Shown here one piece after another: positions 1 to 64,000 of a DNA stretch of 64,000 nucleotides. Source of the stretch: Fidelibacterota bacterium (lineage in GTDB: Bacteria > Fidelibacterota > Marinisomatia > SCGC-AAA003-L08 > GCA-2689995); assembly GCA_014381925.1 (NCBI GenBank), contig JACNKR010000063.1:68867-132866 (forward strand). The letters are read 5' to 3'. Both the position numbers and the translations under genes were made by a program. The first letter of the stretch is position 1. Every line of letters starts with the position of its first letter. The notes beneath the pieces were generated by a model. It was not told the origin of the DNA, searched no databases, and saw only the letters and a program-made list of their open reading frames with translations.

Positions 1-1
1 T

Positions 2-691
2 CGTGAACTACAATCTGCATTTAATAGTCCCATGGCATATATTTTTCTTTTCGTATTTGCAGTTGTAAGTGGATATTTTTTCACAAGTCCATTTTTTCTA
101 ATTGGACAATCTGATCTTCGGGGATTATTTTCAATTATACCTCTTTTATACATAATTCTAATACCTGCTATCACAATGGGGATGGTTTCTAGAGATTGGA
201 ATATTGGAACGATGGAAATAATGACAACGCTACCAATTACAGATTATGAATATATAATTGGTAAATTTTTATCCGCAATTACAATTATTGTAACCAGTTT
301 GGGGTTTACTATAATCCATGTATTTACAGTTTATCGTTTCGGAACTGAAATTGATACAGGGGCAATTCTCTGTGGGTATTTTGGGCTCATTCTTTTAGGC
401 ACTTTTTATTCCTCAATTGGGATTTTCGCAAGTAGCTTGACCGATAATCAAGTATATGCATTGCTTTCAAGTTTTGGAATTGTGTTATTGTTTTTTATGA
501 TGGATAAAGTATTGATTTTTGTTCCTTCTGCAACTCTTGCTAGTTTATTACAATACATGAGTGTAGATTTTCATTTATCAAACATTTCAAGAGGTGTATT
601 AGATACACGAAATATTATTTACTTTTTATCGATGAGCTTTTTATTTATTAATCTATCGGTAAGATCATTAGAGTCAAGAAGGTGGAGATAA
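2..691 (+). CDS. ABC-2 type transporter permease, GldF-like (5' end outside window)
   Basis: The frame of ORF 32..691 stays open back to nt 2 (RELQSAFNSP precedes the first Met). The sequence is a multi-TM hydrophobic protein typical of ABC-2 permeases. A GldG-like gene follows 4 nt downstream. Confidence 0.6.
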   Translation, partial: RELQSAFNSPMAYIFLFVFAVVSGYFFTSPFFLIGQSDLRGLFSIIPLLYIILIPAITMGMVSRDWNIGTMEIMTTLPITDYEYIIGKFLSAITIIVTSLGFTIIHVFTVYRFGTEIDTGAILCGYFGLILLGTFYSSIGIFASSLTDNQVYALLSSFGIVLLFFMMDKVLIFVPSATLASLLQYMSVDFHLSNISRGVLDTRNIIYFLSMSFLFINLSVRSLESRRWR

Positions 692-695
692 GATA

Positions 696-2222
696 ATGAA
701 AGTAGAAAATAAAAATAATTTTGCGATTTATCTTGGTGTATTAATAGTAGCCATATTTCTTTTGAACTACATTTCAAGAAGTTATTATGGTCGGTTTGAT
801 TTAACAGATACTCAAATGTTTACAATTTCAGAATCGAGTAAAACAGTTTTAGAAAATATTGATGATTTATTAATTATGAGAGCATATTTTTCTGAAGACC
901 TGGGAAGTGAACTTGGAAATAATAAGCGGTATCTTCAAGATTTACTAGAAGAATATCGTGCCGTAAATAATGAATATATTGATTTTGAATTTTTCACTTC
1001 AGATGATTCTGAAGAGTTTAAAACAGAAGCCCAAAAATCAGGAATTCATCCTGTTCAATTAAATGTGATTGAAAATGACAAAATGGAAATAAAACAAGTT
1101 TTCATGGGTATGGTCATTATGTACGGAGATAAAAAAGAAAGTATCCCTGTTATTCAAACAACAACAGGTCTTGAGTATACAATTACATCGGCAATTAAAA
1201 AACTGATTAATGTTAATAAAGAAACAGTTGGCTTGGCTTCTTTGGGTGCTCCAAACCCTCAGTCAAAAAATCAAAGCATTTCTGAATTATTAAGGCAAAC
1301 CTATGATATAATGCCTGTGAATCTAGATGCGCCGGTACCACAAAATATAAGTGTTTTAATTTTAAGTGATGTAGCCGATTCATTAACAAACAGCCAATAT
1401 TCTAATTTAGATAACTATTTAGCAATGGGAGGAAGTTTGTTCTTGGCGCAAAATAGAATAAAAACAGATATTCAAGCTCAGTCAGCTCAACCAATTCCTT
1501 CAAATTTATTTACACTGTTAGAAAACTATGGTGTATCAATTAATGAAAACCTGGTCCTTGATAAAAACTGCGGTCAAGTTACAATTAGCCAAAACCAAGG
1601 ATTTTTTAGAATGAATTCAGCTAAGGATTATCCTTTTTTCCCAAAAATTACTAATTTTTCAGAAGAACAAATTGTTGTTAGTGGGTTAGAAATGATTCAA
1701 GTTTTATTTCCAAGCGAAGTAAATGCTTATGTTGATACATTAGGGTTTGGTATTGGGTCATTTACACCATTATTTATCACTTCCTCACAATCAACTACAA
1801 TGGAAGAGTTTTTTAATTTGACACCTATTGACAATCCATCATTTAGGAGCTTAAACGAGGGTTCATTTAATGTCGCCGCATTAGCTACTTATCAAAATAA
1901 TGAATCAGGATTAGAAAGTAAAATTATTATAGTTGCAGATTCTCGGTTTATTTCTGACGACGGTGGTGGGAGGATGCCCGAAAATTTAACTTTTGCATTA
2001 AATTCTGTTGATTATATGGTTGGTGATAGTGATTTAATTGCATTGCGTTCGAGAGAAATTACAACTCGTCCTTTAAATGCAGACGCTCAAGATGTGGGAG
2101 TTAAGTCTTTTTGGAAAAAATTAAATTATTTTCTTCCTGCATTATTAATTTTATTATTTGCATTCTTTAAATCAAGGTCAGAAAAAGCAAGAACACATAA
2201 ATTGGAGTATATGTATGAATAA
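696..2222 (+). CDS. GldG-like ABC transporter auxiliary protein (ABC_transp_aux type)
   Basis: 508 aa with an N-terminal TM, a large soluble domain and a C-terminal TM (FLPALLILLFAFF). An SD-like GGTGGAG lies upstream. It is adjacent to the ABC-2 permease, as in gldF-gldG pairs. Confidence 0.6.
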   Translation: MKVENKNNFAIYLGVLIVAIFLLNYISRSYYGRFDLTDTQMFTISESSKTVLENIDDLLIMRAYFSEDLGSELGNNKRYLQDLLEEYRAVNNEYIDFEFFTSDDSEEFKTEAQKSGIHPVQLNVIENDKMEIKQVFMGMVIMYGDKKESIPVIQTTTGLEYTITSAIKKLINVNKETVGLASLGAPNPQSKNQSISELLRQTYDIMPVNLDAPVPQNISVLILSDVADSLTNSQYSNLDNYLAMGGSLFLAQNRIKTDIQAQSAQPIPSNLFTLLENYGVSINENLVLDKNCGQVTISQNQGFFRMNSAKDYPFFPKITNFSEEQIVVSGLEMIQVLFPSEVNAYVDTLGFGIGSFTPLFITSSQSTTMEEFFNLTPIDNPSFRSLNEGSFNVAALATYQNNESGLESKIIIVADSRFISDDGGGRMPENLTFALNSVDYMVGDSDLIALRSREITTRPLNADAQDVGVKSFWKKLNYFLPALLILLFAFFKSRSEKARTHKLEYMYE

Positions 2223-2802
2223 TCCCTTAAAAAATGTAGTAATAATAGCTGTTATTTTGGTTGGATTATATTTTTTAACGAATTATAATCAAAATGCCAA
2301 TTTAACAAAACAGGATGTTATTTTTTCCGGTAATAAATCTGATATTATAAAAGTATTAATTCAGTCTGGTGAAAGTGCAATCCAATTAGAAAAGCAAGAT
2401 TCTATATGGAGTATTGCAGGAATAGATACACTGGTTATTCGACAAAACCGAATAGACGATTTATTTGATAAAGTATTAGAAGTTAAACGAACAACCATTC
2501 GATCTAAAAAAGAATCTAATTGGATAAACTATTCCGTAGATGACTCTACGGGAACTCACCTTATTTTATTAGATGAGTCAGATAATACAATTGGTTATTT
2601 TGTATTTGGTAGATCAAAATCTGACTGGGCACATAATTTTGTTCGATTAAGAAATAAAAATGAAAACAAGGATGTATTAAAAAATGTATATGAAACAAGT
2701 GAAAGCGTAATTCACCATTTAAATACATCTGAAACATATTGGGGAGAAAAACCCAAAGAACCAGAATTAATCTCAACCGAAGTAGATTCTCTCGGTGTTT
2801 AA
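2215..2802 (+). CDS. hypothetical membrane-anchored protein (possibly DUF4340-like, by position after the gldFG-type pair)
   Basis: The track ORF starts at 2158, inside the upstream gene. ATG 2215 gives MNNPLKNVVIIAVILVGLYF, an N-terminal anchor, with an 8-nt overlap onto the upstream stop. I could not recognise the family with certainty. Confidence 0.4.
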   Translation: MNNPLKNVVIIAVILVGLYFLTNYNQNANLTKQDVIFSGNKSDIIKVLIQSGESAIQLEKQDSIWSIAGIDTLVIRQNRIDDLFDKVLEVKRTTIRSKKESNWINYSVDDSTGTHLILLDESDNTIGYFVFGRSKSDWAHNFVRLRNKNENKDVLKNVYETSESVIHHLNTSETYWGEKPKEPELISTEVDSLGV

Positions 2803-2823
2803 TTGAAATAATTTGGAGTAATT

Positions 2824-3534
2824 TTGAAAATATTAATTCCGCCAAGCGAAGGTAAGGCAAATATTAAAAAGCCAATGGATATTAAATTTGGCGATACCAA
2901 TTTTGAATATATAGATGATGTTAAAATGGTAATTCGATTATTAAGCTTAATTGGAAATAATGAGATTAGGTCTATCTATGGAACTTCTCAAGAAAAAGCT
3001 GAAATTTTTCATCGTCAAAACCAAGATGCACTTAATAGTCGTGTTTGCCATGCAATTGATCGCTACACAGGCGTTGTATATGATCATATAGATTGGGCAA
3101 CACTACCAGAACATGCCCGCAACTATATGGATGAACATATTCGTATTTTTTCTGGATTATTTGGACTTGTTACTCCCAAAACGCTTATTCCAAATTATAA
3201 ACTTAAAATGAATGTACATTCTATTCAATATTTTTGGAAACCCCGATTAACTGAAATATTAAAAAAAGAAGATCTCGTAATTGATTTACTTCCACAGGTG
3301 CACCGAAAATCATATATTAAAAAAGATGTAAATGTGGTTGAGGTTGAATTTTTGATTCTGAATAAAAAATTAGGTAAAAAAGTTACTGCAGGTCATTATG
3401 GAAAAGCTGTAAAAGGTGAATTTATTCGTTTTATTGCACTAAATAAAATTAATACTATTGATGCTTTTTCAGGGTTTTCCTATGAAGGCTTTGAATGGGA
3501 CGGTGAATCATTCCTAAAAGAGGTTGATGAATAA
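2824..3534 (+). CDS. yaaA: YaaA-family (UPF0246/DUF328) peroxide stress protein
   Basis: 236 aa with a TTG start. The N-terminus MKILIPPSEGK and the DRYTGVVY motif are typical of the YaaA family. Confidence 0.6.
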   Translation: MKILIPPSEGKANIKKPMDIKFGDTNFEYIDDVKMVIRLLSLIGNNEIRSIYGTSQEKAEIFHRQNQDALNSRVCHAIDRYTGVVYDHIDWATLPEHARNYMDEHIRIFSGLFGLVTPKTLIPNYKLKMNVHSIQYFWKPRLTEILKKEDLVIDLLPQVHRKSYIKKDVNVVEVEFLILNKKLGKKVTAGHYGKAVKGEFIRFIALNKINTIDAFSGFSYEGFEWDGESFLKEVDE

Positions 3535-3599
3535 ACTTTCCTTTTATTCTATTCAGCTATATTGATGTAAATTATCAATAGTAGTAATACAAATTTAAT

Positions 3600-3677
3600 G
3601 GTGGCTGTAGTTCAGCTGGTTAGAGCACCGGATTGTGATTCCGGTTGTCGTGGGTTCGAATCCCATCAGCCACCCCA
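3600..3677 (+). tRNA. tRNA-His (anticodon GTG), with encoded G-1 and 3' CCA
   Basis: I folded the cloverleaf by hand. The acceptor is GUGGCUG/CAGCCAC with an extra G-1 pairing C73. The D stem is GUUC/GAGC, the anticodon stem CCGGA/UCCGG with loop UUGUGAU, and the T arm GUGGG-UUCGAAU-CCCAU. CCA is encoded. Confidence 0.95.
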
Positions 3678-3705
3678 AGCCTCTTCTGTTGAAGGGGCTT
3701 TTTAT
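3678..3705 (+). terminator. rho-independent terminator after tRNA-His
   Basis: AGCCTCTTC-TGTT-GAAGGGGCT forms a 9-bp stem with one G-U pair. It is followed by TTTTATTTAT. Confidence 0.7.
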
Positions 3706-3737
3706 TTATCATTTAAAACGAACAAAAGATAATTTTT

Positions 3738-4841
3738 ATGAATTTACTTCAAAATATTAAACCAACATTATTAATGGGTCCAGGCCCTTCTTCGGTATCT
3801 CCACGCGTTTATGAAGCACTTAAAACGCCAACCATTGGGCATTTAGACCCTCGGTTTATTGACGTTATGGATGGAATTAAGTCTATGTTAAAAACTCTAT
3901 TCCTAACTGAAAATGAATTTTGTACAGCTGTTTCTGGAACTGGCTCGGCAGCAATGGAGTCTTGTTTTGTTAATCTTATAAACCCTGGTGATAAAGTTCT
4001 CATTGTTCAAAATGGTTATTTTAGCATGAGAATGGAAAATATGTGCTCTAGGCTTGGTGCAAATATTGATGTTTTAAAGTTTGACTGGGGGTTTCCAGCA
4101 GATCCTAAAATTGTTGGTGAAAAAATAAATGAAAACAATTATGATATTGTAGCTGTTGTTCATGCAGAAACTTCTACGGGAGTCAGAAATCCAATAGAAG
4201 AAATTTCTAAATTTATTTCAAATGATACCTTGTATATCGTTGATGCTGTAACAAGTTTTGGTACAATAGAGTTAAATGTTGATAAATGGAACATTGATGC
4301 TGTATATAGTTGTTCTCAAAAAGGGCTTTCATGTCCTCCTGGAGCTTCACCTGTTTCATTTTCAAATAAAGCAATTCAGAAAATGAAGTCAAGAAAAAAA
4401 CAAATCCCAAATTGGTATTTAGATATGACTGAATTAATTAAATATTGGGATGGGGAAAAAAGAGCCTATCATCATACCGCTCCTATAAATATGATGTATG
4501 CACTTTATCAAGGTCTTTCAGACGTTACTACTGAAGGAATTGAAAGCACAATAACTCGACACCAAGAAGTTCATTTATATTTAGTAGATGGATTAAAAAA
4601 ATTAGGGCTTGAGTTTTTAGTTGAGAAAAAGTATCGTCTTCCATCTCTAAATTCGGTTTTAATTCCAAAAGGGGTAGATGATGCAAAAATTAGAACCTCA
4701 CTTTTAAATGAATATCAAATAGAAATTGGGGCCGGCTTAGGGCCGTTTGCTGGAAAAATTTGGCGAATTGGCCTAATGGGTTATTCTGCACACAAAGACA
4801 ATGTAGATAGGCTGTTAAGTGCTTTAAGTGAAGTTTTATAG
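3738..4841 (+). CDS. class V aminotransferase (alanine-glyoxylate / serine-pyruvate aminotransferase family)
   Basis: 367 aa. It has the LLMGPGPS N-terminal motif and a SCSQKGL PLP-lysine motif. Confidence 0.8.
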   Translation: MNLLQNIKPTLLMGPGPSSVSPRVYEALKTPTIGHLDPRFIDVMDGIKSMLKTLFLTENEFCTAVSGTGSAAMESCFVNLINPGDKVLIVQNGYFSMRMENMCSRLGANIDVLKFDWGFPADPKIVGEKINENNYDIVAVVHAETSTGVRNPIEEISKFISNDTLYIVDAVTSFGTIELNVDKWNIDAVYSCSQKGLSCPPGASPVSFSNKAIQKMKSRKKQIPNWYLDMTELIKYWDGEKRAYHHTAPINMMYALYQGLSDVTTEGIESTITRHQEVHLYLVDGLKKLGLEFLVEKKYRLPSLNSVLIPKGVDDAKIRTSLLNEYQIEIGAGLGPFAGKIWRIGLMGYSAHKDNVDRLLSALSEVL

Positions 4842-4867
4842 TAGTGGTATTATAAAAATTAATTAAT

Positions 4868-5095
4868 TTGAAGCTAATTTTTTTAACCCTGGTGATTATT
4901 TTTTTATTTGGCTGTGATAAGGCTGAAAAAGTTAGAAAAGAACAAATAATTAAAATTAACCCAACCACAATAGAGCATTCTCCTCCTGCTCAAAAATTAA
5001 TTATTTCAGCACACTATCTCGCAATTGGTTATTTTGATGATAAAAATAATCTCAAAAAAATAGATCGATTTTTAAATGGAAAACTATTGAAATAG
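4868..5095 (+). CDS. hypothetical small lipoprotein
   Basis: 75 aa with a TTG start and a lipobox-like LFGC. I recognise no homology. Confidence 0.3.
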   Translation: MKLIFLTLVIIFLFGCDKAEKVRKEQIIKINPTTIEHSPPAQKLIISAHYLAIGYFDDKNNLKKIDRFLNGKLLK

Positions 5096-5097
5096 GT

Positions 5098-5523
5098 TTA
5101 TTCATTTTCTCCAAAAATTGTAACAATCAGCTTTCTGTTTCCACCATGATTACGATGCTCACAAAGATATATCCCTTGCCATGTTCCTAAGTTTAATTTT
5201 CCATTTGTAATTGGAATTTGAATACTTGACCCTAAAATACTTGCCTTTAAATGTGCTGGCATATCATCAGATCCTTCAAATGTATGTTGATAATAGGTTT
5301 GATTTTCAGGTACCATTTTATTAAAATGAGATTCAAAATCTAACCGTACCGTTGAATCTGCATCTTCATTAATTGTTAATGAAGCGGATGTGTGTTTAAT
5401 GAATACATTGATTAATCCAGTTTTTATGGATTTAATTTCTGGAATTTCTATTAAAATATCATCTGTAATTAAATGAAACCCTCTTGGTTTTGCTAAAATG
5501 TGAAACTCTTTTTGAATCCACAT
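5098..5523 (-). CDS. YjbQ-family (UPF0047) secondary thiamine-phosphate synthase-like protein
   Basis: 141 aa. The overall pattern (HTSASLTINE, DDMPAHLK) is typical of YjbQ. Confidence 0.75.
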   Translation of the reverse strand: MWIQKEFHILAKPRGFHLITDDILIEIPEIKSIKTGLINVFIKHTSASLTINEDADSTVRLDFESHFNKMVPENQTYYQHTFEGSDDMPAHLKASILGSSIQIPITNGKLNLGTWQGIYLCEHRNHGGNRKLIVTIFGENE

Positions 5524-6341
5524 TAAGTTCTATTTCCTCCTTTTGACTCGAAGGCTCGCTTCCTACATAGCTCTGGAACTCCAAACCATTTAATTATAAC
5601 ATCGCTTACTCTTGGGAAAATTTGACCAATTGCCAAAAGAGGGCGAATAGGACCGCTATTTACAATAATTTCTTTTTTACCTTTTGTAATTGCATCAATT
5701 ACCGCTTTCCCAACTAATTGAGGTGCAGATTCTCCTAATAAAGCCGGCGGGGCATAGCCTCCATCTTTAAACATTCCAGTATCGGCAATATAGCCTGGGC
5801 AAATAGCTGTCACTCCAACTTCAAACTCTTTTAATTCTTGATCTAGTGCATCGCTCCATAAAATTAACCCTGCTTTGGTTGATGAATATATTCCATTATA
5901 TATCACTCCTTTTTTTCCTGCAAGAGATGCAATATTAACTATATTTCCTTTGTTGGCTTTTATTTTAGGAATTAATAACCGTGTTAATTCCATTGGACCA
6001 AGTAAATTAACATTCACAATTTTTTGAATATCATCTAATTTATAGTCTTCAAAGCTCCTATAAATTTCTATTCCTGCATTATTAATCAAATAATCAATTT
6101 CTTTATCCATTAATTGATTTGTTAAATTATATAATTTTGAAGTTTCCGACAAATCAAATTGAAGATATTCAAAGTTGCCTAAATTGCTTTTTACTATTTC
6201 TTTTGTATTCTCTAACCCCTCTTTATTCCGCGCAACTCCTATTACATTTATACCTTTTTCTGTAAGCGAATTTATAATATGTACACCAATTCCCCTAGAT
6301 GCACCTGTAACTAATGCAATTTTTCCATTTAAGTTTTTCAT
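5523..6341 (-). CDS. short-chain dehydrogenase/reductase (SDR) family oxidoreductase
   Basis: It carries TGASRGIG (Rossmann TGxxxGxG), NNAG and YSSTK catalytic motifs. Confidence 0.85.
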   Translation of the reverse strand: MKNLNGKIALVTGASRGIGVHIINSLTEKGINVIGVARNKEGLENTKEIVKSNLGNFEYLQFDLSETSKLYNLTNQLMDKEIDYLINNAGIEIYRSFEDYKLDDIQKIVNVNLLGPMELTRLLIPKIKANKGNIVNIASLAGKKGVIYNGIYSSTKAGLILWSDALDQELKEFEVGVTAICPGYIADTGMFKDGGYAPPALLGESAPQLVGKAVIDAITKGKKEIIVNSGPIRPLLAIGQIFPRVSDVIIKWFGVPELCRKRAFESKGGNRT

Positions 6342-6395
6342 AATGCTCTCTTTTAGCTGTAAAATTAAAGCCGAAATTTAACTGGAATTATCGTT

Positions 6396-6980
6396 ATGAC
6401 AAAACACCGACAAACAGTTGCGGTAAATGAATTTGTATTAAGACAAGTTGAAGGGTCTGGAAAAACATTCAGCCTCGATTTAACTTTTCAAGAAATTGCT
6501 GAATATGCGGAAAGCCAACTCTATAATAATCCTGACTCAATTATTGATGGATATAGAGATGGGGTAATTCTTATAAAATGTGAACCCTTAATGAATAAAC
6601 ATTTCTATTCACCCTTGGTAAAAATAGATGAACATACTGTTTTAGAGGCCATAATGACAAAAAGAAGAGAGCAAGAAAAACCATATATTCAAATTAGAGC
6701 ATTGTCTGGGAATTTATTACCGACTGGACGAGTAGATTTAATTTTATACCACCATGATGTTTTGGCAGAAACAAATGAACAGTCAACAAATGCAGATTGG
6801 GAATTAATTTCAATCCAAGCTGTACCCTTAGGAATTAAAAAATTACCAATGGGACCCATAACAATGATGCGAAATCAGCTTGAATTACCAGGAGGTACTT
6901 CTGCAAATTACTCTTCCAATGAATGGGCGGAATCAATTAATTTTTGGCAACAGTATGCTTTTTTAAAACCAACTAAATAA
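6396..6980 (+). CDS. conserved hypothetical protein
   Basis: A 194-aa ORF with non-biased composition. I cannot name the family with confidence. Confidence 0.5.
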   Translation: MTKHRQTVAVNEFVLRQVEGSGKTFSLDLTFQEIAEYAESQLYNNPDSIIDGYRDGVILIKCEPLMNKHFYSPLVKIDEHTVLEAIMTKRREQEKPYIQIRALSGNLLPTGRVDLILYHHDVLAETNEQSTNADWELISIQAVPLGIKKLPMGPITMMRNQLELPGGTSANYSSNEWAESINFWQQYAFLKPTK

Positions 6981-6988
6981 AGGAAATT

Positions 6989-7771
6989 ATGTTTTCATTT
7001 GAACATTTTATAACACTCGGATTTCTAATTCTATTACAAGCTGTTTTAGGATTTGATAATTTACTATATATTTCATTAGAGTCTAAACGAGCTCCTGCCT
7101 CTGAACAGGCAAAAGTTAGAAAGTTAGGAATTGGAATTGCTGTTATTTTACGGATCGTGCTCCTTTTTGTTTTAACTCAAATAATTGGATATTTTCAAAA
7201 TCCTTTATTTGGAATAAATATTGGACATATTATTAGTTGTGAATTTAACCTGCATAGTTTAATTGTATTGTTTGGTGGCGGGTTTATACTCTATACTGCC
7301 ATAAAAGAAATTTTCCACATGTTATTGTTAGATGAAAATGAAACAGCTGAGGGTGGCGGATCTTCAGCAAATAAAATTATTTTATTAATTGTGGCAATGA
7401 ACCTTGTTTTTTCTTTTGATTCAATTTTAAGTGCAATGGCATTAACGGATAACTTTTGGATTATGGCAATAGCAATAATTATCAGCGGAATATTAATGAT
7501 TCAACTTGCAGAAACCGTTTCTTCTTTTCTTCAAAAAAACAGAATATTTGAAGTTCTTGGGCTATTTGTATTATTTATTGTTGGGATAATGTTACTTACT
7601 GAAGGTGGTCACATGGCACATCTCCATTTATTTGGACACGAAATTACCGCAATGAGTAAAGCAACTTTTTATTTTGTAATTTCCATCTTGGTTTTAACAG
7701 ATTTAGTTCAAACAAAATATCAAAAAAATCTACTAAAACAAAAACAGCTTCGAGAAAAAGGGGGAATTTAA
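6989..7771 (+). CDS. TerC-family integral membrane protein
   Basis: 260 aa and multi-TM. The motifs LGFDNLLYISL and FSFDSILSA are TerC-like repeated DN/DS motifs. Confidence 0.7.
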   Translation: MFSFEHFITLGFLILLQAVLGFDNLLYISLESKRAPASEQAKVRKLGIGIAVILRIVLLFVLTQIIGYFQNPLFGINIGHIISCEFNLHSLIVLFGGGFILYTAIKEIFHMLLLDENETAEGGGSSANKIILLIVAMNLVFSFDSILSAMALTDNFWIMAIAIIISGILMIQLAETVSSFLQKNRIFEVLGLFVLFIVGIMLLTEGGHMAHLHLFGHEITAMSKATFYFVISILVLTDLVQTKYQKNLLKQKQLREKGGI

Positions 7772-8202
7772 TGAGTGTATATTATAAACCAAATGGCTAT
7801 CATGATGTCAGTTCATATATTGTTGTAAAAAATGCAAATGATACAATTAAATTTGCAGAAAATGTGTTTAATGCTATTATTGTTGAAAAAATGGAAGATA
7901 ATGGTGAAATTATGCACGCTGAATTCCAAATTGGCGATACGATCATAATGATTGGTAACGGTAAAAACGGTAGTAAGCTGTTTCCTGCAATGCTATATGT
8001 ATATGTTGAAAATGTAGATAAAACATATAAAAAAGCAATGGACTCAGGTGCAATTTCAATTATGGAACCTCAAAATCAGTTTTATGGAGATAGAAATGCG
8101 GCAGTTGAAGATTCTTGCGGTAATCAATGGTGGATTGCCACACACCGTGAAAATTTATCATCAAAAGAATTAGAAGAACGATTAGAGAAGATTATTCACT
8201 AA
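7771..8202 (+). CDS. VOC/glyoxalase-family protein (PhnB-like)
   Basis: 143 aa. The C-terminal FYGDRNAAVEDSCGNQWWIATH is typical of PhnB-like VOC proteins. Confidence 0.7.
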   Translation: MSVYYKPNGYHDVSSYIVVKNANDTIKFAENVFNAIIVEKMEDNGEIMHAEFQIGDTIIMIGNGKNGSKLFPAMLYVYVENVDKTYKKAMDSGAISIMEPQNQFYGDRNAAVEDSCGNQWWIATHRENLSSKELEERLEKIIH

Positions 8203-8209
8203 AGTTTTT

Positions 8210-9025
8210 ATGTTAATAAAAACTATTTTAAAATCTATTTCATATCGGGTTGATTCTCAAAAACCCACTGAAGAGTTTCCTTTTAATTTACCTATTTTGA
8301 AAAACCTAAAAACCATTGAATTAAATTCACCTGTTACATTTTTAGTGGGAGAAAATGGGTCTGGGAAATCAACATTTATAGAAGCTTTGGCATGTACTAT
8401 CGGTTCAATTGTTGTTGGGAGTGATGCCATACAAAATGATAAAACCTTAAACGATGTTCGTAAGTTATCAGAATGCTTTTATTTATCTTGGTCAAAAAAA
8501 ACAAAAAATGGATTTTTTCTACGTGCAGAAGATTTTTTTGGCTACACAAAAAAACTCTCTTTATTAAAAGCACAAATTAAAGAAGATATTGTTACTGTAG
8601 ATAAAAAATATAAAAACCGGTCTGAATACGCAAAAGGTTTGGCTAAAATGCCACATGCAAATGAGTTAAATGCAATAGAAAATAGTTATGAGCGAGGTCT
8701 TGAAACCTATTCTCATGGAGAAAGTTTTTTAGAATTATTTCAATCTCGAATAAAGCCGAAAGGGTTATATTTATTAGATGAACCTGAAGCACCTCTTTCT
8801 CCTTTTAGACAGCTTGGATTTCTTTCATTATTAAAAAAAATGGTTTCAAAGGGTTCACAATTTATTATTGCAACTCATTCTCCAATTATTATGGCATTTC
8901 CTAATGCTGAAATTTTAACTTTTGATACACCTCCAATTCAAAGGGTAAAATATAATGAATTAGAACATGTTGCTTTAACTAAATCTTTTTTACAAAACCC
9001 TGAAGTATATTTGGAAAAACTATAA
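8210..9025 (+). CDS. AAA/ABC-like ATPase
   Basis: It has Walker A GENGSGKST, Walker B LLDEPEAPLSP and ATHSP motifs. Confidence 0.7.
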   Translation: MLIKTILKSISYRVDSQKPTEEFPFNLPILKNLKTIELNSPVTFLVGENGSGKSTFIEALACTIGSIVVGSDAIQNDKTLNDVRKLSECFYLSWSKKTKNGFFLRAEDFFGYTKKLSLLKAQIKEDIVTVDKKYKNRSEYAKGLAKMPHANELNAIENSYERGLETYSHGESFLELFQSRIKPKGLYLLDEPEAPLSPFRQLGFLSLLKKMVSKGSQFIIATHSPIIMAFPNAEILTFDTPPIQRVKYNELEHVALTKSFLQNPEVYLEKL

Positions 9026-9776
9026 TTAAACTAAACTTTCAATAATCAATTTTAATGCAATTACACTTAGGGTGAATTTAAATAATTTGTTAAATAATAC
9101 TTCTGGAATAAAATTTAAAACTTTTTTACCTAGGAGCGTTCCTGCAAACACGGAAAAAATGACAGGTATAAAAATATTAAATTCATTTAAGTAATTAACT
9201 TTAAAAAAGTAAATAAATAATGGAATTTTTGTTAAATGTATTATCGTTTGACAAAAAGCCTTATTTGCAATTATTTCCTTTTTTGATAAATTGTTGTTTA
9301 AAAAAAGGTGCGATTAACGGCCCTGTTGCCCCAATAAAAATTGAACTAATTCCGCCGATTATACCTACAAATGAAAATGATACTCCGTTATTTAATTTAA
9401 TTGATTTATTAAAAAATAAATACCATAAAATAAATAGACCTATTAATGGTTTTAAATATTCAACTTTAATTTTATTTGCAGTTTCAACATGGAAAAGCTG
9501 TATTAATAAAAAAATTATTAAAATAGAAATCATTACGCCAATAACTGCTCCTATTGAAAATAATTGAATAATTTGTTTGTTTATATTTTTTCTAAAAACA
9601 TAAAGTCTAATGGTATTGCTAAATAATTGAATTATACCGTGTAATGCAATAGCCATATATCCTTCTGGAATTAATAAAGCCATAATACCCAATAATATTA
9701 TTCCACCACCCATGCCAAGAACTGCAGATATTGTAGAGGTCAAAAAGGAAACTACTATTAAAATTAATATTTCCAT
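9026..9776 (-). pseudogene. TauE/SafE-family sulfite exporter/anion permease, interrupted by a 1-nt frameshift
   Basis: Track ORF 9261..9776 ends ...FIKKGNNCK*. The +1 frame continues KKEIIANKAFCQTIIHLTKIPLFIYFF...FAGTLLGKKVLNFIPEVLFNKLFKFTLSVIALKLIIESLV* to a stop at 9026..9028. The total of 751 nt is 3n+1. The frame switch falls at the A6G2 run (plus-strand CC TTTTTT, 9277..9284). Confidence 0.75.
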
Positions 9777-9815
9777 ACTATAATTTAAATTGTACCGGGA
9801 GTTTTGTTGAATAAA

Positions 9816-10517
9816 CTATTTTCGTTTTCCAAATAAAATGGTTCCAAGTCGAATATGGGTTGCTCCATTTTCAATTGCTAGTTCAAAGTCTCCACTCATT
9901 CCCATTGATAATTCTTTACAGTTCGGGTTAACTTGATTTTTAATATTATCTCTTATTTGGCGGGTTTTATTAAAAATATTATTCAGCTTTGTGGGGCTAC
10001 AATTTAAGGGGGGGATTGTCATTATACCTATTAAATTAAGGTGATTCATTTGTGAAATTTGGCTTGCAATATTAATTACTTCATCAACAGGAAATCCATA
10101 TTTTGCAATATCATTTCCAGTGTTCACTTGAATATAAATATTTGAAACTATATTTAGGTCATGAGAAATTGAATTTATTCGTTTTGCAAGTTTTAATGAA
10201 TCTACCGTTTCAATAACATCTACATATTTTAATACTTTTCTAACTTTATTAGATTGTAAATGTCCAATAAAGTGGATTTCGGAATTTTGTCTATTTTGAA
10301 TTTGAGGAACTTTTAATTCAACTTCTTGAACTTTATTTTCACCAATACAAGTAATGCTCGCATTTAAAGCTGATTCAACTGCTTTAATACCAAATGTTTT
10401 AGTAACAGCAATTATTTGTACATCCTCAATTGATCTGCCTGATTTTTTACATGCAGACTTAATTTGATTTTTTACTTCAGAAAATGCTCCCTGGTTAATT
10501 ACACCAGGGGTTTTCAA
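9816..10517 (-). CDS. yggS: YggS-family pyridoxal-phosphate homeostasis protein
   Basis: 233 aa with an alanine-racemase N-terminal-like fold. It has AVTKT and HFIGHLQSNK motifs. Confidence 0.85.
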   Translation of the reverse strand: MKTPGVINQGAFSEVKNQIKSACKKSGRSIEDVQIIAVTKTFGIKAVESALNASITCIGENKVQEVELKVPQIQNRQNSEIHFIGHLQSNKVRKVLKYVDVIETVDSLKLAKRINSISHDLNIVSNIYIQVNTGNDIAKYGFPVDEVINIASQISQMNHLNLIGIMTIPPLNCSPTKLNNIFNKTRQIRDNIKNQVNPNCKELSMGMSGDFELAIENGATHIRLGTILFGKRK

Positions 10518-10520
10518 TTA

Positions 10521-12983
10521 TTACTCGCCTTCTTCCTCTGAATCATCATCGCTTTCCATTACTCTTGTAATTGAAGAAATTTTCGCACCATCATCAAGTT
10601 TTAACAGCCGAACCCCTTGTGTATTTCTACCAATTGTTCTAATTGCTTTTACAGGCTGGCGAATCATAATACCGCTGTCAGTTATAATCATTAAATCATC
10701 ATTATCTACAACTTCAATCATTGATACCATTTTACCAACCTTGTCTGTTGTTTTTAAAGTAATGATTCCTTTTCCTCCTCTATTTTGAACACGGTATTCA
10801 ATTACATTTGTTCGTTTGCCAAGCCCTTTATCTGATGCTACTAATATTGTTCCCTCTCTTTTAATAACAATCATACCAATCACCCAGTCATCATCAGATC
10901 TAAGCGTAATGCCCTTAACTCCCATGGTTTTTCTTCCCATCGGCCTAGCATCATTTTCATTAAACCGGATTGATTTTCCATGGCGAGTTCCTAAAATAAT
11001 ATCATGTTCACCATTGGTAATTTTGGCTTCAATTAGTTCATCGCCTTCTCGAATTTCAATTGCATAAATACCACCTTTTCGCGGGCGGCTATATTGACTA
11101 AGAGCTGTTCTTTTTACAATGCCTTTCTTCGTTGCCATTGCTACAAAGTCGGTATCATTAAATTCTTTAACTGATACAAATGCTTTAATTCGTTCTCCAG
11201 GGTCACATCCGATTAAGTTCACAGCGGCTCGCCCTCTTGCGGTTCTTCCCCCTGTTGGTATATCATATACTTTTAACCAATAACACTTTCCTTGGTCTGT
11301 AAAGAATAAAATATAGCTATGAGTTGAAGCTATAAATAAATGTTCTACAAAATCATCATCTTTTGCGCCAGCACCACGCATACCTCGTCCACCACGACGC
11401 TGTCTTTTCCAATTAGAAGAAGGTAGTCGTTTAATAAACCCGTTATGAGTAATTGTTACCACCATATCTTCATCTGCAATCATGTCTTCAACAGAAAGCT
11501 CTCCCGTTCCTTCAATTATTTGTGTTAATCTGTCATCTCCATATTGTTTTTCAACTTCAGCAAATTCTTCTTTAATTATTTCATATTGTAGGTTTTTACT
11601 TGCTAAAATAGAATTTAATTTTTCGATTAACTTTAATAACTCTTTATATTCTTCAATAATTTTATCAACCTCCAAAGAAGTTAACCGTTGTAAACGCATT
11701 TCCAATATCGCCTTTGATTGTTTTTCAGATAAAGAAAAACGAGCCATTAATGCTTCTCGAGCAACAACAGGATCTTTTGATTTTTTAATTATTTTAATTA
11801 CTTCGTCTATATTTTCTAAAGCAATTTTTAATCCCTCTAATATATGTGCTCTTATTTCTGCTTCATTTAATTCAAATTGAGTTCTTTTAACAACGACTTC
11901 AATTCTAAAGTTTAAAAAATGGTTTAGAACTTCCTTTATATTCATTACTTTAGGAATACCATTTACAAGTGCAAGCATAATGACACCATAAGAATCTTGA
12001 AGCTGTGTTAATTTAAATAAATTATTTAAAACAACATCTGCAATTGCATCTCTCTTACATTCAACAACGATTCTCATTCCATCTTTATCAGATTCATCTC
12101 GGAGATCTGATATACCCTCAAGCCGCTTGTCTCTAACGAGATCTGCTATTTTTTCTATTAGGTTTGCTTTGTTAACTTGATACGGCAATTCATTAATAAT
12201 TATTCGCTCTCGGCTATTTGTACCAAATTCCTCAATAATTGCTCTACCACGAACAACCAACCGGCCTCGGCCTTTTTTATAAGCGTTATGAACTCCGTCA
12301 GTACCCAATAAAATACCGCCAGTTGGAAAGTCTGGACCTGTAATATGATTAGCGATAATCTCATCAATTGATATGTCTGGGTTTTCAATAATTGCATTTA
12401 AGCCAGAAAGTAATTCTCTAAGGTTATGAGGGGGGATTTTAGTTGCCATTCCCACAGCAATACCATCGGCACCATTCATTAATAAAGTTGGTAGAATAGA
12501 GGGTAATACGGTTGGTTCTTGAAGTGAGTCATCAAAGTTAGACGCCCACGAGACAGTATCTTTATCAATATCTCGTAACATCTCTGAAGAGACTCTTGCC
12601 ATTCTCGCTTCAGTATATCTCATCGCGGCCGCAGAATCACCATCTATAGAACCAAAATTCCCCTGTCCATCCATTAATGGATATCGTAAAGACCATGGTT
12701 GTGCCATTCTAACCAGTGCATCATAAACAGAGCTATCGCCATGAGGGTGATATTTACCTAAAACCTCTCCGACAATTCTCGCACATTTTTTATATTTTCT
12801 ATTCCAAGACGCACCCAGGTCTGCAGTTCCAAATAATACTCTACGATGTACAGGTTTTAACCCATCTCTCACATCTGGAAGAGCTCGAGAAACAATAACT
12901 GACATTGAATAGTTAAGATATGATTCATTCATTTCCTCAACAATGTCACGGTCCTGGGTATTTCCTCCAACTATATCTAACAT
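10521..12983 (-). CDS. gyrA: DNA gyrase subunit A
   Basis: 820 aa. It has [10 protein letters not shown], the AAAMRYTE active-site Tyr motif, C-terminal beta-pinwheel repeats and an acidic tail. Confidence 0.98.
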
Positions 12984-12998
12984 ACTAATTCCTTATTC

Positions 12999-15232
<2,234 letters not shown>

Positions 15233-15235
15233 TAG

Positions 15236-16288
15236 TTAAATATTAATTAATTTGGTGTCTGTTGAAATCCACGACTTTATTCCATCTTTATGAATGTCTG
15301 TACTTGTAATAAACATTTGAAATTTATCAAACATAGAGTTTAGCATTTTTTCAATTCTAACACTGTCTATTTTAGCAAAAAGATCATCTAATAACAAAAC
15401 GGGGGTTTTTCCCAATTTTTTTTTTATAAAACCACCTTCTACTAATTTTAAAATATAATGAAAAAATTTTTTTTCCCCTTGAGAGCCAAATTCTTTTAAT
15501 AAAATATTATTATAATAAAAAATAAACTCGTCTTTCTGAGGACCAAATAACACTTTTCCGTAGAGAGCTTCTTGTTCTTTTATTTTATTAAGTTTTTCAG
15601 TTATTTTATTTATACTTATTTCTTTAAAATAAGAATATCCAATAGAAGCTTTTTTTTCTGGGAAAACCAAGTTCCAAGTTCCTTCAAATTCCTCAGAAAA
15701 TTCAGTCCATAATTTATGTCTTTTTTTCCAAATTTTTTGGCTTTTTTCTGCAAACAATTGATTCCAATAATCAATTTGATTTATTTGATTATTTTTTAAT
15801 AATTGTTTCTTTTGTATTAGAATTTTTTCCAACTGTATTAAGGTGTCCATATAATCAGGGTCAACTGTACAAAAAATACGATTAAAAAAAGCGAGGCGAG
15901 GCGCTTTACCACCAGAAATTATATCTAGAGTATCCGGAGAAAAAACAACGGTTGGAAAAATACCAATTAAACTTGCTCTAGATTTAAGAACCTTATTGTT
16001 AAGCTTTATCCTTTTTTCTAGTGCATTTCTACTTGTTTGTATAGAAACCTTTTTTTCATTATCTGAAATTATTCCGACAACCCTAAAATAATCAGAAAAT
16101 GAATTAATTAAATTTGTTTCTTTTCCTGGTCTAAAAGATTTTCCAAGAGAAAGTAAATGAATAGATTCAAGTATAGACGTTTTACCAGATCCATTTTCTC
16201 CTAAGATAATATTTAATTTTGGCGAAAAATCAATATTAAAATTGTTTAATGATCTAATATTTTCAATTTCAATGTGTTCAAGCCACAT
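15236..16288 (-). CDS. recF: DNA replication/repair protein RecF
   Basis: 350 aa with Walker A GENGSGKTSILESI and Walker B LLLDDLFAKID. Its position after dnaN fits. Confidence 0.9.
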   Translation of the reverse strand: MWLEHIEIENIRSLNNFNIDFSPKLNIILGENGSGKTSILESIHLLSLGKSFRPGKETNLINSFSDYFRVVGIISDNEKKVSIQTSRNALEKRIKLNNKVLKSRASLIGIFPTVVFSPDTLDIISGGKAPRLAFFNRIFCTVDPDYMDTLIQLEKILIQKKQLLKNNQINQIDYWNQLFAEKSQKIWKKRHKLWTEFSEEFEGTWNLVFPEKKASIGYSYFKEISINKITEKLNKIKEQEALYGKVLFGPQKDEFIFYYNNILLKEFGSQGEKKFFHYILKLVEGGFIKKKLGKTPVLLLDDLFAKIDSVRIEKMLNSMFDKFQMFITSTDIHKDGIKSWISTDTKLINI

Positions 16289-16289
16289 T

Positions 16290-17396
16290 TTATATTCGAA
16301 TTGGCATCAACAGAGATAATATTTCTTTTTCAGATTTATCATCTTTAGGTATAATCATCCCTGCTCCGAGTGATGATTTTAATTTTATAAAAACCTCTTC
16401 TGTAGATTGATGGTTTAACATTTCTTTTAAATAATTAGCATTAAATCCAATAGTAATAGATTCTTCTTTATACTCACAAATAATTTCTTCATGACCAGAG
16501 GTTATATTTTCTGGATCTTCAGTTGTAATAATTGCTTTATTGTTTTCAAAGGTTAATGCAATTTGACGAGTCGTTCTGTTTGAAAAAATAGAAACTCGTT
16601 TGACGGCAGATAATAAATCGTTTTTATTAATAACTGCAATTTTATCATTGTCTGAAGGTATTATGCTTTCATAATCAGGATATTTTTCTCTAATTATTCT
16701 TGAGACCAAAGTTGTATTACCGTTATCAATTTGAATATGATTAGAGCAAAGTATTAATTTTAAATTATTATCTGTTAAGTGAGATTGTAAGATAGTTAAA
16801 AACTTGGTAGGGATTATAACCTGTCCGTTATATGTATTTTCTTCTTTCGTTTTACTAACTCGCTTAACAAGTCTAAATCCATCTGTAGCTACCGATGTAA
16901 TTTGTTTTCCGTCTACATTAATACAAACTCCTTGAAGAGATATTTTCATTTCATCTCTACTTGTTGCATATAATGTATCTTGAATTATTTCATTTAATTC
17001 ATTTTTTTCCATTTTTATAATTACAGGGTTTTCAACACTAGGCATTTCAGGAAATTCATTTGCTGTTTTTCCCATTATACTATAATTCCCAAAATCTGTT
17101 TTTATTTCAACTTTATTTTCGGGATTAATGGATATACTTAAATTTTCATCCGGAATTTCTTGTGTAATTTCTAATAATGTTTTTACAGGAATAGCTAGCT
17201 TTCCTTCTGAAGAAGAAGTAATATCAATTTTAATTAATATTGTTTGTTCTAAATCGGTAGCTCTTAAAAAGAGAGTCTTTTTTTTAATTTCAAACAAAAC
17301 ACAACTTAATATTGGTAATGTAGAGCGAGCTGGTATAACTCTATTTATTTTTTGTAAAGAATTAAGTAATTCTTTTTTTGATAGTTTAAAGTTCAT
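16290..17396 (-). CDS. dnaN: DNA polymerase III beta sliding clamp
   Basis: 368 aa of three-domain clamp length, ending in the C-terminal LMPIRI. Confidence 0.95.
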   Translation of the reverse strand: MNFKLSKKELLNSLQKINRVIPARSTLPILSCVLFEIKKKTLFLRATDLEQTILIKIDITSSSEGKLAIPVKTLLEITQEIPDENLSISINPENKVEIKTDFGNYSIMGKTANEFPEMPSVENPVIIKMEKNELNEIIQDTLYATSRDEMKISLQGVCINVDGKQITSVATDGFRLVKRVSKTKEENTYNGQVIIPTKFLTILQSHLTDNNLKLILCSNHIQIDNGNTTLVSRIIREKYPDYESIIPSDNDKIAVINKNDLLSAVKRVSIFSNRTTRQIALTFENNKAIITTEDPENITSGHEEIICEYKEESITIGFNANYLKEMLNHQSTEEVFIKLKSSLGAGMIIPKDDKSEKEILSLLMPIRI

Positions 17397-17437
17397 AAGT
17401 ATATATCCTTTATATATATTAATTTATAATTAATTAA

Positions 17438-17488
17438 ATTTATTTTTATTATTCTATGTTTAAATGTTAATGATTTATTTTTATTATT
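17438..17488. repeat. two direct copies of ATTTATTTTTATTATT (17438..17453 and 17473..17488)
   Basis: An exact 16-mer is repeated 35 bp apart. This resembles the AT-rich repeats of a DNA-unwinding element. Confidence 0.6.
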
Positions 17489-17542
17489 ACTAATTATCAA
17501 GTTTTATTATAACTTAAAAAAATATAATAAATTAATTTTTCA

Positions 17543-17551
17543 TGTGGATAA
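17543..17551 (-). promoter_or_regulatory. perfect DnaA box (TGTGGATAA = TTATCCACA on minus strand)
   Basis: Exact match to the 9-mer consensus. Confidence 0.7.
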
Positions 17552-17604
17552 CTTTGTTTATAATGGGTATAACTTTTGTTTATTAAACAAACAAAAGAAA
17601 ATTG

Positions 17605-18870
17605 TTAAAAAGTCTGAATAAATATATTTTCTCTCTCTTTAGTTATCCACATTTCAAACTCTTTAGTAATTTTATTATTTTTTGCCATTGCTTCCATTAT
17701 TTGCCATGAGTTTTTTAAAGTAGCTTTTTCGCTTAATTTTCGATCTTTAACAAAAACCAAATAATAACTCTTATTACTTGATTCTATTGGAATTAGTAAT
17801 TCAGGTTTGCCCGAATAATCGTTTAATAATGATAAAATTTCAACAGGAATTGCATCGTCTGGGGTTAGCTCAAACACCCCTGATTGATTTTGAAAATCAG
17901 CTTGATACTGGTAAGCTAAAGAATCAAAGTAAACAATTTTATTATTAGATTGTTGATAGATGGTTCTTAATTTTTCCTCTGTTAGTTTCTTATCATTTTC
18001 CGTTGGAATAACTTCTTGTAAAATATGCCTTACATGAATTTTTTCACCCTGCTTGTCTAATAATTGAATTAAATGAAATCCAAATTTAGTTTTCACAGGC
18101 TCACTAATTTCACCGACATTTAAAGAAAAAGCAACCTCTTCAAATTCGTTAACTAAATTTCCTCGTAAAATATACCCAAGATCACCACCGTTTTGATTTG
18201 AACCAGGATCTTGAGAATATTTTGATGCATAATCCTCAAAGTTATTAAATTGAAGAATACTATCTTTAATAGAAGTTAACAAGTCTATGGCTATATTTTC
18301 AGCATCCCAACTTGGTTGAATAGGTAATTCTATCAACGAAAACTTCGATCTGCTTGGAAGTAGAGGTATAGAATCCTTATACTCATCATAAAAAGTTATA
18401 ATTTCTGCTCTAGAAACAGAAATATTTACCATAAAGCTTTGTTGGTATCTTTCAATTAATAGTCTTTTTTCTATTTCATTCCAAAGCGATAATTTATATT
18501 CATGAATAGATACACCTAAAATATTTTCTAATATACTTTCTGAACCAGCTCGCCGTTTCATCATATCTATTTCATTCTCTAGTGTAGAGCTAATTTCATC
18601 ACCAGATACATCAATAAGCGTATCTTTTTTAGCCATTTCAAAAAGAACATTTTGATTAATTAAAAAATCTAGCACATTGTCATGGTTCTCATCAATATAA
18701 TATGGGTTTTTAGAAAGATCTATTCCGTTTTGCATTGCTTGCATTTGTATTGTTTGTAATACATCACTATAAAGAATTGTATTGCTTCCCACTTTTGCAA
18801 CAACACCATCAACAAATTCATTTTTTGAAAACAGAATAGTAAATATGATTAAAATAAAAAACTTATTCAT
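17605..18870 (-). CDS. SurA-like periplasmic parvulin-type peptidyl-prolyl isomerase
   Basis: 421 aa with a signal peptide. It has a PPIC-type domain, GGDLGYILRGNLVNEFEEVAF...FGFHLIQL. Confidence 0.75.
   Translation of the reverse strand: MNKFFILIIFTILFSKNEFVDGVVAKVGSNTILYSDVLQTIQMQAMQNGIDLSKNPYYIDENHDNVLDFLINQNVLFEMAKKDTLIDVSGDEISSTLENEIDMMKRRAGSESILENILGVSIHEYKLSLWNEIEKRLLIERYQQSFMVNISVSRAEIITFYDEYKDSIPLLPSRSKFSLIELPIQPSWDAENIAIDLLTSIKDSILQFNNFEDYASKYSQDPGSNQNGGDLGYILRGNLVNEFEEVAFSLNVGEISEPVKTKFGFHLIQLLDKQGEKIHVRHILQEVIPTENDKKLTEEKLRTIYQQSNNKIVYFDSLAYQYQADFQNQSGVFELTPDDAIPVEILSLLNDYSGKPELLIPIESSNKSYYLVFVKDRKLSEKATLKNSWQIMEAMAKNNKITKEFEMWITKERENIFIQTF
17643..17651 (+). promoter_or_regulatory. 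perfect DnaA box TTATCCACA
   Basis: Exact match to the 9-mer consensus. It lies 100 bp from the previous box in inverted orientation, inside the 3' end of the SurA-like CDS. Confidence 0.65.
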
Positions 18871-20570
18871 TAATTAATTTCTTCTTGTGTTGTAAAAAAA
18901 TTACTATTTATGGTTACATTATATTTTTCCTTAAGATTATCAAAAGTATCTTCTTTGTGAGAATCTTGATTTTCTTTAGTCAAGGCTGTTTTGATTCTAT
19001 TTTTAACTTTATCATATTCAATTATTTCCTCTGGTAACATTGTTTCAAAATAGATAATTGACCACTTATTGTCCCGAGTTTTAAAAACCTTACTATAATT
19101 ACCCGTATTTATATTTTTAAGGGCCTTGACAATATCTTTATTTTTTGTTTTATCAAAAGGTTGCATTTTACCAGACTTTTTAGGACTTAATATAGAGAAT
19201 GATTTTGCCAAACTAAAGAAATCACCTCCTTTTTGTATTTCAACAAACAAACTATCTGCAAGTTTTTGTCTTTTTACTTTTAAATTAAATACTGAGAACC
19301 TCTCTGGTTCTTTATATTTTGTTTCCTTGTATTTTTCATAATACGCTTTTATATCTTCATCTGTTGGCTCTGGTGCATTATTTACTAAATGCCGAACATA
19401 AGCGTCATATAATATTTCACCCTCAATTCCGCTGTATTGAGCTTGATACCCATAAGATACGTTTAGCTTGTGTGTTTTTCCTCTTTCTATAGCAAGAACT
19501 TGCAAAATTAGTGTTTTTATAGCAAGCCTTAAGCTTTCGCTGTTTGTAATAGAGGGTCTTCTTGAAGGGGAAGATTTAGATAGTTTATTAATTAACCATT
19601 TAACACCATAGCCTTTTTGATTATATATAAAAATAACATCATTGCCTGAATAATCTTTTAATACAGGAACGATATCAACATTATTCATATAGGTGATTTT
19701 TTTTTGATGTTCATTTAAAATACTACCTAGTTTATCTAAAACAGGTTCGTTAAAATAAAAATTAATGTTATCAATTAAATTTTTATCATGTAAATCAGCC
19801 GCCTCTTTTAATTGATTTTTTACTATACCCAAAGAAGAAAACTCAACTTTTTCCAAAAGCTTTTCATCTGGAAAACCCACAGCCTCTGAGGCTCTCTCGT
19901 CTTTAATAAACACAATGTGATAACCATATTTTGTTAAAATAGGGTCTGAAAGATCACCCTTTTTTAATTGAAAAACCTCTTTTTGAAAATCGGGGTCAAC
20001 TTTTCCCCAAGAAATCCAACCAAGGTTTCCTTTGTTGCCTGTAACGCCAGGGTCATCAGAAAAGCTTAATGCTAGACTATCAAAATTAAAAGAATCTCCC
20101 GTTTTTGAAAGCAGCTCGCTTGCGAGTTCATAAGCCTCAATTTTATTTCTATTAAAATCTCCCCCCATTTCTGTCCCATTAAACCCGATTAATATATGGC
20201 TAATATTTAAATCTTTTAAAATATATTTTTTACCCAACTCAATATATTCTAAAGGAACCAATGGAAGGGCTACGAGCTTTTCATATGTTTTATTGACAAA
20301 TAAAAAATCACCCCGATTTCTTAATTTAATAGCCGTTCGAGGGTTTTCTAAGAAATGTTGTTCTTTTGCTTCTAGTACGGCTGTTTTTTTACGAATAAAA
20401 TCATTTAATATTCGTTCTTTCTGATGAGTTTTTATTCTTTCCCATTCAGATTTAGGATAAAATTCAAAAAATTCATTTTCAAAATAAACGTTATCCCCAA
20501 CTGAAACGACTTTCTCATTTGAAAAAAGACATGTTAAAACTAATAATAAAACAAGTAGGTTTCGAACCAC
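18870..20570 (-). CDS. parvulin-type peptidyl-prolyl isomerase (PpiD/SurA-like)
   Basis: 566 aa with a signal/anchor. It has a PPIC domain, GNLGWISWGKVDPDFQKEVF...YGYHIVFI. Confidence 0.7.
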   Translation of the reverse strand: MVRNLLVLLLVLTCLFSNEKVVSVGDNVYFENEFFEFYPKSEWERIKTHQKERILNDFIRKKTAVLEAKEQHFLENPRTAIKLRNRGDFLFVNKTYEKLVALPLVPLEYIELGKKYILKDLNISHILIGFNGTEMGGDFNRNKIEAYELASELLSKTGDSFNFDSLALSFSDDPGVTGNKGNLGWISWGKVDPDFQKEVFQLKKGDLSDPILTKYGYHIVFIKDERASEAVGFPDEKLLEKVEFSSLGIVKNQLKEAADLHDKNLIDNINFYFNEPVLDKLGSILNEHQKKITYMNNVDIVPVLKDYSGNDVIFIYNQKGYGVKWLINKLSKSSPSRRPSITNSESLRLAIKTLILQVLAIERGKTHKLNVSYGYQAQYSGIEGEILYDAYVRHLVNNAPEPTDEDIKAYYEKYKETKYKEPERFSVFNLKVKRQKLADSLFVEIQKGGDFFSLAKSFSILSPKKSGKMQPFDKTKNKDIVKALKNINTGNYSKVFKTRDNKWSIIYFETMLPEEIIEYDKVKNRIKTALTKENQDSHKEDTFDNLKEKYNVTINSNFFTTQEEIN

Positions 20571-20582
20571 AGTTCTCCCTTT

Positions 20583-23558
20583 TTATGTTAAAAATATAGC
20601 TAATAATTTATTTAATATATTATCCACAAAAGAATAGATATCTACCCCTTGCTTTAAATTTATATTTATGTGCAAAATATTATTATCAACAGGTAAAAAA
20701 CGAGGCTTAGCTTTTTGTTCCTCGGTTATTTGGATTAATTTTGGAATGAATAAATCCCCTTTACTTGCAACCCCGCTTGGTAAAAACTCTAACTGTAACG
20801 TATTTTTGATAAACACACATTTTTTTATACCAAGCTTTGCACAATAAACCCTTGTTTTGTAATTATTTATAAGATTCGTTAAGGGTCGTGGTATTGGTCC
20901 ATATCTATTTTCAACTTCATATTCAATTTTAGAAAACCCCTCCAATTCATTGCAACAGGCAAATTTTCTATAAAACTCTAAGCGAATTGATTCCGAACAA
21001 ATATATTCATCAGGAATAGCTACATCAAAATATAGCATTACCGAAACTTCTTCCGGCTCAATTACAAACTTCTTTTTAATAATTTTTTTTTCTTGTAGAA
21101 CCTCTTTAATCATTTTAGAATACAATCCATATCCAATTTGGCTTAATCCCCCGCTTTGTTTATAGCCAAAGATTGAGCCAACCCCTCTTATTTCCATATC
21201 TGATTTAGATATATTATATCCAGAACCTAGAGATGTGTTTTTTTCAATACTTTTAAGACGCTTATATGCGTTTCTAGATAGCCTTAATCCTTTTGGAATA
21301 AGCAGGTAAGCAAAGGCTTGTTTGTCGCTTCTGCCAACCCTTCCTCTGATTTGATAAAGCTGAGACAAGCCAAGGTTGTGGGCTTTATTAATAATAATTG
21401 TGTTTACATTTGGGATATCAATACCCGTTTCAATAATAGAAGTACATACAAGTACATCTATTTCTCCTTCTATAAAATGATACATTGTTTTTTCTAATTG
21501 TTTTTTGGGTTCCTGTCCATGGGCAGGCTTGATGTTTAAACCCGGCAGGGAGGTTTCTAATATTTGAACTATTGAATCAAGAGTTTTAACATTATTATGT
21601 ACAAAAAAAACTTGCCCCCCTCGGTTAATTTCAAACATTATCGCTGATTTTATTAATTGAATATTATAATATTTTATATGAGTTTGAATTGGAAACCGTG
21701 CTTTAGGGGAGGTGTTTATTGTTGATATACTTTTTATCCCAGAAAGCGACATGTGTAAAGTTCTAGGTATAGGTGTTGCCGACATTGATAAAACATCTAT
21801 TTCTTTTTTTAGGGTTAATATTTTTTCTTTTTGTTTTACTCCAAATCGATGCTCTTCATCAATTATTAAAAGACCTAAATCTTTAAAAACAACACGGTCT
21901 GATAATAAGGAGTGGGTGCCAATAATAACATTAACTTCCCCATTTTTCAACCTTAATAATGTTTTATCGTTTATAGACTTAGATTTAAACGCAGATATTA
22001 ACCCAACATCAATAGAATAAGGACTTAATCTTTTATTAAATGTTTGGAAGTGTTGACTTGATAAAATAGTGGTGGGTGCAAGAATCGCAACTTGTTTTCC
22101 AGCATAGGCTGTTCTAAAGGTTGCGCGTAGGGCAATTTCGGTTTTACCAAATCCGACATCTCCACACAACAGTCTGTCCATCGGCTTGTTAGAAAGTAAA
22201 TCACTAGAAATTTCGTCCCAAGAGGTGTTTTGGTCTTTTGTTTCTTCAAATGGAAAAGAGTTAATAAACTGTTTCTCAATATCATCGTCAACCGTAAGAG
22301 GCACTCTATGCGCCGCCGATCTTTCAGCATATCCATACAATAATTCGTCTATAATTTCATTAACATGTTTTTTGGCAGATTTTTTCTTTTTATCCCATAA
22401 GTTTTTTTTTGATAAACTGTCTAGTTTTATTAAGGATTCGTTTTTTGAAGCAAAAAACTCTAAAAGCCCGAGGTTTTGTATAGATACATATATTTTCCCG
22501 CCATCAGAATAATGTAACAGAAGCCTTTCATCTGTATTGTTGTCGTCTCCGAAATCAAACACTCCTTTATATTCAGCGACCCCATGGTGTTTATGTACTA
22601 CGCTATCTCCCTTTGAAAGAGAATTAAAATCAATTAAACTCCTCGTTTTTTCAGCACCTGTATTTAAAACACCCTTATTAACAAACCAAATAGGGACAAT
22701 GATTAGATCTTTAAATAAATATCCTATCGATGTTAAATATTTTGATGTAACCGTTTTTATTTTAAAATCTTTTTTAATAAAGTTTTCATACTTAATTGTT
22801 TGAAAGCGAGACGACCCATTTGAAATTTTATTGTTTTTGGTCGGGATGTTTTTTTCAAGAATAACAATTTGTGTATTTGTTGAAACTAAGCCTGAAAGGC
22901 TTTGGTTTCCCTTTTCCCCCTTTGGCAGCAACCTATTAATGCTTGTTTCGGTTGTGGTTATTTGTGATTCAACATCAAATAAAAAAAACTCAACTTCTTC
23001 AGATAAAAAGCTAATCCGCAAAGGTGTATTTCTATTAAAAGGAAAGACATCAATCATCCCTCCTTTTAATGAGCACTCACCCTTTAATGTCACAACATCA
23101 ACAAAAGAAAAAGAAGAGTCTTTTAGCCAAGAAACAAGCTTGTCATAGCTTGTATTATTATCAAAGGTAAAAATATTTTGAGGTGCAACCTCAAAGCATT
23201 TACTATAAAAGGCTTCTTTTGAAGAAAACAATACCTTGGGTAGCAACCCCGCCGATGCTTGAGAATATATTTTATCCACAGACTCTGAAAAGCCAGATTT
23301 AAACCCTGCAGGGGAAGCCTGGTCTATAGAGCTTTTTACTATAAAAAAACCAAGATCATTATCCGCCGAAACAGTTTCGCTATGTATGTTAATTAAAAAA
23401 TCTTCACTAGATATAAATACAAAGCTTTCTGGTAGCTGTTTACACGAATAAATGAATAGCTCAATGGGAAAACCTGTTAAGTCTATTTTTCCTGAGGCAA
23501 GTTTTTGCTTTAAACTGTCTATATGCTGACTAAAACCACAATGTTTCACGTGAAACAT
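20583..23558 (-). CDS. mfd: transcription-repair coupling factor Mfd
   Basis: 991 aa with helicase motifs GDVGFGKTE and DEEHRFG plus a TRG-like region. The start codon lies inside the parS palindrome, so the start is uncertain. Confidence 0.9.
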   Translation of the reverse strand: MFHVKHCGFSQHIDSLKQKLASGKIDLTGFPIELFIYSCKQLPESFVFISSEDFLINIHSETVSADNDLGFFIVKSSIDQASPAGFKSGFSESVDKIYSQASAGLLPKVLFSSKEAFYSKCFEVAPQNIFTFDNNTSYDKLVSWLKDSSFSFVDVVTLKGECSLKGGMIDVFPFNRNTPLRISFLSEEVEFFLFDVESQITTTETSINRLLPKGEKGNQSLSGLVSTNTQIVILEKNIPTKNNKISNGSSRFQTIKYENFIKKDFKIKTVTSKYLTSIGYLFKDLIIVPIWFVNKGVLNTGAEKTRSLIDFNSLSKGDSVVHKHHGVAEYKGVFDFGDDNNTDERLLLHYSDGGKIYVSIQNLGLLEFFASKNESLIKLDSLSKKNLWDKKKKSAKKHVNEIIDELLYGYAERSAAHRVPLTVDDDIEKQFINSFPFEETKDQNTSWDEISSDLLSNKPMDRLLCGDVGFGKTEIALRATFRTAYAGKQVAILAPTTILSSQHFQTFNKRLSPYSIDVGLISAFKSKSINDKTLLRLKNGEVNVIIGTHSLLSDRVVFKDLGLLIIDEEHRFGVKQKEKILTLKKEIDVLSMSATPIPRTLHMSLSGIKSISTINTSPKARFPIQTHIKYYNIQLIKSAIMFEINRGGQVFFVHNNVKTLDSIVQILETSLPGLNIKPAHGQEPKKQLEKTMYHFIEGEIDVLVCTSIIETGIDIPNVNTIIINKAHNLGLSQLYQIRGRVGRSDKQAFAYLLIPKGLRLSRNAYKRLKSIEKNTSLGSGYNISKSDMEIRGVGSIFGYKQSGGLSQIGYGLYSKMIKEVLQEKKIIKKKFVIEPEEVSVMLYFDVAIPDEYICSESIRLEFYRKFACCNELEGFSKIEYEVENRYGPIPRPLTNLINNYKTRVYCAKLGIKKCVFIKNTLQLEFLPSGVASKGDLFIPKLIQITEEQKAKPRFLPVDNNILHININLKQGVDIYSFVDNILNKLLAIFLT
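20620..20628 (+). promoter_or_regulatory. perfect DnaA box TTATCCACA
   Basis: Exact 9-mer inside the 3' end of mfd. Confidence 0.5.
23272..23280 (+). promoter_or_regulatory. perfect DnaA box TTATCCACA
   Basis: Exact 9-mer inside the 5' part of mfd. Confidence 0.5.
23542..23557. promoter_or_regulatory. parS centromere-like site TGTTTCACGTGAAACA
   Basis: A perfect 16-bp palindrome identical to the ParB-binding parS consensus. It extends to an 18-bp palindrome, ATGTTTCACGTGAAACAT (23541..23558), at the mnmG/mfd junction. Confidence 0.8.
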
Positions 23559-25352
23559 TTATTTTGAAAGTGCTATTGCAATGGAGGCAACATCTGAAGG
23601 GTTAACCCCTGCTATTCTTGAGGCCTGGCCTAGTGTTTCAGGTTTTAATCTTGTTAGCTTCTCTCTCGCCTCGTTAGATAGATTGTATATTTTATTGTAT
23701 GAAAAGTTTACATTAATTATTTTTTCTTCAAGAGATTTAGTTTTTTTTATTCTTTCCTCTTCTCTTATAATATATCCCTTATATTTAATAAACGTTTCTA
23801 CAGAGAATAAAACTTCAGCAGGAATAGAGTTAAAACCTTTCTCATTGGAAAGGTCTAAAAAAGAAATATCTCCCCTTAGAATGCTTTTATAAATAGAGTT
23901 CTGCTTTCTCTGGTTTTTGGTTAATATGCTCATTACATTGTTGTAGTTATTAATAAACTCTTCATAGGTAGAAGCTTGTACCTTCGTTAGTAAATTATGT
24001 TTAATTGCAGTTGGAGACAGCCGTAAGACCGCCGTGTCAGACCTTAAAAGAAGTCTATGTTCTGCGCTTGCAGTAAACATTCTGTATGGCTCGTTGATTT
24101 CTTTTGTTGTAAGGTCGTCTATTAATACTCCTATATATGCCTGATCTCTTGTAAGGACAAAACTTTTTTTATTTTCGATATATTTACATGCATTTATTCC
24201 AGCGATTAACCCTTGTGCCGCCGCCTCTTCATAACCTGAAGTGCCGTTAATTTGTCCTGCTGAAAATAAGCCTAAAACTGTTTTAGACTCTAGGGATCTT
24301 TTTAATTGTGATGGAACCAAATAGTCGTACTCAATTGCATAGCCAGGCCTAATGAGTTCGACATTTTTAAAGGCAGGGATTGTTTTTAGTGCAGATGTTT
24401 GTGTTTCTTTAGGCAGGCTTGTTGAAAATCCATTTAAATATATTTGTTTAGAATTTACCCATTCAGGCTCTAAAAACAGCTGGTGAAAAGGTTTATTTGA
24501 AAATCTAAAAACTTTATCTTCTATACTTGGACAATAACGAGGCCCCACTCCTTCTATTTTTCCAGAAAACATAGCAGATAGATGCATTTTTTTTAATATA
24601 TGTTTATGTGTTCGTGTAGATGTGTTTACAATATTACAATTATCATTTCTAGGAAAAAAGGGTCGCTTTGTATTTGTTGAGAAGGGAAAAGGGTTTTTCT
24701 CTCCTTTAGAAATTTCTGTTTTACTCCAATCAATTGAATTACTTAAAAGACGAGGCGGAGTTCCTGTTTTTAATCTCCCTGTTGTAAAGCCATGTTTGCT
24801 TAATGCCTCTGTTAATCCTGTTGATGGTATTTCGCCCATTCGTCCTGCCCTAAAAGTGGTATCTCCAATATGAATAAGTCCATTTAAAAAAGTTCCTGCG
24901 GTAATTATTAGGGCAGAGCATTTAATTTTCTTTTTAGATTTTAAAATAACATGAGAAACGGCTCCTCTGATTGTGTCAAAATCAACAACTTCACCTTTTA
25001 TTATGTTTATGTTCTTATTTGTTTTAACAAAGTTATTAATATAATTTGCATATTGAAGTTTATCAACTTGAGCTCGTGGACTCCAAACAGCCCGCCCTTT
25101 TGATTTATTTAATGTTTTGAACTGTAAACACGCTTTGTCAGCAAAAAACCCCATTGCACCACCAAGTGCATCAATTTCTTTAACAAGATGACCTTTTGCA
25201 AGACCCCCAATTGCGGGGTTACAAGACATTCTTCCAAGTGCTTTTGGGTCAAGTGTAATAATAGTAGCTTTAAAACCCATTCTTGAAATTGCAAGGGCAG
25301 CCTCTATCCCCGCATGTCCACCTCCAGCAATAATAATATTTTCATCTTTCAA
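23559..25352 (-). CDS. mnmG: tRNA uridine 5-carboxymethylaminomethyl modification enzyme MnmG (GidA)
   Basis: 597 aa with the N-terminal FAD motif IIAGGGHAGIEAA. Confidence 0.97.
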   Translation of the reverse strand: MKDENIIIAGGGHAGIEAALAISRMGFKATIITLDPKALGRMSCNPAIGGLAKGHLVKEIDALGGAMGFFADKACLQFKTLNKSKGRAVWSPRAQVDKLQYANYINNFVKTNKNINIIKGEVVDFDTIRGAVSHVILKSKKKIKCSALIITAGTFLNGLIHIGDTTFRAGRMGEIPSTGLTEALSKHGFTTGRLKTGTPPRLLSNSIDWSKTEISKGEKNPFPFSTNTKRPFFPRNDNCNIVNTSTRTHKHILKKMHLSAMFSGKIEGVGPRYCPSIEDKVFRFSNKPFHQLFLEPEWVNSKQIYLNGFSTSLPKETQTSALKTIPAFKNVELIRPGYAIEYDYLVPSQLKRSLESKTVLGLFSAGQINGTSGYEEAAAQGLIAGINACKYIENKKSFVLTRDQAYIGVLIDDLTTKEINEPYRMFTASAEHRLLLRSDTAVLRLSPTAIKHNLLTKVQASTYEEFINNYNNVMSILTKNQRKQNSIYKSILRGDISFLDLSNEKGFNSIPAEVLFSVETFIKYKGYIIREEERIKKTKSLEEKIINVNFSYNKIYNLSNEAREKLTRLKPETLGQASRIAGVNPSDVASIAIALSK

Positions 25353-25354
25353 GT

Positions 25355-26704
25355 TTATTTACCAATGCAAAATGATGAGAATAAATTGTTAAATATATCT
25401 TCGTTAGAAATTTTCCCCAATGTTTCTTCAAGAATTTCCGTAAACTCATGTAAGAGAGATGATAGCAAAACAAGGTCGGGTTCGTTATTTAATATGTTAA
25501 TTGCTTCGTTTAAAATACCAACAGTGCTTAATATTAATGCATGCTGTCTTTCGCTCATTACCACCGGATCTTTGGAGTAATTATAGCTAAGGCTATCCTT
25601 TAGGTGTGTGGATAACTCTGTGTATAACTGGTCAATCCCCGTGTTTGTTTTTGTAGATATTTTGATTAAATTTGTGCCTTTAATGTCGTTCAGGTTGAGA
25701 TCTGACTTGGTGTGAACAAGTATAATTTTTTTATTTAATAAATCCATGTTTTGTTGTTTATAAAAATTTAATGGATTCTCTTCATCAAGTAATAAAATAA
25801 TGTCAGCATTCTTAAATTCTTGCATTGATTTTTGAATTCCTAGTAATTCAACTTCATTATTTGATTCAATAATACCCGCGGTATCAATAATGCAAACAGG
25901 AATACCAGAAATTTCCAACCATGTTTCAATTGTATCTCTTGTTGTGCCGGGAATATTTGTAACAATTGCTTTTTCTGAACCAGATAAACGATTAAACAAT
26001 GACGATTTCCCCGCATTTGGTTTTCCAAATAAAACAACTCGAACCCCAACATTAATAGTCTTACCAAAACGGGAGCTGCTAATTATATTTTTTATGGTAT
26101 ATAAAATATTATTTAAAATTAATTTAATTTCTGAAGTTGTAGTAAAAGAAACTTCATCTTCGGCAAAATCTAATTCATGCTCTAAAATAGTTAAGAGAGT
26201 AATTACTTCTTTTCTAATATTTAATAAAGATTGTGATAAATCGCCGTTTAGATTGTTTAATTGAACTTTTGCATTTTTTGATGTTTTAGATGAAATTAAT
26301 CCAGAAATTGCCTCGGCTTGAATTAAATCAATTTTCCCATTTATAAATGCTCTATAAGAGAACTCGCCAGGCGAAGCCTGGCGAACTTTTAACGAATAAA
26401 GAAGGGCAAGTATTGCCTTTGGAATAAACTCACCTCCGTGGCTAGAAATTTCTAATATGTCTTCTCCGGTAAAACTATTTGGACCTTTAAAGTATGTTAT
26501 TAAACAATTATCTAGTTTGTTTCGATTAATGTCAACTATTGAATTATAATTTACATAGCGAGGCTGTGGAGGAGTTTTTTGATTTGTAATTCTTTTATAT
26601 AGAGAAATTAGATTTTGACCTGAAACTCTAATAACAGCAATGGCGCCTATTCCTGGAGGAGTTGCGAGTGCAACAATATCATCCTGAACAAGAGGCTTAA
26701 TCAT
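25355..26704 (-). CDS. mnmE: tRNA modification GTPase MnmE (TrmE)
   Basis: 449 aa with G-domain GKPNAGKSSLFN and DTAG motifs. It ends in the C-terminal FCIGK. Confidence 0.97.
   Translation of the reverse strand: MIKPLVQDDIVALATPPGIGAIAVIRVSGQNLISLYKRITNQKTPPQPRYVNYNSIVDINRNKLDNCLITYFKGPNSFTGEDILEISSHGGEFIPKAILALLYSLKVRQASPGEFSYRAFINGKIDLIQAEAISGLISSKTSKNAKVQLNNLNGDLSQSLLNIRKEVITLLTILEHELDFAEDEVSFTTTSEIKLILNNILYTIKNIISSSRFGKTINVGVRVVLFGKPNAGKSSLFNRLSGSEKAIVTNIPGTTRDTIETWLEISGIPVCIIDTAGIIESNNEVELLGIQKSMQEFKNADIILLLDEENPLNFYKQQNMDLLNKKIILVHTKSDLNLNDIKGTNLIKISTKTNTGIDQLYTELSTHLKDSLSYNYSKDPVVMSERQHALILSTVGILNEAINILNNEPDLVLLSSLLHEFTEILEETLGKISNEDIFNNLFSSFCIGK
25607..25615 (-). promoter_or_regulatory. 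perfect DnaA box (TGTGGATAA)
   Basis: Exact 9-mer inside the 3' part of mnmE. Confidence 0.5.
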
Positions 26705-28443
26705 TAAGTGGTGGAAAGTTTAGTCGTTTTTTTAAGGTTCCACTGTTGAATAATATTTAATATGTTTGAGGTAGCATAATATAAGTTTAGTCCAGAAGGA
26801 AATGAATTGAAAATTAAAAAGAAAAATCCAGTCATCATATACATAATTGGTTTTTGTGAACTATCCATTGTTGCGGAAGAAAATTTTTGCTGAAAGAACA
26901 TTGTTATCCCCATAAATAATGGTAAAATTGCAATATGAGCACCATAAATAGGGATAGAAAAAGGAAGGTTTACAATTATATCAGGCTGTGATAAATCTGT
27001 GATCCATAAAAAGAAAGGCTCCCCTCTAAATTCAATTGTTGTTCTAAAGGTAACAAATAACGCGAACAATAAAGGCATTTGGATAATTATTGGTAGACAT
27101 CCACCTAAAGGATTAACACTATGTTTTTTCCAAAGAGCCATTGTTTCTTTATTTAGCTTCATTGGATCATCTTTATATTTAGCTTGAAGCTTTTTTATTT
27201 GGGGTTGAAGCTGTTGAATTTTCTGATTTGATACGGTTGCTTTTTTTGTAAGTGGACCTGTTAATAGTCGAACAAGGAAAGCAAATAAAATTAGAACAAT
27301 GCCATAGTTTATTTGAAAGCCGGTGTATGGATTATGTAAAAATTTCAGTAATTTTAATATAAACTTAGAAATTGGGCGTATGAAAAAATAACCCCAATTC
27401 ATTGCTTCTTCGATATTAGAACCTGTTTTTTTCATTTCGGTTACATCTTGTGGCCCGAGATATAGCTTTCCTGAAAGAATATGTTCACTATCACTATGAC
27501 CAATATACATTTTATAACCAGGGGTAATATCTCTATCTCCAAAGCTTTTATTTTCAGCCTCAAAAGACCCGTAAATACCCTTATTATCCGGTATAATTGA
27601 GGCAATAAAATATTTTGTTTTTATAGAAGCCCAATCTGTTCTTCCGTCAAGAGATTCTAAATAAAGTTTATCTGGTGAATTTTGGTTTACTGATTCTTTA
27701 TCATCTACCTGCCAAATAACGCTTCCAGATTCTGTAATGTCATCATCTTTGTTTTTCTCTGTAGGTCTTAATGCTTTTGTCCATGCAATTTCTTTTGTAA
27801 AAGCTCCATCGTTTAAACTTTCAGTATTTACTGTATAGTTAAAATGATAAAAATCACCATTAACAATTAAAGATTTTTCGATGATGTTTCCAGAATTATC
27901 TTTAAAAGTAAAATCAAACTGTTTTGATTCGCCTTCTTTTATATTAAAGATTTGCCCATTTGTAATTTCTGTTGTAAACGGTCTATCAAAGAAAACTGGC
28001 TTATTAGACGAATGGTCTCTTAGTGCCAAGCAGGGCGCACAGGAATTCTCTTCAGGTAATAATATTGAAACAGGGGCTTCTTCATTATAGCTTCCATCAT
28101 CTAAATACCCGCCCATGTAATCTTTTAAAATAAAAGATCTAATTGTCCCTCCCCCTGAATTTGATATTTCAGCAGTGTATTTAGGGGTTTCAACGGTGAA
28201 TACAATTTCATTTTTAAAATCTTGGTATTGTTTGGACCGAAGCGCGTCGTCAGAATCTTCTATTTTTTGAATATATTCAAAATTATTGGACTGTTTTGAA
28301 TCTGTTAATTTTTTTTCTTCAAATTCTAAAGAAGTATTTTCAGGTTGAGGTGGAGAAATAAACTCCATATATTTAGGTGTAAGAAATAACACCACTAAAA
28401 TTAAAAGAAATGCGAGAAGTTGTTGTTTACCGGAATTTAACAT
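26704..28443 (-). CDS. yidC: membrane protein insertase YidC
   Basis: 579 aa with an N-terminal TM, a large periplasmic domain and the C-terminal 5-TM insertase core. Its position after yidD fits. Confidence 0.93.
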   Translation of the reverse strand: MLNSGKQQLLAFLLILVVLFLTPKYMEFISPPQPENTSLEFEEKKLTDSKQSNNFEYIQKIEDSDDALRSKQYQDFKNEIVFTVETPKYTAEISNSGGGTIRSFILKDYMGGYLDDGSYNEEAPVSILLPEENSCAPCLALRDHSSNKPVFFDRPFTTEITNGQIFNIKEGESKQFDFTFKDNSGNIIEKSLIVNGDFYHFNYTVNTESLNDGAFTKEIAWTKALRPTEKNKDDDITESGSVIWQVDDKESVNQNSPDKLYLESLDGRTDWASIKTKYFIASIIPDNKGIYGSFEAENKSFGDRDITPGYKMYIGHSDSEHILSGKLYLGPQDVTEMKKTGSNIEEAMNWGYFFIRPISKFILKLLKFLHNPYTGFQINYGIVLILFAFLVRLLTGPLTKKATVSNQKIQQLQPQIKKLQAKYKDDPMKLNKETMALWKKHSVNPLGGCLPIIIQMPLLFALFVTFRTTIEFRGEPFFLWITDLSQPDIIVNLPFSIPIYGAHIAILPLFMGITMFFQQKFSSATMDSSQKPIMYMMTGFFFLIFNSFPSGLNLYYATSNILNIIQQWNLKKTTKLSTT

Positions 28444-28450
28444 TTTTACC

Positions 28451-28663
28451 TTATTTTACTGGATCCCAATGATTATGTTTTGACCAAGGATGACACCGTC
28501 CAATTCGTTTTAATCCTTTTATAGAGCCGCCGAGTGCTCCATATTTATAAATTGATTCAATCATATAATGCGAACAAGAGGGGGAGTATCGACATGCTGG
28601 TGGCAATATGGTTCCAATTGTTAGTTGATATAATTTTACCAGACCGATTAGAAATTTAGTCAT
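28451..28663 (-). CDS. yidD: membrane protein insertion efficiency factor YidD
   Basis: 70 aa with CRYSPSCSHY and GRCHPW motifs. Confidence 0.93.
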   Translation of the reverse strand: MTKFLIGLVKLYQLTIGTILPPACRYSPSCSHYMIESIYKYGALGGSIKGLKRIGRCHPWSKHNHWDPVK

Positions 28664-28959
28664 ATTAATTTTTTTTTAATATTAGAAAAACCATTTAAAA
28701 GAGCGCTCCATGAAACAGTGGTTTTTAAAGGCTGAACAACAAGAACGACATTTTCATTAATAAAAAACTTATAAAACAAAGACCGACACCTTCGTTTAAA
28801 TAAATTTCTTTTTACAGCATTTCCATATTTTCTAGATACTATTAACCCTAAGTTTGAATTATTTTCAAAGCGGTATCTAAATAACAAATCCCCGATTATC
28901 AGGGATTTATAGGAGGAAAAAAAATGACGAAACTCTCGTTGTTCGAGTGCATACTTCAA
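28660..28959 (-). CDS. rnpA: ribonuclease P protein component
   Basis: 99 aa, basic, with a TTG start. It sits between rpmH and yidD. Its TGA stop overlaps the yidD ATG. Confidence 0.8.
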   Translation of the reverse strand: MKYALEQREFRHFFSSYKSLIIGDLLFRYRFENNSNLGLIVSRKYGNAVKRNLFKRRCRSLFYKFFINENVVLVVQPLKTTVSWSALLNGFSNIKKKLI

Positions 28960-28962
28960 AAT

Positions 28963-29097
28963 TTATGCAGAAAGTGTTTTTCTACCCTTTTGCCGTCGCC
29001 TAGCCATCATTGCTTTACCATTTTTAGTACGGGTTCTTTTTAAAAACCCGTGCTTGTTTCTTCTTTTACGATTACTTTTACGAATTGTTATTTTCAT
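28963..29097 (-). CDS. rpmH: 50S ribosomal protein L34
   Basis: Not in the ORF track because it is too short. My hand translation gives [44 protein letters not shown] (44 aa). Confidence 0.95.
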
Positions 29098-29432
29098 CAA
29101 TTATCCTAATTCTGTGTCTAAAATAGCCGAGTAATTTATAAAAGATTAACTATATAACCCTCAAGTTTAATTTACAAAAAATTTATTGAAATTTTGGTTG
29201 ATTTAGGCAGTAGATATTTTTAAGATTTAATTAATTTACTATTGATATTTTCTAATATTCATAAGGCTGTCCAATTGTTAGAGAGGTCAACACTATAATT
29301 GATGTATTTAAAATGGTACCATCAATCCTTTAAAATATATCCAACCTTATCGATTTTATTTATAATTATGTTCAATACGAGCTATAAACATTAATTTTTT
29401 TTCTATAACAGATGTATAATATTAAATTTCAA

Positions 29433-31520
29433 TTATTTGGTATGATGATATAAAAACCCCAATACATCAGCTCTTTCATTAATCCATTTTGATATAGGCT
29501 TCCCCCCTCCATGACCAGCATCGGTATCAACGCGGATTAAAATGGGATTATTCCCTTTGTAAATATGTTGGAATGTTGCTGTTAGCTTATAAGAATGTGA
29601 TGGCACCACTCTATCGTCAAAATCGCCAGTAGTTATAATGATTGGCGGATAATTAATATTAGGCTTTATATTATGAACAGGCGAATAGGAATATAATATA
29701 TTAAAGTCTTCCACAATTGATGGGTCACCATATTCACTCATCCACGCCCATCCAATTGTAAATTTATGATATCTTAACATATCAGCAACAGGGACAGAGC
29801 TTTCGACAGCTCCAAATAAATCAGGCCGCTGTAAAACCACCGCCGAGGTTAATAAACCGCCATTACTTCTACCGCTTATGGATAAATGTTTTTTTGAGGT
29901 AAATTTTTCATTTATTAAATATTCTCCCGCAGAAATAAAATCATCAAATACATTTTGTTTTTTATGTAACATCCCACCAGAATGCCATTTTTCACCATAT
30001 TCATCACCTCCTCTAATATTTGCTACTGCATAAACCCCCCCTGCTTTTATCCACGCAATAATTTCAGAGGAAAATGAAGGCATAATGCTAATTTGAAATC
30101 CACCATACCCATAAAGAAGTGTTGGGTTTTGTCCATTCTGTGTTAATTTTTTTCCATAAATTAGATACATCGGGATTTTTGTACCATCATTCGATGGAAA
30201 AAAAACTTGCTCCATTTTAAATTCATTCGCAGTAAAATTGATTTCTGGTTCAAACCATAGCTCTTGTTGAAATGTTTTTAAATCATATTTATAAATCACA
30301 TCAGGAAATAAATAGGATGAAAAAGTATAATATAAAAAGGGATCTTTTTCTCTTGCCCTAATTCCATTAATTGAACCTTTGCCTGGTAAACCAATTGAGC
30401 GCAAATATTGGCCATCAATTTCATATATTTCTAAACGGTCAGACACATCTTTACGATATTGAACAATGAAATAATTATTTATTAAATTAATATGTGTTAA
30501 CACATCACTTTTTTCTGATATTATTTCTACCCAATTTTCAGGTTCCGGCTGATGTATATCCATTGCAATTAACCTATTTTTAGGAGCATTTACATCCGTT
30601 AAAAAATAAAATATATTATCATCATTTCCAATATAATTGAAGCTACCCGACCAATCATCAGATAATGGTATAAACGGCTCTGTTGATCCCAGCCTGCGAT
30701 AATAAATAGTATTATTTTTTGAGGTCCCATGCCATTTCCCCAGAATTAAATATTTTTTATCCTTTGTGATAATTGTATAAGGGCTATAGTCCGGGTTTTC
30801 ACTATCTTCATAAATTAAACTATCCTTTTCTTGAGGTAAATTGATCTCATGAAAATATAATTTTTGATTATGGTTTTCATTTTCAAATTCTTTATCCTTT
30901 GCCGGCTCAGGATATCGACTATAATAAAAACCGTCTCCACTTGAATTCCAATCAGCTCCAGAAAATTTAACCCACTTTAAAACATTCTCATTTACTTTTC
31001 CAGTCTCTACATCTTTAATATAAATATCTGTCCAATCACTCCCCCCAGAAGACTGCCCATAAGCAAGTAAACTACCATTTTCGTTTATACTTATAAACCC
31101 AATAGATATAATACCACCCTCGCTCATTTTATTTGGGTCAAGTAATATTCTTTCTTTTCCTTTTTCTTTTACATATAGAACAAACTGATCCTGGCTTCCG
31201 TTGTTTTTAAAATAGAATTCTTTTTCACCTCTTATATAAGGCATTTCTTTTTGTGGATTATTTTTTAATTCTTTTAAAGATTTCTTAAAAATATTTTTTT
31301 CAGGAATAGTATCTAAAACAGATTGAGTTAATTTATTTTCACTTTTAATCCACGGTTTTAATTCGGGATCATTTAAGTTTTCCATCCAACGGTATGGGTC
31401 GTGGATTTTAATTCCATGAAACTCATCAATTTGACTTTCTCTTCGAGGATTTGGATATTTTGTATTTGTATTCATACACGCCATAATTAATAGTGATAAA
31501 GTAAAAATTTTATATTTCAA
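29433..31520 (-). CDS. prolyl oligopeptidase (S9A family), secreted/lipoprotein
   Basis: 695 aa. It has DPYRWMEN, a beta-propeller region and the catalytic GRSNGGLL serine motif. Confidence 0.9.
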   Translation of the reverse strand: MKYKIFTLSLLIMACMNTNTKYPNPRRESQIDEFHGIKIHDPYRWMENLNDPELKPWIKSENKLTQSVLDTIPEKNIFKKSLKELKNNPQKEMPYIRGEKEFYFKNNGSQDQFVLYVKEKGKERILLDPNKMSEGGIISIGFISINENGSLLAYGQSSGGSDWTDIYIKDVETGKVNENVLKWVKFSGADWNSSGDGFYYSRYPEPAKDKEFENENHNQKLYFHEINLPQEKDSLIYEDSENPDYSPYTIITKDKKYLILGKWHGTSKNNTIYYRRLGSTEPFIPLSDDWSGSFNYIGNDDNIFYFLTDVNAPKNRLIAMDIHQPEPENWVEIISEKSDVLTHINLINNYFIVQYRKDVSDRLEIYEIDGQYLRSIGLPGKGSINGIRAREKDPFLYYTFSSYLFPDVIYKYDLKTFQQELWFEPEINFTANEFKMEQVFFPSNDGTKIPMYLIYGKKLTQNGQNPTLLYGYGGFQISIMPSFSSEIIAWIKAGGVYAVANIRGGDEYGEKWHSGGMLHKKQNVFDDFISAGEYLINEKFTSKKHLSISGRSNGGLLTSAVVLQRPDLFGAVESSVPVADMLRYHKFTIGWAWMSEYGDPSIVEDFNILYSYSPVHNIKPNINYPPIIITTGDFDDRVVPSHSYKLTATFQHIYKGNNPILIRVDTDAGHGGGKPISKWINERADVLGFLYHHTK

Positions 31521-31529
31521 ACTAATAAT

Positions 31530-32162
31530 TTAATGTTGATGGTCTGGATAATGTGGTCTATGGAATAAAATATGTAATAATGACCCAGATACAACCGCCT
31601 GTATTCCACTCATAAGAGAGCGATCTATAATTCCATTTAATATTTCATTTGAGAAAAACCCTAATATCGTGGCTAAGCACATTACAAAAATAAATAATAA
31701 TGTCTTATTTAAACCATACGATGGACGAGCAAGCATCCAAATTGTAAGTCCAACAGGAAGCCGATGAAGGATAATCGCGAGAGGCAATCCAAAATCAGCA
31801 TCATGTTGGTGTCCATGAGGCATCATTAAGGCCATTCCATCCAAAAGGGCATGAATTAACATTCCTGTACAAATGATTATAATAGTTGTGCGATGTGCTT
31901 TTTCATGTAAACTATCTCTCCCTTTCTCAATAATTGCAGGAATGGATGCCCCAATAAATAATAATGGAAAAGAAAGCCAGCCAATTTCTTCTAAGCTATG
32001 AGGAACAAGATGAAATACAACTAGCCCGCCCACAATTAAAAAAACACCCCTATCCACCACATTAATGGCCTTTCTATTAAAAGTATATAATTGATAAAGA
32101 GCTGGCCCAAGTGATATTGCAACCAAGCTTAAAACAAGCAGGGTATAATTATTAGTTAACAT
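31530..32162 (-). CDS. ZIP-family metal transporter (ZupT-like)
   Basis: 210 aa and multi-TM. It has HALLDGMAL and LAIILHRLPVGL motifs and a His-rich loop, HGHQHD. Confidence 0.55.
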   Translation of the reverse strand: MLTNNYTLLVLSLVAISLGPALYQLYTFNRKAINVVDRGVFLIVGGLVVFHLVPHSLEEIGWLSFPLLFIGASIPAIIEKGRDSLHEKAHRTTIIIICTGMLIHALLDGMALMMPHGHQHDADFGLPLAIILHRLPVGLTIWMLARPSYGLNKTLLFIFVMCLATILGFFSNEILNGIIDRSLMSGIQAVVSGSLLHILFHRPHYPDHQH

Positions 32163-32269
32163 TTTTTCCTAAATTAAATTAATGATAAAAATCTCTTTGG
32201 AATGAGGTCATAAATTATTCAAATTTTGCAACCTTTTTTTAATCATTTTCTTGCTAATTTAGGAATTAT

Positions 32270-32635
32270 ATGCGAGCATTATTGATTCTGTTGCCTCTAA
32301 TTTTATTAATTGGATGTAAATCAGAAGCAGAACTAACCCTCGAAAGAGGAATACAATACTATGAATGGGCGGTTGAAAGCAATGGTAGCAATGTAGATAA
32401 AGCTGTTATTGAATTCAAACAAGTCGTTCGGTTATTATCTTCAAATTTACCAAACATTTCGCAAAACGAAGTAGTCGTTTTAGCAAAAGCACACCACAAT
32501 TTGGCTATATGCTATTTAAAGAAAGATTGGCATGATTCGGCAGAACAAGAAGCAATGAAAGCGTTTCAACTGCTTCCTACTGAAGATAACTATGAAACTT
32601 TATCTATTGTAAAATCTGAAAGAAAGAAAAAATAA
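32270..32635 (+). CDS. hypothetical lipoprotein (TPR-like)
   Basis: 121 aa with a lipobox LLIGC. Confidence 0.4.
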   Translation: MRALLILLPLILLIGCKSEAELTLERGIQYYEWAVESNGSNVDKAVIEFKQVVRLLSSNLPNISQNEVVVLAKAHHNLAICYLKKDWHDSAEQEAMKAFQLLPTEDNYETLSIVKSERKKK

Positions 32636-32677
32636 ATAATATAATTTTATTCTTTTTTCAAACGATTCATTAAAATT

Positions 32678-33133
32678 ATGGATTTACAAAATAAATATGC
32701 ACCAAAAAGTATATGCTTTGGCTGTGGACCTGCAAATGAGCATGGTTTAAAAATTCAAAGCATTCCTGACGGTGATAACGTTTATGCCGTTTTTCAACCC
32801 CAATCTCATCATCACGCATTTCCAAATATATTAAGTGGTGGAATAATTGGTACTCTTTTGGATTGTCATTCTAACTGGACGGCGGCATGGGCAATTATGA
32901 ATAATAGAAATGAAATTCAACCCCCATGTACAGTGACTGCTAAATATACAGTAAATTTATTAAAGCCCTGTCCTACAAAAACCCCTGTTAAGTTAATTGC
33001 ATCAATTGTAGAATTGAATAATAAAAAAGCAATTATTAAATCTGAATTAATTGCAGATGATATAATTTGTGCAACTTGTGATGGAATTTTTATTGCCGTT
33101 GAAGAGGGTCATCCCGCATATAATAGGTGGTAA
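32678..33133 (+). CDS. PaaI-family hotdog-fold thioesterase
   Basis: 151 aa. The N-terminal CFGCGPANEHGLKI is typical of this family. Confidence 0.7.
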   Translation: MDLQNKYAPKSICFGCGPANEHGLKIQSIPDGDNVYAVFQPQSHHHAFPNILSGGIIGTLLDCHSNWTAAWAIMNNRNEIQPPCTVTAKYTVNLLKPCPTKTPVKLIASIVELNNKKAIIKSELIADDIICATCDGIFIAVEEGHPAYNRW

Positions 33134-33134
33134 T

Positions 33135-33536
33135 ATGAAAAAAATTAATAAAACAAATGAACAATGGAAATGTGAATTGTCCCCTCTAGAATTTCATATC
33201 ACCCGAGAAGGAGGAACCGAAGCCCCTTTTTCAAACAAATTTGTAAATCATTTTGAGAATGGTACATATCAATGTGTGTGTTGTCGTGCAGATTTATTTA
33301 TTTCAAATCATAAATATAATTCAAAAACAGGATGGCCAAGTTATAATCAACCAATTAATGAAAATGTATTAACTGAAATTGAAGATAAGTCTTTAGGGAT
33401 AATTCGTACAGAAATTAAATGTTCTAATTGTGATGCACACTTAGGACATGTATTTCCCGATGAAAGCCAAAAAACAGGTCGACGGTACTGAATGAATTCA
33501 GTCGCTTTGAGGTTCAAAGAAAAAAAATCAGAGTGA
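33135..33536 (+). CDS. msrB: peptide-methionine (R)-S-oxide reductase MsrB with in-frame TGA (candidate selenocysteine) at the catalytic Cys position
   Basis: ATG 33135 gives MKKINKTNEQWKCELSPLEFHITREGGTEAPF. Two CxxC zinc motifs are present. The track ORF stops at TGA 33489..33491 in ...TGRRY-TGA-MNSVALRFKEKKSE. The extension ends at TGA 33534..33536 in a GTGA overlap with the next gene. Confidence 0.75.
33505..33519 (+). other. candidate SECIS-like stem-loop downstream of msrB UGA
   Basis: CUUUG-AGGUU-CAAAG forms a 5-bp stem starting 13 nt after the UGA. The apical loop contains GGU. The stem is weak and AU-rich. Confidence 0.35.
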
Positions 33537-35614
33537 AGAAAATACTTTTAACGGGTATTATTCTTTTTTTGGTTAGTTCGTGCTCACATAGTTTGCGATT
33601 TGTTGGTGAACACAAACATAGAGAAGTTACTATTTATAGAGATAATTGGGGTGTTCCCCATATTTATGGCAAAACAGATGCAGACGTTGCATTTGGATTG
33701 GCTTATGCACATGCTGAAGACGATTTAGAAAATATCGTCTTTTCATTATTAGCGGGAAGAGGGAAACTTGGTGAATATTTTGGTAAGGATCTCGCACCAA
33801 ATGATTATCTCGTTCAGCTTTTTGGTTTATGGGATAATCTCAAAAATAATTATAATAAACTCGATAGTGAAACAATTAAACTTTGCAATGCCTATGCCGA
33901 AGGGTTTAATCATTATTTATTAAAACATCAACCAAAAGATATACCTAAAGAAGTATATCCGGTCAAAGGTGAAGATTTAGTTGCCGGGTTTATGCATAAA
34001 ACGCCATTTTTTTATGGATTAAATAAAGTGCTCTCCCAAGTAATGGTAGATAAATACCCACAAGAAACAAAAATGTATTCTTATTTTCCCGAGGTTTATG
34101 GTGAATCAATGGGTTCTAATGTATTTGCTGTTTCACCATCCCGAAGTAAAAATGGGCACACCTTGTTTATGAGCAATACCCATCAGCCATGGAATGGTCC
34201 TACCGCATGGTATGAAGTACATTTACATAGCGAAGAGGGGTGGAATACGGTTGGCGGATTATTTCCTGGTTCTCCAATTATTTTAGTAGGACATAATGAA
34301 AATTTAGGATGGTCACATACTGTAAATAATCCAGATTTAATTGATGTTTATGAATTGGAGTTGTCAGGGGATGACCTTTTAAAATATAAAGTTGATGATG
34401 AATGGCTTGATCTTGAAGAAATACCTATTTCATTTAAAGTCAAATTAATCGGACCTATAAAATTAAATATAACTCAAACAGGCTATCGTTCAATATTTGG
34501 ACCTGTTTTTGAAAGTGAATCCGGTAAAAAGTATGCAATTCGATTTCAAGGCATGGATGATGTTCGCGTTGTAGAACAATGGTATAAAATGAACAAGGCA
34601 TCAAATTTTAATGAATGGAAAGATGCAATGTCGATAACGGCTATACCAAGTTTTAATACGGGCTACGCAGATAAAGATGGAAATATATTCTATGTCTATA
34701 ATGCTAAATTTCCTACTCGTTCGCCCGGGTATAATTGGCGAGGATTATTACCTGGCAATACCAAAGAAACACTCTGGGGAAATAATATTTCATTTTCAGA
34801 GCTTCCACAAGTAATGAACCCAGCCTCTGGATTTATTCAAAATTGTAATAGTTCTCCTTTCGAAACAACAGATGGCAATGATAATCCCGAGGAATCTCAT
34901 TTCCCTGAATGGCTAGGCATTGAAACGATTATGACAAATAGAGCATTACGGTCTTTAGAATTATTTGGAGATGATAAACATATTTCATATGATGAAATGA
35001 TGAAATATAAATATGACTTAAAATATTCTGAAAAATCAAATATTGTTAAAATTATTAAAAGAACAGATGAAATTATAACAAATGATCCACTTTTATTTTC
35101 AGCCATACATATTTTACAAAAATGGAATTTAGAAACAAATATTCAAAACCCACATACTGCATTTGTAATTTTTAGTCTTTTTAAATTTATTGAAGATAAC
35201 CCCTCGCAAATTAATTTAAATGAATTAGAAGATCATCTTTTGCTCAATGCAAAAAAATTCAATAAATGGTATGGAGGATTAGAAGTTCCATGGGGAGAAG
35301 TTAATCGATTAATTCGTGGAAATATCAATTTACCCTTAAATGGAGGGCCAGATATAAACCATGCCATATATGGATCTCCACAAAAAAATGGGATATTAAA
35401 AGGGGTAGCGGGCGACTGTTTTATAATTTATGCTGAATGGGACAAGAATGGAAGAGTCAGCTCACAAAGTATTCATCAATTTGGTTCTACACAAAACATG
35501 GATTCTAAACATTATAATGATCAGGCAATTTTATTTAGCCAGAAAAAGATGAAGCCTGTTTTATTTGAACTATATGAAATTAAAGAAAAAGCAGAACAAA
35601 TTTATAAACCCTAA
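33533..35614 (+). CDS. S45 penicillin-amidase-family Ntn-hydrolase acylase (PvdQ/aculeacin-acylase-like)
   Basis: 693 aa with a GTG start and a lipoprotein-like signal (VSSC). It has VTIYRDNWGVPHIYG and a MGSNVFAV nucleophile-Ser motif. Confidence 0.8.
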   Translation: MKKILLTGIILFLVSSCSHSLRFVGEHKHREVTIYRDNWGVPHIYGKTDADVAFGLAYAHAEDDLENIVFSLLAGRGKLGEYFGKDLAPNDYLVQLFGLWDNLKNNYNKLDSETIKLCNAYAEGFNHYLLKHQPKDIPKEVYPVKGEDLVAGFMHKTPFFYGLNKVLSQVMVDKYPQETKMYSYFPEVYGESMGSNVFAVSPSRSKNGHTLFMSNTHQPWNGPTAWYEVHLHSEEGWNTVGGLFPGSPIILVGHNENLGWSHTVNNPDLIDVYELELSGDDLLKYKVDDEWLDLEEIPISFKVKLIGPIKLNITQTGYRSIFGPVFESESGKKYAIRFQGMDDVRVVEQWYKMNKASNFNEWKDAMSITAIPSFNTGYADKDGNIFYVYNAKFPTRSPGYNWRGLLPGNTKETLWGNNISFSELPQVMNPASGFIQNCNSSPFETTDGNDNPEESHFPEWLGIETIMTNRALRSLELFGDDKHISYDEMMKYKYDLKYSEKSNIVKIIKRTDEIITNDPLLFSAIHILQKWNLETNIQNPHTAFVIFSLFKFIEDNPSQINLNELEDHLLLNAKKFNKWYGGLEVPWGEVNRLIRGNINLPLNGGPDINHAIYGSPQKNGILKGVAGDCFIIYAEWDKNGRVSSQSIHQFGSTQNMDSKHYNDQAILFSQKKMKPVLFELYEIKEKAEQIYKP

Positions 35615-35704
35615 TTTATTTTATTAAATGAAATAGGACTAAAAATTGTAATATCAGTTAATAATGAGAATAAATAGTTATTTAATATTAGAAAAGGAAA
35701 AAGA

Positions 35705-36064
35705 ATGGGTTTAGATAAATTATATAAATTAGGTAAAACATTAGCTGTATTTACACTAACGGTTTTATTAATATCAATAACAGCTAAAGTATGGTGCGGT
35801 GGATGTGAAAATCGAAATAGTCGTTTTGGTAAATCATGTGCCGTTTCACCCTGTGCAAGTGGAAATCAAGAAGTTCAAGTCTTTGCATGGGATTCAGACA
35901 GTGGAGAAATTGACATCGAAGCAATTATAAGCGGTGAAGACTTAGACGATGAAACAAAAGCCATGCTAAAAAAAGCAATCAAAGATATTGATATCGATAT
36001 TGAGATAGATGGCGACGGAAATGAAGTAAAGAAAAAAGTAATGGTTAAAATTATCGGTGAATAA
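35705..36064 (+). CDS. hypothetical membrane-anchored Cys-rich, acidic protein
   Basis: 119 aa with an N-terminal TM followed by CGGC...C...C and a D/E/I-rich tail. No family recognised. Confidence 0.45.
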   Translation: MGLDKLYKLGKTLAVFTLTVLLISITAKVWCGGCENRNSRFGKSCAVSPCASGNQEVQVFAWDSDSGEIDIEAIISGEDLDDETKAMLKKAIKDIDIDIEIDGDGNEVKKKVMVKIIGE

Positions 36065-36067
36065 ATA
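36035..36067 (+). repeat. 33-bp direct repeat copy A (3' end of the 119-aa gene)
   Basis: AAAGTAATGGTTAAAATTATCGGTGAATAAATA matches 37450..37482 at 30 of 33 positions. Confidence 0.8.
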
Positions 36068-36279
36068 TAATTTTTCCTTATAAAAAAATATAAAATTCCA
36101 TTACTCTCTGTTTCAATACTTTCATCTAGTTCAATAGTCATCTACGACCTCCAGGTATAGTTTGATTATTAAGACTAATTTCTTTTATTATTCTTCCGAT
36201 TTTAATCCAGGAAACTTAAACAGTTTGTATTGTATAATCACCTCATCGTAGATTTGCGATAATCGATAAATGGAAAAGT

Positions 36280-36597
36280 ATGCCACTTGCAAAAATAGAT
36301 ACATTTGATAACTCCGATAAGCAATTAGCAGATATAGCGAAAGCACTTTCTCATCCCGCTCGTATTAATATTCTTCGAATATTAAATGAGCGTAATTCTT
36401 GTATTACCGGAGAGATTGTTGATCTAATCCCCTTATCCCAATCAACGGTAAGTCAACACTTGAAGGAATTAAAACGGGTGAATCTAATAAAAGGGGAGAT
36501 TGAAGGTCCACGCACATGTTACTGTCTTAATGAAGATGTCGTTGAAAAAACAAAATCTGTATTTACAAAACTGTTTTCAACATTTAAGTGTTGTTAA
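36280..36597 (+). CDS. arsR: ArsR/SmtB-family metalloregulator
   Basis: 105 aa with wHTH ALSHPARINILRIL...STVSQHLKELK. It carries Cys pairs CYC and a C-terminal CC. Confidence 0.85.
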   Translation: MPLAKIDTFDNSDKQLADIAKALSHPARINILRILNERNSCITGEIVDLIPLSQSTVSQHLKELKRVNLIKGEIEGPRTCYCLNEDVVEKTKSVFTKLFSTFKCC

Positions 36598-36622
36598 ATA
36601 AAAATTAAAAAAAGGTAGAAAA

Positions 36623-37405
36623 ATGGAAAACAATGAAATGAAAAATATAGTCCAGGAAAAATATGCTGAAATTGCTACAGAAAATACATCTTGCTGTGGA
36701 TCTAATCCAGCAACAGATTATTCCGCTTTTAACTTAGATTATACCCGTTTAGACGGATATGTAGAGGATGCTGATCTACATCTTGGATGTGGTATTCCAA
36801 CAGAGCATGCTAATATCAAGCAGGGCGACACAATTGTCGACTTGGGTTCTGGTGCAGGAAACGATGTTTTTGTAGTTAGAAGCATTATTGGAGACAAGGG
36901 CAAGGTTGTTGGTATAGATATGACGCCTGAAATGGTTGATAAAGCAAATATGAATAAAGAAAAGCTCGGTTTTGAAAATGTTGAGTTCAAATTGGGTGAC
37001 ATTGAGAATCTTCCACTTGATGATGAAATAGGTGATGTGGTTGTGAGTAATTGCGTTCTTAATCTTGTGCCGGATAAAGAAATAGCTTTTAATGAGATTC
37101 ATCGTATTTTAAAACCAGGCGCACATTTTTGTGTTTCCGACATTGTGCTTGAAGGTCAAGTTCCACCAGAATTGAAAAAATCAGCAGAAATGTATGCAGG
37201 ATGTGTCTCTGGTGCTTTACAGAAAAATGAATATCTGGAAATAATTGAGAAAGTCGGGTTTAAAGATATTGAAGTGAAAAAAACTCGCGAAATTGTTTTA
37301 CCTCAAAATTTAATTCAATCATTTATGGATGATTCGCAATATGAAAAATATAATAAAAGCAATATAGGTATTTATAGCATTACGGTGGTGGCTACAAAAA
37401 AATAA
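36623..37405 (+). CDS. arsM: arsenite S-adenosylmethionine methyltransferase (ArsM-like)
   Basis: 260 aa. It has the SAM motif VDLGSGAGND and conserved Cys at SCCG, LGCGIP and AGCVSGA, as in ArsM. It lies directly after arsR. Confidence 0.8.
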   Translation: MENNEMKNIVQEKYAEIATENTSCCGSNPATDYSAFNLDYTRLDGYVEDADLHLGCGIPTEHANIKQGDTIVDLGSGAGNDVFVVRSIIGDKGKVVGIDMTPEMVDKANMNKEKLGFENVEFKLGDIENLPLDDEIGDVVVSNCVLNLVPDKEIAFNEIHRILKPGAHFCVSDIVLEGQVPPELKKSAEMYAGCVSGALQKNEYLEIIEKVGFKDIEVKKTREIVLPQNLIQSFMDDSQYEKYNKSNIGIYSITVVATKK

Positions 37406-37449
37406 CATATTTATCCATCCTTATGGATTTACTAAAATTGTTGAAGAAT

Positions 37450-37482
37450 AAAGTAATGGTGAAATTTATTGGTGAATAAATA
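37450..37482 (+). repeat. 33-bp direct repeat copy B (relic 3' end, 18-codon ORF MDLLKLLKNKVMVKFIGE*)
   Basis: AAAGTAATGGTGAAATTTATTGGTGAATAAATA. Two of the three differences from copy A are synonymous in the KVMVK(I/F)IGE* frame. Confidence 0.8.
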
Positions 37483-37504
37483 AAAATTTAGCCCTTCACA
37501 CAAT

Positions 37505-37522
37505 CCTCTCTAGTTAGAGAGG
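37505..37522. terminator. bidirectional hairpin terminator between convergent arsM and OMP genes
   Basis: CCTCTCTA-GT-TAGAGAGG is a perfect inverted repeat with AT-rich flanks on both sides. Confidence 0.6.
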
Positions 37523-37544
37523 AAATTAATTACTTTACTCTTAT

Positions 37545-38450
37545 TTAATTCAGTATTTCTCTTATGCTCAAGGAAATTGTCTTACCAATTAATTGACTGC
37601 CTTCTAGGTCATGATTAAACGGCTGATCATACATTAAAGATATTGAGCGAGTATTGGTCCATTTGTATTCTAAACCAACAGCACCATTTAATTGTTTTTT
37701 TGCAGAATTATTTTCAATCATTCCAATGCCTATTTCAGATGTACTATTTATGAAACGAAGTTTAAAATATGGATAAATTTCACCATAAACAGCTACCTGT
37801 CTAAGGGTTTGCAATTGAAGGTTGATTGAATTCCCCGGTTTATATCCTATGTCGCTTTCTGTAATGGGAACAGATGCAGAACCTGATACACCAAATACCC
37901 ACGGGAATTTAGATCTCCACCACCACTCAAAACCAAGAGAGCCTGAATATTGACCGGTACCTAATCTTAAACTTTTATCCTCCTCTGTTATTTTTTGACC
38001 TGTTGGTAATGTTATTTTACCATTAATAAATAATTTTTGTCCTGGCCCCATAACATTATTTTTTACTATCCAACGAAGATTTACAGAAATATCGCCCAAC
38101 CCTTTTTTAATTTTATTTTTATGTTCTGAATCAGGGCTTTCTTCAACATTATATTGATTCCATCTTTTAAATGGAATACTAACAAAAGCATTGATGTTTT
38201 CAGTTATTCCAAACATACCGTAAACATTTAACAAATTTAAATCTACATTGCCTTCTAACTCTATATTATTATCTGACTCAAAAGTCATATATGACATGCT
38301 GGTGCCAAGCATAATTTGATTACTACTTAAACCAACTCCTTCTGTTGCACTTCCGACCGAAAGTGTCGGGCTACTTCAAAGAGGGCATTGTGCAAATAAT
38401 AAGATTGGAAATAAACCAACTAATAAAGTAAATAATAATTTCTGTTTCAT
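37545..38450 (-). CDS. outer-membrane beta-barrel protein (MetA-pathway/transporter-like) with signal peptide joined through in-frame TGA: candidate CxxU selenoprotein
   Basis: Track ORF 37545..38312 lacks a signal peptide. The same frame continues upstream through 21 sense codons, then one TGA (38376..38378), then MKQKLLFTLLVGLFPILLFAQCPL from ATG 38450. A GLGDISVNLRW motif and a beta-strand pattern lie downstream. Confidence 0.65.
38348..38369 (-). other. candidate SECIS-like GC-rich stem-loop downstream of the OMP UGA
   Basis: The RNA is UGA-AGUAGCCCGACACUUUCGGUCGGAAGUGC. It has two alternative 5-bp stems: CCGAC/GUCGG, or CACUU/AAGUG with loop UCGGUCGG. The segment is about 62% GC in an AT-rich genome. 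Confidence 0.5.
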
Positions 38451-38507
38451 GATTTTTCTTTCTGTTTTTTATTTCAATTATATCTTAGATTGGATATTGC
38501 TAAGAAA

Positions 38508-39131
38508 TTAACAACAATAATTATTTTTATTTTGAGCTTTCTTAAAAGATTCTCTTCCTTCTTTAAAAGCAAAATAAGCAATTATTATTGAGCCTATTGC
38601 ATCTATTTGTTTAAATTCAAATAATTCATACCCAATACAGGAAATAAGTAAAACAAATGACAACTGCATACACACCTTTGTACAATTTGCATCAGCTATA
38701 ATTGCATCAGAATTTAATTTTTTACCTATTTCTAATTTTTCATGTACCAACCACCACATTACAATAATAGAACTTGTTGATACAATAATTCCCCAAAATG
38801 TAGTTATTGGATGAATTCCATAAATTAAATTATAAATTGATGTAATTGAAATCCCTAATGTTAATAGATAAAAAGAAGCTCCTGTAATTTGTAAAGCCCT
38901 TTTTTCAAATTGGTCTCTTTCATTAACATGATTTTTATTTACCCGTAGCATCATGTGAAAAATACCAATCCCTGAAATAACTTCTACAAATGAATCTAAC
39001 CCAAAACCAAACAAAGATAAAACTTCATCATCTAACCCAAAATATATAGAAATAATTCCTTCTATTAAATTATATACAATTGTAAAAATTGCTAATAAAA
39101 TTGCACGATTTATATTTGTATTACCCCTCAT
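38508..39131 (-). CDS. cation-transporter membrane protein (CDF-like transmembrane domain only), C-terminal CC
   Basis: 207 aa with about 6 TM, a GLDSFVEV motif and a tail ...NKNNYCC. It overlaps the czcA stop by 11 nt. Confidence 0.45.
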   Translation of the reverse strand: MRGNTNINRAILLAIFTIVYNLIEGIISIYFGLDDEVLSLFGFGLDSFVEVISGIGIFHMMLRVNKNHVNERDQFEKRALQITGASFYLLTLGISITSIYNLIYGIHPITTFWGIIVSTSSIIVMWWLVHEKLEIGKKLNSDAIIADANCTKVCMQLSFVLLISCIGYELFEFKQIDAIGSIIIAYFAFKEGRESFKKAQNKNNYCC

Positions 39132-42100
39132 CTGAAAACCATTGAAATAATGCGGGGATTACAAGTAAAGTTAAAATAGTTGAAGTAAACAACCCGCCGA
39201 CTACTACGGTTGCCAAAGGTCGTTGAACTTCGCTACCAGCTCCCGATGCAAATAGTAAAGGAAGCAATCCTAAAGATGTTGTTAATGCAGTCATTAATAC
39301 AGGCCTTAGTCTTAATTGAGCACCTTTAATAGATGCTTCATATTTTGTTGCCCCTTCTTTTACTAATTGATTCATATATGATAACAACACCATTCCATTT
39401 TCTAAAGCAATTCCAAAGAGAGCAATAAATCCAACAGAAGATGGAACAGATAAATTTTGCCCCGTGAGCCAAAGTGCAACAATTCCCCCTACAAGAGCGA
39501 GAGGAATATTGAGTAAAATAAGAAGTGAGTTTTTTAGAGAATTAAAACTAATAAACAATAATAAGAAAATAATAATTAGAGTAATTGGAACTACTACTGC
39601 TAGTCGTTTATTTGCTTCTTGTTGAAGCCGAAATTGTCCACCCCAATTAAGTAAATAACCTGGAGGTAAAACAACCTTCTCCTGAATTGCACTTTTTCCC
39701 TCTTCAACAAACGAGCCAATATCTCTATCAGAAACATTACATTGTATTGTGATAAATCGTTGATTATTTTCTCTTGTGATTTGGCGTGGCCCTGTAATTT
39801 CTTGGATATCAACTAATTCCGACAATGGAATGTTTATTCCACGAGGAGATTGCACAACTATATTAGAAATTGCCTCAACAGAATTTCTATATTTTTCTTC
39901 AAATCTAACTGTAATATCAAACCGTCTATTTCCTTCAAATATTTCTCCCACTTTTTCACCACCTATAGAAGAATGAACTATCTCTTGAATATCAGATATA
40001 TTTATACCATATCGAGCAATTGCCTGCCTATTAATCGTTATAAGTAATTGAGGAGTACCTGAAACTTGATCGACTTGTACATCATCAGCGCCAGGCACTT
40101 CACGAATAACGGCTGAAATTTTATCAGCTTTTGCTTTAAGTATTTCTAAATCATCTCCAAAAAGTTTAATTGCAAGCTCTGCTTTAATTCCTTCTAACAA
40201 TTCATCTACATTCATTGCAATAGGCTGAGTAATATTAACCAAAACGCCAGGCACATCATCAAGAGTTTCGCGAATTATACTTTCTAATCCATCTTGATTT
40301 AAATTAGGTCTCCAATTTCCTTTTTCAGCTAATATTACATACATTTCTGCACTATTTACAGGGTCTGCATGAGCCCCCACTTCACCTCTTCCTATTCGAG
40401 AAACAACGGAAGTAATTTCAGGAATACTCATCAATCTTTTTTCTATTGCTAGTGTGGTTTTTTTACTTTCGGTCAACGAAATAGATGGTGCCATTGAAAC
40501 CCTTACCACAATAGATCCTTCATTTAATTTTGGGGTAAACTCAGATCCTAATTGTGGAAAAATTGTAATTCCAGCTAATATTAAAAACACCGCTAAACTA
40601 ACAGCAATCGTTCTGTTTTTTACAAAATGAGTGATAATTGGAGTGTAAAATTTATTGAGTATTTTTACCAGCCAAATTTCTTTTACTAATTTTAAATCTT
40701 TCGGAATTTTTAGAACAAAGGTAGATAAAACAGGAGCAATTATTGTTGCATAAATCAAAGACCCAAACATTGCGATTGCGATTGTATATGCAAGAGGTCT
40801 AAATGTTTTTCCTTCTACGCCTTGCAAGGTAAATAAAGGTAAAAATACAATTATAATTATAATTATTGCAAAACTTACGGGTTTTATTACTTCTAAAAAT
40901 GCACTTGATATTAATTGTTTTTTCGATTTAGAATGCCCTGAACTTTTTAATACTTTTTCGATATTTTCAATAACAACAATTGCACCATCAACTAACATTC
41001 CAATCGCAATTGCTAATCCACCAAAAGACATTAAATTAGCCGAAATATTAAAGTAGTTCATTCCAATCATTGCAAATAAAACTGAAAATGGAATGGATGC
41101 CGCAACAACGATGCTTGGTCTAATTGAGCCCATAAAAATAAATAATATCAATACGACAAGAATAATTCCCTGTAATAATGCATTACTTACTGTTTTCACA
41201 CAAGCAGTTACTAGTGTTTTCTGTTCATAATATGGTACAATTTTAATTCCTTTGGGTAAAATATTATTTATTTCATCCATTTTTGTTTCAACTTGGCCTA
41301 TTACTGATGATGAATTAGTACCATAGAGCTTTACCACCATACCCGAAACAACCTCGCCTATTCCATTGTAAGTTTGAATACCTCGCCGTATTGCACCTCC
41401 AATTTCTATATTTGCAACTTCTTTAAGTAAAACGGGTGTACCAGATTCAGATTTAAGAATAATATTTTCAATATCCTCAATTCCAGACGCTAACCCAACG
41501 GAACGCACAATAAATTCTTCAGAGTTTTTTTCAATAAATTGTGCACCAACATTCAAATTATTATTTCTAATTTTTTCAATCACATCTTGAATCGTAATGT
41601 CATATTGCAATAGTGAAAAAGGGTTTATATTTACTTGATATTGTTTTTCATAACCACCAATTCCTAAAACTTCGGTAACCCCAGGTACTGTTTGAAGATG
41701 GAATTTGACAATCCAATCCTGAATAGATCGTAATTCTTCAAGAGAATATTGTCCACTTTCATCATCTAAATAATAAAACAATATTAACCCCATCCCTGTA
41801 GAAATTGGACCCATCTCGGGTTCTCCAAATCCTTCTGGGATTTGTTCTCTTGCTTCTTGAATTCGTTCATTTACCAACTGTCTAGCAAAATAAAGATCTG
41901 TTCCATCCTTAAAGTAAATATTCACGACTGATAATCCAAAATTAGAGACAGATCGAATTTTTGCTAATTCAGGCAAACCATTCATTGCAACCTCCACAGG
42001 ATATGTTACATATTTTTCTACTTCTTCAGGAGCAAGACCTTCAGTTGTTGTAAATACTTGTACTAAATTTGGTGATACATCGGGGAAAGCATCAATTGGA

Positions 42101-42198
42101 AGCTGTTTGTAACTGGTATAACCTGCGCCTAAAATAAGTACAGAAATTGTCAATATTAATAATCGATTTTGTAAAATAAATTGAATTAATTTTCCCAC
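39121..42198 (-). CDS. heavy-metal efflux RND pump, CzcA/CusA family
   Basis: 1025 aa with a GTG start and 12-TM RND architecture. Sequence is HME-type throughout. Confidence 0.92.
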   Translation of the reverse strand: MGKLIQFILQNRLLILTISVLILGAGYTSYKQLPIDAFPDVSPNLVQVFTTTEGLAPEEVEKYVTYPVEVAMNGLPELAKIRSVSNFGLSVVNIYFKDGTDLYFARQLVNERIQEAREQIPEGFGEPEMGPISTGMGLILFYYLDDESGQYSLEELRSIQDWIVKFHLQTVPGVTEVLGIGGYEKQYQVNINPFSLLQYDITIQDVIEKIRNNNLNVGAQFIEKNSEEFIVRSVGLASGIEDIENIILKSESGTPVLLKEVANIEIGGAIRRGIQTYNGIGEVVSGMVVKLYGTNSSSVIGQVETKMDEINNILPKGIKIVPYYEQKTLVTACVKTVSNALLQGIILVVLILFIFMGSIRPSIVVAASIPFSVLFAMIGMNYFNISANLMSFGGLAIAIGMLVDGAIVVIENIEKVLKSSGHSKSKKQLISSAFLEVIKPVSFAIIIIIIVFLPLFTLQGVEGKTFRPLAYTIAIAMFGSLIYATIIAPVLSTFVLKIPKDLKLVKEIWLVKILNKFYTPIITHFVKNRTIAVSLAVFLILAGITIFPQLGSEFTPKLNEGSIVVRVSMAPSISLTESKKTTLAIEKRLMSIPEITSVVSRIGRGEVGAHADPVNSAEMYVILAEKGNWRPNLNQDGLESIIRETLDDVPGVLVNITQPIAMNVDELLEGIKAELAIKLFGDDLEILKAKADKISAVIREVPGADDVQVDQVSGTPQLLITINRQAIARYGINISDIQEIVHSSIGGEKVGEIFEGNRRFDITVRFEEKYRNSVEAISNIVVQSPRGINIPLSELVDIQEITGPRQITRENNQRFITIQCNVSDRDIGSFVEEGKSAIQEKVVLPPGYLLNWGGQFRLQQEANKRLAVVVPITLIIIFLLLFISFNSLKNSLLILLNIPLALVGGIVALWLTGQNLSVPSSVGFIALFGIALENGMVLLSYMNQLVKEGATKYEASIKGAQLRLRPVLMTALTTSLGLLPLLFASGAGSEVQRPLATVVVGGLFTSTILTLLVIPALFQWFSDEG

Positions 42199-42286
42199 AA
42201 TAGCTTTCCCCTTTTTTATCTAACCATTAACTTTAAATATGATTCAAATATGTTAATTGATTAAAGTTGTAATTCTTAATTTCTAA

Positions 42287-43249
42287 TTAATGATTATGAC
42301 CACCGCCAAATGAAGATTTAGCTATTTGGGCTTTCAATATAAAACCACCTTTTTTAACATATTGTTGACCAATTTTTAATCCTGACAATATTTCTACAAA
42401 TTCAGAATTTTGTTGACCAATTTTTATATTAATAGGTTCATATCCATGTTCATTTTTTGTAAAGACTACATCTAAACCTTTTATAGTTTCAATTGCTGTT
42501 TTTGGAATCATAATACTACAACTAGATTGACTAATGGTAACAAACCCGGTAATAAACTGTCCTGGCCGAAGCCATCCATATGAATTAGAAAGCACTACTC
42601 GAGCAATTGCTGTTCGTGTATGTTCATCAATTGTAGGTGATATAAATGAAATTTCGCCCGATATTGAAGGAAAATCTTTTTTAATTAAAACATTTACAGT
42701 TTGTCCAATTTTTAATTGTGTCAAATATTTTTGATAAACGCTTAAATTCAACCATACTTTTGAAAGATTTGCGATTGCAAAGAAATTATCTGAATTTTGA
42801 GCCGTTTCTCCTTTTGTAAAGTGCATATCAATTATAATACCATTAATTGAAGATTTTAACTCATAAACGGTAAGACTTTCATTACTTTCAATAATTGCAA
42901 GTAAATCACCCTCGTTAACTTTATCACCAATTTGTTTATAAACCTCTTTTACTAATCCACCAAAACGAGGAGTAATATGCACCAGTCTATCAGGATCCAG
43001 CTGTATTTCTCCAGGTAATTCAATTGTTTTATTTAAAATGCCACTTGAAGCAATATCAACCTCAGCCCCAAATTCAAAAAGTACTTTTTCAGTAATATTT
43101 TCTTTATGATCTTCATGATCACCATGTCCAGAATGGCTTTCATGTTCCTGTATTGAATAATTATTTTGATGTGAATTCACCATTTCTTTTGTAACCCAAA
43201 AGGTAATGAGTGCTGTTATAATTATTGTACTAAGTATAATTTTTTTCAT
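42287..43249 (-). CDS. efflux RND periplasmic adaptor (CzcB/CusB-like) with His-rich termini
   Basis: 320 aa with an N-terminal anchor, then HESHSGHGDHEDHKE, a lipoyl/beta-barrel MFP core and a C-terminal GGGHNH. Confidence 0.85.
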   Translation of the reverse strand: MKKIILSTIIITALITFWVTKEMVNSHQNNYSIQEHESHSGHGDHEDHKENITEKVLFEFGAEVDIASSGILNKTIELPGEIQLDPDRLVHITPRFGGLVKEVYKQIGDKVNEGDLLAIIESNESLTVYELKSSINGIIIDMHFTKGETAQNSDNFFAIANLSKVWLNLSVYQKYLTQLKIGQTVNVLIKKDFPSISGEISFISPTIDEHTRTAIARVVLSNSYGWLRPGQFITGFVTISQSSCSIMIPKTAIETIKGLDVVFTKNEHGYEPINIKIGQQNSEFVEILSGLKIGQQYVKKGGFILKAQIAKSSFGGGHNH

Positions 43250-43280
43250 TTAACTAAAGCCCTAAATTTTATTATATTCA

Positions 43281-44087
43281 TCAATGATTATGATGATGAT
43301 CGTCATTGTCATTGTCATTGTGATTATGTTGATGCTCCTCTTCATGATGCTGGGTATCATCTTCTGTATTTTTTTCTAAATGAGTTTCATGAAGGTGTTG
43401 AATTTCTAATTTATCAGTTATTGCTTTTGCAGAATAATATCCATTTAATTGAAATACGAGTAAAAATGAGCCTGCAATTATTAACATCCAATTTGTCACT
43501 ATTGAAATATTAGATAATTTTTTCCGTAACAAAAGTAATATTGGAAAAGCGATTACTAAAGCTGTTATTTGCCCAATTTCAACACCTGCATTAAAAGATA
43601 AAATTTTATAAACTAATTGATGGTGTCCCAAGTCAATTTGTTGCAAACGAGTTGAAAGGCCAAACCCATGAATTAATCCAAATATAAACACCATAAAAAC
43701 TTTATTTGGTACATTTATGGATAACCATTTATTGAAACCATCAAGATTTTCAAATCCTTTATAAATAACACTGAATGCAATTACAGCATCAATTAAATAA
43801 TAATTTGCATTTATCTCATAAAATGTAGCAAAAATAAGAGTGATACTATGTCCTATGGTAAATGCTGTGATAAATTTTGCAATGTCAGCAAGTCGGGATA
43901 AAAAGAAAATCACTCCAATTAAAAACAATATATGATCATAGCCTGTTATCATATGTTTTGCTCCTAGTATAAAAAAATCTGAAAGCCCACCTTGAACCAT
44001 TTCCACCTTATCCGATTCTGACACACCATGTGCAAAGATAAATGAAGGTAAACACAATATTGATAATTTTAAAAATAAGTTTTTCAT
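43281..44087 (-). CDS. HupE/UreJ-family membrane protein with His/Asp-rich C-terminal tail
   Basis: 268 aa with a signal peptide followed by HGV, and multiple TM segments. The tail is HLHETH...HHEEEHQHNHNDNDNDDHHHNH. Confidence 0.65.
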   Translation of the reverse strand: MKNLFLKLSILCLPSFIFAHGVSESDKVEMVQGGLSDFFILGAKHMITGYDHILFLIGVIFFLSRLADIAKFITAFTIGHSITLIFATFYEINANYYLIDAVIAFSVIYKGFENLDGFNKWLSINVPNKVFMVFIFGLIHGFGLSTRLQQIDLGHHQLVYKILSFNAGVEIGQITALVIAFPILLLLRKKLSNISIVTNWMLIIAGSFLLVFQLNGYYSAKAITDKLEIQHLHETHLEKNTEDDTQHHEEEHQHNHNDNDNDDHHHNH

Positions 44088-44088
44088 T

Positions 44089-45306
44089 TTAATTTTCTCC
44101 TAAAAATGAGTGATTTGTTCTCCCGAGAATACGATTAATTTCCCAGGTTTTATTATGATAGTCTTGAAGAGCATTTAAATATTGAATCTGAGATAGAAAC
44201 CACATTTCTTTAGCATCTACAACCTCTAAATAAGTATATCGTCCATTCATATATCCATCCATTATAATTGAATATGCTGAATTTGCTTCAGGTATAATCA
44301 TTGTTTCCAATAGTATAATCTCAGATTTAATTTCATTTAATGAATTGATAATATTTTCAATTTGAGAATTAATATCATTTTTTATTTTTATTAATTCAAG
44401 TTGAGTCATTTCTAATACAGAAAGTTCTCGGTTAATATTGCCATTATTTTGATTAAAAAGAGGAATAGGTAATGTTACCCCTAATTGGAAAGAATTCCCT
44501 AATTCATTTTTTTTTATTCCTGTTCCAAATTCAATATCTGGTATTATTTTTAATTTTTCTAATTTAACTTTTATATTTTGAATTTGAATTTGAATGTTTG
44601 CTTGAACTATTTTAGGTGCAATATTTATATTAAATTCATTATTTATTTTAAATGGTGTGGAAAAATGATATAAATCTGATAAATGTCCTACTGCAATATT
44701 ATAAGACAAACTATTATCTTCATAAAATGTAGATAATGAATTCCAGGCATTGGGTAATTGGTTTTCAATTTTCAATAATTTTATTTTTTCTTGATATAAT
44801 TGAATTTTTGCCCGAGATGCTTCAACGGGAGAAAATTTACCTGCAATAACTTTCTTTTTTACCGCTTCTAATAATTCTTCAGAAATTAATATTCGGTTTC
44901 TCTGAAGTGATTTCATTTCCTGATAAAAAAGAATTTCGATAAATAAGTGATATGATTCATTTAAAACCTGAGATTTTTGTTCATCATATTCTAATTTGGC
45001 TAAATTTAATTCAAATTCTCTTAATTGAATATTTTGTTTTCGTTTCCCTCCAAGTAAAATATCTTGAGTAAGCATTCCACTTATCTCGGGTTCAATTCCA
45101 AAATCAGATTCAATTGACAAGTTTGGATTAGAAAATTTTCGACTTTGTTTTAATTGCGCCGTTTTTACTTCAACATTTTTTTTACTTAACTTAAGTATTG
45201 AATTATGTTGAAGGACAATATCTGTAAGCGTATTAATATTTAGTTCTTGACTAAAAGTACACGATATTAAAATGACATAAATTAGCCATTTAATTAATAA
45301 ATTCAT
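44089..45306 (-). CDS. TolC-family outer membrane efflux protein (CzcC-like)
   Basis: 405 aa with a signal peptide and coiled-coil/beta repeats typical of OEP. It occupies the first structural position of the RND operon. Confidence 0.8.
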   Translation of the reverse strand: MNLLIKWLIYVILISCTFSQELNINTLTDIVLQHNSILKLSKKNVEVKTAQLKQSRKFSNPNLSIESDFGIEPEISGMLTQDILLGGKRKQNIQLREFELNLAKLEYDEQKSQVLNESYHLFIEILFYQEMKSLQRNRILISEELLEAVKKKVIAGKFSPVEASRAKIQLYQEKIKLLKIENQLPNAWNSLSTFYEDNSLSYNIAVGHLSDLYHFSTPFKINNEFNINIAPKIVQANIQIQIQNIKVKLEKLKIIPDIEFGTGIKKNELGNSFQLGVTLPIPLFNQNNGNINRELSVLEMTQLELIKIKNDINSQIENIINSLNEIKSEIILLETMIIPEANSAYSIIMDGYMNGRYTYLEVVDAKEMWFLSQIQYLNALQDYHNKTWEINRILGRTNHSFLGEN

Positions 45307-45375
45307 GGTATTCCTTTCTAAAAAATTAATTATAGCGGTTACATTAACCGGAAAATCAAATAATAAAAAGGGTGT

Positions 45376-45777
45376 TTAAGTTAGAAGTATTGTTGTTTTT
45401 ATAAAGAGGGGTGTAGGAGGTAGAATTGTTTCTACCTGTTGAATAGAAAACTGAGAGTTCTGAAATTGCTCAAAAGGTGTTATTGTGAATTCAAAAATAT
45501 AATTATCAATTACAACATTATTTGAGTGACTTAAAAAATTTAAATCTGGATTATAGTTCCAAAACGGAATATCAAAACAATTATCGCAATCATCTTGATG
45601 TTCATCTGTTTTTTGGACAGGAACACGACATGCAATATCACATTCCGCTTCAATATTGATATGACCATCAGTTTCAAAACATAAAACCGGTGCTTCAATT
45701 CCATTTTGAAGTAATATTCCAAAACAAAAAACCCAAACAAATATTTGATGAATGATATTTTTTCTCTGTTTTCTCAT
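45376..45777 (-). CDS. hypothetical secreted/anchored Cys-His-Asp-rich protein leading the efflux operon
   Basis: 133 aa with an N-terminal TM, then CFETDGH...ECDIAC...DEHQDDCDNC. No family recognised. Confidence 0.45.
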   Translation of the reverse strand: MRKQRKNIIHQIFVWVFCFGILLQNGIEAPVLCFETDGHINIEAECDIACRVPVQKTDEHQDDCDNCFDIPFWNYNPDLNFLSHSNNVVIDNYIFEFTITPFEQFQNSQFSIQQVETILPPTPLFIKTTILLT

Positions 45778-45898
45778 TTGTTAAATATATTAAATAAATT
45801 AGATATAATTGGTGCGATTAAAAAAATGATTATTACCCCTAAAAATAGTATAATCATATATAAAAATAAGAAGCTAAAACCTCTTTCTCCGATAATTT

Positions 45899-46765
45899 TT
45901 ATTTATAAGTTAATAATCCATTTTTAAAAACAAATTTACCATTTGAATTTATTACTGCAAACGGGATAGAGTTTTTATTTATAGATTCATATCCAATTAA
46001 AATTAATTTTTCACCGGGGTAAACAGGATAGCCAAAACGACCATTTATACTAATTAATTGACCAATATCATTATTTAATATTTTTTCAATTAAATTTGAA
46101 CAGCTCATTGACATAACACACGCACCATGTAAAATAGTCCCTTTAAAACCAGCCAGCTTTGCTAATAATGGATTTATATGTATAAAATTAAAATCACCTG
46201 AAACTTCTGCAAATTTTAACTCTTGACCTTTTTCAGTTTGCATTTCAATTCTAAATTTTTCTTTCAAATCTTTAGTTTGTTCTATGTTTTTTCGAGGATT
46301 TTTTAATTTTTTTCGAACAATAAACCCTGTTTGAGATTCCACGACGAGTACATTTTTATTAAACCCACGTCCACTAATTTTAATTTTTTCTCCTACAGGA
46401 GTTTCTATTATATTATTAATTTCTATTTTTATTTTTAATTGATCATCCACTTTTAATGGGTTATGCCATATAATTTTCTGGTCTGCAAATACACCCCTTA
46501 ATAAATTTATATTTAAACCTTCATGAATTAGTAATTTTTTTATTAATGGAAATGTAAGTTTATAAAGTAAAAATGGAGGTGCATAATATTTACTAAAATA
46601 AGCGGGATTATTATCTTTAGTTGCATTAGAAAACAGTTCGATATCTTGGTGTGAAATTGGTTTTATGATTTCTTCAAATGAATAACCAATCATGTTTCTA
46701 TTCATTTTATACGAATTTATATTCTTAATTAATGATTTAAAAAGTTTCCAATCAAATGATGACAA
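45899..46765 (-). CDS. MaoC-family double hotdog dehydratase
   Basis: 288 aa with the MaoC motif SGDFNFIHINPLLAKLAGFKGTILHG. Confidence 0.75.
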   Translation of the reverse strand: MSSFDWKLFKSLIKNINSYKMNRNMIGYSFEEIIKPISHQDIELFSNATKDNNPAYFSKYYAPPFLLYKLTFPLIKKLLIHEGLNINLLRGVFADQKIIWHNPLKVDDQLKIKIEINNIIETPVGEKIKISGRGFNKNVLVVESQTGFIVRKKLKNPRKNIEQTKDLKEKFRIEMQTEKGQELKFAEVSGDFNFIHINPLLAKLAGFKGTILHGACVMSMSCSNLIEKILNNDIGQLISINGRFGYPVYPGEKLILIGYESINKNSIPFAVINSNGKFVFKNGLLTYK

Positions 46766-46766
46766 A

Positions 46767-47267
46767 TTAAATCCATTCCTCTAATTCTAATAATTTTATT
46801 TTCATATCTAATCCACCCCCATAACCCCCAAGCCCTCCATTTTGAGCAATTACACGATGACATGGTATTACTATTGGAAGTGTATTTGTTGCATTAGCAG
46901 TACCAACGGCACGCATTGCTTTTGGATGACCAATATTTTTTGCTATTTCACCATACGATTTTGTCTGTCCAAAAGGTATTTTTGTTACAGCTGTTAATAC
47001 TTTTTTTCTAAAATCTGTTGTAAATAATTGATATTTAAAAGTGAATACTTTTCTTTGTGCAAAAAAATATTCTTCAAGTTGAGTTTTAGCCAGAGATTGT
47101 GGATTTTTATATTTCTTAAATGTATTATAATTTAATTTTTTTTTACACCAATTTTTTATTTTCTCTTTACTGGAATCGGGTAATCCAATATAAACTACAA
47201 TACTTTTATATTCAACTATTGTTAAATTTCCAATTGGTGTGCTGACATTATAATATCTTAAATCCAT
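46767..47267 (-). CDS. ogt: methylated-DNA--protein-cysteine methyltransferase
   Basis: 166 aa with the active-site IPCHRVI motif. Confidence 0.9.
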   Translation of the reverse strand: MDLRYYNVSTPIGNLTIVEYKSIVVYIGLPDSSKEKIKNWCKKKLNYNTFKKYKNPQSLAKTQLEEYFFAQRKVFTFKYQLFTTDFRKKVLTAVTKIPFGQTKSYGEIAKNIGHPKAMRAVGTANATNTLPIVIPCHRVIAQNGGLGGYGGGLDMKIKLLELEEWI

Positions 47268-47371
47268 ATTACTAATTTTAATACAATCATGCTATGTGGT
47301 TATAGAATTAATCCTTAAAAAACCCGTAAATTTACTATGTGTATTTTCAATCATATTTACGATAAATAAAA

Positions 47372-48670
47372 ATGGAAGGTATTAAAATGAGTGAACAAGC
47401 CAAGATTCAACTTCCTGAGTTAGAACATGAATCTGCTATCATTACGGGTAGTGAAGACGAAAAAGCTTTTGATATAACAAAATTACGCCCCAATACAGGA
47501 CATATTACACTTGACCCTGGTTATGGAAATACGGGTGCATGTATAAGTGATATTACATTTATAGATGGTGAAAAAGGGATTCTCAGATATAGAGGATATC
47601 CTATAGAACAGCTTGCTGAACAATGTAAATTTACAGAAATTTGTTATTTACTTCTTTATGGTGATTTACCAACAGAAGAACAGCAACAACAGTTTAGTTC
47701 GCGAATTAAACAAGAACAAAATATCCATGAAGACATGAAACGGTTTTTTGATGGCTTTCCAATTACTGCTCATCCAATGGCAATTTTGTCTGCCATGATT
47801 ACTTCATTATCGGCCTATCATGAAAGTACCGATATTTCTGATATAGAAAAAATTGATGCTGATATTATCCGGTTATTAGGAAGAGTAAAATCTTTTGCTG
47901 CTTTTTCATATCGTAAATCACATGGACTACCCTATATATACCCACAACAAGATTTAAGCTATGTTGAAAATTTTCTCCACATGACGTTTTCAGATACTCA
48001 AGAAAATTATAAAACAGACCCAGTATTAGCTGAAGCGTTAAATCTTCTATTAATTTTACATGCTGATCATGAACAAAATTGTTCGACAAGTACGGTGAGA
48101 ATGGTAGGGAGTAGCCATGCAAATTTATATACAACTATTTCTGCCGGTATTGGCGCTCTTTGGGGGCCACTACATGGAGGTGCAAATCAACGAGTAATTG
48201 AAATGCTTGAAGAAATTAGAGATGATGGAAGTGATTATAAAAAATATGTGAACATGGCAAAAGATAAAAATTCAGATTATAAATTATTTGGGTTTGGTCA
48301 TCGTGTATATAAAAATTATGACCCTCGAGCAAAAGTGTTATCTCAAGTTGCAGATAGAGTTTTAAAAGCATTAAATGTTGACGACCCACTTATGGAAATT
48401 GCTAAAAATTTAGAAGAAGTCGCATTAAATGATGAATATTTTATTGCGAGAAAATTATATCCAAATGTAGATTTCTATAGTGGTATTATCTATAAAGCAA
48501 TGGGGATTCCAACGAATATGTTTACTGTAATGTTTGCACTCGGAAGACTTCCAGGATGGTTAGCGCATTGGAGAGAAATGATTCTTGATCCTAAATCTAG
48601 AATAAATCGGCCAAGGCAAGTTTATACTGGTCCTACATTTAGAGATGTAACTCAAATTAAGGATAGATAA
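47372..48670 (+). CDS. gltA: citrate synthase
   Basis: 432 aa with HADHEQNCSTS and GFGHRVYK motifs. The start could be ATG 47372 or ATG 47387. Confidence 0.95.
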   Translation: MEGIKMSEQAKIQLPELEHESAIITGSEDEKAFDITKLRPNTGHITLDPGYGNTGACISDITFIDGEKGILRYRGYPIEQLAEQCKFTEICYLLLYGDLPTEEQQQQFSSRIKQEQNIHEDMKRFFDGFPITAHPMAILSAMITSLSAYHESTDISDIEKIDADIIRLLGRVKSFAAFSYRKSHGLPYIYPQQDLSYVENFLHMTFSDTQENYKTDPVLAEALNLLLILHADHEQNCSTSTVRMVGSSHANLYTTISAGIGALWGPLHGGANQRVIEMLEEIRDDGSDYKKYVNMAKDKNSDYKLFGFGHRVYKNYDPRAKVLSQVADRVLKALNVDDPLMEIAKNLEEVALNDEYFIARKLYPNVDFYSGIIYKAMGIPTNMFTVMFALGRLPGWLAHWREMILDPKSRINRPRQVYTGPTFRDVTQIKDR

Positions 48671-48671
48671 T

Positions 48672-49490
48672 CTGAAAGCATACCATGGTTTAGTAAAGCA
48701 TGTGCTTGAAACGGGAGTTCGAAAAGAAAACCGAACAGGCACAGATACAATTTCTGCTTTTGGCGCTCACTATAAAGTAGATCTCGCAAATGGACTTCCA
48801 TTACTTACTACAAAGAAAGTTTTCTTTAAATCAGTTATTAGAGAACTATTATGGTATTTAAGTGGTGAGACTCATATTCGAAATCTTAGAAAACATACAA
48901 AAATTTGGGATGCTTGGACCTCAGAGGAAAAGAACTGGGAAATTGGACGGATGTATGGATACCAGTGGGTAAATTGGGAAAAGTATACCAAAGATGATAA
49001 TACGGGTCAGTATAATAAAACTTACATTAATCAAATTGATGAAGTCATTAATTTAATTAAAAATAATCCTGAATCTCGTCGAATGGTTGTGACGGCATGG
49101 AACCCTTCTGTGCTGGATGAAATTGCACTTCCTAGCTGTCATGCTTTTTTTATTTTTAATGTTACAGGAGATAAATTAAATTGTCATTTAACTCAAAGAA
49201 GTGGAGATATCGCTTTAGGAATACCATTTAATTTAGCTTGTTATGCAACATTAACTCAAATGATTGCACAGGAAACAGGATATAAATTAGGCCAATTTTC
49301 TCATTATATTAATGATGCACATATTTATGTAAATCATGTTGATGGACTAAAAGAACAATTAGAAAGAGAATTTAGGCCACTACCAAAATTAGAAATAAAA
49401 AATAAATCATTTTGGGATTTAGAGTTTGAAGATTTTACTTTAAAAGATTACAATCCTCACCCTTCTATTCGCTTTGAAGTTGCAGTTTAG
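48672..49490 (+). CDS. thyA: thymidylate synthase (ThyA); probable CTG start upstream of the track's GTG 48702
   Basis: It has RTGT..S.FG and the catalytic PSCH motif (LPSCHAFF). The conserved N-terminal LKAYHGLVKHVLETG lies upstream of the first canonical start. An AAGGA sits 8 nt before CTG 48672. Confidence 0.85.
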   Translation: MKAYHGLVKHVLETGVRKENRTGTDTISAFGAHYKVDLANGLPLLTTKKVFFKSVIRELLWYLSGETHIRNLRKHTKIWDAWTSEEKNWEIGRMYGYQWVNWEKYTKDDNTGQYNKTYINQIDEVINLIKNNPESRRMVVTAWNPSVLDEIALPSCHAFFIFNVTGDKLNCHLTQRSGDIALGIPFNLACYATLTQMIAQETGYKLGQFSHYINDAHIYVNHVDGLKEQLEREFRPLPKLEIKNKSFWDLEFEDFTLKDYNPHPSIRFEVAV

Positions 49491-49972
49491 TGGATATTCA
49501 CCTAATTTGGGCACAAGACTTAAAAAGTGCAATTGGGAAAAATAATGATTTACCATGGTATATTCCAGAAGATTTAAAAAACTTTAAACAACTTACCTTA
49601 AATCAACCAATTGTAATGGGTAGAAATACGTGGGATTCATTAAAATTTAAACCTCTCCCCAAACGAAGAAATATTGTTTTAACTTCTAAAAATAATATTG
49701 AATCAGCAGATACATTTGATAGCCTAGATCATTTATTAAGTGATTTAATAAATAAGAAAACAAAAAAAATATTTGTTATTGGAGGAGCTCAAATATATAA
49801 GTTATTTTGGGGGTTAGCAACATCATTACATATTACAATTATATCTGATAAATGTGAAAATGCAGATACTTTTTTTCCATTTTCAATGGATGATATAAAA
49901 AATGATTTTAGGTTAATACTTTCAAGAGATTTAACAAATTCTGCTCAATATCAATATTGGGAACGAAATTAG
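49490..49972 (+). CDS. folA: dihydrofolate reductase
   Basis: 160 aa with a GTG start overlapping the thyA stop. It has LPW, VMGRNTW and VIGGAQIY motifs. Confidence 0.9.
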   Translation: MDIHLIWAQDLKSAIGKNNDLPWYIPEDLKNFKQLTLNQPIVMGRNTWDSLKFKPLPKRRNIVLTSKNNIESADTFDSLDHLLSDLINKKTKKIFVIGGAQIYKLFWGLATSLHITIISDKCENADTFFPFSMDDIKNDFRLILSRDLTNSAQYQYWERN

Positions 49973-50310
49973 TCAATTGCTTTTCGGATTAATATTCCTG
50001 TTAATCCAGAAACACCACCTATAATTATGGGTAAAATTAATATAATAATTGCTAGCATGAATGAATTATTTACATTCATCATTGTTGCAACTCTAGCCAT
50101 TAAAATTTCTCCACCAATTATCCATCTATAAAATAAAATAATTGCCCATGTAATTGTTAATGTGGAGCTTCCTATCTGAATAGCAGATATATTACTTTCC
50201 GCCATTGCCCCGATTATTACACAATAAATTACACCAGCCCACCATGGTAAAAAATATAATACAGGAAATAATATTAAAACAAAAACAGACATTTTTTTAA
50301 TGTAATTCAT
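49969..50310 (-). CDS. hypothetical small multi-TM membrane protein
   Basis: 113 aa with 3-4 TM. Its ATG overlaps the acylase TGA stop (ATGA). Confidence 0.4.
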   Translation of the reverse strand: MNYIKKMSVFVLILFPVLYFLPWWAGVIYCVIIGAMAESNISAIQIGSSTLTITWAIILFYRWIIGGEILMARVATMMNVNNSFMLAIIILILPIIIGGVSGLTGILIRKAID

Positions 50311-52757
50311 GAATTTTCTCCATTAATAATGATAACTTTTCCATTAATATCTTCAGGGTTTGAACTTGAATTAATATCTCTTAGTTCTCCAGCTCTCCAT
50401 TCTTCAAGCATATTATCATAATATTTACTTCCAGGATATCCAGATTGACCTCCAGGTAAAATCCCTTTTGCTTTTGGAGGTGAGGACATTTCAACAATAT
50501 ATCTCCACGAAGGACCAAAATGTTTTCGAGTTGCATTTGGAATTAATTTTCCACCACCTGTTGATAAATTTTCGACACCAAATCCTGGAATTTTAGCAAG
50601 ATGTAAAATATCTGTTCCTCTATAATTCCCCCAGAACCATAATTCAGATAATTGACCCACTTCTTGAGTTAACAAATTAATTGTATTTTCAAAACTTTTA
50701 TATACTAAGTCAGAAAAAAGTTCTTTTTTATTTGTATTAATGTTGTCAATCCATTTAGAATTTTGTTCTTTTGTAATTAACCGTTCCAATCGTGCATAGT
50801 CTGGCCAAAGAATTTCATCATATGATTTTCCTAGTTCATCTTCCCAAACAAGATTTTCAAATTGATCAATCCATTCATTATATATTGTTGGTGCAATTTT
50901 ATCAGCATCAAAGAAATAATTCCACTTAATTAACTCAGCAACAGGTTGAATAAAATGTGGTTTTAATAATGTATCATTTAAAACAGACAGAAAAACAGGA
51001 AGTACTCTTTCTGCCATTAAATTTTTATTATCCGTTTGAATTTCTATAAAATCATCAAATGTTGCATTTTTTAATGATGTTAAGTGTTGATTAATTCGCT
51101 CTCCTCTAAATGATTCTACAAACCATGGTCCTAAATAATATGGATAGTTTTCATCCGTTATATGTTGATTTGCAGAACTTACAAATCCTCTTTTAGGGTT
51201 TTTTATATGTGCCTTTTCATTATGCGGAATTGCATCATTCCAATTATATTGAGGATTTGTTCCATCCATCACAAAGCGTCCTTGGTTTTTCCATTTTTGT
51301 GGTGTATTTCCGGCATGCCAAATTGCAATATTTCCATCAATGTCTGCATATACAAAATTTTGAACGGGGCATGTAAAATATTGAAGTGCATCGACATAAT
51401 CTTGATAATTTTTTGCCTTATTTAATTCATAAAATGTTTTACTTTCTGCACTTGAATCATGAGCTAACCATCTCAATGCTCTTCCAACGGACAACATTTC
51501 TCCGCTTTGATTTCGTTCATTGTGCATTCTTTTTGTTTGGCCTTCATGCGTCCAAACAACAGGGCCAAAATGAGTATAAATTACAGTATCAATGAAGCTT
51601 TTTTCACCTCTAATTTTTATCTCTTCAATTTTCTTTTCTGTTGTTAGCCATTCATTATCATAAAAATATTGATTCATTTTATTTGATTTAAATACAATAT
51701 CATACCAATCCCAAACATCATCACCACCATTTGTTTCGCCCCAAGCAATATAATCATTAAATCCACTAATAACACATGGTCCTCCAGGGAGAGAGGCACC
51801 ATAAACATTAAACTCAGGGGTATTTAAATGAATTTGATACCAAATATTTGGTAATGTTAGACCTAAATGTGGGTCATTTGACAAAAGAGGAAACCCTGAT
51901 TTTGTTTTTGATCCGTCAACAGCCCAATTATTACTTCCAATTCGTGCATCCGGCTGTATCAAAACCTTATCTTGATATGGGTTTGCACGATAAAGTGAAT
52001 CAGGAAATGGTATTGATTTAATAGGTTTTGCAAATGGAGTCTCTTTAGGAATAATTGGATCTAAATAATTAGGAAACTCTGGATACAAATCGTTTAAATC
52101 TTCCATACCAATTTTATCCCATAATTTATTAAAATCAAGGTCTGAAGATCTACCACTTAAACTAAATGCCATTGTTTTAAGAAATAATAAAGTCTTTAAG
52201 GGTGTCCATTTTTCAGGTTTATAATCTAATATTTTATATTCAATTGGATATTGATCCCAATTTAAAGAATTAATATAAGCATTAACTCCGTCAGCATAAG
52301 CCTCTATACCACTATATACATTTTTATGTTTCATTGTTTCTATTAGGCCTTTTTCAGCAGAATAGACCATTCCTATTCGTCGTTGGTATTGATCAAAAGG
52401 TAATGCCTTTGGGCCAATAATTTCTGAAATTCTTCCACCTGCGGCCATTGTTTGAAACTCCATTTGCCAAAGCCTATCAAAAGCAGTGATATATCCCTGT
52501 GTAAAACATAAATCATAATCATTTTTTGCAAAAATATGGGGCACATGATTTTCGTCAATTATTAATTTGACTTCATTCTGAATTTCATCAAAGTTTAATA
52601 TATTTTTATTATGAATATCTGAATTGACAAGGGATAAAAAACCATGAAATGGATCTAAAAACGTTGCTAATGGGGGGATATTTCCCATTTTATTATTAAG
52701 TAAAATTGTTATTCCGATAAGAAAAAAAATGCTAATAATTGCTTTAATATATTTCAT
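50307..52757 (-). CDS. S45 penicillin-amidase-family Ntn-hydrolase acylase (penicillin/AHL acylase-like)
   Basis: 816 aa with a signal anchor, HVPHIFA and a GSNNWAV nucleophile-Ser motif. Its ATG overlaps the ccmD stop (ATGA). Confidence 0.8.
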   Translation of the reverse strand: MKYIKAIISIFFLIGITILLNNKMGNIPPLATFLDPFHGFLSLVNSDIHNKNILNFDEIQNEVKLIIDENHVPHIFAKNDYDLCFTQGYITAFDRLWQMEFQTMAAGGRISEIIGPKALPFDQYQRRIGMVYSAEKGLIETMKHKNVYSGIEAYADGVNAYINSLNWDQYPIEYKILDYKPEKWTPLKTLLFLKTMAFSLSGRSSDLDFNKLWDKIGMEDLNDLYPEFPNYLDPIIPKETPFAKPIKSIPFPDSLYRANPYQDKVLIQPDARIGSNNWAVDGSKTKSGFPLLSNDPHLGLTLPNIWYQIHLNTPEFNVYGASLPGGPCVISGFNDYIAWGETNGGDDVWDWYDIVFKSNKMNQYFYDNEWLTTEKKIEEIKIRGEKSFIDTVIYTHFGPVVWTHEGQTKRMHNERNQSGEMLSVGRALRWLAHDSSAESKTFYELNKAKNYQDYVDALQYFTCPVQNFVYADIDGNIAIWHAGNTPQKWKNQGRFVMDGTNPQYNWNDAIPHNEKAHIKNPKRGFVSSANQHITDENYPYYLGPWFVESFRGERINQHLTSLKNATFDDFIEIQTDNKNLMAERVLPVFLSVLNDTLLKPHFIQPVAELIKWNYFFDADKIAPTIYNEWIDQFENLVWEDELGKSYDEILWPDYARLERLITKEQNSKWIDNINTNKKELFSDLVYKSFENTINLLTQEVGQLSELWFWGNYRGTDILHLAKIPGFGVENLSTGGGKLIPNATRKHFGPSWRYIVEMSSPPKAKGILPGGQSGYPGSKYYDNMLEEWRAGELRDINSSSNPEDINGKVIIINGENS

Positions 52758-52843
52758 TTAATCTTTCTATTTTGAATAAATAAATATGATAAAATTACAA
52801 GCCATACAATAATTACAACAGCATAAAACCATTCTTTAAACAT
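52754..52843 (-). CDS. ccmD: heme exporter protein CcmD (29 aa)
   Basis: Not in the ORF track. My hand translation gives MFKEWFYAVVIIVWLVILSYLFIQNRKIK, a single TM. Its ATG overlaps the ccmC stop and its TGA overlaps the acylase ATG. Confidence 0.6.
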   Translation of the reverse strand: MFKEWFYAVVIIVWLVILSYLFIQNRKIK

Positions 52844-53504
52844 TTGTATTCCTTAATTTTTTTTCTATGAAAATTCTATACTTAGCGAGGTTTATTAGAA
52901 TTAAACTAAAATTAACCAGTGAAAATAAAAATAAATTTTGAATAAGTTGAGATGATTCAGAAACTGTATCTCTCCCTGGGTGTGCTTGTGCTTCTGGTGA
53001 CCACATATCTACTGCAAAATAAATAATTGGAACATCAACAAATGCAAGAATACTAATAATTGCACCAAGTCTTGCCCCTTGCTCCGTTGTTCCTGAAAAT
53101 TCACGAACCATAAAATAAATAATATATGTTAAAAAAATTAATAAAGTTGTTGTTAATCGAGGCTCCCAAGTCCACGGTTTACCCCATATTGGAGTTGCCC
53201 ATATTGGCCCTGTTATTAATACCAATAGACAAAATATTGTACCAATTTCAGCCCAAACCATTGCAACAACATCAGAATAATCATCTCTATTTATTAAATA
53301 TTTTACACTATAAATCATCGCAATTAAATAGGCAATGAAGAAATTCCATGCAAGTGGTACATGATAATAAAATATTTTTTGAGCCCATTCTTGATCTGGA
53401 ACTAATGGCGATTTTGCAATAATAAGCCATAAATTAACAATTGTGAATAAAATTGTTATAATGGTTAAAACTAAATTTGATTTGACTTTAATAAAATCGT
53501 TCAA
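52836..53504 (-). CDS. ccmC: heme exporter protein CcmC
   Basis: 222 aa with the tryptophan-rich motif WGKPWTWEPR. Confidence 0.9.
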   Translation of the reverse strand: MNDFIKVKSNLVLTIITILFTIVNLWLIIAKSPLVPDQEWAQKIFYYHVPLAWNFFIAYLIAMIYSVKYLINRDDYSDVVAMVWAEIGTIFCLLVLITGPIWATPIWGKPWTWEPRLTTTLLIFLTYIIYFMVREFSGTTEQGARLGAIISILAFVDVPIIYFAVDMWSPEAQAHPGRDTVSESSQLIQNLFLFSLVNFSLILINLAKYRIFIEKKLRNTNV

Positions 53505-54173
53505 TTATTCCTCCATAATATAATCAAATAAAAACATTCCTAATACGGTAAACCCTACGGCGAAAGATAAAATTAACATACACCAAAAACTATATAATTC
53601 AAATTTTATTCCCCTTGATATTGCAGATGTAGATTTAACAGCAGAAATTAATACAGGAGATGCGAGTGGAAAAAATAATAAGGCAGTTAATACATCTCCC
53701 ATTTTTGACCTAAACCCCAAGCCTGAAATAACAACCCCTAACGCTGACATCCCCCAATTTACTAATAATGACAATGCCCATAATTGCCAGTTAGTAATTG
53801 CAGTAAAACCTAAAAATAGATAAAATAATGGAAATAAACATAGTTGAGAAATAAATAAATAAATTGTGAAAACAACAGTTTTCGATAAAAAAATATAACC
53901 CCTATCAATTGGAGAGGTTAATAATAGACTAATGCCCATGCCATCTTTTTCTCTTGTAAAGTTCCAACTAAGGCCAATAATAAAGGTAAACATAAATGTT
54001 AGCCAAATTAATCCTGGCAAAATTGAATTTACATTTGGTGTGGACATATCAAATGCAAAAGAAAATATTAAAATAATTGATAATCCGAAAACAGCCATCG
54101 ACAATATAGAATCTTTATTTCGTAATTCTTGATTTAATTCTTTTATAATTAAAGTTGATAATGGAGAAGCCAA
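53505..54173 (-). CDS. ccmB: heme exporter permease CcmB
   Basis: 222 aa and 6 TM, placed between ccmA and ccmC. Confidence 0.8.
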   Translation of the reverse strand: MASPLSTLIIKELNQELRNKDSILSMAVFGLSIILIFSFAFDMSTPNVNSILPGLIWLTFMFTFIIGLSWNFTREKDGMGISLLLTSPIDRGYIFLSKTVVFTIYLFISQLCLFPLFYLFLGFTAITNWQLWALSLLVNWGMSALGVVISGLGFRSKMGDVLTALLFFPLASPVLISAVKSTSAISRGIKFELYSFWCMLILSFAVGFTVLGMFLFDYIMEE

Positions 54174-54174
54174 G

Positions 54175-54816
54175 TTAGTGTACTATCTCCAAGGTTCCAT
54201 TTTTTAATTTATATATTGATTGACAGTGTTGTTGTATAAAATGGATGTTATGAGATGAAATTATTAATGATTTCTCATTTTTTTTAAAACTATTAATTGA
54301 TTCATTCAATAAGCCTAATCCCGATTCATCAAGTGCGTTTGTGGGTTCATCAATTATTGCAAGTGACCATGATGATAATTTTAATCTTGCAATATGAAAT
54401 CGTTGAATCATTCCTGCACTAAATTCACCTAATAATTGGTTTTTTGATTGGGTTAATCCAACTAATTCTAATATTGAATAAATTTGTTCTTCAGATTTTA
54501 TATCATTTCTTAATTGAAGAAAAAGAGAAATATTTTCAAATACAGTCATGTAGGGATAAGAATCTGACTGATGCCCCCAATAACAAATATCTTTTCGATA
54601 ATTATAGTCTGACCCGAAAATAGATAAATTATTTAATAAACCACGACCAGAATCAGGTCGCATCAATCCAGAAATAATTTTGAGTAATGTTGTTTTACCT
54701 GACCCATTTTCACCAATAATTCCAATTGACTCATTAGATTGAATTGTTAAATTAAGGTTTTTTAAAACAGGGTTACGATTAAAGGATTTACAAATTTGTT
54801 GAATGGAAAATTCCAT
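54175..54816 (-). CDS. ccmA: heme exporter ATP-binding protein CcmA
   Basis: 213 aa with Walker A GENGSGKTT, signature FSAGM and Walker B AIIDEP. Confidence 0.85.
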   Translation of the reverse strand: MEFSIQQICKSFNRNPVLKNLNLTIQSNESIGIIGENGSGKTTLLKIISGLMRPDSGRGLLNNLSIFGSDYNYRKDICYWGHQSDSYPYMTVFENISLFLQLRNDIKSEEQIYSILELVGLTQSKNQLLGEFSAGMIQRFHIARLKLSSWSLAIIDEPTNALDESGLGLLNESINSFKKNEKSLIISSHNIHFIQQHCQSIYKLKNGTLEIVH

Positions 54817-54823
54817 TTAGAAA

Positions 54824-55258
54824 TTAAATACCTGTCCCACATTGAGAGCAAAATTTATCTAAATCTTTTAATTCAGTTTTACATTTTGAACATTCTCTTT
54901 TTAATAAATTAACACCACAATTACTACAAAATTTACTATTTGGGTCATTTTCATGATTACATTTTTTACAGGTTAATAAATCATCTTGTTTTTGTGGTGT
55001 AGATTTTTCCATTAACTTTGATGCTTCTAGTTTTAGCTCATCTCTTGTTCTCTTAAAATCTTCATCAACAGTAATCCCCATTTCATGTTCAAATTCAATT
55101 TCTCTAATTTGTCTAAACAAGGTTTTTAATTGTCTGTTTTTTGAAGATTCTTTTTGATTCTTATCAGAATCAATTTGATGTTTATTATCAGAAAAAAGAG
55201 GAGAAACCGTAAAATAAATAGTGCCAATAAAAATAAGGAATAAAAGTATAGATAACAT
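54824..55258 (-). CDS. CcmI-like N-terminal module fused to a C-terminal double zinc ribbon
   Basis: 144 aa: an N-terminal TM, a charged helical region LFRQIREIEFEHEMGITVDEDFKRTRDEL resembling the CcmI N-domain, then CKKC-x10-CSNC and CSKC-x10-CSQC. Confidence 0.45.
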   Translation of the reverse strand: MLSILLFLIFIGTIYFTVSPLFSDNKHQIDSDKNQKESSKNRQLKTLFRQIREIEFEHEMGITVDEDFKRTRDELKLEASKLMEKSTPQKQDDLLTCKKCNHENDPNSKFCSNCGVNLLKRECSKCKTELKDLDKFCSQCGTGI

Positions 55259-55776
55259 TAGAATCCCATCTTTTTCATTTCATCATCTACTTTTTCAAAT
55301 GATATGTTTTTTTTATTTTGATTAATTTCTTTTGGTAGTGCTCTAAATCTATTTATAATAATAATACCCATTAATATGCTTAAAAATAAAATAAAAGTTG
55401 GTAGCTTCCAAGCAACCCAGCCCAGGCCTTTATTTTCAGGTAAAGCTCTTATTTTCTCACCTTCTATGCCAACAAAAAAATTAATAATTTCCTCATCAGT
55501 CATATTTTGTTTAATAAATTTATTTGAATAATCTAATACATTTTTATTATAAACTTGAAGCAGGGTATTATTTATTTTATTTTTATCAAATTCATCAGAA
55601 ATAATATTTTTAATTATTAATTTTATACCATTAGCAATTGGTGAATCATGTTCAGCAATAACCCCACCCCAACAACAGGGTGCATGGAGTTGCTGCTCTA
55701 GCTGATATTGTCTTTGTGATTTAAATTCAACACAAAAAAGAGAAGCAATTAAAAATAAATAAATAAATTTATTCAT
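55258..55776 (-). CDS. CcmH/NrfF-like cytochrome c biogenesis protein with APCC in place of the CPxC motif
   Basis: Use ATG 55776 (MNKFIYLFLIASLF signal), not the track start 55803; this gives an 8-nt overlap with the ccmF stop. LHAPCCWGGVIAEHDSPIA aligns with the CcmH LRCPxCxxxSIADSNAPIA. A C-terminal TM is present. Confidence 0.55.
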   Translation of the reverse strand: MNKFIYLFLIASLFCVEFKSQRQYQLEQQLHAPCCWGGVIAEHDSPIANGIKLIIKNIISDEFDKNKINNTLLQVYNKNVLDYSNKFIKQNMTDEEIINFFVGIEGEKIRALPENKGLGWVAWKLPTFILFLSILMGIIIINRFRALPKEINQNKKNISFEKVDDEMKKMGF

Positions 55777-57742
55777 CCAATTTCCTATTTGGCAATAATG
55801 CAATTAAAGTTCCAAAGATTAAAACCAATGTTCCAAGCCATACCCAAGAAACTAAATTATTTAATCTAATTTTTAATGTTGCCATTCCTGTTTTTAAATC
55901 TAAACTACCTAAAATAATATAAATATCTTTATTCAATGTAGTTTTTAATGCAACTTCAGAGTGGGGTTGACTATTTTGATCAATATAAATTCGTCGTTCA
56001 GGTTTTAAATTTGTATAAAATGCACCGTTTTTATAAATATCAATTGATGTAATTTCCGCCTTATGATTTTGTCGTTTTTTCGGGTGTGAGTTTGGAGACT
56101 CTTGCCAGTATTCTTTTAATTCAAAGGAATATTCTGCAAGTTCAACTGTATTGTTTTCGGGTGAAAGTGAAACATCGGCCTCTTGGTCAAATGCTTTTCC
56201 TGTGAAACCTAAAAACATCATTAGAATACCAATATGAACAATATATCCACCATATCTTGATCTATTTTTATCCATAATTGTAATAAAAACATTAAAGATG
56301 TTTTCGCCAGATGATTTCAATCGAGCTTTAGTTCCTCTATAAAACTCCAATAGAATAGTTGATAATACAAAACCAATTAAAATTATTGTAATCAATGGAT
56401 ATACTTTTCTAATTCCAAGTGAAAATGTAATTATACCCGTAATAAAACTAAGAACTATTGGTAATGAAAAATTTCTTTTTATGCTATTTATTGATGTTTT
56501 ACGCCATGCTAACAATGGAGCAATACCAGTTAATGCTAATAAGACCAGACCAAATGGTATCAATTTTTGGTTAAACCAAGTTGGTCCTAACCTTATTTGA
56601 ACCCCTCTTAATGCTTCTGTCATAACAGGATAAAGTGTTCCCCAAAGCACAACAAGCATCATGGCAACAAATATCATATTATTAAAAACAAATCCTGCTT
56701 CTCTGCTTGCAAATGAATCAAGTTGATTTTGTGAATTCAAATCTTTATGTCTGTAAATTAATAATCCAATATTTAGCGACACTAAAAACATAACAAACCC
56801 AAAAAACCAAATACTTAAATCTGTAGCAGCAAATGCGTGGATTGAAGATACTATTCCACTTCTTGTTAAATAAGTTCCAAAAATTGTGAGTGTAAATGTT
56901 AGCATTATTAATATCATATTCCACCGAACTAACATATTCTTTTTTTCTTGTATAATAACAGAATGAATATATGCTGTACCAGTTAACCAAGGGAATAATG
57001 ATGCATTTTCTACAGGGTCCCAAGCCCAATAACCACCCCAGCCTAACTCCATATATGCCCACTTGCCACCCATAACAACAGCAATACTTAGCAACATCCA
57101 TGTAAATAACGACCATCTTCTTGTAAGTCTTATCCACGATGCATCTAATTGTTGCGTTGCCATTGCAGCAATAGCATAGGCATATGGAATTGTAAAGCCA
57201 ATGAACCCTAAATATAGCATTGGGGGATGAAGCAACATTGCCCAGTGTTGCAATAATGGATTAAGTCCTGACCCCATTTTTATTGGTCCATCTACAGGTG
57301 CAAATGGGTTTTCAAACGCAAGACATATAAATAGGAAAAAACTCATGACAATAGCAATCACAATTGTAACCCACGGCATTAAGGAAACATATTTGTTTCT
57401 ATTTTGGTATAAAACGATGATAGCAAAAATTGATAATATAAACACCCAAAAAAGCAATGAGCCTTCCATACCAGCCCAAAAGCCACTTATTTTATATATG
57501 GTTGGTGTAAAAACACTACTATATTTATTTACATAGGTTAAAGATAAATCACTATTATAAAGAGCATATACAAGTGTACCGCCTGCCGAAAATGTAAGCA
57601 AACAAGCAGAAATCATTGCATTCCTACCCGCAACATATACACGAGAATCTTTAGATTTTAAATACCATAAGTTTAGTCCTAAGCTCGTGATTGTTAACAA
57701 AAAGGCGAGTGAAATTAAAGAAGATCCGAAAATAGATATCAT
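55769..57742 (-). CDS. ccmF: cytochrome c heme lyase subunit CcmF
   Basis: 657 aa, multi-TM, with the WGGYWAWDPVEN motif. Confidence 0.93.
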   Translation of the reverse strand: MISIFGSSLISLAFLLTITSLGLNLWYLKSKDSRVYVAGRNAMISACLLTFSAGGTLVYALYNSDLSLTYVNKYSSVFTPTIYKISGFWAGMEGSLLFWVFILSIFAIIVLYQNRNKYVSLMPWVTIVIAIVMSFFLFICLAFENPFAPVDGPIKMGSGLNPLLQHWAMLLHPPMLYLGFIGFTIPYAYAIAAMATQQLDASWIRLTRRWSLFTWMLLSIAVVMGGKWAYMELGWGGYWAWDPVENASLFPWLTGTAYIHSVIIQEKKNMLVRWNMILIMLTFTLTIFGTYLTRSGIVSSIHAFAATDLSIWFFGFVMFLVSLNIGLLIYRHKDLNSQNQLDSFASREAGFVFNNMIFVAMMLVVLWGTLYPVMTEALRGVQIRLGPTWFNQKLIPFGLVLLALTGIAPLLAWRKTSINSIKRNFSLPIVLSFITGIITFSLGIRKVYPLITIILIGFVLSTILLEFYRGTKARLKSSGENIFNVFITIMDKNRSRYGGYIVHIGILMMFLGFTGKAFDQEADVSLSPENNTVELAEYSFELKEYWQESPNSHPKKRQNHKAEITSIDIYKNGAFYTNLKPERRIYIDQNSQPHSEVALKTTLNKDIYIILGSLDLKTGMATLKIRLNNLVSWVWLGTLVLIFGTLIALLPNRKLDE

Positions 57743-58155
57743 ATTGTTTGACTACTTTTAGACTCATAATTAGATTCTTCTTCATATCGAGATGCACATT
57801 TTGTCATTAAATTATCAGCTACAAACACACCATTTTTATAGACACCTTCCACAATAACTTGCGTACCATCTTTAAATAAATCAGGAACTGCTGCAGAGTG
57901 GTGTTTTACTGATAAGGTTGCTTCCCCCTGTTTTAATTCAAAAAATAAATCAAGCTTATCTTCTGAATATTTTATTGAACCATCTAACACATTTCCTCCA
58001 AGCCTGAATTTTTCTTGAGTATAGGATTCATGGTGTTCAATTAAATCAGAAACTGAAATAAATGGTACCTCTTCGGTCTCAAACCCAATAACCATCCAAC
58101 CAAACCCAATTAATGAAAGTGCTAAAATTGCGATAATAAATTTTGCTTTTGGCAT
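57739..58155 (-). CDS. ccmE: heme chaperone CcmE, CxxxY variant
   Basis: 138 aa with an N-terminal anchor and an OB-fold region. The C-terminal LMTKCASRY stands in place of the canonical LAKHDENY. Confidence 0.85.
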   Translation of the reverse strand: MPKAKFIIAILALSLIGFGWMVIGFETEEVPFISVSDLIEHHESYTQEKFRLGGNVLDGSIKYSEDKLDLFFELKQGEATLSVKHHSAAVPDLFKDGTQVIVEGVYKNGVFVADNLMTKCASRYEEESNYESKSSQTI

Positions 58156-58251
58156 TTGTCTATATTCCTTAATTAACAGATGCTATAATTTACCTATTTA
58201 TTCAACTTTGATTCTAAAAAAACTATCAGCTTCTTCGTAATTTTAATCACT

Positions 58252-59118
58252 ATGAAAACACGATTATCTGAAAATAAAACATTTGCACAAATTAGCTTAG
58301 TGATAATTACTGCTATTTGGGGAATCACATTTATTATGGTGAAGGAAGCATTAAATGATGCACCACCGTATGCTTTTGCAGGGTGGAGGTTCCTAATTGC
58401 TAGTTTTTGTAATTTACTTTTTATTATTACTCAACTAAATAAATTTACAAAATTAGAAGTAATTGGTGGTATGTTTTGTGGAATATTACTCCATTTTGGT
58501 TATGCCTTTCAAAATTATGGACTCCAATTAACAACAGCAAGTAAATCTGCATTTATCACTGGGACTTCAATTTTAATAGTTCCTTTTATTTTATGGGTAT
58601 ATTTAAAAAAAACGATTTCATTAAAAACATGGTTGGCAATTATGATTGCTCTCGTCGGTTTATTTCTTTTAATTAATCCGTCAGAAGGTAATTTGAATTT
58701 TGGAGATATTATAACAATTGGATGCTCTGTGTCATTTGCAGGTCATATTATTGTTCAAGATAAATATATAAAACAAAATATTAGTATTTTTCGATTTTTC
58801 TTTATTCAATTAGTAACCGTAACAATTTTATCTTTTTTGAGCTATGCAATCATTGATTCACCTTCTATTATTTGGTCAAGTAGACTTATAAATGCTTTAT
58901 TAATCACTGGTGTTTTTGCCACATTTATAGCAATTGGTGTGATGGTTTGGGCTCAACGAATACTTACGCCAACACAAACTGCCTTAATTTTCATCTTAGA
59001 GCCAGTTTTTGCAGCCCTATATTCATGGTATGCCGTTGGTGAAATTTTAACAATTACAGGAATGTTAGGAGGCTTTTTAATCATTGTCGGTGTAATTATA
59101 GCAGAAACAACGGAATAA
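58252..59118 (+). CDS. DMT-superfamily (EamA-type) transporter
   Basis: 288 aa with 10 TM in two EamA-like halves. Confidence 0.75.
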   Translation: MKTRLSENKTFAQISLVIITAIWGITFIMVKEALNDAPPYAFAGWRFLIASFCNLLFIITQLNKFTKLEVIGGMFCGILLHFGYAFQNYGLQLTTASKSAFITGTSILIVPFILWVYLKKTISLKTWLAIMIALVGLFLLINPSEGNLNFGDIITIGCSVSFAGHIIVQDKYIKQNISIFRFFFIQLVTVTILSFLSYAIIDSPSIIWSSRLINALLITGVFATFIAIGVMVWAQRILTPTQTALIFILEPVFAALYSWYAVGEILTITGMLGGFLIIVGVIIAETTE

Positions 59119-59160
59119 TTGATTTTACCTTAATACTATAATTCCTTAAACTACTGCAAG

Positions 59161-61227
59161 ATGGAACTTGCACTCATTACACAATTTACCTGGACAGACG
59201 GTTTAGCGTTAGTTACAGCATTACTTGGTACAATTCTATATGGCATTATATTTTATGTTTTATTAATTAAAAAGAAGCCCCCTATTCATGAAAGAATTGT
59301 ATTATTCACGGCTCTAACATTTCTTTTTTATTTTAGTGGTAATTTTTTAGCATTATTCGCTAGAGCACTCGCACAGGAATTATTTCAAAAATCATATACA
59401 ATTGGATGGGTATTAAATTTAATTGGATTATCTTTTATGCCCGCCAGTTTATTGCATGCTTTTGCAATTTATAGAGATTATTATTTAAAAAGCACTATAA
59501 ATAGAAAATTAAAGAACCCGCTTCGATTTTTATATTTACATTTTTTTAGTATTTATTTTACATATCAATTTATTGGAAATATTACAAATAATACACCATT
59601 GCCCTGGCCAGTATTAACATCCAGCATCACCCCAATTCAGTTTCAATTTTTTGCATGGTGGCTGGGAATCTGTACAGGAATGTCGGGATTATTAAGTTAT
59701 AAATTAAAGGGAAATCCAAGATGGAAAAGGTTTGATAATTATTTTCCAATTAACGGAATTTTTTTAATAATCGCTTCTATATTTACTATTATTATTTTAT
59801 CACAACATCCATGGACACCTGAATTAGCACCGGCTATTCGTCTTTTATTTTTAATTTTTGCAATAACTCCCGGGATAACTTTGGGATATTATCTTGTTCG
59901 CTATCAATTTTTAAACATACTTATAAAACCTACCATTTTATACAGTGTTTTAACAGCTATAGTGATAATTATTTATCAGTTTGGAATTCGAAATATTGCA
60001 CAGTACCTGTCTCACTTTGATGCAATTAATGTAAAAATGGTAGAAATTATTTTAATGGTTTTTTTAGTTTTTATATTTCATCCTATCCGAATTTATTTAC
60101 ATCAAAAAATGAATCAGTTTTTCTTTCAAGATACAGAAAAATATAAATCTACAATCCACAATATTAGCCAATCATTAAAACGGGTTTCCAATATAAATCA
60201 AATTGAGAAAATATTAATTAACCAATTAGAAAATCCTTTATTTATTCAAAATTTAAATATTATTTCAAATTTAAAATTACCTGATAAAAAAATGTTTGAA
60301 AATGAAAAAAATACATTTTTACACAAAGATTTAGTAAATGAAACGTTAAGTAAATGGATGGAAAGCCAAAGCTTTGATTTTGTTGGATGGATAAAAGACC
60401 AAGAGGGAAGCTTGGGTGTTTTGGGAATTAAATTAAAACCTTTCAAAGATGAATTAAATACAAATGAATTACACTTACTAAACACAATATTAAATCAATT
60501 AGCACTAACGATGAGAAATATTATATTATTGGAAGATCAAGTTAATTTAGAAAAAGCAATTTTAAAACAGGAAAAGCTTTCTACGTTAGGACAAATTTCT
60601 GCAAGTATTAGCCATGAAGTAAAAAACCCACTACATTCAATTTATACATTGATTCAGGTAATGGAAGAAGATGAGCCCAAAGGGAAAGAATTAAAAAATG
60701 ACTTAAAAACGATTCGAAATGAAATTGAAGATTTAACGGATATATTAAATGAAATCTTACTTTATGCTCACCCAAATAAACAGAATGCAATTATAAAAGT
60801 AAGCGTAAATGATGTAATTGAAAAGACAATTCGGCTACTTTCTAAAGGGGCTCAAAAAGTTGGAATTAATATAGTTTTTAATCCAATTAATAGTATCTTT
60901 ATAAAAAGCAACCCGGGGAAATTAAAGGAAATAATTTTTAATTTAATTTTAAATGGAATACAGGCGTGTCATAAACAGGGTGATTTAATCCAAGTTGAAA
61001 TAGTAGAAGTTGAAAATGATATATTTATTAATGTGATTGATAATGGTCCAGGTATTAAAAATTTGAATAATGTTTTTGAACCCTACTTTACAACAAAAAA
61101 AGAGGGTACAGGGCTGGGACTTTCTATAGTAAAAACAAAAATTGAAGAATTAAATGGAAGTATAATTGCTCAAAATAGAAAACCAAATGGAGCAGAATTT
61201 ATAATTAATTTACCAAAAGAAACCTAA
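59161..61227 (+). CDS. sensor histidine kinase with large polytopic N-terminal membrane domain
   Basis: 688 aa with about 7 or more TM. It has the H-box SHEVKNPL and HATPase N/G boxes (NGIQA, DNGPGI, GTGLGLS). Confidence 0.85.
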   Translation: MELALITQFTWTDGLALVTALLGTILYGIIFYVLLIKKKPPIHERIVLFTALTFLFYFSGNFLALFARALAQELFQKSYTIGWVLNLIGLSFMPASLLHAFAIYRDYYLKSTINRKLKNPLRFLYLHFFSIYFTYQFIGNITNNTPLPWPVLTSSITPIQFQFFAWWLGICTGMSGLLSYKLKGNPRWKRFDNYFPINGIFLIIASIFTIIILSQHPWTPELAPAIRLLFLIFAITPGITLGYYLVRYQFLNILIKPTILYSVLTAIVIIIYQFGIRNIAQYLSHFDAINVKMVEIILMVFLVFIFHPIRIYLHQKMNQFFFQDTEKYKSTIHNISQSLKRVSNINQIEKILINQLENPLFIQNLNIISNLKLPDKKMFENEKNTFLHKDLVNETLSKWMESQSFDFVGWIKDQEGSLGVLGIKLKPFKDELNTNELHLLNTILNQLALTMRNIILLEDQVNLEKAILKQEKLSTLGQISASISHEVKNPLHSIYTLIQVMEEDEPKGKELKNDLKTIRNEIEDLTDILNEILLYAHPNKQNAIIKVSVNDVIEKTIRLLSKGAQKVGINIVFNPINSIFIKSNPGKLKEIIFNLILNGIQACHKQGDLIQVEIVEVENDIFINVIDNGPGIKNLNNVFEPYFTTKKEGTGLGLSIVKTKIEELNGSIIAQNRKPNGAEFIINLPKET

Positions 61228-61229
61228 TA

Positions 61230-62591
61230 ATGAGTTTAATAAAAATATTAATTGCTGACGATGAAAGAACTTCTCGACAAGCTTTAAGGCGGGCTTTAGT
61301 AAAAAAATATACCATCTTTGAGGCTGAAGATGGAGATATTGCTTTTGAAATAATCCAAAAGGAAAGTCCCGATATCATTTTATTAGATATTAATATGCCT
61401 AAGAAAAATGGATTTGAAGTATTAGAAAAAGCAACAACGCTCAAATTAATTCCTATTTGTATAATGATGACGGCCTATGGTTCAGAGCGAGTTGCTGTTG
61501 AAGCTTTAAAAAAGGGTGCTTGGGATTATATTGCAAAACCATTTCAATTAGACGAATTAAGAACATTAATCCGTAATGCTTCTGAGCACATTTTTTTAAA
61601 AAGAGAGAATAAAAAATTAAAAACTGATTTACAAAAAAAGAAAACAAAATTATTAGGACAAAGTGAACAAATGGCTGAGGTTAGAAGCCTCATTCAAAAA
61701 GTAGCTCAAACAGATGTTACCGTTTTAATTTTAGGTGAAAGCGGAACGGGGAAAGATTTAACTGCACATTCAATACATGAACAAAGCGATAGATCAAACA
61801 AACCATTTATTGCAATAAATTGTGGTGCATTGCCAAAAGATTTAATTGAGTCAGAATTATTTGGTTATAAAAAAGGTGCGTTTACTGGGGCAATAAAAGA
61901 TAAAAAAGGAAAGTTTGAGTTGGCAAATAATGGCACTTTGTTTTTAGATGAAGTTGGTGAAATGAGCCTAGAAACTCAAGTAAAAGTTTTAAGAGCAATT
62001 GAAGAAAAAGAAATTATACCCCTTGGTGGAGAGGTAAAAGTTAATTCTGATTTTCGTATTATTTGTGCTACAAACATAGATTTAAAAAAAGCAATAAAAG
62101 ATGGAAAGTTTAGAGAAGATTTATTTTATAGATTATCTGTTGTTGAAATGACAATGCCCCCACTAAGAGATCGTCCAGAAGATATTCCTGTATTATTTAA
62201 TAATTTTGTTAATATGTTTTGTATTCAATATTCAAAAACAACTATGAGTATTTCAAAAAAAATTATAAATAAAGCAAAATTATATAATTGGCCAGGGAAT
62301 GTTAGGGAGTTAAAAAATATTATTGAAAACACCGTCGTATTATCAGATGAAAGATTTGATGAATCTATATTTATTTCAAAAATTTCTGATGAATCAAAAA
62401 ATGAATATAATTTAAACGGAAGAACGTTTCAAGAAGCAAAACAAGAATATCTATTTCCAATTGAAAAAGCATTAGTTGATGAGGCATTAAAACTTGCAAA
62501 ACAAAATATTACAAAAGCATCAAAAATTTTAGGAATGAAACGACAATATCTTCAACAAAAAATAAAACAATTAAATTTACTGCAAGAATAA
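61230..62591 (+). CDS. sigma-54-dependent response regulator (NtrC family)
   Basis: 453 aa with a REC domain (DDE...D54-like LLDINMP), an AAA+ domain with GESGTGK and GAFTGA, and a C-terminal Fis-type HTH. Confidence 0.92.
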   Translation: MSLIKILIADDERTSRQALRRALVKKYTIFEAEDGDIAFEIIQKESPDIILLDINMPKKNGFEVLEKATTLKLIPICIMMTAYGSERVAVEALKKGAWDYIAKPFQLDELRTLIRNASEHIFLKRENKKLKTDLQKKKTKLLGQSEQMAEVRSLIQKVAQTDVTVLILGESGTGKDLTAHSIHEQSDRSNKPFIAINCGALPKDLIESELFGYKKGAFTGAIKDKKGKFELANNGTLFLDEVGEMSLETQVKVLRAIEEKEIIPLGGEVKVNSDFRIICATNIDLKKAIKDGKFREDLFYRLSVVEMTMPPLRDRPEDIPVLFNNFVNMFCIQYSKTTMSISKKIINKAKLYNWPGNVRELKNIIENTVVLSDERFDESIFISKISDESKNEYNLNGRTFQEAKQEYLFPIEKALVDEALKLAKQNITKASKILGMKRQYLQQKIKQLNLLQE

Positions 62592-62651
62592 TATTGCAGT
62601 TTTTGTTGAAATAAATTGATTTAATATTTCTTACTGAGGAGAAATATCCTT

Positions 62652-62667
62652 TGGCAAGGTATTTGAA
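62652..62667 (+). promoter_or_regulatory. candidate sigma-54 (-24/-12) promoter TGGCAAGGTATTTGAA
   Basis: It matches TGGCACG-N4-TTGCW except at two positions and keeps correct GG/-12 spacing. It lies 51 nt upstream of the OMP start and directly downstream of the NtrC-like gene. Confidence 0.45.
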
Positions 62668-62717
62668 TTGATAATGCTATATTAACTATTTTAATTAAAA
62701 AACAAGAAGGATATATT

Positions 62718-63338
62718 ATGAATAACAAAATAAGAGCAACCTTTCTATGCTTATTAGTGGGTATAGTATTTGGACAAAAAGAAATAAAATATGGTATTGG
62801 GTTTAATGTAGAAATAAATGGGCTAAGTTCTTTAATTCAATTATTTGAAAGTGGTCAAAATTCTAGTATAAATGGTATTTACTTTCCAATAGAAAAAGAT
62901 GGATATCTTATAGAGCCATCAATTTCATATATGACAAGTTCAGTTATTAAAGATTTTAATAATAATGATTATGATGAAAAAAGCTCCACTTCAAATATTA
63001 CGGCGATGTTAGGAGTTTTTAAATTGTTTGAAAGAGATAAAGTAAGATTTAATGTAGGCTTGCGAGCAGGAAAAACGTGGATTAATGAGAAATATAATTA
63101 TTCAGATGAAGATGAAGAAGTTGATGAACAAGATTTATTAATAATTTCACCAACAATTGGGGCTGAATATTTCATTTCTAATCATTTTTCTTTTGCAGGA
63201 GAAGCAATATTTACAATGACAAATTTAAAAGATAGTGGCGAAGTTAATTCTTTTTATTCATCAGAAGATTTAACATATTCTGAAACAAGAAAAGTAAATT
63301 CATTAACACATAAATTTATTTTAAGGTATTACTTTTAA
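62718..63338 (+). CDS. small outer-membrane beta-barrel protein
   Basis: 206 aa with a signal peptide, alternating beta-strand pattern and a C-terminal ...LRYYF. Confidence 0.6.
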   Translation: MNNKIRATFLCLLVGIVFGQKEIKYGIGFNVEINGLSSLIQLFESGQNSSINGIYFPIEKDGYLIEPSISYMTSSVIKDFNNNDYDEKSSTSNITAMLGVFKLFERDKVRFNVGLRAGKTWINEKYNYSDEDEEVDEQDLLIISPTIGAEYFISNHFSFAGEAIFTMTNLKDSGEVNSFYSSEDLTYSETRKVNSLTHKFILRYYF

Positions 63339-63422
63339 ATTATTATAATTAAAATGGATATTAGCTTTAAATTCAATAACTAAATTAATATCCAAAATTC
63401 ACAAATAAACAGAAGGAGTTTT

Positions 63423-64000
63423 CATGTATAAACGAATAATAACATTATTAATCATTGCAATTTCATTCTCAATTGTAACGGCAGAGCTAATTTTGCCTGC
63501 ACAAACAAATGCAATCGTGGCATTGGCAAATGAAAATGGATTTACAAATGAGAATTTAGAACAATATTTAATTAAACATTATGGAACAACAGTTCATGGA
63601 TTATCAAGAGAGCAGGCAATTCAAATCATAAATCGCTTTCAGTCTGAAAACCCTCCCGCACCGTTAAATATTGGTTATATAAAGCCTGTAGTGGTAGAAG
63701 AATTATTACTCGCTCAATCATTAGAGGTTGGAATGTCAAAGCGGTTTTATATGATTGATGATAATATCATCGATGGGACAATACTTTCAATTGAAGAAGG
63801 GGTTTGTGCTATTAAAACGGTTGATGGGAACTTAAATATCCCAGTAAATGAAATATTAGAAGAAACAGTAGATTTATTAAAAAAAGATGCATCTCGGTTT
63901 AAAGGCCCAATTATTCATGAAACTTTAGAAGAATTAGTGATTCGCTCAAAATATGGTGATGTTGCAATACAAAAAAAAGATATTAAAGATTTAGATAGAT
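63423..64000 (+). CDS. hypothetical secreted protein (3' end outside window)
   Basis: ATG 63423 follows an AGAAGGAG SD. The signal-like N-terminus is MYKRIITLLIIAISFSIVTA. The frame is open to the window end. It is not in the ORF track. Confidence 0.5.

Follow-up and report, generated by a model that had tools for sequence, protein, structure and literature searches.

In Bacillus subtilis, oriC consists of two parts, with clusters of DnaA boxes on both sides of dnaA, and the spacer between dnaA and dnaN contains boxes 6 and 7, the DnaA-trios and the unwinding element. The rules of this basal unwinding system comprise a box pair, a spacer of at most 16 bp and at least three DnaA-trios (PMC8287927). 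In cyanobacteria such as Synechococcus elongatus PCC 7942, Anabaena PCC 7120 and Cyanothece 51142, oriC is located next to dnaN, and dnaA is found elsewhere. Groups of several boxes also occur away from dnaA, as in datA of Escherichia coli and in the DnaA-box clusters of B. subtilis. The origin of Helicobacter pylori is composed of two box clusters with coding DNA between them. This origin has two parts, oriC1 and oriC2, which are split by dnaA (PMC8235120). A literature search returned no paper describing a replication origin for Marinimicrobia.

The locus studied here belongs to a Marinimicrobia (SAR406/Fidelibacterota) genome with a GC content of about 30%, of which a stretch of 64 kb, hereafter the window, was analysed. 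The names attached to homologues of its beta clamp are Marinimicrobia or Fidelibacterota. Between about 29.1 and 9.8 kb, the minus strand carries, in its direction of reading, rpmH, rnpA, yidC, mnmE, mnmG, mfd, two PpiC/SurA-like isomerases, an intergenic gap, dnaN, recF, dciA, gyrB, gyrA and yggS. The genes from rpmH to yggS are the canonical origin gene set, all on one strand, without dnaA. A reading made from the sequence alone (the sequence-only reading) had remarked that dnaA is not adjacent to dnaN, and indeed no dnaA was found in the 64 kb by six-frame motif search, by Pfam scans or by tblastn with the DnaA of KSB1. The features of the locus, with their coordinates in the window, are the following.

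14954-15232, within the dnaN operon: dciA.
16290-17396, minus strand: dnaN (beta clamp), with Pfam beta-clamp domains, at the head of the run dnaN-recF-dciA-gyrB-gyrA-yggS.
17397-17604: candidate oriC, which is the entire intergenic region between the surA-like gene and dnaN (208 bp, 12.5% GC).
17405-17410, minus strand: ribosome-binding site of dnaN, AAAGGA, kept in close relatives.
17438-17453: copy of the 16-mer nearest dnaN, AATAATAAAAATAAAT in the dnaN orientation, belonging to an AT-rich tract that is conserved and lies directly downstream of the half-boxes.
17457-17472, minus strand: degenerate half-boxes in tandem, CATTAACA-TTTAAACA, which correspond, at low GC, to the abutting pair of relatives ("module C").
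17473-17488: second exact copy of the 16-mer, not conserved in the relatives L093 and L094.
17543-17551, minus strand: perfect DnaA box TTATCCACA (dnaN orientation), corresponding to the most conserved box of the phylum (the "module B" box).
17555-17563, minus strand: box-like 9-mer TTATAAACA with two mismatches; its start is 12 bp away from that of the perfect box.
17564-17572, minus strand: box-like 9-mer TTATACCCA with two mismatches, abutting the preceding 9-mer.
17605-18870, minus strand: gene of a surA-like PpiC isomerase, conserved as the neighbour upstream of the gap; where dnaN has moved away, the box cluster remains beside this gene.
17643-17651, plus strand: perfect DnaA box in inverted orientation, within the 3' end of the surA-like coding sequence (codons E-M-W-I, Glu-Met-Trp-Ile).
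23542-23557: perfect parS TGTTTCACGTGAAACA at the junction of mnmG and mfd, 5.9 kb away from the gap; it overlaps the start codon of mfd.

The nearly pure A/T gap of 208 bp that had been pointed out upstream of dnaN was confirmed, and it contains the DNA with the lowest duplex stability anywhere in the window. A stretch of 100 bp from 17411 (approximately 17411-17511) has a GC content of 7% and a nearest-neighbour dG of -92.5 kcal/mol, which is four standard deviations below the mean of the window (-120 +/- 6.7); the runner-up stretch has a value of -100.2. The gap thus provides an AT-rich, easily melted element, which adjoins the boxes, as in other origins. The boxes form a cluster comprising the perfect box, the two boxes with two mismatches in tandem with it, and the tandem half-boxes. 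The perfect box is followed by a degenerate copy with the same flank, as previously reported, and both belong to a direct repeat of 21 bp, AATAAACAAAAGTTATACCCATT and ATAAACAAAGTTATCCACATG in the dnaN orientation. In the phylum, the module B box is followed by ...CACAT(A/G)AA...TTTA. The positions of the two box-like 9-mers are kept in L007, L093 and L094.

The two copies of the 16-mer had been regarded as DUE-like. Both are exact, but only one of them is conserved. The copy at 17438-17453 is a candidate unwinding element, whereas the second copy, which is not conserved in L093 and L094, is a lineage-specific duplication. The 16-mer ATTTATTTTTATTATT is found exactly at 17438 and 17473, with no third site in the window, and an exact 16-mer repeat is expected by chance in about 0.5% of Markov-1 random sequences of equal length and composition. 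The inverted perfect box at 17643-17651 is present as described, but its conservation is explained by coding constraint, as it covers Met-Trp-Ile codons, and its role as a functional box is only putative. More generally, the perfect boxes located within the mnmE and surA-like coding sequences were rejected as origin elements; they are conserved, but this can be explained by the conserved codons L-S-T and M-W-I, respectively.

The presence of DnaA-trios was examined with the published rule for basal unwinding, in which a box with at most two mismatches has to be followed, within 16 bp, by at least three trinucleotides whose middle base on the trio strand is A. Starting 11 nt past the perfect box, five N-T-N triplets are observed on the box strand (N-A-N on the complement), a pattern expected by chance in DNA of about 90% A+T, which makes the DnaA-trio comparison with B. 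subtilis uninformative. The gap matched no family in an Rfam scan. The region upstream of rpmH (29098-29432), which was considered as an alternative origin, contains no box with at most one mismatch and, with 26% GC, is less AT-rich.

At a GC content of 30%, boxes with one mismatch are common (35 observed in the window versus 25 expected) and AT-rich repeats easily arise by chance, so a fortuitous cluster in an AT-rich spacer had to be considered. However, the window contains five perfect boxes versus 0.8 expected, and the exact repeat of the 16-mer has a probability of about 0.005. The other arguments come from related genomes. A scan of species-representative genomes yielded about 45 Marinimicrobia loci and an outgroup, and most of the Marinimicrobia loci show the arrangement of the window, with no dnaA within 10 kb. 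In 29 such loci, DnaA boxes with at most one mismatch were counted in the gap between the surA-like gene and dnaN and in the remaining sequence. The gaps contain 81 boxes, of which 24 are perfect, in 10.7 kb, versus 257 boxes, of which 20 are perfect, in 551 kb elsewhere. This corresponds to an enrichment of 16-fold for all boxes and of 62-fold for perfect boxes. Almost all the gap boxes (75/81) are co-oriented with dnaN. This phylum-wide enrichment, together with the conservation of box positions across diverged relatives, effectively refutes a chance origin of the cluster.

The alignment of the gaps of 15 relatives revealed four modules. Boxes are present directly after the stop codon of the surA-like gene. 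The best-conserved module is a pair of boxes spaced 21 bp start-to-start (12 bp between them), which is followed by TAAAG...CTTTAA. Another module consists of two abutting boxes (module C), with an AT-rich tract immediately behind them. Finally, in the larger gaps of relatives, a dnaN promoter-like element is located further downstream of the boxes. In comparison, the gap of the window is a compressed version, with 208 bp versus about 400 bp in relatives. When it is aligned with the gaps of close relatives showing 97%, 77% and 75% identity in DnaN, the box triple at 17543-17572, the half-boxes at 17457-17472 and the adjoining AT tract, including the 16-mer at 17438, are found to be kept, in contrast to the diverged sequence that separates them. 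The clade of the window, which is low in GC, exhibits relaxed boxes, such as TTATNAACA, and few canonical ones.

An unlikely explanation is that the boxes serve only in the control of the dnaN promoter by DnaA, or that they are a titrating relic of an old origin, with replication starting elsewhere. The half-boxes at 17457-17472 overlap TTAACA, a -35-like element of a possible dnaN promoter, and seven sigma-70-like matches are present in the gap, although this is not above the 4.8 +/- 2.6 found in shuffled sequences. In addition, the gap of the window contains a single perfect box, and canonical boxes are few in its close low-GC relatives. Nevertheless, the relatives in which dnaN has been displaced do not behave as expected for a promoter element. 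In L021, ten boxes, three of them perfect, are found right behind the surA-like gene, and dnaN is located 7 kb further on, with no box before it. In L040 and L025, smaller insertions separate the cluster from dnaN, and the cluster stays with the surA-like gene. In a subclade with unrelated genes upstream of dnaN, no box is found at this place. As the cluster stays by the surA-like gene in L021, L040 and L025 and none is present at dnaN, it is not an element of the dnaN promoter, for which the larger gaps of relatives have the separate module mentioned above. The position of the duplex-stability minimum of the window, within the gap, also argues against this explanation.

The outgroup (KSB1 and allies) is organized as in textbooks. 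In the outgroup, mnmG, mnmE and yidC are on the opposite strand and are followed by boxes, dnaA, boxes and dnaN; in L052-L055, dnaA is still present between two box clusters at the homologous place. In Marinimicrobia, an inverted rpmH-rnpA-yidC-mnmE-mnmG block, mfd and the PpiC genes are found upstream, on the same strand as dnaN. The dnaA gene is upstream on the dnaN strand in some Marinimicrobia and elsewhere in other lineages, including that of the window. The box cluster and the AT-rich tract have remained between the surA-like gene and dnaN.

A stronger cluster next to dnaA elsewhere in the genome had been named by the sequence-only reading as an observation that would speak against an origin upstream of dnaN. 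Where dnaA was found in relatives, it is located on the same strand 16.5 kb upstream in some cases and at an unlinked locus in others, and no comparable box cluster is present at these dnaA loci. The gap upstream of dnaA contains just two to four boxes, located at the dnaA start, which look autoregulatory. This gap is not AT-rich in L097 and L099, which belong to lineages with 39-45% GC, and no parS was found in the vicinity of dnaA where it is unlinked. No better candidate is thus offered by these loci, which is a further argument against the gap being only a promoter element or a relic.

Compared with the described systems, the gap shares with the B. subtilis origin a co-oriented cluster that lies directly in front of dnaN and ends in a tandem pair with an AT-rich tract right behind it, as well as an outgroup in which dnaA is kept between two clusters. 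In contrast to B. subtilis, dnaA is away from the locus (16.5 kb upstream in some relatives, absent from the window), and the upstream neighbour is a surA-like gene. The position of the putative origin by dnaN, with dnaA elsewhere, is that observed in cyanobacteria, but the phylum and the history are unrelated, and the neighbouring genes and sites (rpmH to mnmG, parS, gyrBA) are the canonical origin set in a rearranged form. With regard to the cyanobacterial origin, both the TTATCCACA and the TTTTCCACA box variants occur in Marinimicrobia. As in H. pylori, two box clusters are separated by coding DNA; in Marinimicrobia relatives, however, the boxes on the dnaA side are 16 kb away, number two to four at the dnaA start and have an autoregulatory look. 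By analogy, the site probably works like the dnaA-dnaN spacer of B. subtilis and is arranged like the dnaN-side origin of cyanobacteria.

The perfect parS of the window is also part of a conserved pattern. One or two perfect parS sites are present at the same junctions, 6-8 kb upstream, in almost all the Marinimicrobia loci and in the outgroup, and perfect parS sites are found essentially nowhere else in 1.7 Mb of sequence. The consensus of parS is known, as is the location of such sites in the origin domain (PMC7022226). The neighbourhood of the gap is origin-linked, with dnaN-recF-gyrBA on one side, rpmH-rnpA-yidC-mnmEG on the other and parS in its vicinity, the last of which argues against a simple promoter. 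No dif-like 28-mer was found within +/-10 kb with the E. coli and B. subtilis dif sequences as queries, which may not match the consensus of the phylum itself; the best matches had 9-11 mismatches, were scattered and were never located in the gap.

With regard to strand composition, the GC skew of the whole window was rejected as an origin marker, as it merely tracks gene orientation. A GC-skew analysis had been proposed as a check on the origin. The local minima, at about 32 kb and about 59 kb, coincide with gene-strand switches and are without boxes. GC skew is uninformative in this phylum; at the four-fold sites of relatives, it is of mixed sign and shows no consistent switch. Inside the window, there are too few four-fold G/C sites for this skew, and no T/A polarity is observed. 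The T/A switch is not detectable in the window or in its 97% relative (difference of 0.03 +/- 0.05), which speaks against an origin and is consistent with a promoter or relic.

In relatives, the T/A skew at four-fold sites of the dnaN-sense strand ranges from +0.17 to +0.30 in the 10 kb upstream and from -0.07 to -0.15 in the 11 kb downstream. The flip occurs exactly at the cluster in 29/30 loci (Wilcoxon p = 9e-9, a value that overstates independence since the loci are related). It holds for genes of both orientations, and the downstream minus-strand genes have a skew of +0.22 when read on their coding strand, so that the effect is a property of the DNA strand rather than of the genes. In L021, L040 and L025, the flip is located at the box cluster and not at dnaN, and in the box-less subclade there is no flip. 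The flip is present, although weaker, in the relatives at 75-77% DnaN identity, which argues against the promoter or relic explanation even among the relatives of the window. In the loci that could be extended upstream, no second T/A switch was found down to -21 kb; the polarity continues through both gene orientations, and its magnitude falls with distance. Sites of the datA or DnaA-box-cluster type are not known to have an adjacent unwinding element or to be located at a strand-polarity switch, whereas the Marinimicrobia site has both: the gap contains the stability minimum of the window, and the polarity switches there in relatives.

The sign of the switch is more difficult to interpret. 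The same script applied to E. coli oriC returned the classical sign, with the plus strand being A-rich on the left and T-rich on the right. The Marinimicrobia loci show the reverse sign: on both sides, the strand that runs toward the site is T-rich. Leading strands are usually G- and T-rich, and A>T has been reported only in PolC-carrying phyla (PMC3174206, PMC4070872). The orientation of genes raises a similar difficulty. In the 21 kb upstream, 85-100% of the coding sequence points toward the gap, including dnaA, ssb, rpmH, rnpA and yidC where present, and the rpsF-rpsR-rplI operon located at +8 kb in L093 and L094 also points toward it. In the window, the proportion pointing toward the gap is about 70% over the 47 kb upstream. 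An origin at the gap would make all these genes head-on to replication. The sequence-only reading had already called for caution on this ground; the caveat is real and larger than it had supposed, as the conserved block upstream points toward the site in its entirety, and so does the sign of the A/T skew.

According to the classical rules, the sign of the polarity and the orientation of the genes look like fork convergence. Forks might therefore converge at the gap, which would be a terminus, or a barrier to forks established on the former origin, with initiation taking place elsewhere. This explanation, which we consider very unlikely, presumes that the classical rules apply in Marinimicrobia, namely that the T-rich strand is the leading strand and that core genes are co-directional with replication. 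It is favoured by the T/A sign opposite to that of E. coli oriC with the same pipeline, by the T>A bias of leading strands outside the PolC phyla (PMC3174206, PMC4070872), and by the genes that point toward the site, namely those upstream, with ssb and rpmH among them, and, on the downstream side in L093 and L094, the rpsF operon. On the other hand, the conserved perfect parS sites mark the origin domain (PMC7022226), the gap combines a DnaA-box cluster with an AT-rich tract at the ancestral position of an origin, and the dif queries detected nothing comparable to dif nearby. Moreover, no switch of the opposite sense is present between -21 and +11 kb, so that an origin close by, combined with a barrier at the gap, is excluded. 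We know of no precedent for dnaA, dnaN, gyrBA, rpmH and parS at a terminus. If forks did converge here, against our expectation, an ancestral origin flanked by dnaN, gyrBA, rpmH, parS and, in some cases, dnaA would now terminate or block forks.

Other possible markers of fork direction were not informative. There are no tRNA genes in the loci and only one in the window. A de novo search for KOPS-like polar words returned only purine-rich words that mirror the A/T polarity, without any specific motif. The ribosomal-protein operons could not be used to calibrate the sign of the skew, as one is present in only two closely related loci.

Based on these observations, the gap is probably the chromosomal replication origin, with a probability of roughly two in three. 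It would correspond to the half on the dnaN side, with boxes and unwinding element, of an ancestral origin whose two parts lay on either side of dnaA. Origin activity is supported by comparative evidence, to which the sequence of the window itself adds only the anatomy of the putative origin. An oriC upstream of dnaN with dnaA elsewhere, as initially suggested, is supported by the phylum-wide cluster, by its independence from dnaN, by the polarity switch, by parS and by the poor dnaA loci. The head-on block and the sign of the A/T skew, which points to the site, keep this assignment short of certain. We regard both the reversal of the A/T polarity and the head-on block as features of the phylum that lack an explanation, and not as evidence against an origin. 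The origin is retained because of parS, of the boxes and the meltable tract at the ancestral position, of the poor dnaA loci and of the failure to find a dif-like site.

At such an origin, DnaA would bind the co-oriented boxes, namely the tandem triple at 17543-17572 and the half-boxes at 17457-17472. It could then oligomerise onto the adjacent tract of 7-12% GC (approximately 17411-17511) and thereby melt it. As dciA is part of the dnaN operon, the helicase may be loaded at the melted tract by the DciA route. In this compressed gap, the boxes overlap a plausible promoter of dnaN, which they probably regulate as well, with DnaA tuning the expression of dnaN.

These results provide a probable sequence-level assignment of the origin for SAR406/Marinimicrobia, an abundant and almost wholly uncultured phylum of the ocean. 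The assignment may be used for coverage-based estimates of growth rate, for rotating or checking closed genomes, and for origin databases. Origin finders that rely on GC skew would fail in Marinimicrobia, whereas the four-fold A/T skew, the DnaA boxes and parS all indicate a single site. If this site is the origin, a core block of 16-21 kb, comprising dnaA, ssb, rpmH, rnpA, yidC and others, is kept head-on to replication across the phylum. The presumptive leading strand would then be A-rich without GC skew, a pattern known in the literature only for PolC bacteria.

With regard to the DnaA boxes, all five perfect copies in the window lie within 8 kb upstream of dnaN (17543-25615). The perfect boxes of mnmE and of the surA-like gene, which encodes a PpiC isomerase, were found again in relatives, but at conserved codons. 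The features considered here are listed by window position.

Features of the window
14954-15232: DciA-family gene (PF05258), between recF and gyrB
17573-17597: perfect inverted repeat, CTTTTGTTT / AAACAAAAG, with 9-bp arms and a 7-nt loop
23542-23557: perfect parS, TGTTTCACGTGAAACA, overlapping the mfd start codon
25607: perfect DnaA box in mnmE; next to it, at 25619, a box with one mismatch
33533-35614 and 50307-52757: a pair of paralogues of the penicillin-amidase family, on opposite strands
39-45 kb: AcrB/HlyD/OEP efflux cluster
52.8-57.7 kb: cytochrome c maturation cluster

The inverted repeat lies in the 208-bp gap between the surA-like gene and dnaN, the candidate oriC, where it starts 8 nt past the surA-like stop codon and directly adjoins the first box-like 9-mer. 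Only the relative with 97% DnaN identity keeps this repeat, which may be a weak terminator of the upstream operon.

In some relatives, dnaA is located 16.5 kb upstream of dnaN and is the first gene of a same-strand block, in which it is followed by a response regulator, a histidine kinase, ssb, queF and rpmH and which continues to surA (loci L087/L089, 4.3-21 kb). The first three genes stay together even where dnaA is unlinked (L097 and L099, around 10 kb). Ahead of this trio lies an M28 peptidase gene in the opposite orientation, an arrangement that is conserved, and the box pair TGTGAATAAGTTGTGAATAA is present directly before the dnaA start in relatives.

The parS overlap with the mfd start codon means that the palindrome itself encodes MFHVKHC, the N-terminus of Mfd. 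Throughout Marinimicrobia, a parS is kept at the mnmG/mfd junction, and one clade has a second at the mnmE/mnmG junction; in the outgroup (KSB1 and relatives), mnmG is flanked by two perfect parS.

The loci homologous to window 9.8-32 kb (L008-L051 and L087-L096) exhibit a strong strand polarity at four-fold degenerate sites, in A/T only, GC polarity being inconsistent. Its sign is the reverse of that at the E. coli oriC, and its size falls from ~0.5 adjoining the gap to ~0-0.2 at a distance of 20 kb. AAGAAGA and other purine-rich words show a coding-strand skew of +0.7 downstream versus 0 upstream.

In L093/L094, the pair with 75-77% DnaN identity, yggS is followed at 18.0-19.3 kb by the rpsF-rpsR-rplI operon and a H+-pyrophosphatase gene, on the opposite strand to yggS and directed at the gap. 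Other genes occupy this place in the window, namely TauE, an ABC-type ATPase, glyoxalase and TerC. The DciA-family gene between recF and gyrB implies that helicase loading in this organism would be of the DciA type rather than of the DnaC/DnaI type.

Follow-up and report, generated by a model that had tools for sequence, protein, structure and literature searches.

Methionine-R-sulfoxide reductase B (MsrB) is found with cysteine or selenocysteine (Sec) as its catalytic residue, and the Sec/Cys pairs of this enzyme are a textbook system for why enzymes adopt selenium. The known natural Sec-MsrBs are all eukaryotic so far: animal examples (MsrB1, Metridium) are established, and algal ones have been reported. 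In MsrB1 (selenoprotein R/X) and the algal enzymes, which belong to the same family, a UGA codon places Sec at the catalytic position. His77, Val81, and Asn97 have changed to Gly, Glu, and Phe in MsrB1, and its Cys4 is needed for thioredoxin-dependent recycling; a Sec-MsrB without a resolving Cys was reported not to be recycled by thioredoxin (Kim & Gladyshev, PMC1278935).

A known bacterial methionine sulfoxide reductase that carries Sec instead of the catalytic Cys is MsrA (Clostridium/Alkaliphilus oremlandii OhILAs; GOS metagenome), whose fold is unrelated to that of MsrB (PF01625) and whose stereospecificity is opposite. MsrA is part of the cataloged bacterial selenoproteome (PMC2398784, PMC9312934, PMC13188914). 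No entry for MsrB, SelR, or PF01641 is found in the GOS selenoproteome table (PMC2398784), in the table of a 2022 review (PMC9312934), or in a May 2026 review of more than 110 families (PMC13188914). The families in BSepDB were collected through homology to ones already reported.

Here we describe an msrB gene with an in-frame TGA from Candidatus Marinimicrobia/Neomarinimicrobiota (SAR406; now Fidelibacterota at NCBI). It lies in a window of 64,000 nucleotides, by which we mean the whole stretch of DNA that was analyzed; exact sequence matches of six proteins of the window assign it to a MAG of this group, on a contig of 157,795 bp. The gene and its closest relatives form a clade of ten members. 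The clade shares with Cys-type bacterial MsrB (TIGR00357/PF01641; PDB 6sym, 137 aa; PDB 2k8d) the same fold-defining sequence, the two CxxC zinc motifs, His102, His105, Asp109, Arg117, Asn121, and the C-terminal strand, and many proteobacterial Cys-type proteins are ~55% identical to the MsrB of the window. It differs from them in the UGA for Cys, a D(E/N/K)SQKTG loop, Asn71, Thr/Ser/Phe at position 65, and a new Cys13. As in MsrB1, the UGA stands at the catalytic position and there is an extra N-terminal Cys that Cys forms lack (Cys4 in MsrB1, Cys13 in the clade). Unlike MsrB1, however, the clade keeps His102, Val106, and Asn121 where MsrB1 has Gly, Glu, and Phe, and has Thr28 at the Cys4 position. 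The SECIS element of MsrB1 is a kink-turn in the 3'-UTR, whereas the candidate element of the clade is inside the ORF. Because His102, Val106, and Asn121 are kept, the clade is not of the MsrB1 type and would represent an independent conversion of Cys to Sec on a bacterial scaffold; its origin is also independent of MsrB1 because it is closest to bacterial Cys forms. The clade is most likely a bacterial Sec-MsrB that is absent from the above prokaryotic selenoprotein catalogs, and an uncataloged mention may exist elsewhere.

The msrB gene and its in-frame TGA

The msrB gene is on the plus strand and begins with an ATG at 33135, one base past the stop of the upstream gene. Its ORF reads ...HLGHVFPDESQKTGRRY (also given as ...CDAHLGHVFPDESQKTGRRY) and then meets a TGA at 33489..33491, the proposed Sec codon. 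The same frame goes on as MNSVALRFKEKKSE (33492..33533), which contains the active-site Asn121, up to a second TGA at 33534..33536. This proposed true stop overlaps the GTG start (33533) of an acylase gene. The full recoded frame (33135..33536) therefore consists of 118 codons, the UGA (proposed Sec119), 14 codons, and a stop. The recoded product has 132-133 residues, and the TGA-ended product has 118.

When the TGA is translated as Cys, the product matches Pfam SelR/PF01641 with E=3e-47 over profile positions 1-115 of 116. The domain match covers residues 15-128 and so spans the TGA. The product scores 173 bits against the NCBIfam MsrB equivalog TIGR00357 (cut-off 113), and its alignment with MsrBs of known structure in the PDB (down to E=5e-40) extends over the full length. 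The first zinc motif, C47-V-C-C50 (33273..33284), is invariant in the clade, and its partner motif is C96-S-N-C99 (33420..33431). These four cysteines together with H102, H105, D109, and R117 are invariant or nearly so. The nucleophile motif is R117-Y118-[UGA]-M120-N121, and a catalytic nucleophile there requires decoding of the UGA as Sec or Cys.

The TGA falls in the Cys column of the MsrB family alignment. That column is Cys in all 110 aligned Cys-type homologues, and the codon is TGC (125) or TGT (31), never TGA, in 156 of 156 other bacterial msrB loci. The 156 loci came from scans of metagenome and genome collections. These scans returned almost only Cys forms because the search patterns (CDAHLGHV etc.) are family-wide, and we used them as the control set. 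The preliminary description of this DNA had placed the TGA at the catalytic Cys of MsrB, had followed the frame into the overlap with the next gene, and had pointed to the C-terminal strand retained beyond the TGA; the alignment, the coordinates, and the comparison of relatives below agree with it on all three points, and its interpretation as a candidate Sec-MsrB is supported. From these comparisons we consider it likely that the gene encodes a full-length methionine-R-sulfoxide reductase B in which the UGA at 33489..33491 is read as Sec in place of the catalytic Cys.

Conservation of the TGA across the clade

Among 5.8 billion clusters, the ten best homologue clusters (64-97% identity; 65 member sequences) all end in ...G(K/R)RY, that is, directly before the TGA. 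The homologues ranked after those ten are at most 61% identical, run to full length, and carry RYC(I/V)NS. The ten clusters come from ENA, JGI, Logan, and NCBI, and represent independent assemblies from different samples. For the DNA comparison, we used nine of the clusters and took the window itself for the tenth (P0001, 97% identical). All ten have TGA at the catalytic Cys codon. Thus the comparison of TGC or TGT with TGA in related genomes, which the preliminary description had proposed, gave TGA throughout, down to 64% identity, with no TGC or TGT. A profile built from the ten and searched against the 5.8 billion clusters recovered the same ten at 232-241 bits, and the next Cys forms followed at 178. 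From this drop we conclude that the clade is discrete and has no Cys-containing member. The nearest Cys form (P0011, 61% identity) was considered as an orthologous TGC allele and ruled out, since it is not syntenic.

The order of a 151-aa gene, msrB, and the acylase gene is the same wherever the contigs of the relatives reach the neighboring genes. In every relative, the second stop reaches 4-8 nt into the beginning of the next gene (the L161 contig ends before this point). The peptide after the TGA, (M/I)NS(V/I/S/A)(A/S)L(R/S)FKE, is kept in 10/10 members and corresponds to the canonical last strand of MsrB. Its codons vary synonymously: the Asn at +2 is AAT or AAC and the Ser at +3 is TCA, TCT, TCC, or TCG, with the amino acids fixed. 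Decay of the 14 codons was not seen in any clade member. By the usual comparative criterion the part after the TGA is translated, because the codons vary while the peptide stays fixed. Upstream of the TGA, the conserved residues H102, H105, D109, and R117 would have no purpose in a protein lacking residue 119. That all ten members share the TGA, its downstream frame, and the hairpin described below is more than chance.

The database entries of the clade all end at residue 118 or use an upstream alternative start (115-136 aa). Because gene callers end msrB at 118 aa in all the entries seen, an active enzyme of an abundant ocean phylum would be systematically mis-annotated. In the NCBI record of the window, the protein accessions run from MBC8197885 to MBC8197902; 888 belongs to YidC and 896 to the acylase, and the genes lying between the two, msrB aside, number exactly seven. 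Judged from this numbering, msrB seems to have no protein accession.

A conserved hairpin downstream of the UGA

A small hairpin, CUUUGA-GGU-UCAAAG, is present at 33505..33519 with its loop at 33511..33513, corresponding to nt 17-31 counted from the U of the UGA. It begins 13 nt past the UGA and allows two drawings, one with 6 bp and a GGU triloop, the other with 5 bp and an AGGUU loop. The stem-loop, its GGU, and its weakness had been noted in the preliminary description, and we found each of these. Across the clade, the hairpin is invariant in 10/10 members except for G or U at the second loop base, and the RNAalifold consensus structure of the ten is exactly CUUUGA / G(G/U)U / UCAAAG. None of the 156 Cys-type msrB loci has all six pairs of a 6-bp hairpin in the same register.

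The hairpin is the part of msrB most conserved at the nucleotide level. Upstream of the TGA, just 10 of 112 third-codon positions are the same in all ten sequences, compared with 5 of 6 in the hairpin codons; other 6-codon windows of msrB have at most three invariant ones. The three longest invariant nucleotide runs in msrB are UACUGAAU around the UGA (33486..33493), CUUUGAG, and UUCAAAGAA, the latter two being the hairpin arms. The codon choice is also unusual. The hairpin encodes its Leu by TTG and its Phe by TTC, and TAC encodes the Tyr that precedes the UGA; all three codons stand in 10/10 members, and each is a 10% codon for its amino acid in this genome. At the other invariant Leu, Phe, and Tyr columns of msrB the codons are TTA, TTT, and TAT and vary between sequences. 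The invariance of UACUGAAU and the minor Tyr codon TAC suggest that selection also acts on the nucleotides directly around the UGA.

We compared the hairpin with the SECIS element of E. coli fdhF, whose sequence was verified against 5,419 genomes. The upper hairpin of the fdhF SECIS occupies nt 15-31 with a GGUC loop at 22-25, and the clade hairpin occupies nt 17-31 with its loop at 23-25. As the two registers coincide, they share the same 3' edge (nt 31) and the position of the G-U in the loop. The fdhF SECIS is ~40 nt long, GC-rich, has a bulged U, and reaches -14.9 kcal/mol over the 48 nt folded. The clade hairpin, in contrast, is 15 nt long and AU-rich, with about -3.8 kcal/mol, no bulge, and no lower stem. 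Its stability is no better than that of shuffled sequences (z -0.2 to -0.9), and single-sequence folding in the window gives a different MFE structure. No covariation is seen in the stem among the ten sequences because the stem never varies; this neither supports nor contradicts pairing. An Rfam search of the window gave no SECIS match and nothing else relevant. The hairpin lies 7-13 nt upstream of the acylase start, a spacing that differs between relatives. Because of this proximity, initiation of acylase translation may account for some of the nucleotide conservation, in the A-rich 3' part.

Other features near the UGA were considered and rejected. A pairing of nt 14-22 with nt 40-48 (-8.6 kcal/mol) is specific to the window and is not conserved in L001 or other relatives. 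A second hairpin that would bury the UGA (ACUGAA-N4-UUCAGU) is 83% paired, is broken in 3/10 members, and shows no covariation. Re-initiation at the AUG directly after the UGA was also rejected, as that codon is AUC or AUU in 5/10 relatives.

In the mechanism that we propose, the hairpin at nt 17-31 with its G(G/U)U loop would act as a minimal in-ORF bacterial SECIS and bring SelB, loaded with GTP and Sec-tRNA(Sec), to a ribosome that has paused at the UGA. The last β-strand (MNSVALRF...) would then be completed, and translation would end within the region of the next gene's start codon. Sec119 would attack Met-R-sulfoxide through its selenolate, and the selenenic acid may be resolved by the clade-specific Cys13 and then reduced by a thiol system. 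Such a case would show how a SECIS can be fitted into a strongly constrained coding strand with six codons, in a genome of 31% GC, which is relevant to SECIS search models; these miss some real cases.

Active-site changes in the clade

We compared the ten clade members with the 110 Cys-type homologues at the protein level. In the Cys-type proteins, the active-site loop is D-G-P-x-P-T-G, with the G in 110/110 and each of the two P in 109/110. In the window the loop is D-E-S-Q-K-T-G (33459..33479), and in the clade it is D-(E/N/K)-S-Q-K-T-G, with K or H at the second P position. The aromatic residue after GWPSY (position 71) is Asn in the clade, and Leu116 is replaced by Lys or Arg. The clade-specific remodeling of the loop suggests a change in chemistry.

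The resolving cysteines known from other MsrBs are missing in the clade. Thr28, the Thr of the GTE motif, is invariant and stands at the position of the mammalian MsrB1 Cys4. Position 65, a common bacterial resolving-Cys site that is Cys in 38/110 Cys-type homologues, is Thr, Ser, or Phe. Glu25 is found at approximately the Xanthomonas resolving-Cys site. Cys13 (33171..33173) is present in 7/10 clade members and absent in the other three, and it occurs in 1/110 Cys-type homologues. It is a candidate for the resolving residue. The lack of Cys at the known resolving positions, and of Cys13 in three members, weighs against a Sec-MsrB, given the report that such an enzyme was not recycled by thioredoxin when it had no resolving Cys (PMC1278935). 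The change from DGPxPTG to D(E/N/K)SQKTG and the gain of Cys13 may be Sec-linked protein changes that co-evolved.

If so, the bacterial clade would be a natural independent replicate of the Cys-to-Sec switch in MsrB with an unusual active-site solution. It keeps the His, Val, and Asn that are reported to impair the mammalian Sec enzyme, has none of the known resolving cysteines, and has changed a loop that is otherwise invariant.

Alternative explanations for the in-frame TGA

All the evidence for translation past the UGA would fit equally well if the inserted residue were not Sec. Cys could be delivered by a tRNA-Sec-like tRNA-Cys/SelB-like system, or Trp or Cys could be inserted by context-stimulated near-cognate read-through. 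Mukai et al. are said to have described such a tRNA-Cys system in some bacteria. The atypically small size of the hairpin for a SECIS is in line with this explanation. So is the local gene content, as no selA, selB, or selD among the ORFs scanned and no tRNA-Sec were found in the 64-kb window or in ~10 kb beyond it, and the one tRNA in the window is tRNA-His. The weak hairpin and the missing Sec genes in this stretch also count against the Sec reading itself. However, the recoded site is precisely the redox-active Cys, and a second recoded site in the same window has a CxxU context, the classical Sec signature. Also, TGC or TGT would give Cys for free, so that keeping UGA for Cys across a deep clade would need a special reason, and the remodeled loop points to changed chemistry. 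Peng et al. (2016) reported selD in three SAR406 single-cell genomes, where it is an 'orphan' in those incomplete genomes (PMC5029168), and this also argues for Sec. Overall, insertion of a residue other than Sec appears unlikely, and it is the least improbable of the alternatives. A general reassignment of TGA as a sense codon was ruled out. When all six frames were scanned for TGAs that connect coding-looking segments in frame, just two cases were credible, msrB and an outer-membrane-like gene; long ORFs are intact, and Trp is encoded by TGG 200 times. The 42 ORFs of at least 200 codons in the window stop at TAA (36), TAG (4), or TGA (2), and TGA is thus a rare stop in this genome of 30.7% GC.

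The remaining explanations deny that the UGA is read through at all. If it were a real stop, the product would be a dead or repurposed MsrB-like zinc domain of 118 residues, and the hairpin and A-rich tract downstream would be a leader or translational-coupling element for the acylase gene. TGA does terminate other genes of this genome, a 118-aa product is what gene callers annotate, and the hairpin stands just ahead of the acylase start. But a non-coding leader would not be expected to keep the exact MsrB C-terminal motif (I/M)NS.(A/S)L.F with synonymous changes, H102, H105, D109, and R117 would be useless without residue 119, and the spacing from hairpin to acylase start is not constant (7-13 nt). 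We regard this explanation as unlikely too, slightly more so than incorporation of a different residue. A recent nonsense mutation in an ordinary msrB is easy to propose, as TGT or TGC becomes TGA by a single-base change and the NCBI record apparently has no protein accession for the gene, which is inferred from the accession numbering. Yet ten clusters share the same TGA, with identities down to 64% and saturated synonymous sites, and both halves of the ORF are intact, without frameshifts and with conserved synteny. Their divergence also excludes a single assembly artefact behind the ten sequences, and an identical TGA in independent ENA, JGI, Logan, and NCBI assemblies from different samples speaks against a sequencing or assembly error at the Cys codon. 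Since the TGA, the downstream frame, and the synteny are kept in ten diverged clusters, we treat both explanations as excluded: a pseudogene is very improbable, and an error is hardly credible.

We therefore return to Sec-MsrB as the preferred reading. The clade probably represents a new prokaryotic selenoprotein family, a Marinimicrobia Sec-MsrB that would be independent of MsrB1, with the Cys-type His/Val/Asn kept, a remodeled loop, its own N-terminal Cys, and a putative 15-nt SECIS in the coding region of the C-terminal strand. Taken together with the CxxU outer-membrane protein described below, it would point to a selenoproteome so far unrecognized in one of the most abundant deep-ocean phyla.

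Neighboring genes and a second candidate selenoprotein

The preliminary description had mentioned a second TGA case, in an outer-membrane protein 5 kb away, and we found its TGA conserved in a 75%-identical homologue. The gene is on the minus strand (37545..38468). Its product resembles an outer-membrane barrel and has a signal peptide, after which comes C-P-L-UGA-S, with the TGA at 38378..38376. Its Pfam match, to Phenol_MetA_deg, is weak. The homologue (L169, 2613..3511) retains the TGA together with its CPL-U-S context, as well as an invariant GC-rich hairpin, CCGACACUUUCGGUCGG, which contains GGUC. Only two homologue clusters were found among the 5.8 billion, both called from a downstream ATG. 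We consider this protein a candidate CxxU selenoprotein, and the gene may give indirect support for Sec decoding in this organism.

Upstream of msrB, the conserved 151-aa gene (32678..33133, plus strand) ends 1 nt before the msrB ATG and has no Pfam or NCBIfam match. It always precedes msrB, carries an N-terminal CxGCG motif, and is probably co-transcribed with msrB. The downstream gene (33533..35614, plus strand), whose start overlaps the msrB end, encodes a penicillin-amidase/PvdQ-like acylase lipoprotein of 693 aa.

The surroundings of the outer-membrane-like gene (36280..45306) form a metal-handling neighborhood. It includes an ArsR-type regulator, an ArsM-like SAM methyltransferase (Cys form), a cation-diffusion facilitator, a CzcA-like RND pump, a membrane-fusion protein, HupE/UreJ, and an outer-membrane efflux protein. 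A replication-origin-type cluster with gyrB, dnaN, mnmG, mnmE, yidC, yidD, rnpA, and rpmH is located at 12999..29100 of the window.

What the first reader, a model, noticed from the sequence alone, without database searches (positions are those of the whole stretch)
37545..38450. In-frame UGA joins a signal peptide to an outer-membrane beta-barrel, giving an N-terminal C-x-x-U motif: candidate selenoprotein at the end of a metal-efflux operon
The track ORF (37545..38312) starts MLGTSMSY with no export signal, yet the rest looks like an OM beta-barrel (GLGDISVNLRW, alternating strands). Reading upstream in the same frame gives 21 sense codons (SSPTLSVGSATEGVGLSSNQI) and a single TGA at 38376..38378. 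Beyond that are 24 codons from ATG 38450 that form a textbook signal peptide, MKQKLLFTLLVGLFPILLFA-QCPL. The residues before the TGA are C-P-L, so readthrough as Sec yields CPLU, the CxxU arrangement typical of redox or metal-binding selenoproteins, placed right after the predicted signal cleavage site. Directly 3' of the UGA is AGUAGCCCGACACUUUCGGUCGGAAGUGC, about 62% GC in an otherwise very AT-rich genome. It can fold as CCGAC/GUCGG, or as CACUU/AAGUG starting 10 nt after the UGA with a loop UCGGUCGG containing GGUC. That spacing and loop resemble bacterial SECIS elements. TGA is a genuine stop elsewhere in the window, so a reassigned code is unlikely. The gene starts 57 nt after the CDF-like gene of the CzcCBA-type operon. 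A Sec/Cys pair tethered to an OM barrel could therefore be a periplasmic or outer-membrane metal(loid) handling site. I do not know of a described selenoprotein of this type.
Basis: partly seen in the sequence, partly recalled or inferred. Interest (0 to 1): 0.88.

Follow-up and report, generated by a model that had tools for sequence, protein, structure and literature searches.

The report
New outer-membrane selenoprotein family in SAR406
The in-frame TGA is real and almost certainly encodes selenocysteine, revealing an unannotated, ocean-wide family of small outer-membrane channel proteins in Marinimicrobia (SAR406) that start with a Sec-x-x-Sec (here Cys-x-x-Sec) motif and sit in mercury, copper and zinc resistance gene clusters.

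Summary
The minus-strand gene 38450..37545 encodes a signal peptide, then Q-C-P-L-[TGA], a ~20-residue linker and a 12-stranded outer-membrane barrel. The TGA is identical in six independent assemblies. It is conserved in two diverged orthologue lineages, with synonymous changes on both sides. Seventy-nine further metagenomic loci and all seven protein-derived look-ups show signal peptide-Q-U-[P/A]-L-U, so the window's Cys column is itself TGA elsewhere. A distant all-Cys sister family in Chitinophagaceae has CxxC at the same place. A hairpin (38365..38348, GGUC loop) lies 17 nt after the UGA, meets all four published bSECIS criteria and shows covariation at synonymous sites. Other textbook selenoprotein genes lie on related Marinimicrobia contigs. 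The fold matches the COG4313 channel Pput2725 and FapF. Neighbours are often mer, cop or czc genes. No Pfam or NCBIfam model and no entry in a 2026 inventory of 119 selenoprotein families covers it. All database members are N-terminally truncated "hypothetical proteins". The soft-metal-binding function is inferred. Sec machinery in the source genome could not be checked.

The parts
37545..38450 (-). Complete selenoprotein gene (301 codons + stop), read through one in-frame UGA. Currently annotated only from the internal ATG (NCBI MBC8197900.1, 250 aa, 'hypothetical protein H8E60_08455').
38391..38450 (-). Signal peptide MKQKLLFTLLVGLFPILLFA: basic n-region, 15-residue hydrophobic core, small residue at -1. 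Predicted signal-peptidase-I cleavage before Gln.
   Evidence: By inspection. Across three orthologue lineages, 9 synonymous versus 6 conservative hydrophobic substitutions. An equivalent signal peptide is present in 79 metagenomic loci.
38376..38390 (-). Mature N-terminal motif Q-C-P-L-U (CAA TGC CCT CTT TGA). It is Q-U-P-L-U in almost all other family members.
38376..38378 (-). Sec-encoding UGA codon.
   Evidence: Conserved in all loci examined.
38348..38365 (-). bSECIS-type hairpin CACUUUC-GGUC-GGAAGUG (loop 38358..38355). There are 10 nt between the UGA and the stem base and 17 nt between the UGA and the loop.
   Evidence: Upper four pairs 100% paired in 60 unique sequences; pair 30:39 shows CG/UA/UG/AU/GC. 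Covariation score 0.384 versus 0.149 in shuffles, 0/500. RNAalifold consensus. bSECIS criteria met (PMC13188914).
37548..38375 (-). Rest of the mature protein: ~20-residue pre-barrel segment (SSPTLSVGSATEGVGLSSNQ) followed by a 12-stranded beta-barrel.
   Evidence: AlphaFold2 pLDDT 81.6, pTM 0.80, 12 strands. Foldseek: 4RL8 TM 0.74-0.76, FapF TM ~0.70. Pfam PF13557 E 2.8e-4.
37504..37523 (.). Perfect 9-bp inverted repeat TCCTCTCTA/TAGAGAGGA between the convergent selenoprotein and arsM genes. Possible bidirectional terminator hairpin (no T-run).
38508..39131 (-). Upstream gene, CDF-like (Cation_efflux), 207 aa, ending in ...NNYCC.
39121..42198 (-). CusA/CzcA-family heavy-metal RND permease.
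42287..43249 (-). RND periplasmic adaptor (CzcB/IhpB-like) with His-rich ends.
43281..44087 (-). HupE/UreJ_2 membrane protein with a His-rich C-terminal tail.
44089..45306 (-). Outer-membrane efflux protein (OEP/TolC-like, IhpA-like). The operon therefore already has its own efflux duct.
36280..37405 (+). Convergent arsR (36280..36597) and arsM (36623..37405). Metalloid context, not part of the gene.

Best explanation
The minus-strand gene 38450..37545 is one intact gene for a secreted outer-membrane selenoprotein.

Shown or strongly supported:
- The UGA at 38378..38376 is decoded as selenocysteine. The signal is a standard bacterial SECIS hairpin (38365..38348, GGUC loop) that starts 10 nt after the codon.
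- Translation therefore runs from a Sec-type signal peptide into the barrel.
- The barrel is a 12-stranded channel of the COG4313/FapF type.

Inferred:
- After signal-peptidase-I cleavage, the mature protein begins Gln-Cys-Pro-Leu-Sec.
- In almost all relatives it begins Gln-Sec-Pro-Leu-Sec, and one hairpin lies within range of both UGAs.
- As in the closest solved structure, Pput2725, the roughly 25 residues before strand 1 are proposed to lie at or inside the periplasmic mouth of the barrel.
- The selenolate/thiolate pair there would bind thiophilic metal ions (Hg2+, Cu+/Ag+, Cd2+/Zn2+).
- The protein would then act as the outer-membrane gate or relay for the metal systems encoded beside it: MerT/MerP/MerA, CopA/multicopper oxidase/CopZ, and Czc-type RND plus CDF in this window.
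- The direction of transport is not known.

Likelihoods:
- Sec recoding: about 0.9.
- Outer-membrane 12-stranded barrel: about 0.9.
- Soft-metal-binding role of the N-terminal pair: about 0.5.
- The single confidence value given (0.7) is for the whole statement taken together.
For: Recoding:
- The TGA is identical in 6 independent assemblies.
- It is conserved in orthologues of 90% and 75% identity. Substitutions are 9 synonymous / 6 conservative upstream of the TGA and 8 synonymous / 3 nonsynonymous between the TGA and the internal Met.
- 79 of 80 metagenomic pattern hits and 7 of 7 protein-derived look-ups encode signal peptide-Q-[U/C]-[P/A]-L-U-barrel.
- All 120 listed family proteins are truncated and lack signal peptides.
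- The window's Cys aligns with TGA in relatives.
- The all-Cys sister family has CxxC right after the signal peptide in 62 of 69 members.

SECIS:
- GGUC loop in 58 of 60 unique sequences.
- Upper stem 100% paired, with five pair types at a pair formed by two synonymous third positions.
- Covariation 0/500 shuffles, and slid registers score far lower.
- All four bSECIS criteria are met for both UGA positions (PMC13188914 Fig. 2 legend).

Sec use in the phylum:
- HMA GMT-U-HSC, DsbA-like U-PYC, Trx-like W-U-FPC and HMA-like U-FG-U genes lie on barrel-carrying Marinimicrobia loci.

Fold:
-.
- The N-terminus of Pput2725 occupies the barrel lumen (PMC4493636).

Context:
- mer operons in L006, L034 and L012.
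- cop locus in L098.
- CDF, P-type ATPase and Czc loci.
- 26 of 60 locus groups have a soft-metal gene within +-4 genes, nearly all on the same strand.
Against: - No selA, selB, selD or tRNA-Sec was found in the window, in +-10 kb beyond it, or in 636 kb of related loci. That is too little sequence to count as absence.
- No second selenoprotein gene was found in about 104 kb of the window's own genome.
- Single-sequence folding energies are not better than shuffles, and the window hairpin alone is only -7.3 kcal/mol.
- The metal-binding function is inferred from motif chemistry and neighbours only.
- 34 of 60 locus groups show no recognisable metal gene nearby.
- The commonest neighbour is an uncharacterised BNR-like protein.
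- The operon in the window already has a TolC-like duct.
- The N-terminal segment is modelled with low confidence, and the Sec motif could not be included in the prediction.
- In an oxidising periplasm a UxxU pair may sit as a diselenide.
- The window subfamily lacks the His motifs conserved in the main clade.
Confidence: 0.7

Rival explanations
1. The N-terminal Sec/Cys pair is a redox centre rather than a metal ligand. It would act as a periplasmic selenylsulfide/diselenide that exchanges with substrates or partner proteins, for example a DsbA/DsbD-like relay or a peroxide or polysulfide scavenger anchored to the outer membrane.
For: CxxU and UxxU are classic redox motifs, and most bacterial selenoproteins are thiol oxidoreductases (PMC13188914). 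Thioredoxin-fold genes sit next to some family members: L006 Thioredoxin_3, L010 DsbA-like and L040 Trx-like selenoproteins.
Against: The motif is not inside a thioredoxin fold; it lies on a flexible N-terminal tail of a channel. The recurring neighbours are metal transporters, chaperones and reductases rather than redox enzymes. The same UxxU spacing occurs in HMA-type metal-binding selenoproteins (NF041115).
Confidence: 0.2
2. The protein is a COG4313-type uptake channel for hydrophobic or neutral small molecules. Candidates include neutral Hg species, organomercurials, or unrelated hydrophobics. The Sec pair would only tune or guard the pore.
For: The closest solved fold is Pput2725, a family implicated in uptake of hydrophobic molecules (PMC4493636). 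There is a weak PF13557 hit. An arsM gene is adjacent in the window.
Against: No aromatic or hydrocarbon catabolic genes lie nearby. The near-obligate conservation of two Sec residues argues for a direct chemical role.
Confidence: 0.15
3. The UGA is read through, but not as selenocysteine. It would be decoded as Trp, Cys, Gly or Arg by near-cognate decoding or a local recoding signal, in a lineage without Sec machinery.
For: Sec machinery was not found in the sequence available for the window's genome.
Against: The TGA alternates specifically with Cys. The hairpin fits the SelB-type bSECIS model with a conserved G-U in the loop. Other canonical Sec/Cys-motif genes occur on related contigs, one with a similar GGUCU loop. 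TGA is otherwise a normal stop.
Confidence: 0.05
4. The TGA is a plain nonsense mutation or assembly error (pseudogene), or the barrel is translated on its own from Met47.
For: Gene callers and NCBI annotate only the 250-255 aa ORF.
Against: The sequence is identical in 6 assemblies. The TGA is conserved over lineages with 25% protein divergence, under purifying selection on both sides. It recurs in more than 85 loci. Met47 is not conserved in the family. An outer-membrane barrel without a signal peptide could not be exported.
Confidence: 0.01

Closest known systems
COG4313 / Phenol_MetA_deg (PF13557) outer-membrane channels, e.g. Pput2725 of Pseudomonas putida F1 (PDB 4RL8)
   Same: 12-stranded barrel of about 270 residues (TM 0.74-0.76). 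A segment before strand 1 that, in Pput2725, folds into and occludes the lumen from the periplasmic side (PMC4493636). Weak Pfam similarity.
   Different: 13-14% identity. The Pfam score is just below the gathering threshold. No COG4313 member is known to carry Cys or Sec at its N-terminus or to be linked to metals. Here the pre-barrel segment is longer (about 25 residues) and begins with U/C-P-L-U.
FapF amyloid secretion channel (PDB 5O65/5O67/5O68)
   Same: Best Foldseek E-values (1e-11, TM ~0.70). A 12-stranded barrel.
   Different: No fap genes nearby, no coiled-coil N-terminal domain, unrelated sequence.
Unnamed all-Cys 'transporter' family of Chitinophagaceae, Lewinellaceae and Panacibacter (e.g. 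P0030, P0184, P0225)
   Same: Signal peptide followed at once by C-[DEP]-x-C (often CxxCGC), then a homologous barrel (hhalign probability 92.6%). It is the Cys counterpart of both Sec positions.
   Different: Only distantly related (phmmer E about 1e-3). It has Cys not Sec, comes from a different phylum, and showed no informative metal context in the one locus examined.
[quoted passage not shown]
   Same: Sec in an outer-membrane beta-barrel protein. The TonB-dependent receptor has a CxxU motif (PMC13188914, Table 1).
   Different: No NCBIfam model matches any family member. The barrel types differ (22-stranded TonB-dependent receptor and large MtrB-type barrel versus a 12-stranded channel). 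Here the Sec pair sits at the very N-terminus of the mature protein.
UxxU metal-binding (seleno)protein NF041115, and HMA/MerP/CopZ proteins
   Same: Two chalcogen ligands spaced x-x, an association with mer/cop loci, and two UGAs six nucleotides apart. One such gene lies 300 nt from a family member (L098).
   Different: HMA is a soluble ferredoxin-like fold. Here the pair sits on the tail of a membrane barrel, and there is no sequence homology.
Escherichia coli fdhF-type bacterial SECIS
   Same: A short hairpin starting about 10-11 nt after the UGA, with a G-G-U-C apical loop (from memory for fdhF). It fits the published bSECIS consensus (PMC13188914).
   Different: Only 7 bp. Half of the family has a 3' bulged C rather than the 5' bulged U of fdhF. 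It serves two UGA codons in most members. There is no Rfam match.

Membership tests
Bacterial selenoprotein gene (SelB/SECIS-dependent UGA recoding) | In-frame UGA conserved in orthologues, with coding constraint on both sides | tested here: met
Bacterial selenoprotein gene (SelB/SECIS-dependent UGA recoding) | Cys/Sec pair: homologues carry Cys at the UGA column | tested here: met
   First position: Cys in the window lineage versus TGA elsewhere. Both positions: CxxC in the distant sister family. No close homologue has Cys at the second position.
Bacterial selenoprotein gene (SelB/SECIS-dependent UGA recoding) | bSECIS model: 3-9 nt loop, 4-16 bp stem, G in the first two loop positions, 16-37 nt from UGA to loop, MFE <= -7.5 kcal/mol (PMC13188914) | tested here: met
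   Loop GGUC, 7 bp, 17 nt to the loop (26 nt from the first UGA position). MFE -8.1 (45 nt) and -15.0 (66 nt). 98% of 60 unique family sequences pass.
Bacterial selenoprotein gene (SelB/SECIS-dependent UGA recoding) | Hairpin conserved with compensatory substitutions | tested here: met
Bacterial selenoprotein gene (SelB/SECIS-dependent UGA recoding) | selA, selB, selC (tRNA-Sec) and selD present in the same genome | not testable with these tools
   Only about 104 kb of the genome could be reached and none was found. Indirect support: other canonical selenoprotein genes lie on related Marinimicrobia contigs.
Bacterial selenoprotein gene (SelB/SECIS-dependent UGA recoding) | Selenium actually incorporated (75Se labelling or mass spectrometry) | not testable with these tools
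   Requires an experiment.
COG4313 / Phenol_MetA_deg (PF13557) outer-membrane channel | Pfam PF13557 match at or above the gathering score | tested here: not met
   21.5 bits versus a cut-off of 22, E 2.8e-4. Main-clade members give no hit. Several members of the Cys sister family do carry PF13557.
COG4313 / Phenol_MetA_deg (PF13557) outer-membrane channel | 12-stranded barrel superposable on Pput2725 | tested here: met
   12 strands, pLDDT 81.6. 4RL8 TM 0.74-0.76, E 4e-10.
COG4313 / Phenol_MetA_deg (PF13557) outer-membrane channel | N-terminal segment folded into the barrel lumen | tested here: inconclusive
   A ~25-residue pre-strand segment exists, but it is modelled at pLDDT 38-73. The Sec motif could not be submitted and coordinates cannot be inspected.
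Known outer-membrane selenoproteins (NF049945 TonB-dependent receptor FCYXU; NF041027 GSU2204) | Match to the NCBIfam model | tested here: not met
   0 NCBIfam hits for the window protein and 10 family members.
TolC/OEP outer-membrane factor of RND efflux systems | OEP (PF02321) domains | tested here: not met
   No OEP hit for the target. The operon's OEP is a separate gene at 44089..45306.
Mer transport proteins (MerT/MerP/MerC/MerE/MerF) | Sequence homology to a Mer transporter family | tested here: not met
   No Pfam or NCBIfam Mer hit for the target. The link to mer operons is by neighbourhood only.

The most novel reading that the evidence does not exclude
The family is the missing outer-membrane step of soft-metal traffic in SAR406. 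It would be a 12-stranded channel whose N-terminal diselenolate plug acts as a selectivity filter or shuttle, passing Hg(II), and also Cu(I) or Cd/Zn, across the outer membrane to or from MerT/MerP, CopA or Czc systems. Marinimicrobia are proposed to be major marine mercury methylators (PMC8163782). Such a channel would therefore tie selenium availability directly to mercury uptake, detoxification and possibly methylation in the ocean interior. It would also be a rare selenoprotein family for which no close all-Cys version exists.
Probability: 0.3. Interest if true: 0.9.

Novelty: new member of a known kind. Interest (0 to 1): 0.78.

Why it matters
- Annotation. It adds a large, ocean-wide and so far invisible family to the bacterial selenoproteome. 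At least 210 clusters at 90% identity are all annotated as truncated hypothetical proteins. The family belongs to one of the most abundant deep-ocean phyla.
- Method. It shows a blind spot of discovery pipelines based on Cys/Sec pairs. This family has no close all-Cys homologue, whereas the field's rule is that nearly all selenoproteins have more abundant Cys versions (PMC13188914).
- Biology. It places one or two selenocysteines at the mature N-terminus of a small outer-membrane channel encoded in mer, cop and czc loci. That points to an outer-membrane, selenium-dependent step in handling Hg, Cu and Zn/Cd, a step for which no dedicated protein is known in mercury resistance.
- Testability. 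The hairpin resembles the E. coli type, so 75Se labelling and reporter assays in E. coli are realistic. Existing marine metaproteomes can be searched again for the N-terminal peptide.

Tried and rejected
- A protein-pattern scan of metagenome contigs with the three close orthologues found nothing. It was replaced by a degenerate DNA pattern.
- Single-sequence RNA folding gave z-scores from -1.3 to +0.6. This is not evidence either way, so alignment-based covariation was used instead.
It was rejected because CCGAC is not conserved (CCUAC in L001) and the wider family supports the GGUC-loop hairpin.
- Rfam gave no SECIS-like match, only a chance lysM-Prevotella hit at E 5.
Only the post-UGA part could be modelled.
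- A strict TGA + NGUN-loop hairpin scan found nothing beyond the family. A looser scan for Cys-context TGA splits then found four other selenoprotein genes.
- A reassigned genetic code was rejected: TGA ends 6 of 55 long ORFs, and long Pfam-complete ORFs have no internal TGA.
- A lipoprotein reading of the window protein was rejected: Gln, not Cys, follows the predicted cleavage site.
- The genomic context of the all-Cys sister family (L089) was uninformative.
Full report
**1. Observation**

- ATG 38450, then MKQKLLFTLLVGLFPILLFAQCPL.
- TGA at 38378..38376.
- SSPTLSVGSATEGVGLSSNQI, then ATG 38312, 254 further sense codons, and TAA at 37547..37545.

The window has 30.7% G+C. TGA ends 6 of 55 ORFs of at least 120 aa, and no other credible TGA-split ORF exists in the window. 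The 138 nt upstream of the internal ATG, TGA included, are identical in six independent assemblies from different samples, one at 247x coverage. A sequencing or assembly error is therefore excluded.

Exact-sequence look-ups place the window in a Candidatus Marinimicrobia (SAR406/Fidelibacterota) MAG. NCBI annotates only a 250-aa "hypothetical protein H8E60_08455" there.

**2. Close orthologues**

A word-indexed protein search found only two relatives, 90% and 75% identical. Both are called at 253-255 aa, truncated at the same Met. Their DNA (L001/L002/L005 and L003/L004, from five assemblies) keeps the signal peptide, QCPL, the in-frame TGA and the following frame.

Codon by codon:
- The 24 codons upstream of the TGA show 9 synonymous and 6 conservative hydrophobic changes.
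- The 21 codons between the TGA and Met47 show 8 synonymous and 3 nonsynonymous changes.
- Six consecutive codons, ACA CTT TCG GTC GGA AGT, are invariant at the nucleotide level.

Both flanks are therefore translated, and an extra RNA-level constraint overlaps the invariant codons.

**3. The wider family**

An exhaustive HMMER search of 1.84 billion representatives with the post-TGA protein found 29 relatives. Nearly all lack a signal peptide and begin at the equivalent of the internal Met.

The DNA of two of them, 30-39% identical, reads signal peptide-Q-TGA-P-L-TGA-S-N-P-x-L-P-V-G-S. The window's Cys codon is therefore a second TGA there.

I then scanned metagenome contigs with a protein-level degenerate DNA pattern. 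The pattern left the first TGN codon, the stem positions and the loop ends free.
- 79 encode signal peptide-G-Q-U-P-L-U-[STA]-N-P-[STA]-L-P-V-G followed by a 280-330 aa ORF.
- One hit is a chance match.

The pattern forces part of the motif, so I also fetched DNA for three divergent members known only from protein searches. All three carry the motif: Q-U-P-L-U twice and Q-U-A-L-U once.

A profile search found at least 210 clusters at 90% identity:
- All are "hypothetical" and none has a Pfam domain.
- All 120 listed are N-terminally truncated, many starting at the Leu codon of L-P-V-G.
- None has a signal peptide and none is an all-Cys full-length form.

Every member that carries an organism name is Ca. 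Marinimicrobia, except one partial sequence labelled Nitrospinaceae. Locus G+C ranges from 27 to 58%.

**4. Cys counterpart**

One distant full-length hit, P0030, begins signal peptide-CDIC. Its relationship to the family is supported by phmmer E 1e-3 and by hhalign probability 92.6%, E 4.7e-7.

Its own family has 69 proteins from Chitinophagaceae, Lewinellaceae and Panacibacter. Some are annotated "transporter" or PF13557. In 62 of 69, C-[DEP]-x-C, often CxxCGC, follows directly after the signal peptide.

A pair of chalcogen residues at the mature N-terminus is therefore an ancestral feature of this barrel clade. The Marinimicrobia family is its Sec version. The window lineage has reverted the first Sec to Cys.

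**5. SECIS**

Columns are counted from the Gln codon. Columns 26-32 pair with 37-43 around a four-base loop.

In the window this is CACUUUC-GGUC-GGAAGUG at 38365..38348. It lies 10 nt from the UGA to the stem and 17 nt from the UGA to the loop.

In 60 unique family sequences:
- The loop is GGUC in 58 and AGUU in 2.
- The upper four pairs are 100% paired.
- Pair 30:39 joins the synonymous third positions of the Leu (CTN) and Gly (GGN) codons. It occurs as CG 44, UA 9, UG 4, AU 2 and GC 1.
- Pro is almost always CCG and Val almost always GTC, even in AT-rich genomes.
- 33 of 60 have a bulged C on the 3' side with a shifted lower stem.

On a 38-sequence alignment the covariation score is 0.384, against 0.149 +- 0.018 in shuffles (0 of 500 reach it). 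All slid registers score 0.166 or less. RNAalifold independently predicts the upper stem and loop.

The published bSECIS model requires a 3-9 nt loop, a 4-16 bp stem, G in the first two loop positions, 16-37 nt from UGA to loop, and MFE <= -7.5 kcal/mol (PMC13188914, Fig. 2 legend). All are met:
- The second UGA is 17 nt from the loop.
- The first UGA position is 26 nt from it, so one hairpin can serve both codons.
- The window MFE is -8.1 (45 nt) and -15.0 (66 nt).
- 98% of family sequences pass.

From memory, spacing of about 11 nt and a GGUC loop with essential G and U are also the features of the E. coli fdhF minimal SECIS. Rfam has no matching model.

**6. Sec decoding in the phylum**

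I could not reach the sel genes. There is no tRNA-Sec or SelA/B/D homologue in the window, in 10 kb beyond each end, or in 636 kb of related loci.

However, barrel-carrying Marinimicrobia loci also contain other genes split by a TGA exactly at a canonical Cys:
- An HMA-rhodanese protein reading GMT-U-HSC. It is in L098, 300 nt from the barrel gene, and its hairpin is AAGUGC-GGUCU-GCACUU.
- A DsbA-like lipoprotein reading Q-U-PYC (L010).
- A thioredoxin-like protein reading W-U-FPC (L040).
- An HMA-like protein reading U-FG-U (L064).

With U replaced by C, their Pfam domains span the TGA. Their best NCBIfam hits are curated (seleno)protein families (NF041115, NF041057). This supports Sec use in the phylum, although not directly in the window's genome.

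**7. Fold**

AlphaFold2 on the post-UGA 276 residues with a 70-sequence alignment gives pLDDT 81.6, pTM 0.80 and 12 long strands. The first 10 residues are below pLDDT 50 and residues 11-20 average about 73.

Foldseek against the PDB finds FapF (E 1e-11, TM ~0.70) and the COG4313 channel Pput2725 (4RL8, E 4e-10, TM 0.74-0.76). This agrees with the sub-threshold Pfam Phenol_MetA_deg hit.

In Pput2725 the roughly 14 residues before strand 1 fold into the lumen from the periplasmic side and almost occlude it (PMC4493636). By analogy, the ~25-residue segment that begins with U/C-P-L-U would sit at or in the periplasmic mouth of the pore. This placement is inferred, not shown.

**8. Context**

In the window the gene is the last of a same-strand cluster:
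- A 133-aa Cys-containing protein.
- OEP/TolC-like protein.
- HupE/UreJ_2.
- CzcB/IhpB-like adaptor.
- CusA/CzcA RND pump.
- A 207-aa CDF-like protein.
- The selenoprotein.

It is followed by a 9-bp inverted repeat and by convergent arsM-arsR. The close orthologues also follow CDF, HupE or CzcA genes.

Elsewhere the gene sits in the following arrangements:
- merR-merA-thioredoxin-barrel (L006).
- merR-merT-merA-merTP-barrel (L034).
- merA-barrel (L012).
- merT-like-CopZ-N-terminal metallochaperone-barrel-arsR (L023, L064, L065).
- CDF-barrel (L020, L067).
- P-type ATPase-barrel (L016).
- A cop locus with YHS, HMA-rhodanese, multicopper oxidase and CopB (L098).

Of 60 distinct locus groups, 26 have a recognisable soft-metal gene within four genes. 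Twenty have an uncharacterised BNR-like lipoprotein.

**9. Mechanism**

Shown or strongly supported:
- One gene, with UGA recoding through a SECIS-type hairpin.
- An exported 12-stranded barrel.
- An N-terminal Sec/Cys pair.
- Linkage to metal loci.

Inferred:
- Signal-peptidase-I cleavage before Gln. Gln at +1 is typical of the FCB group "Q-rule", from memory.
- Location of the motif at the pore.
- Binding of thiophilic metals by the selenolate pair.
- A role as outer-membrane gate or relay for the adjacent Mer, Cop or Czc systems.

Sec, with a pKa of about 5.2 (PMC13188914), would be a deprotonated, very soft ligand in sea water. It would also resist irreversible oxidation.

The window subfamily differs from the main clade:
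- Cys replaces the first Sec.
- Ser replaces Pro in L-P-V-G.
- A loop of about 20 residues is missing.
- The conserved His motifs IDWWH, HHRxE and HxHF are missing.

Its metal preference may therefore differ, in line with its Czc/CDF rather than mer/cop context.

**10. Known or new**

- No Pfam model passes threshold, and no NCBIfam model (release 20.0, June 2026) hits the window protein or ten family members.
- A May 2026 inventory of 119 prokaryotic selenoprotein families lists nothing like it. The nearest entries are an FCYXU TonB-dependent receptor, an MtrB/PioB-type barrel, a UxxU HMA-like protein and a MerT-like protein (PMC13188914).
- Full-text searches for the motif, and for selenoproteins in Marinimicrobia, found nothing.
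- The classic marine surveys required Cys-containing homologues to call a family (PMC2398784). That explains the miss.

The recoding mechanism is standard, so I file this as a new member of a known kind: a new bacterial selenoprotein family. It has unusual traits:
- A double Sec at the mature N-terminus.
- No close all-Cys form.
- An outer-membrane channel fold.
- A phylum-wide distribution in SAR406.

**11. Verdict**

- Observation: confirmed.
- Confidence: about 0.9 for a selenoprotein, about 0.9 for an outer-membrane barrel, and about 0.5 for soft-metal binding as the role of the motif.
- Main gap: the Sec machinery of the source genome, plus any experimental proof.

Noticed in passing
L098:4954-5661 (+), TGA at 5095-5097: An HMA-rhodanese fusion is split by a TGA at the first Cys of the GMTCxxC metal site (GMT-U-HSC). 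A hairpin AAGUGC-GGUCU-GCACUU follows. It is annotated as a 47-aa ORF plus a 181-aa ORF. It lies 300 nt downstream of a barrel family member in a Marinimicrobia cop locus.
   Followed up: yes
L010 TGA at 1118-1120 (- strand); L040 TGA at 662-664 (- strand); L064 TGAs at 3128-3130 and 3137-3139 (+): Three more TGA-split genes lie on barrel-carrying loci: a DsbA-like lipoprotein (Q-U-PYC), a thioredoxin-like protein (W-U-FPC) and an HMA-like protein (U-FG-U). With U->C, the Pfam domains span the TGA.
   Followed up: yes
e.g. L013:11842-13117; found in 20 of 60 locus groups, at position -1 or +1 relative to the barrel gene: The commonest neighbour is an uncharacterised ~424-aa lipoprotein. It has a weak BNR_2 (beta-propeller) match and Cys motifs (ICECCPTD, PGCP). 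It has no NCBIfam hit and may be a partner protein.
   Followed up: partly
L089:5723-6586 (P0030) and proteins P0180-P0242: An all-Cys sister family in Chitinophagaceae, Lewinellaceae and Panacibacter has signal peptide + C-[DEP]-x-C-G-C + barrel. It is annotated only as 'transporter' or hypothetical. The first Cys might instead be a lipidation site (A-C junction).
   Followed up: partly
window 38508-39131 (-) and 36280-36597 (+): The CDF-like protein ends in ...NNYCC and the ArsR-family regulator ends in ...FKCC. Two adjacent genes thus have C-terminal Cys-Cys pairs, a motif typical of soft-metal(loid) binding.
   Followed up: no
window 43281-44087 (-), 42287-43249 (-): The HupE/UreJ_2 protein has a long His/Asp/Asn-rich C-terminal tail (...HHEEEHQHNHNDNDNDDHHHNH). 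The RND adaptor has His-rich N- and C-termini. A HupE/UreJ gene inside an RND efflux operon is unusual.
   Followed up: no
window 45376-45777 (-) and L005:1294-1695; window 35705-36064 (+): Two small ORFs have no family hit. One is a 133-aa protein at the head of the efflux cluster, conserved in the orthologous locus (CFETDGHINIEAECDIAC). The other is a 119-aa protein with a CGGC motif next to arsR.
   Followed up: no
alignment A2, columns 26-44 (family-wide): The SECIS comes in two structural classes. 27 of 60 unique sequences have a continuous 6-7 bp stem. 33 of 60 have a bulged C on the 3' side with the lower stem shifted by one. Two sequences have the loop AGUU instead of GGUC. L095 has a re-registered hairpin GUUGCC-AGGU-GGUGAC.
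   Followed up: partly
L034:4356-5554; also L014, L040, L058, L071: Some family members are interrupted after 73-235 codons. In L034 (a mer operon) the C-terminal half continues in another frame. These may be pseudogenes or assembly and frameshift errors.
   Followed up: no
alignments A3 and A5: The main Marinimicrobia clade has nearly invariant His-containing motifs (IDWWH, HHR[DT]E, H[RS]HF) and a ~20-residue loop. The window's subfamily lacks them. They are possible additional metal ligands and a sign of subfamily specialisation.
   Followed up: partly

What the first reader, a model, noticed from the sequence alone, without database searches (positions are those of the whole stretch)
37545..45777. 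Seven-gene heavy-metal RND operon with unusual inserted components
The minus-strand order, tightly spaced or overlapping, is as follows. First a 133-aa anchored Cys/His/Asp-rich protein (CFETDGH, ECDIAC, DDCDNC), then a TolC/CzcC-like OMF. Next is a HupE/UreJ-family membrane protein with a long HxH/ND tail (HHEEEHQHNHNDNDNDDHHHNH), followed by a CzcB-like adaptor with His-rich N and C termini and a CzcA/CusA pump. After the pump comes a 207-aa CDF-like membrane-only protein ending YCC, which overlaps czcA by 11 nt. The last gene is the UGA-containing OM barrel. Canonical czc/cus operons are C-B-A. A HupE/UreJ (Ni/Co-type) permease inserted between the OMF and the adaptor, plus a truncated CDF and a second OM protein, make an atypical layered arrangement of inner-membrane, periplasmic and two outer-membrane parts.
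Basis: partly seen in the sequence, partly recalled or inferred. Interest (0 to 1): 0.6.

Follow-up and report, generated by a model that had tools for sequence, protein, structure and literature searches.

The report
Metal-efflux operon with selenoprotein outer-membrane barrel
A marine Marinimicrobia bacterium carries a heavy-metal efflux pump operon with a HupE-like permease, a small cysteine-rich protein and an outer-membrane protein that very probably contains selenocysteine, so it is a new variant of a known kind of metal-resistance system.

Summary
Gaps are 69, 1, 31, 88, -11 and 57 nt. The window comes from a Candidatus Marinimicrobia MAG.

Related loci change the picture.
- **Conserved unit:** six genes, not seven: Cys-rich 133-aa protein, OMF, HupE_UreJ_2, MFP, HME-RND, barrel. 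It recurs in Marinimicrobia lineages down to about 50% identity.
- **CDF gene:** the TMD-only CDF occurs only in the window and its 98% relatives. Its transport site is D,E/C,C and it ends in YCC.
- **HupE link:** HupE_UreJ_2 beside an HME-RND pump is not unique. About 9-11 of 80 loci from other phyla have OMF-MFP-RND-HupE. A Ni-induced Sphingobium cluster was published in 2017.
- **Barrel:** this is the most novel part. Its in-frame UGA (CxxU just after the signal peptide) is conserved. It becomes UxxU in 17+ loci and CxxC in distant relatives. A hairpin with compensatory changes follows it, so it is very probably a selenoprotein. Relatives sit in a merR-merA operon and beside MbnP/MbnH.
- **Pump-less variants:** clean deletions of the pump keep HupE and the barrel.

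Verdict: a real, probably co-transcribed metal efflux or homeostasis system and a new variant of a known kind. Substrate and HupE direction are inferred.

The parts
45376..45777 (-). g1: 133-aa protein with an N-terminal membrane anchor or uncleaved signal and a Cys/His/Asp-rich periplasmic part. It is the first gene of the cluster.
   Evidence: ORF. No Pfam, NCBIfam or PDB match. The family has 45 clusters, all 131-135 aa. Invariant residues are C33, E35, G38, N41, E43, C46, C50, C64, C67, D69, W73 and P77; H39, H60, Q61 and D62 are nearly invariant. It always lies directly upstream of the OMF. AF2 places a helix at residues 2-23 and is otherwise low confidence.
44089..45306 (-). Outer-membrane factor (TolC/CzcC-like)
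   Evidence: PF02321 OEP, E 9.4e-36, two stretches. The best NCBIfam hit is IhpA, far below its cutoff.
43281..44087 (-). HupE_UreJ_2 inner-membrane permease with a signal peptide, an N-terminal His after the predicted cleavage site (FIFA|HG) and a His/Asp/Asn-rich C-terminal tail
   Evidence: PF13795 scores 177 bits. PF04955 scores 22.8 bits, just under its cutoff of 23. Invariant residues are H20, H45, D51, H52, H80 and H140. There are 7863 homologues, the closest named Candidatus Marinimicrobia.
42287..43249 (-). Periplasmic adaptor (CzcB/IhpB-like MFP) with His-rich termini
   Evidence: HlyD_D23, E 4.8e-35. TIGR01730 scores 107.9 against a cutoff of 94.9. IhpB scores 255 against 450.
39121..42198 (-). 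HME-RND inner-membrane pump
   Evidence: TIGR00914 scores 1125.7 bits. The best PDB matches are ZneA at 707 bits and CusA at 682 bits. The TM4 motif is AIGMLVDGAIVVIEN. CusA M573/M623/M672 correspond to R/S/E. The D405, E412 and E939 equivalents are kept.
38508..39131 (-). CDF transporter with the transmembrane domain only. It is a lineage-specific insertion and overlaps the RND gene by 11 nt.
   Evidence: PF01545 scores 40.7 bits against a cutoff of 26.6. Aligned to E. coli FieF/YiiP, the site-A residues D45/D49/H153/D157 become D46/E50/C150/C154, and there is no C-terminal domain. It is present only in the window, L119 and L120. NCBI names it 'cation transporter', MBC8197901.1.
37545..38450 (-). 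Probable outer-membrane beta-barrel selenoprotein. The signal peptide MKQKLLFTLLVGLFPILLFA is followed by Q-C-P-L-U.
   Evidence: Read-through translation. Orthologues at 89% and 76% identity keep the UGA. The whole gene has dN/dS of 0.11-0.16. Sub-threshold PF13557 hits occur in four family members. Most relatives end in an aromatic residue. Only 29 clusters were found among 1.84 billion representatives.
38376..38378 (-). In-frame UGA, the proposed selenocysteine codon of the CxxU motif (Cys codon at 38385-38387)
   Evidence: The partner Cys position is itself UGA (UxxU) in L013, L014, L098-L112, L114, L115 and L116. Distant relatives P0188, P0193 and P0194 have CxxC at this place in their N termini, by inspection of the sequences.
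38348..38365 (-). SECIS-like hairpin CACUUUC-GGUC-GGAAGUG, starting 10 nt after the UGA
   Evidence: On 9 distinct sequences, 90.5% of cells are paired. Two pairs change on both sides and one position shows four pair types. G and U in the loop are invariant. Slid controls pair only 25-51% of cells.
37504..37523 (-). 8-bp hairpin 22 nt after the barrel stop codon, in the convergent gap with arsM. It is a possible terminator for the cluster.
   Evidence: Fold of 37470-37550: -19.2 kcal/mol, z -2.65, and 2 of 200 shuffles fold as well. The simple terminator scan did not call it.
45778..45898 (-). 121-nt AT-rich gap upstream of g1, the presumed promoter region
   Evidence: This is the largest gap flanking the cluster. 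An alignment of five upstream regions shows no conserved operator. No regulator gene is consistently adjacent.

Best explanation
This is a chromosomal metal-efflux or metal-homeostasis operon of a Candidatus Marinimicrobia bacterium.

**Shown.**
- The core is a tripartite HME-RND pump made of OMF, MFP and RND.
- Three accessory genes are conserved with it: an anchored Cys-rich 133-aa protein (g1), a HupE_UreJ_2 permease between the OMF and MFP genes, and a small outer-membrane barrel at the end.
- In this lineage a TMD-only CDF has also been inserted.

**Inferred mechanism.**
- The RND pump lacks the CusA methionine triad. It has acidic and His residues at those positions, and its adaptor is His-rich. 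It therefore most likely expels a divalent cation (Zn, Cd, Co or Ni type) from the periplasm using the proton gradient.
- HupE_UreJ_2, and here also the CDF with its Cys-substituted site and YCC tail, are probably inner-membrane conduits. They would connect the cytoplasmic metal pool to the periplasm, as CzcD or NreB do in known systems.
- g1 and the barrel's N-terminal C-x-x-Sec segment would act as periplasmic thiol/selenol ligand-exchange stations for a thiophilic metal. The barrel would provide a second route through the outer membrane.
- The barrel's UGA is decoded as selenocysteine, directed by a hairpin 10 nt downstream.
For: **Families and layout.**

**Conservation of the cluster.**
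- Six-gene synteny holds at 47-85% identity in L013/L014 and L015, and over the parts covered by the shorter contigs L010 and L103-L105. L111 and L112 hold OMF to RND plus a disrupted barrel start.
- The full seven-gene set is present in the 98% relative L119. L120 breaks off after the CDF.
- All genes are under purifying selection, with dN/dS of 0.06-0.39.

**HupE and the pump.**
- In other phyla HupE_UreJ_2 lies immediately downstream of an HME-RND gene on the same strand. This holds in about 9 of 80 loci, plus 2 more nearby.
- Most of those pumps are CzcA-type (DFG..D..EN), with H/V/E at the CusA triad positions.
- In Sphingobium sp. ba1 a HupE/UreJ-like gene in an RND+NreB cluster was the most strongly Ni-induced gene (PMC5557971).
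- The CusA Met triad is absent from the window pump.

**CDF.** Site A is D,E/C,C and there is no C-terminal domain.

**Selenoprotein case for the barrel.**
- The UGA is conserved.
- Cys is exchanged for UGA at the partner position in 17+ loci.
- Distant relatives carry CxxC.
- The hairpin shows covariation.
- UGA is otherwise a stop codon in this genome.

**Metal context of barrel relatives.** One lies in merR-merA-Trx_3-barrel (L115). Another lies in MauG-MbnP-MbnH-barrel (L113).
Against: - No expression data exist, and co-transcription is not shown (one search is uninformative).
- No metal-sensing regulator is consistently adjacent.
- Characterised HupE/UreJ proteins are Ni/Co importers (cited; family knowledge). 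An export role for HupE_UreJ_2 is therefore an inference.
- Clean deletions of MFP-RND have arisen independently in both barrel subfamilies. They keep HupE and the barrel, and g1 where the contig reaches it. So these genes have a pump-independent role.
- Barrel relatives sit with MerA and MbnP/H, which are inward-trafficking contexts.
- L004-L006 have the pump with g1 and HupE but no barrel.
- The beta-barrel fold is not demonstrated. AF2 gave pLDDT 27 and the Pfam hit is below threshold.
- No selA, selB, selD or tRNA-Sec was found in the window or in the other fetched loci.
- The substrate metal is unknown. TM4 is AIG (CusA-like) rather than DFG.
Confidence: 0.6

Rival explanations
1. Import-plus-overflow island. 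The barrel (outer membrane), g1 (periplasm) and HupE_UreJ_2 (inner membrane) form an uptake route for a scarce trace metal such as Ni, Co, Zn or Cu. The RND pump, and here the CDF, are the overflow valve encoded alongside.
For: - Characterised HupE/UreJ proteins are Ni or Co uptake facilitators (reference cited; family knowledge).
- HupE and the barrel, plus g1 where the contig shows it, persist after clean deletion of the pump in two independent lineages. In the window versus L007 comparison they have dN/dS of 0.13-0.18.
- Barrel relatives sit with MerA, where mer transport proteins carry Hg inward, and with MbnP/MbnH, which are linked to Cu acquisition.
- The organism lives in the metal-poor open ocean.
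Against: - Putting an importer and an exporter of the same metal in one tight operon is counter-productive unless they are regulated differently.
- The HupE-like gene in the Sphingobium RND cluster is induced by excess Ni.
- In about 9 of the 80 loci from other phyla, HupE_UreJ_2 occupies the position directly after an HME-RND pump gene, the slot taken by accessory exporters in known czc-type operons.
- PF13795 is only distantly related to the characterised PF04955 family (22.8 bits).
Confidence: 0.25
2. Juxtaposition without functional coupling. The pump operon, the CDF and the barrel are separate transcription units that merely lie next to each other.
For: - The CDF is a recent insertion.
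- The barrel is missing from L004-L006 and stands 155-160 nt from the RND gene in L013 and L015.
- Co-transcription is untested.
Against: - The order g1-OMF-HupE-MFP-RND-barrel is conserved on one strand at dS above 1.
- The barrel follows the cluster even after the pump is deleted.
- The RND and CDF genes overlap by 11 nt, and the OMF and HupE genes are 1 nt apart.
- Barrel relatives elsewhere also sit in metal loci.
Confidence: 0.1
3. The UGA in the last gene is a real stop. Either the gene is a pseudogene, or the protein starts at the Met at 38312 and is not exported.
For: - Gene callers start the protein after the UGA (253-255 aa).
- No Sec machinery was seen in the window.
Against: - The 24 codons upstream encode a conserved signal peptide that ends exactly at Q-C-P-L-UGA.
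- The UGA is kept at 76% identity. It is doubled to UxxU in 17+ loci from lineages with different GC content.
- CxxC homologues exist.
- The hairpin covaries at synonymous sites.
- dN/dS across the whole gene is 0.11-0.16.
Confidence: 0.03

Closest known systems
czcCBA with czcD of Cupriavidus metallidurans (HME-RND Co/Zn/Cd efflux with an accessory CDF; my own knowledge of Nies and co-workers)
   Same: It has the tripartite OMF-MFP-RND pump of the CusA/CzcA family (TIGR00914), a His-rich adaptor, a small protein gene upstream of the OMF (the position CzcI occupies), and a CDF encoded in the same cluster.
   Different: - TM4 reads AIG..D..EN instead of DFG..D..EN.
- A HupE_UreJ_2 gene splits C from B.
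- The CDF lacks the cytoplasmic domain and has Cys at the H153 and D157 positions.
- There is no czcRS two-component system nearby.
- g1 has no detectable homology to any Pfam family.
- There is an additional Sec-containing barrel.
cusCFBA of E. coli (Cu(I)/Ag(I) HME-RND)
   Same: Similarity to CusA (682 bits) is comparable to that with ZneA. The TM4 motif is the same AIG-type. In both, a small gene for a periplasmic protein is part of the operon.
   Different: The Met triad M573/M623/M672 corresponds to R/S/E, and most transmembrane Met pairs are missing. The adaptor is His-rich rather than Met-rich. There is no CusF homologue.
Ni-induced cluster of Sphingobium sp. ba1 (RND + NreB + HupE/UreJ-like; PMC5557971)
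   Same: A HupE/UreJ-like permease gene is embedded in an HME-RND efflux cluster. It is transcriptionally induced by metal excess.
   Different: The phylum and gene order differ. That cluster has no g1, no Sec barrel and no TMD-only CDF. Its HupE-like protein is also functionally uncharacterised.
OMF-MFP-RND-HupE_UreJ_2 clusters in Gammaproteobacteria, Bdellovibrionota, Acidobacteriota and Planctomycetes (L019, L029, L034, L055, L068, L075, L082, L089, L094)
   Same: HupE_UreJ_2 lies on the same strand and immediately beside an HME-RND pump.
   Different: HupE follows the pump instead of sitting between the OMF and MFP genes. Most of those pumps are CzcA-type DFG. tblastn finds no g1 or barrel homologues there.
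Known metal-related selenoproteins and the one listed outer-membrane-barrel selenoprotein (review PMC13188914): MerT-like C/SxxU, HMA-type UxxU 'putative mercuric reductase' NF041115, SO_0444 Cu/Zn efflux transporter UxC, and the GSU2204 MtrB/PioB-family barrel NF041027
   Same: Sec sits in a C/UxxU-type motif in proteins implicated in heavy-metal handling. There is precedent for two closely spaced UGAs and for a selenoprotein in an outer-membrane barrel.
   Different: The window barrel matches no NCBIfam model, including all the selenoprotein models. It is a small MetA/COG4313-like barrel, not an MtrB/PioB one. The motif lies at the mature N terminus.
PcoB/CopB-type copper outer-membrane proteins and COG4313/Phenol_MetA_deg channels (my own knowledge)
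   Same: These are small outer-membrane barrels. In PcoB/CopB a metal-binding N-terminal extension faces the periplasm. There is weak similarity to PF13557.
   Different: No hit reaches the family threshold. The ligands are Cys/Sec rather than Met/His. The fold could not be modelled.

Membership tests
HME-RND (CusA/CzcA family, TIGR00914) | Full-length match above the curated cutoff, with 12-TM RND architecture | tested here: met
   1125.7 bits against a cutoff of 701.45. PF00873 covers model positions 2-1020 of 1021.
HME-RND (CusA/CzcA family, TIGR00914) | Charged proton-relay residues in TM4 and TM10 (CusA D405, E412, E939) | tested here: met
   D, E and E are conserved in the window and in three orthologues. 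The K984 equivalent is V.
CusA-type Cu(I)/Ag(I) pump | Periplasmic methionine triad M573/M623/M672 | tested here: not met
   R, S and E stand at the aligned positions.
CzcA-type (HME1/2) divalent pump | TM4 motif DFG-x3-D-GA-x3-VEN | tested here: not met
   The window reads AIGMLVDGAIVVIEN, with the first Asp replaced by Ala.
Outer membrane factor (PF02321 OEP) | Two OEP repeats above the gathering score | tested here: met
   123.8 bits against 22, in two stretches.
RND adaptor (TIGR01730 RND_mfp) | Score above the curated cutoff | tested here: met
   107.9 against 94.9. The CzcB/NccB subfamily model TIGR00999 scores 133.9 against 319.3, and IhpB scores 255 against 450; neither is met.
HupE_UreJ_2 (PF13795) | Domain match above the gathering score | tested here: met
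   177.1 bits against 24.5, covering model positions 1-155 of 156.
Classical HupE/UreJ Ni permeases (PF04955) | Domain match above the gathering score | tested here: not met
   22.8 bits against a cutoff of 23, which is marginal.
Classical HupE/UreJ Ni permeases (PF04955) | Signal peptide exposing an N-terminal His, and an H-x5-D-H type motif in TM1 | tested here: met
   FIFA|HGVSE and KHMITGYDH are present. H20, H45, D51 and H52 are invariant in 21 sequences.
Classical HupE/UreJ Ni permeases (PF04955) | Ni or Co uptake activity | not testable with these tools
   This needs transport assays.
Cation diffusion facilitator (PF01545) | TMD match above the gathering score | tested here: met
   40.7 bits against 26.6. 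TIGR01297 scores 31.5 against 82.35, which is not met.
Cation diffusion facilitator (PF01545) | Cytoplasmic C-terminal (ZT_dimer) domain | tested here: not met
   The protein ends 10-15 residues after TM6. The alignment to FieF lacks residues ~210-300.
Cation diffusion facilitator (PF01545) | Site A quartet on TM2 and TM5 (YiiP D45, D49, H153, D157) | tested here: inconclusive
   The aligned residues are D46, E50, C150 and C154. It is a plausible site but a deviant, thiophilic one, and the pairwise identity is only 21%.
Bacterial selenoprotein | In-frame UGA conserved among orthologues, with conserved coding sequence on both sides | tested here: met
   dN/dS is 0.11-0.16.
Bacterial selenoprotein | Homologues with Cys at the UGA position | tested here: met
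   By inspection of the sequences, P0188, P0193 and P0194 have CxxC directly after the signal peptide. The partner position alternates between Cys and UGA.
Bacterial selenoprotein | Stem-loop immediately downstream of the UGA (bSECIS) with a conserved G-U in the loop | tested here: met
   There is a 6-7 bp stem 10 nt after the UGA, with an NGUY loop. 90.5% of cells are paired and two pairs are compensatory. Rfam reports no match at gathering threshold.
Bacterial selenoprotein | selA, selB, selC and selD in the same genome | not testable with these tools
   None was found in the 64-kb window or the other fetched loci. The rest of the MAG could not be read. A related contig holds an Rdx-family fragment.
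Phenol_MetA_deg / COG4313 outer-membrane channel (PF13557) | Domain match above the gathering score | tested here: not met
   21.5 bits against 22. Relatives score 16.7-19.5 bits.
Outer-membrane beta-barrel in general | Signal peptide, a C-terminal aromatic beta-signal and a barrel fold | tested here: inconclusive
   A signal peptide is present. Most relatives end in F, W or Y, but the window subfamily ends in N. The AF2 model is unusable at pLDDT 26.6.

The most novel reading that the evidence does not exclude
The last gene founds an undescribed selenoprotein family. Its members are small outer-membrane barrels whose mature N terminus carries a [C/U]-x-x-U motif. They are recruited to thiophilic-metal loci: HME-RND with HupE_UreJ_2 in Marinimicrobia, merR-merA elsewhere, and a CxxC form beside MbnP/MbnH. 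On this reading the barrel, the Cys-rich anchored protein g1 and HupE_UreJ_2 form a selenol/thiol metal-relay route across the envelope. The route works with or without the RND pump.
Probability: 0.4. Interest if true: 0.75.

Novelty: new variant of a known kind. Interest (0 to 1): 0.6.

Why it matters
- **An unexplained accessory protein.** HME-RND operons are textbook systems. The accessory proteins that feed or gate them are poorly known outside Cupriavidus and E. coli. This work shows that HupE_UreJ_2 is a recurrent partner of such pumps in several phyla and has no known role. That makes a testable question of whether this family exports or buffers metal rather than importing it.
- **A candidate new selenoprotein family.** The barrel would place selenocysteine at the outer membrane of an abundant, uncultured marine phylum. 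It would link selenium use to trace-metal or mercury handling in the ocean.
- **A natural experiment.** The pump-less deletion variants show which parts of the system work on their own.

Tried and rejected
- **Structure prediction.** AF2 was run on the barrel (3-sequence alignment, pLDDT 26.6) and on g1 (43 sequences, pLDDT 47.4). Both models were unusable, so no fold searches were run.
- **PDB searches.** Sequence and profile searches with HupE, the CDF, g1 and the barrel found nothing meaningful.
- **Promoter and terminator scan.** Counts were at or below shuffle expectation, so the scan says nothing for or against an operon.
- **RNA searches.** Rfam at gathering threshold found only tRNA-His. 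ARAGORN found no tRNA-Sec.
- **Sec machinery.** tblastn with E. coli SelA, SelB and SelD against the window and all the other loci gave no hits.
- **Other selenoprotein genes in the window.** A scan for other in-frame UGA genes found none that was convincing.
- **SECIS stem.** RNAfold's MFP-independent minimum-energy stem after the UGA (CCGAC/GUCGG) was rejected. L007 breaks it (G to U), while the alternative CACUUUC/GGAAGUG stem is invariant or compensated.
- **CusA-type Cu/Ag pump.** Rejected because the Met triad is absent.
- **UGA reassignment.** Rejected because UGA ends HupE and one other long ORF.
- **ArsR as regulator.** ArsR at 36280-36597 was considered as the cluster's regulator. 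It is paired with arsM and is adjacent only in the window and L119.
- **Upstream operator.** An alignment of the regions upstream of g1 found no conserved operator.
- **Genome scan coverage.** Within-phylum synteny therefore rests on metagenome contigs.

Full report
**Observation**

The region 37545-45777 holds seven co-directional minus-strand ORFs, exactly as described. Pfam and NCBIfam give the following.

| Gene | Coordinates | Assignment |
|---|---|---|
| g1 | 45777-45376 | 133 aa, no family hit |
| OMF | 45306-44089 | PF02321, E 9.4e-36 |
| HupE-like | 44087-43281 | PF13795 HupE_UreJ_2, E 2.6e-52 |
| MFP | 43249-42287 | RND adaptor, TIGR01730 above cutoff |
| RND | 42198-39121 | TIGR00914 CusA/CzcA family, 1125.7 bits against 701 |
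| CDF | 39131-38508 | 207 aa, PF01545 40.7 bits against 26.6, TMD only |
| Barrel | 38450-37545 | one in-frame TGA; PF13557 21.5 bits against 22 |

- Gaps are 69, 1, 31, 88, -11 and 57 nt.
- A stable hairpin follows the last stop codon (-19.2 kcal/mol, z -2.65).
- The consensus promoter and terminator scan is uninformative.
- The proteins are on record as a Candidatus Marinimicrobia/Neomarinimicrobiota MAG (MBC8197901-906). They are annotated only generically.

**What is conserved**

Contexts came from homologues of HupE, g1 and the barrel. They fall into five architectures.

| Architecture | Loci |
|---|---|
| Seven genes, including the CDF | window and its 98% relative L119; L120 breaks off after the CDF |
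| Six genes: g1-OMF-HupE-MFP-RND-barrel | L013/L014 and L015 in full; the parts covered by L010 and L103-L105. L111/L112 hold OMF to RND plus a disrupted barrel start. RND-barrel adjacency in L098, L099, L108, L109 |
| Five genes, no barrel | L004-L006 |
| Pump-less: g1, OMF(1-141), HupE, barrel | L007-L009 in full; L011 and L012 show HupE-barrel. The other barrel subfamily has HupE-scar-barrel in L101 and L102 |
| HupE alone | L001-L003 |

- The conserved unit therefore has six genes. The CDF is a recent, lineage-specific insertion.
- The pump-less forms are clean deletions. L101 and L102 keep the MFP start ATGAAGAAA joined to the last ~12 nt of the RND gene. The L007 junction lies at the HupE stop codon.
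- All genes are under purifying selection, with dN/dS of 0.06-0.39.

**HupE beside a pump is not unique**

- A scan of one genome per species with a HupE alignment returned 80 loci from many phyla.
- tblastn showed an HME-RND gene immediately upstream on the same strand in about 9 of them, in the order OMF-MFP-RND-HupE. Two more have one nearby. The lineages include Cellvibrio, Colwellia, Aliiglaciecola, Arenimonas, Arsukibacterium, Pseudobdellovibrionaceae, Solibacteraceae, Vicinamibacterales and Planctomycetales.
- Most of those pumps are CzcA-type (DFG..D..EN), with H/V/E where CusA has its Met triad.
- In Sphingobium sp. ba1, a HupE/UreJ-like gene inside an RND+NreB cluster was the most strongly Ni-induced gene. 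The authors called this counter-intuitive (PMC5557971).
- I found no paper that characterises the association.
- What is particular to Marinimicrobia is the position of HupE between the OMF and MFP genes, together with g1 and the barrel.

**The pump**

- The best solved relatives are ZneA (707 bits) and CusA (682 bits).
- The CusA triad M573/M623/M672 corresponds to R/S/E. D405, E412 and E939 are kept. TM4 is AIG-type like CusA, not DFG like CzcA or ZneA.
- With His-rich adaptor termini, a divalent cation is the more likely substrate. This is inference.

**The CDF**

Aligned with E. coli FieF/YiiP, the site-A positions D45, D49, H153 and D157 are D46, E50, C150 and C154. The cytoplasmic domain is absent and the protein ends YCC. 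This suggests a thiophilic substrate, but the pairwise identity is only 21%.

**g1**

- The family has 45 clusters, all 131-135 aa, and the members with names or context are from Marinimicrobia. Five Cys and several acidic residues are invariant, and two His are nearly so. The C-terminal K-T-T-I-L-L is conserved.
- It has an N-terminal hydrophobic helix, and a Pro follows the likely cleavage site. It is probably anchored.
- No homology to any known family was found.

**The barrel is probably a selenoprotein**

- The reading frame runs MKQKLLFTLLVGLFPILLFAQ-C-P-L-UGA-SSPTLSVGS....
- Orthologues at 89% and 76% identity keep the UGA and the flanking codons.
- In a second subfamily the Cys codon is also UGA (GQ-U-A-L-U-SNPSLPVGS). 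This holds in L013/L014 and in all 15 metagenome loci, despite divergent signal peptides and barrels.
- Two further lineages with higher GC read WGQ-U-P-L-U (L114, L115/L116).
- By inspection of their sequences, distant relatives carry CxxC at this place: TACDIC, ACDMCGC and ACDACG.
- Ten nucleotides after the UGA there is a 6-7 bp hairpin with an NGUY loop. Across nine distinct sequences 90.5% of cells pair and two pairs change on both sides. One position shows U:A, G:C, U:G and C:G, partly through synonymous changes. Sliding the partners drops pairing to 25-51%.
- UGA is otherwise a stop codon here.
- Sec machinery could not be examined.
- The family is tiny, with 29 clusters among 1.84 billion representatives. 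It matches no NCBIfam model.
- A 2026 review of prokaryotic selenoproteins lists one outer-membrane-barrel selenoprotein, from a different family (GSU2204, MtrB/PioB). It lists nothing resembling this one.
- The barrel fold rests on three things: the signal peptide, repeated sub-threshold PF13557 hits, and aromatic C termini in most relatives. AF2 failed.

**Contexts of barrel relatives**

- P0168 lies in merR-merA-Trx_3-barrel. Its MerA has GMTCASC, the CVNVGC active site and a C-terminal CC.
- P0193, a CxxC form, follows CCP_MauG-MbnP-MbnH.

Both contexts point to thiophilic-metal handling.

**Mechanism**

- *Shown:* family memberships, synteny, purifying selection, the Sec signature, and the existence of pump-independent variants.
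- *Inferred:*
  - The RND complex removes a divalent metal from the periplasm.
  - HupE_UreJ_2, and here the CDF, link the cytoplasmic pool to the periplasm.
  - g1 and the barrel's C/UxxU segment exchange metal through thiol or selenol ligands.
  - The barrel gives a second outer-membrane route.
- *Main rival:* the barrel, g1 and HupE form an uptake route, with the pump as overflow. This is supported by the importer activity of characterised HupE proteins, by the pump-less variants, and by the mer and Mbn contexts. It is opposed by Ni induction in Sphingobium and by the position of HupE_2 directly after the pump gene in other phyla.

**Verdict**

This is a real and largely conserved operon-like cluster. 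It is a new variant of HME-RND metal systems. Its most novel component is a probable new selenoprotein family. Substrate, direction of transport and co-transcription remain to be tested.

Noticed in passing
window 36280-37405 (+): An ArsR/SmtB regulator (105 aa, ending KCC) sits next to an arsenite methyltransferase ArsM (NF008823, 317 bits). The pair is convergent with the cluster. The same pair is adjacent in L119 but not in other related loci.
   Followed up: partly
window 35705-36064 (+): A 119-aa protein has no family hit. It has an N-terminal hydrophobic segment, a Cys cluster (CGGCENRNSRFGKSCAVSPCASG) and an acidic DIDIEIDGDG repeat. It lies just upstream of ArsR.
   Followed up: no
L115 7436-10816 (GCA_024278595.1) and L116: A mer-type operon reads merR, merA, an 81-aa Thioredoxin_3 protein (CRLC), then a UxxU barrel of the same family as the window's last gene. 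No merT or merP was seen in the 20-kb stretch.
   Followed up: partly
L113 2994-6994: A CxxC-type relative of the barrel (P0193, ACDMCGC after the signal peptide) directly follows CCP_MauG, MbnP and an MbnH-like gene. This is a copper-associated periplasmic module.
   Followed up: no
L007-L009, L011, L012; L101, L102: Independent natural deletions remove MFP-RND (and the CDF). In the L007 group most of the OMF is also lost. HupE and the barrel are kept, and g1 too where the contig reaches it. L101 and L102 retain a scar made of the MFP start fused to the RND end.
   Followed up: yes
L006 1312-1488: A 58-aa gene call hits PF10262 (Rdx, the SelW/SelT family). It may be another truncated selenoprotein call in a related Marinimicrobia contig.
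   Followed up: no
window 43281-43283: HupE ends in TGA, one of only two TGA stops among about 50 long ORFs in the window (the other is the ORF at 50307-52757). TAA dominates.
   Followed up: partly
window 45899-47267 (-): A MaoC-like dehydratase (288 aa) and an O6-methylguanine-DNA methyltransferase (166 aa) lie directly upstream on the same strand. They are not conserved next to the cluster in other loci.
   Followed up: partly
L077 45-5949: A Marinobacter contig carries two to three tandem HupE_UreJ_2 copies near a CusA-type pump (MMM triad) on the opposite strand.
   Followed up: no
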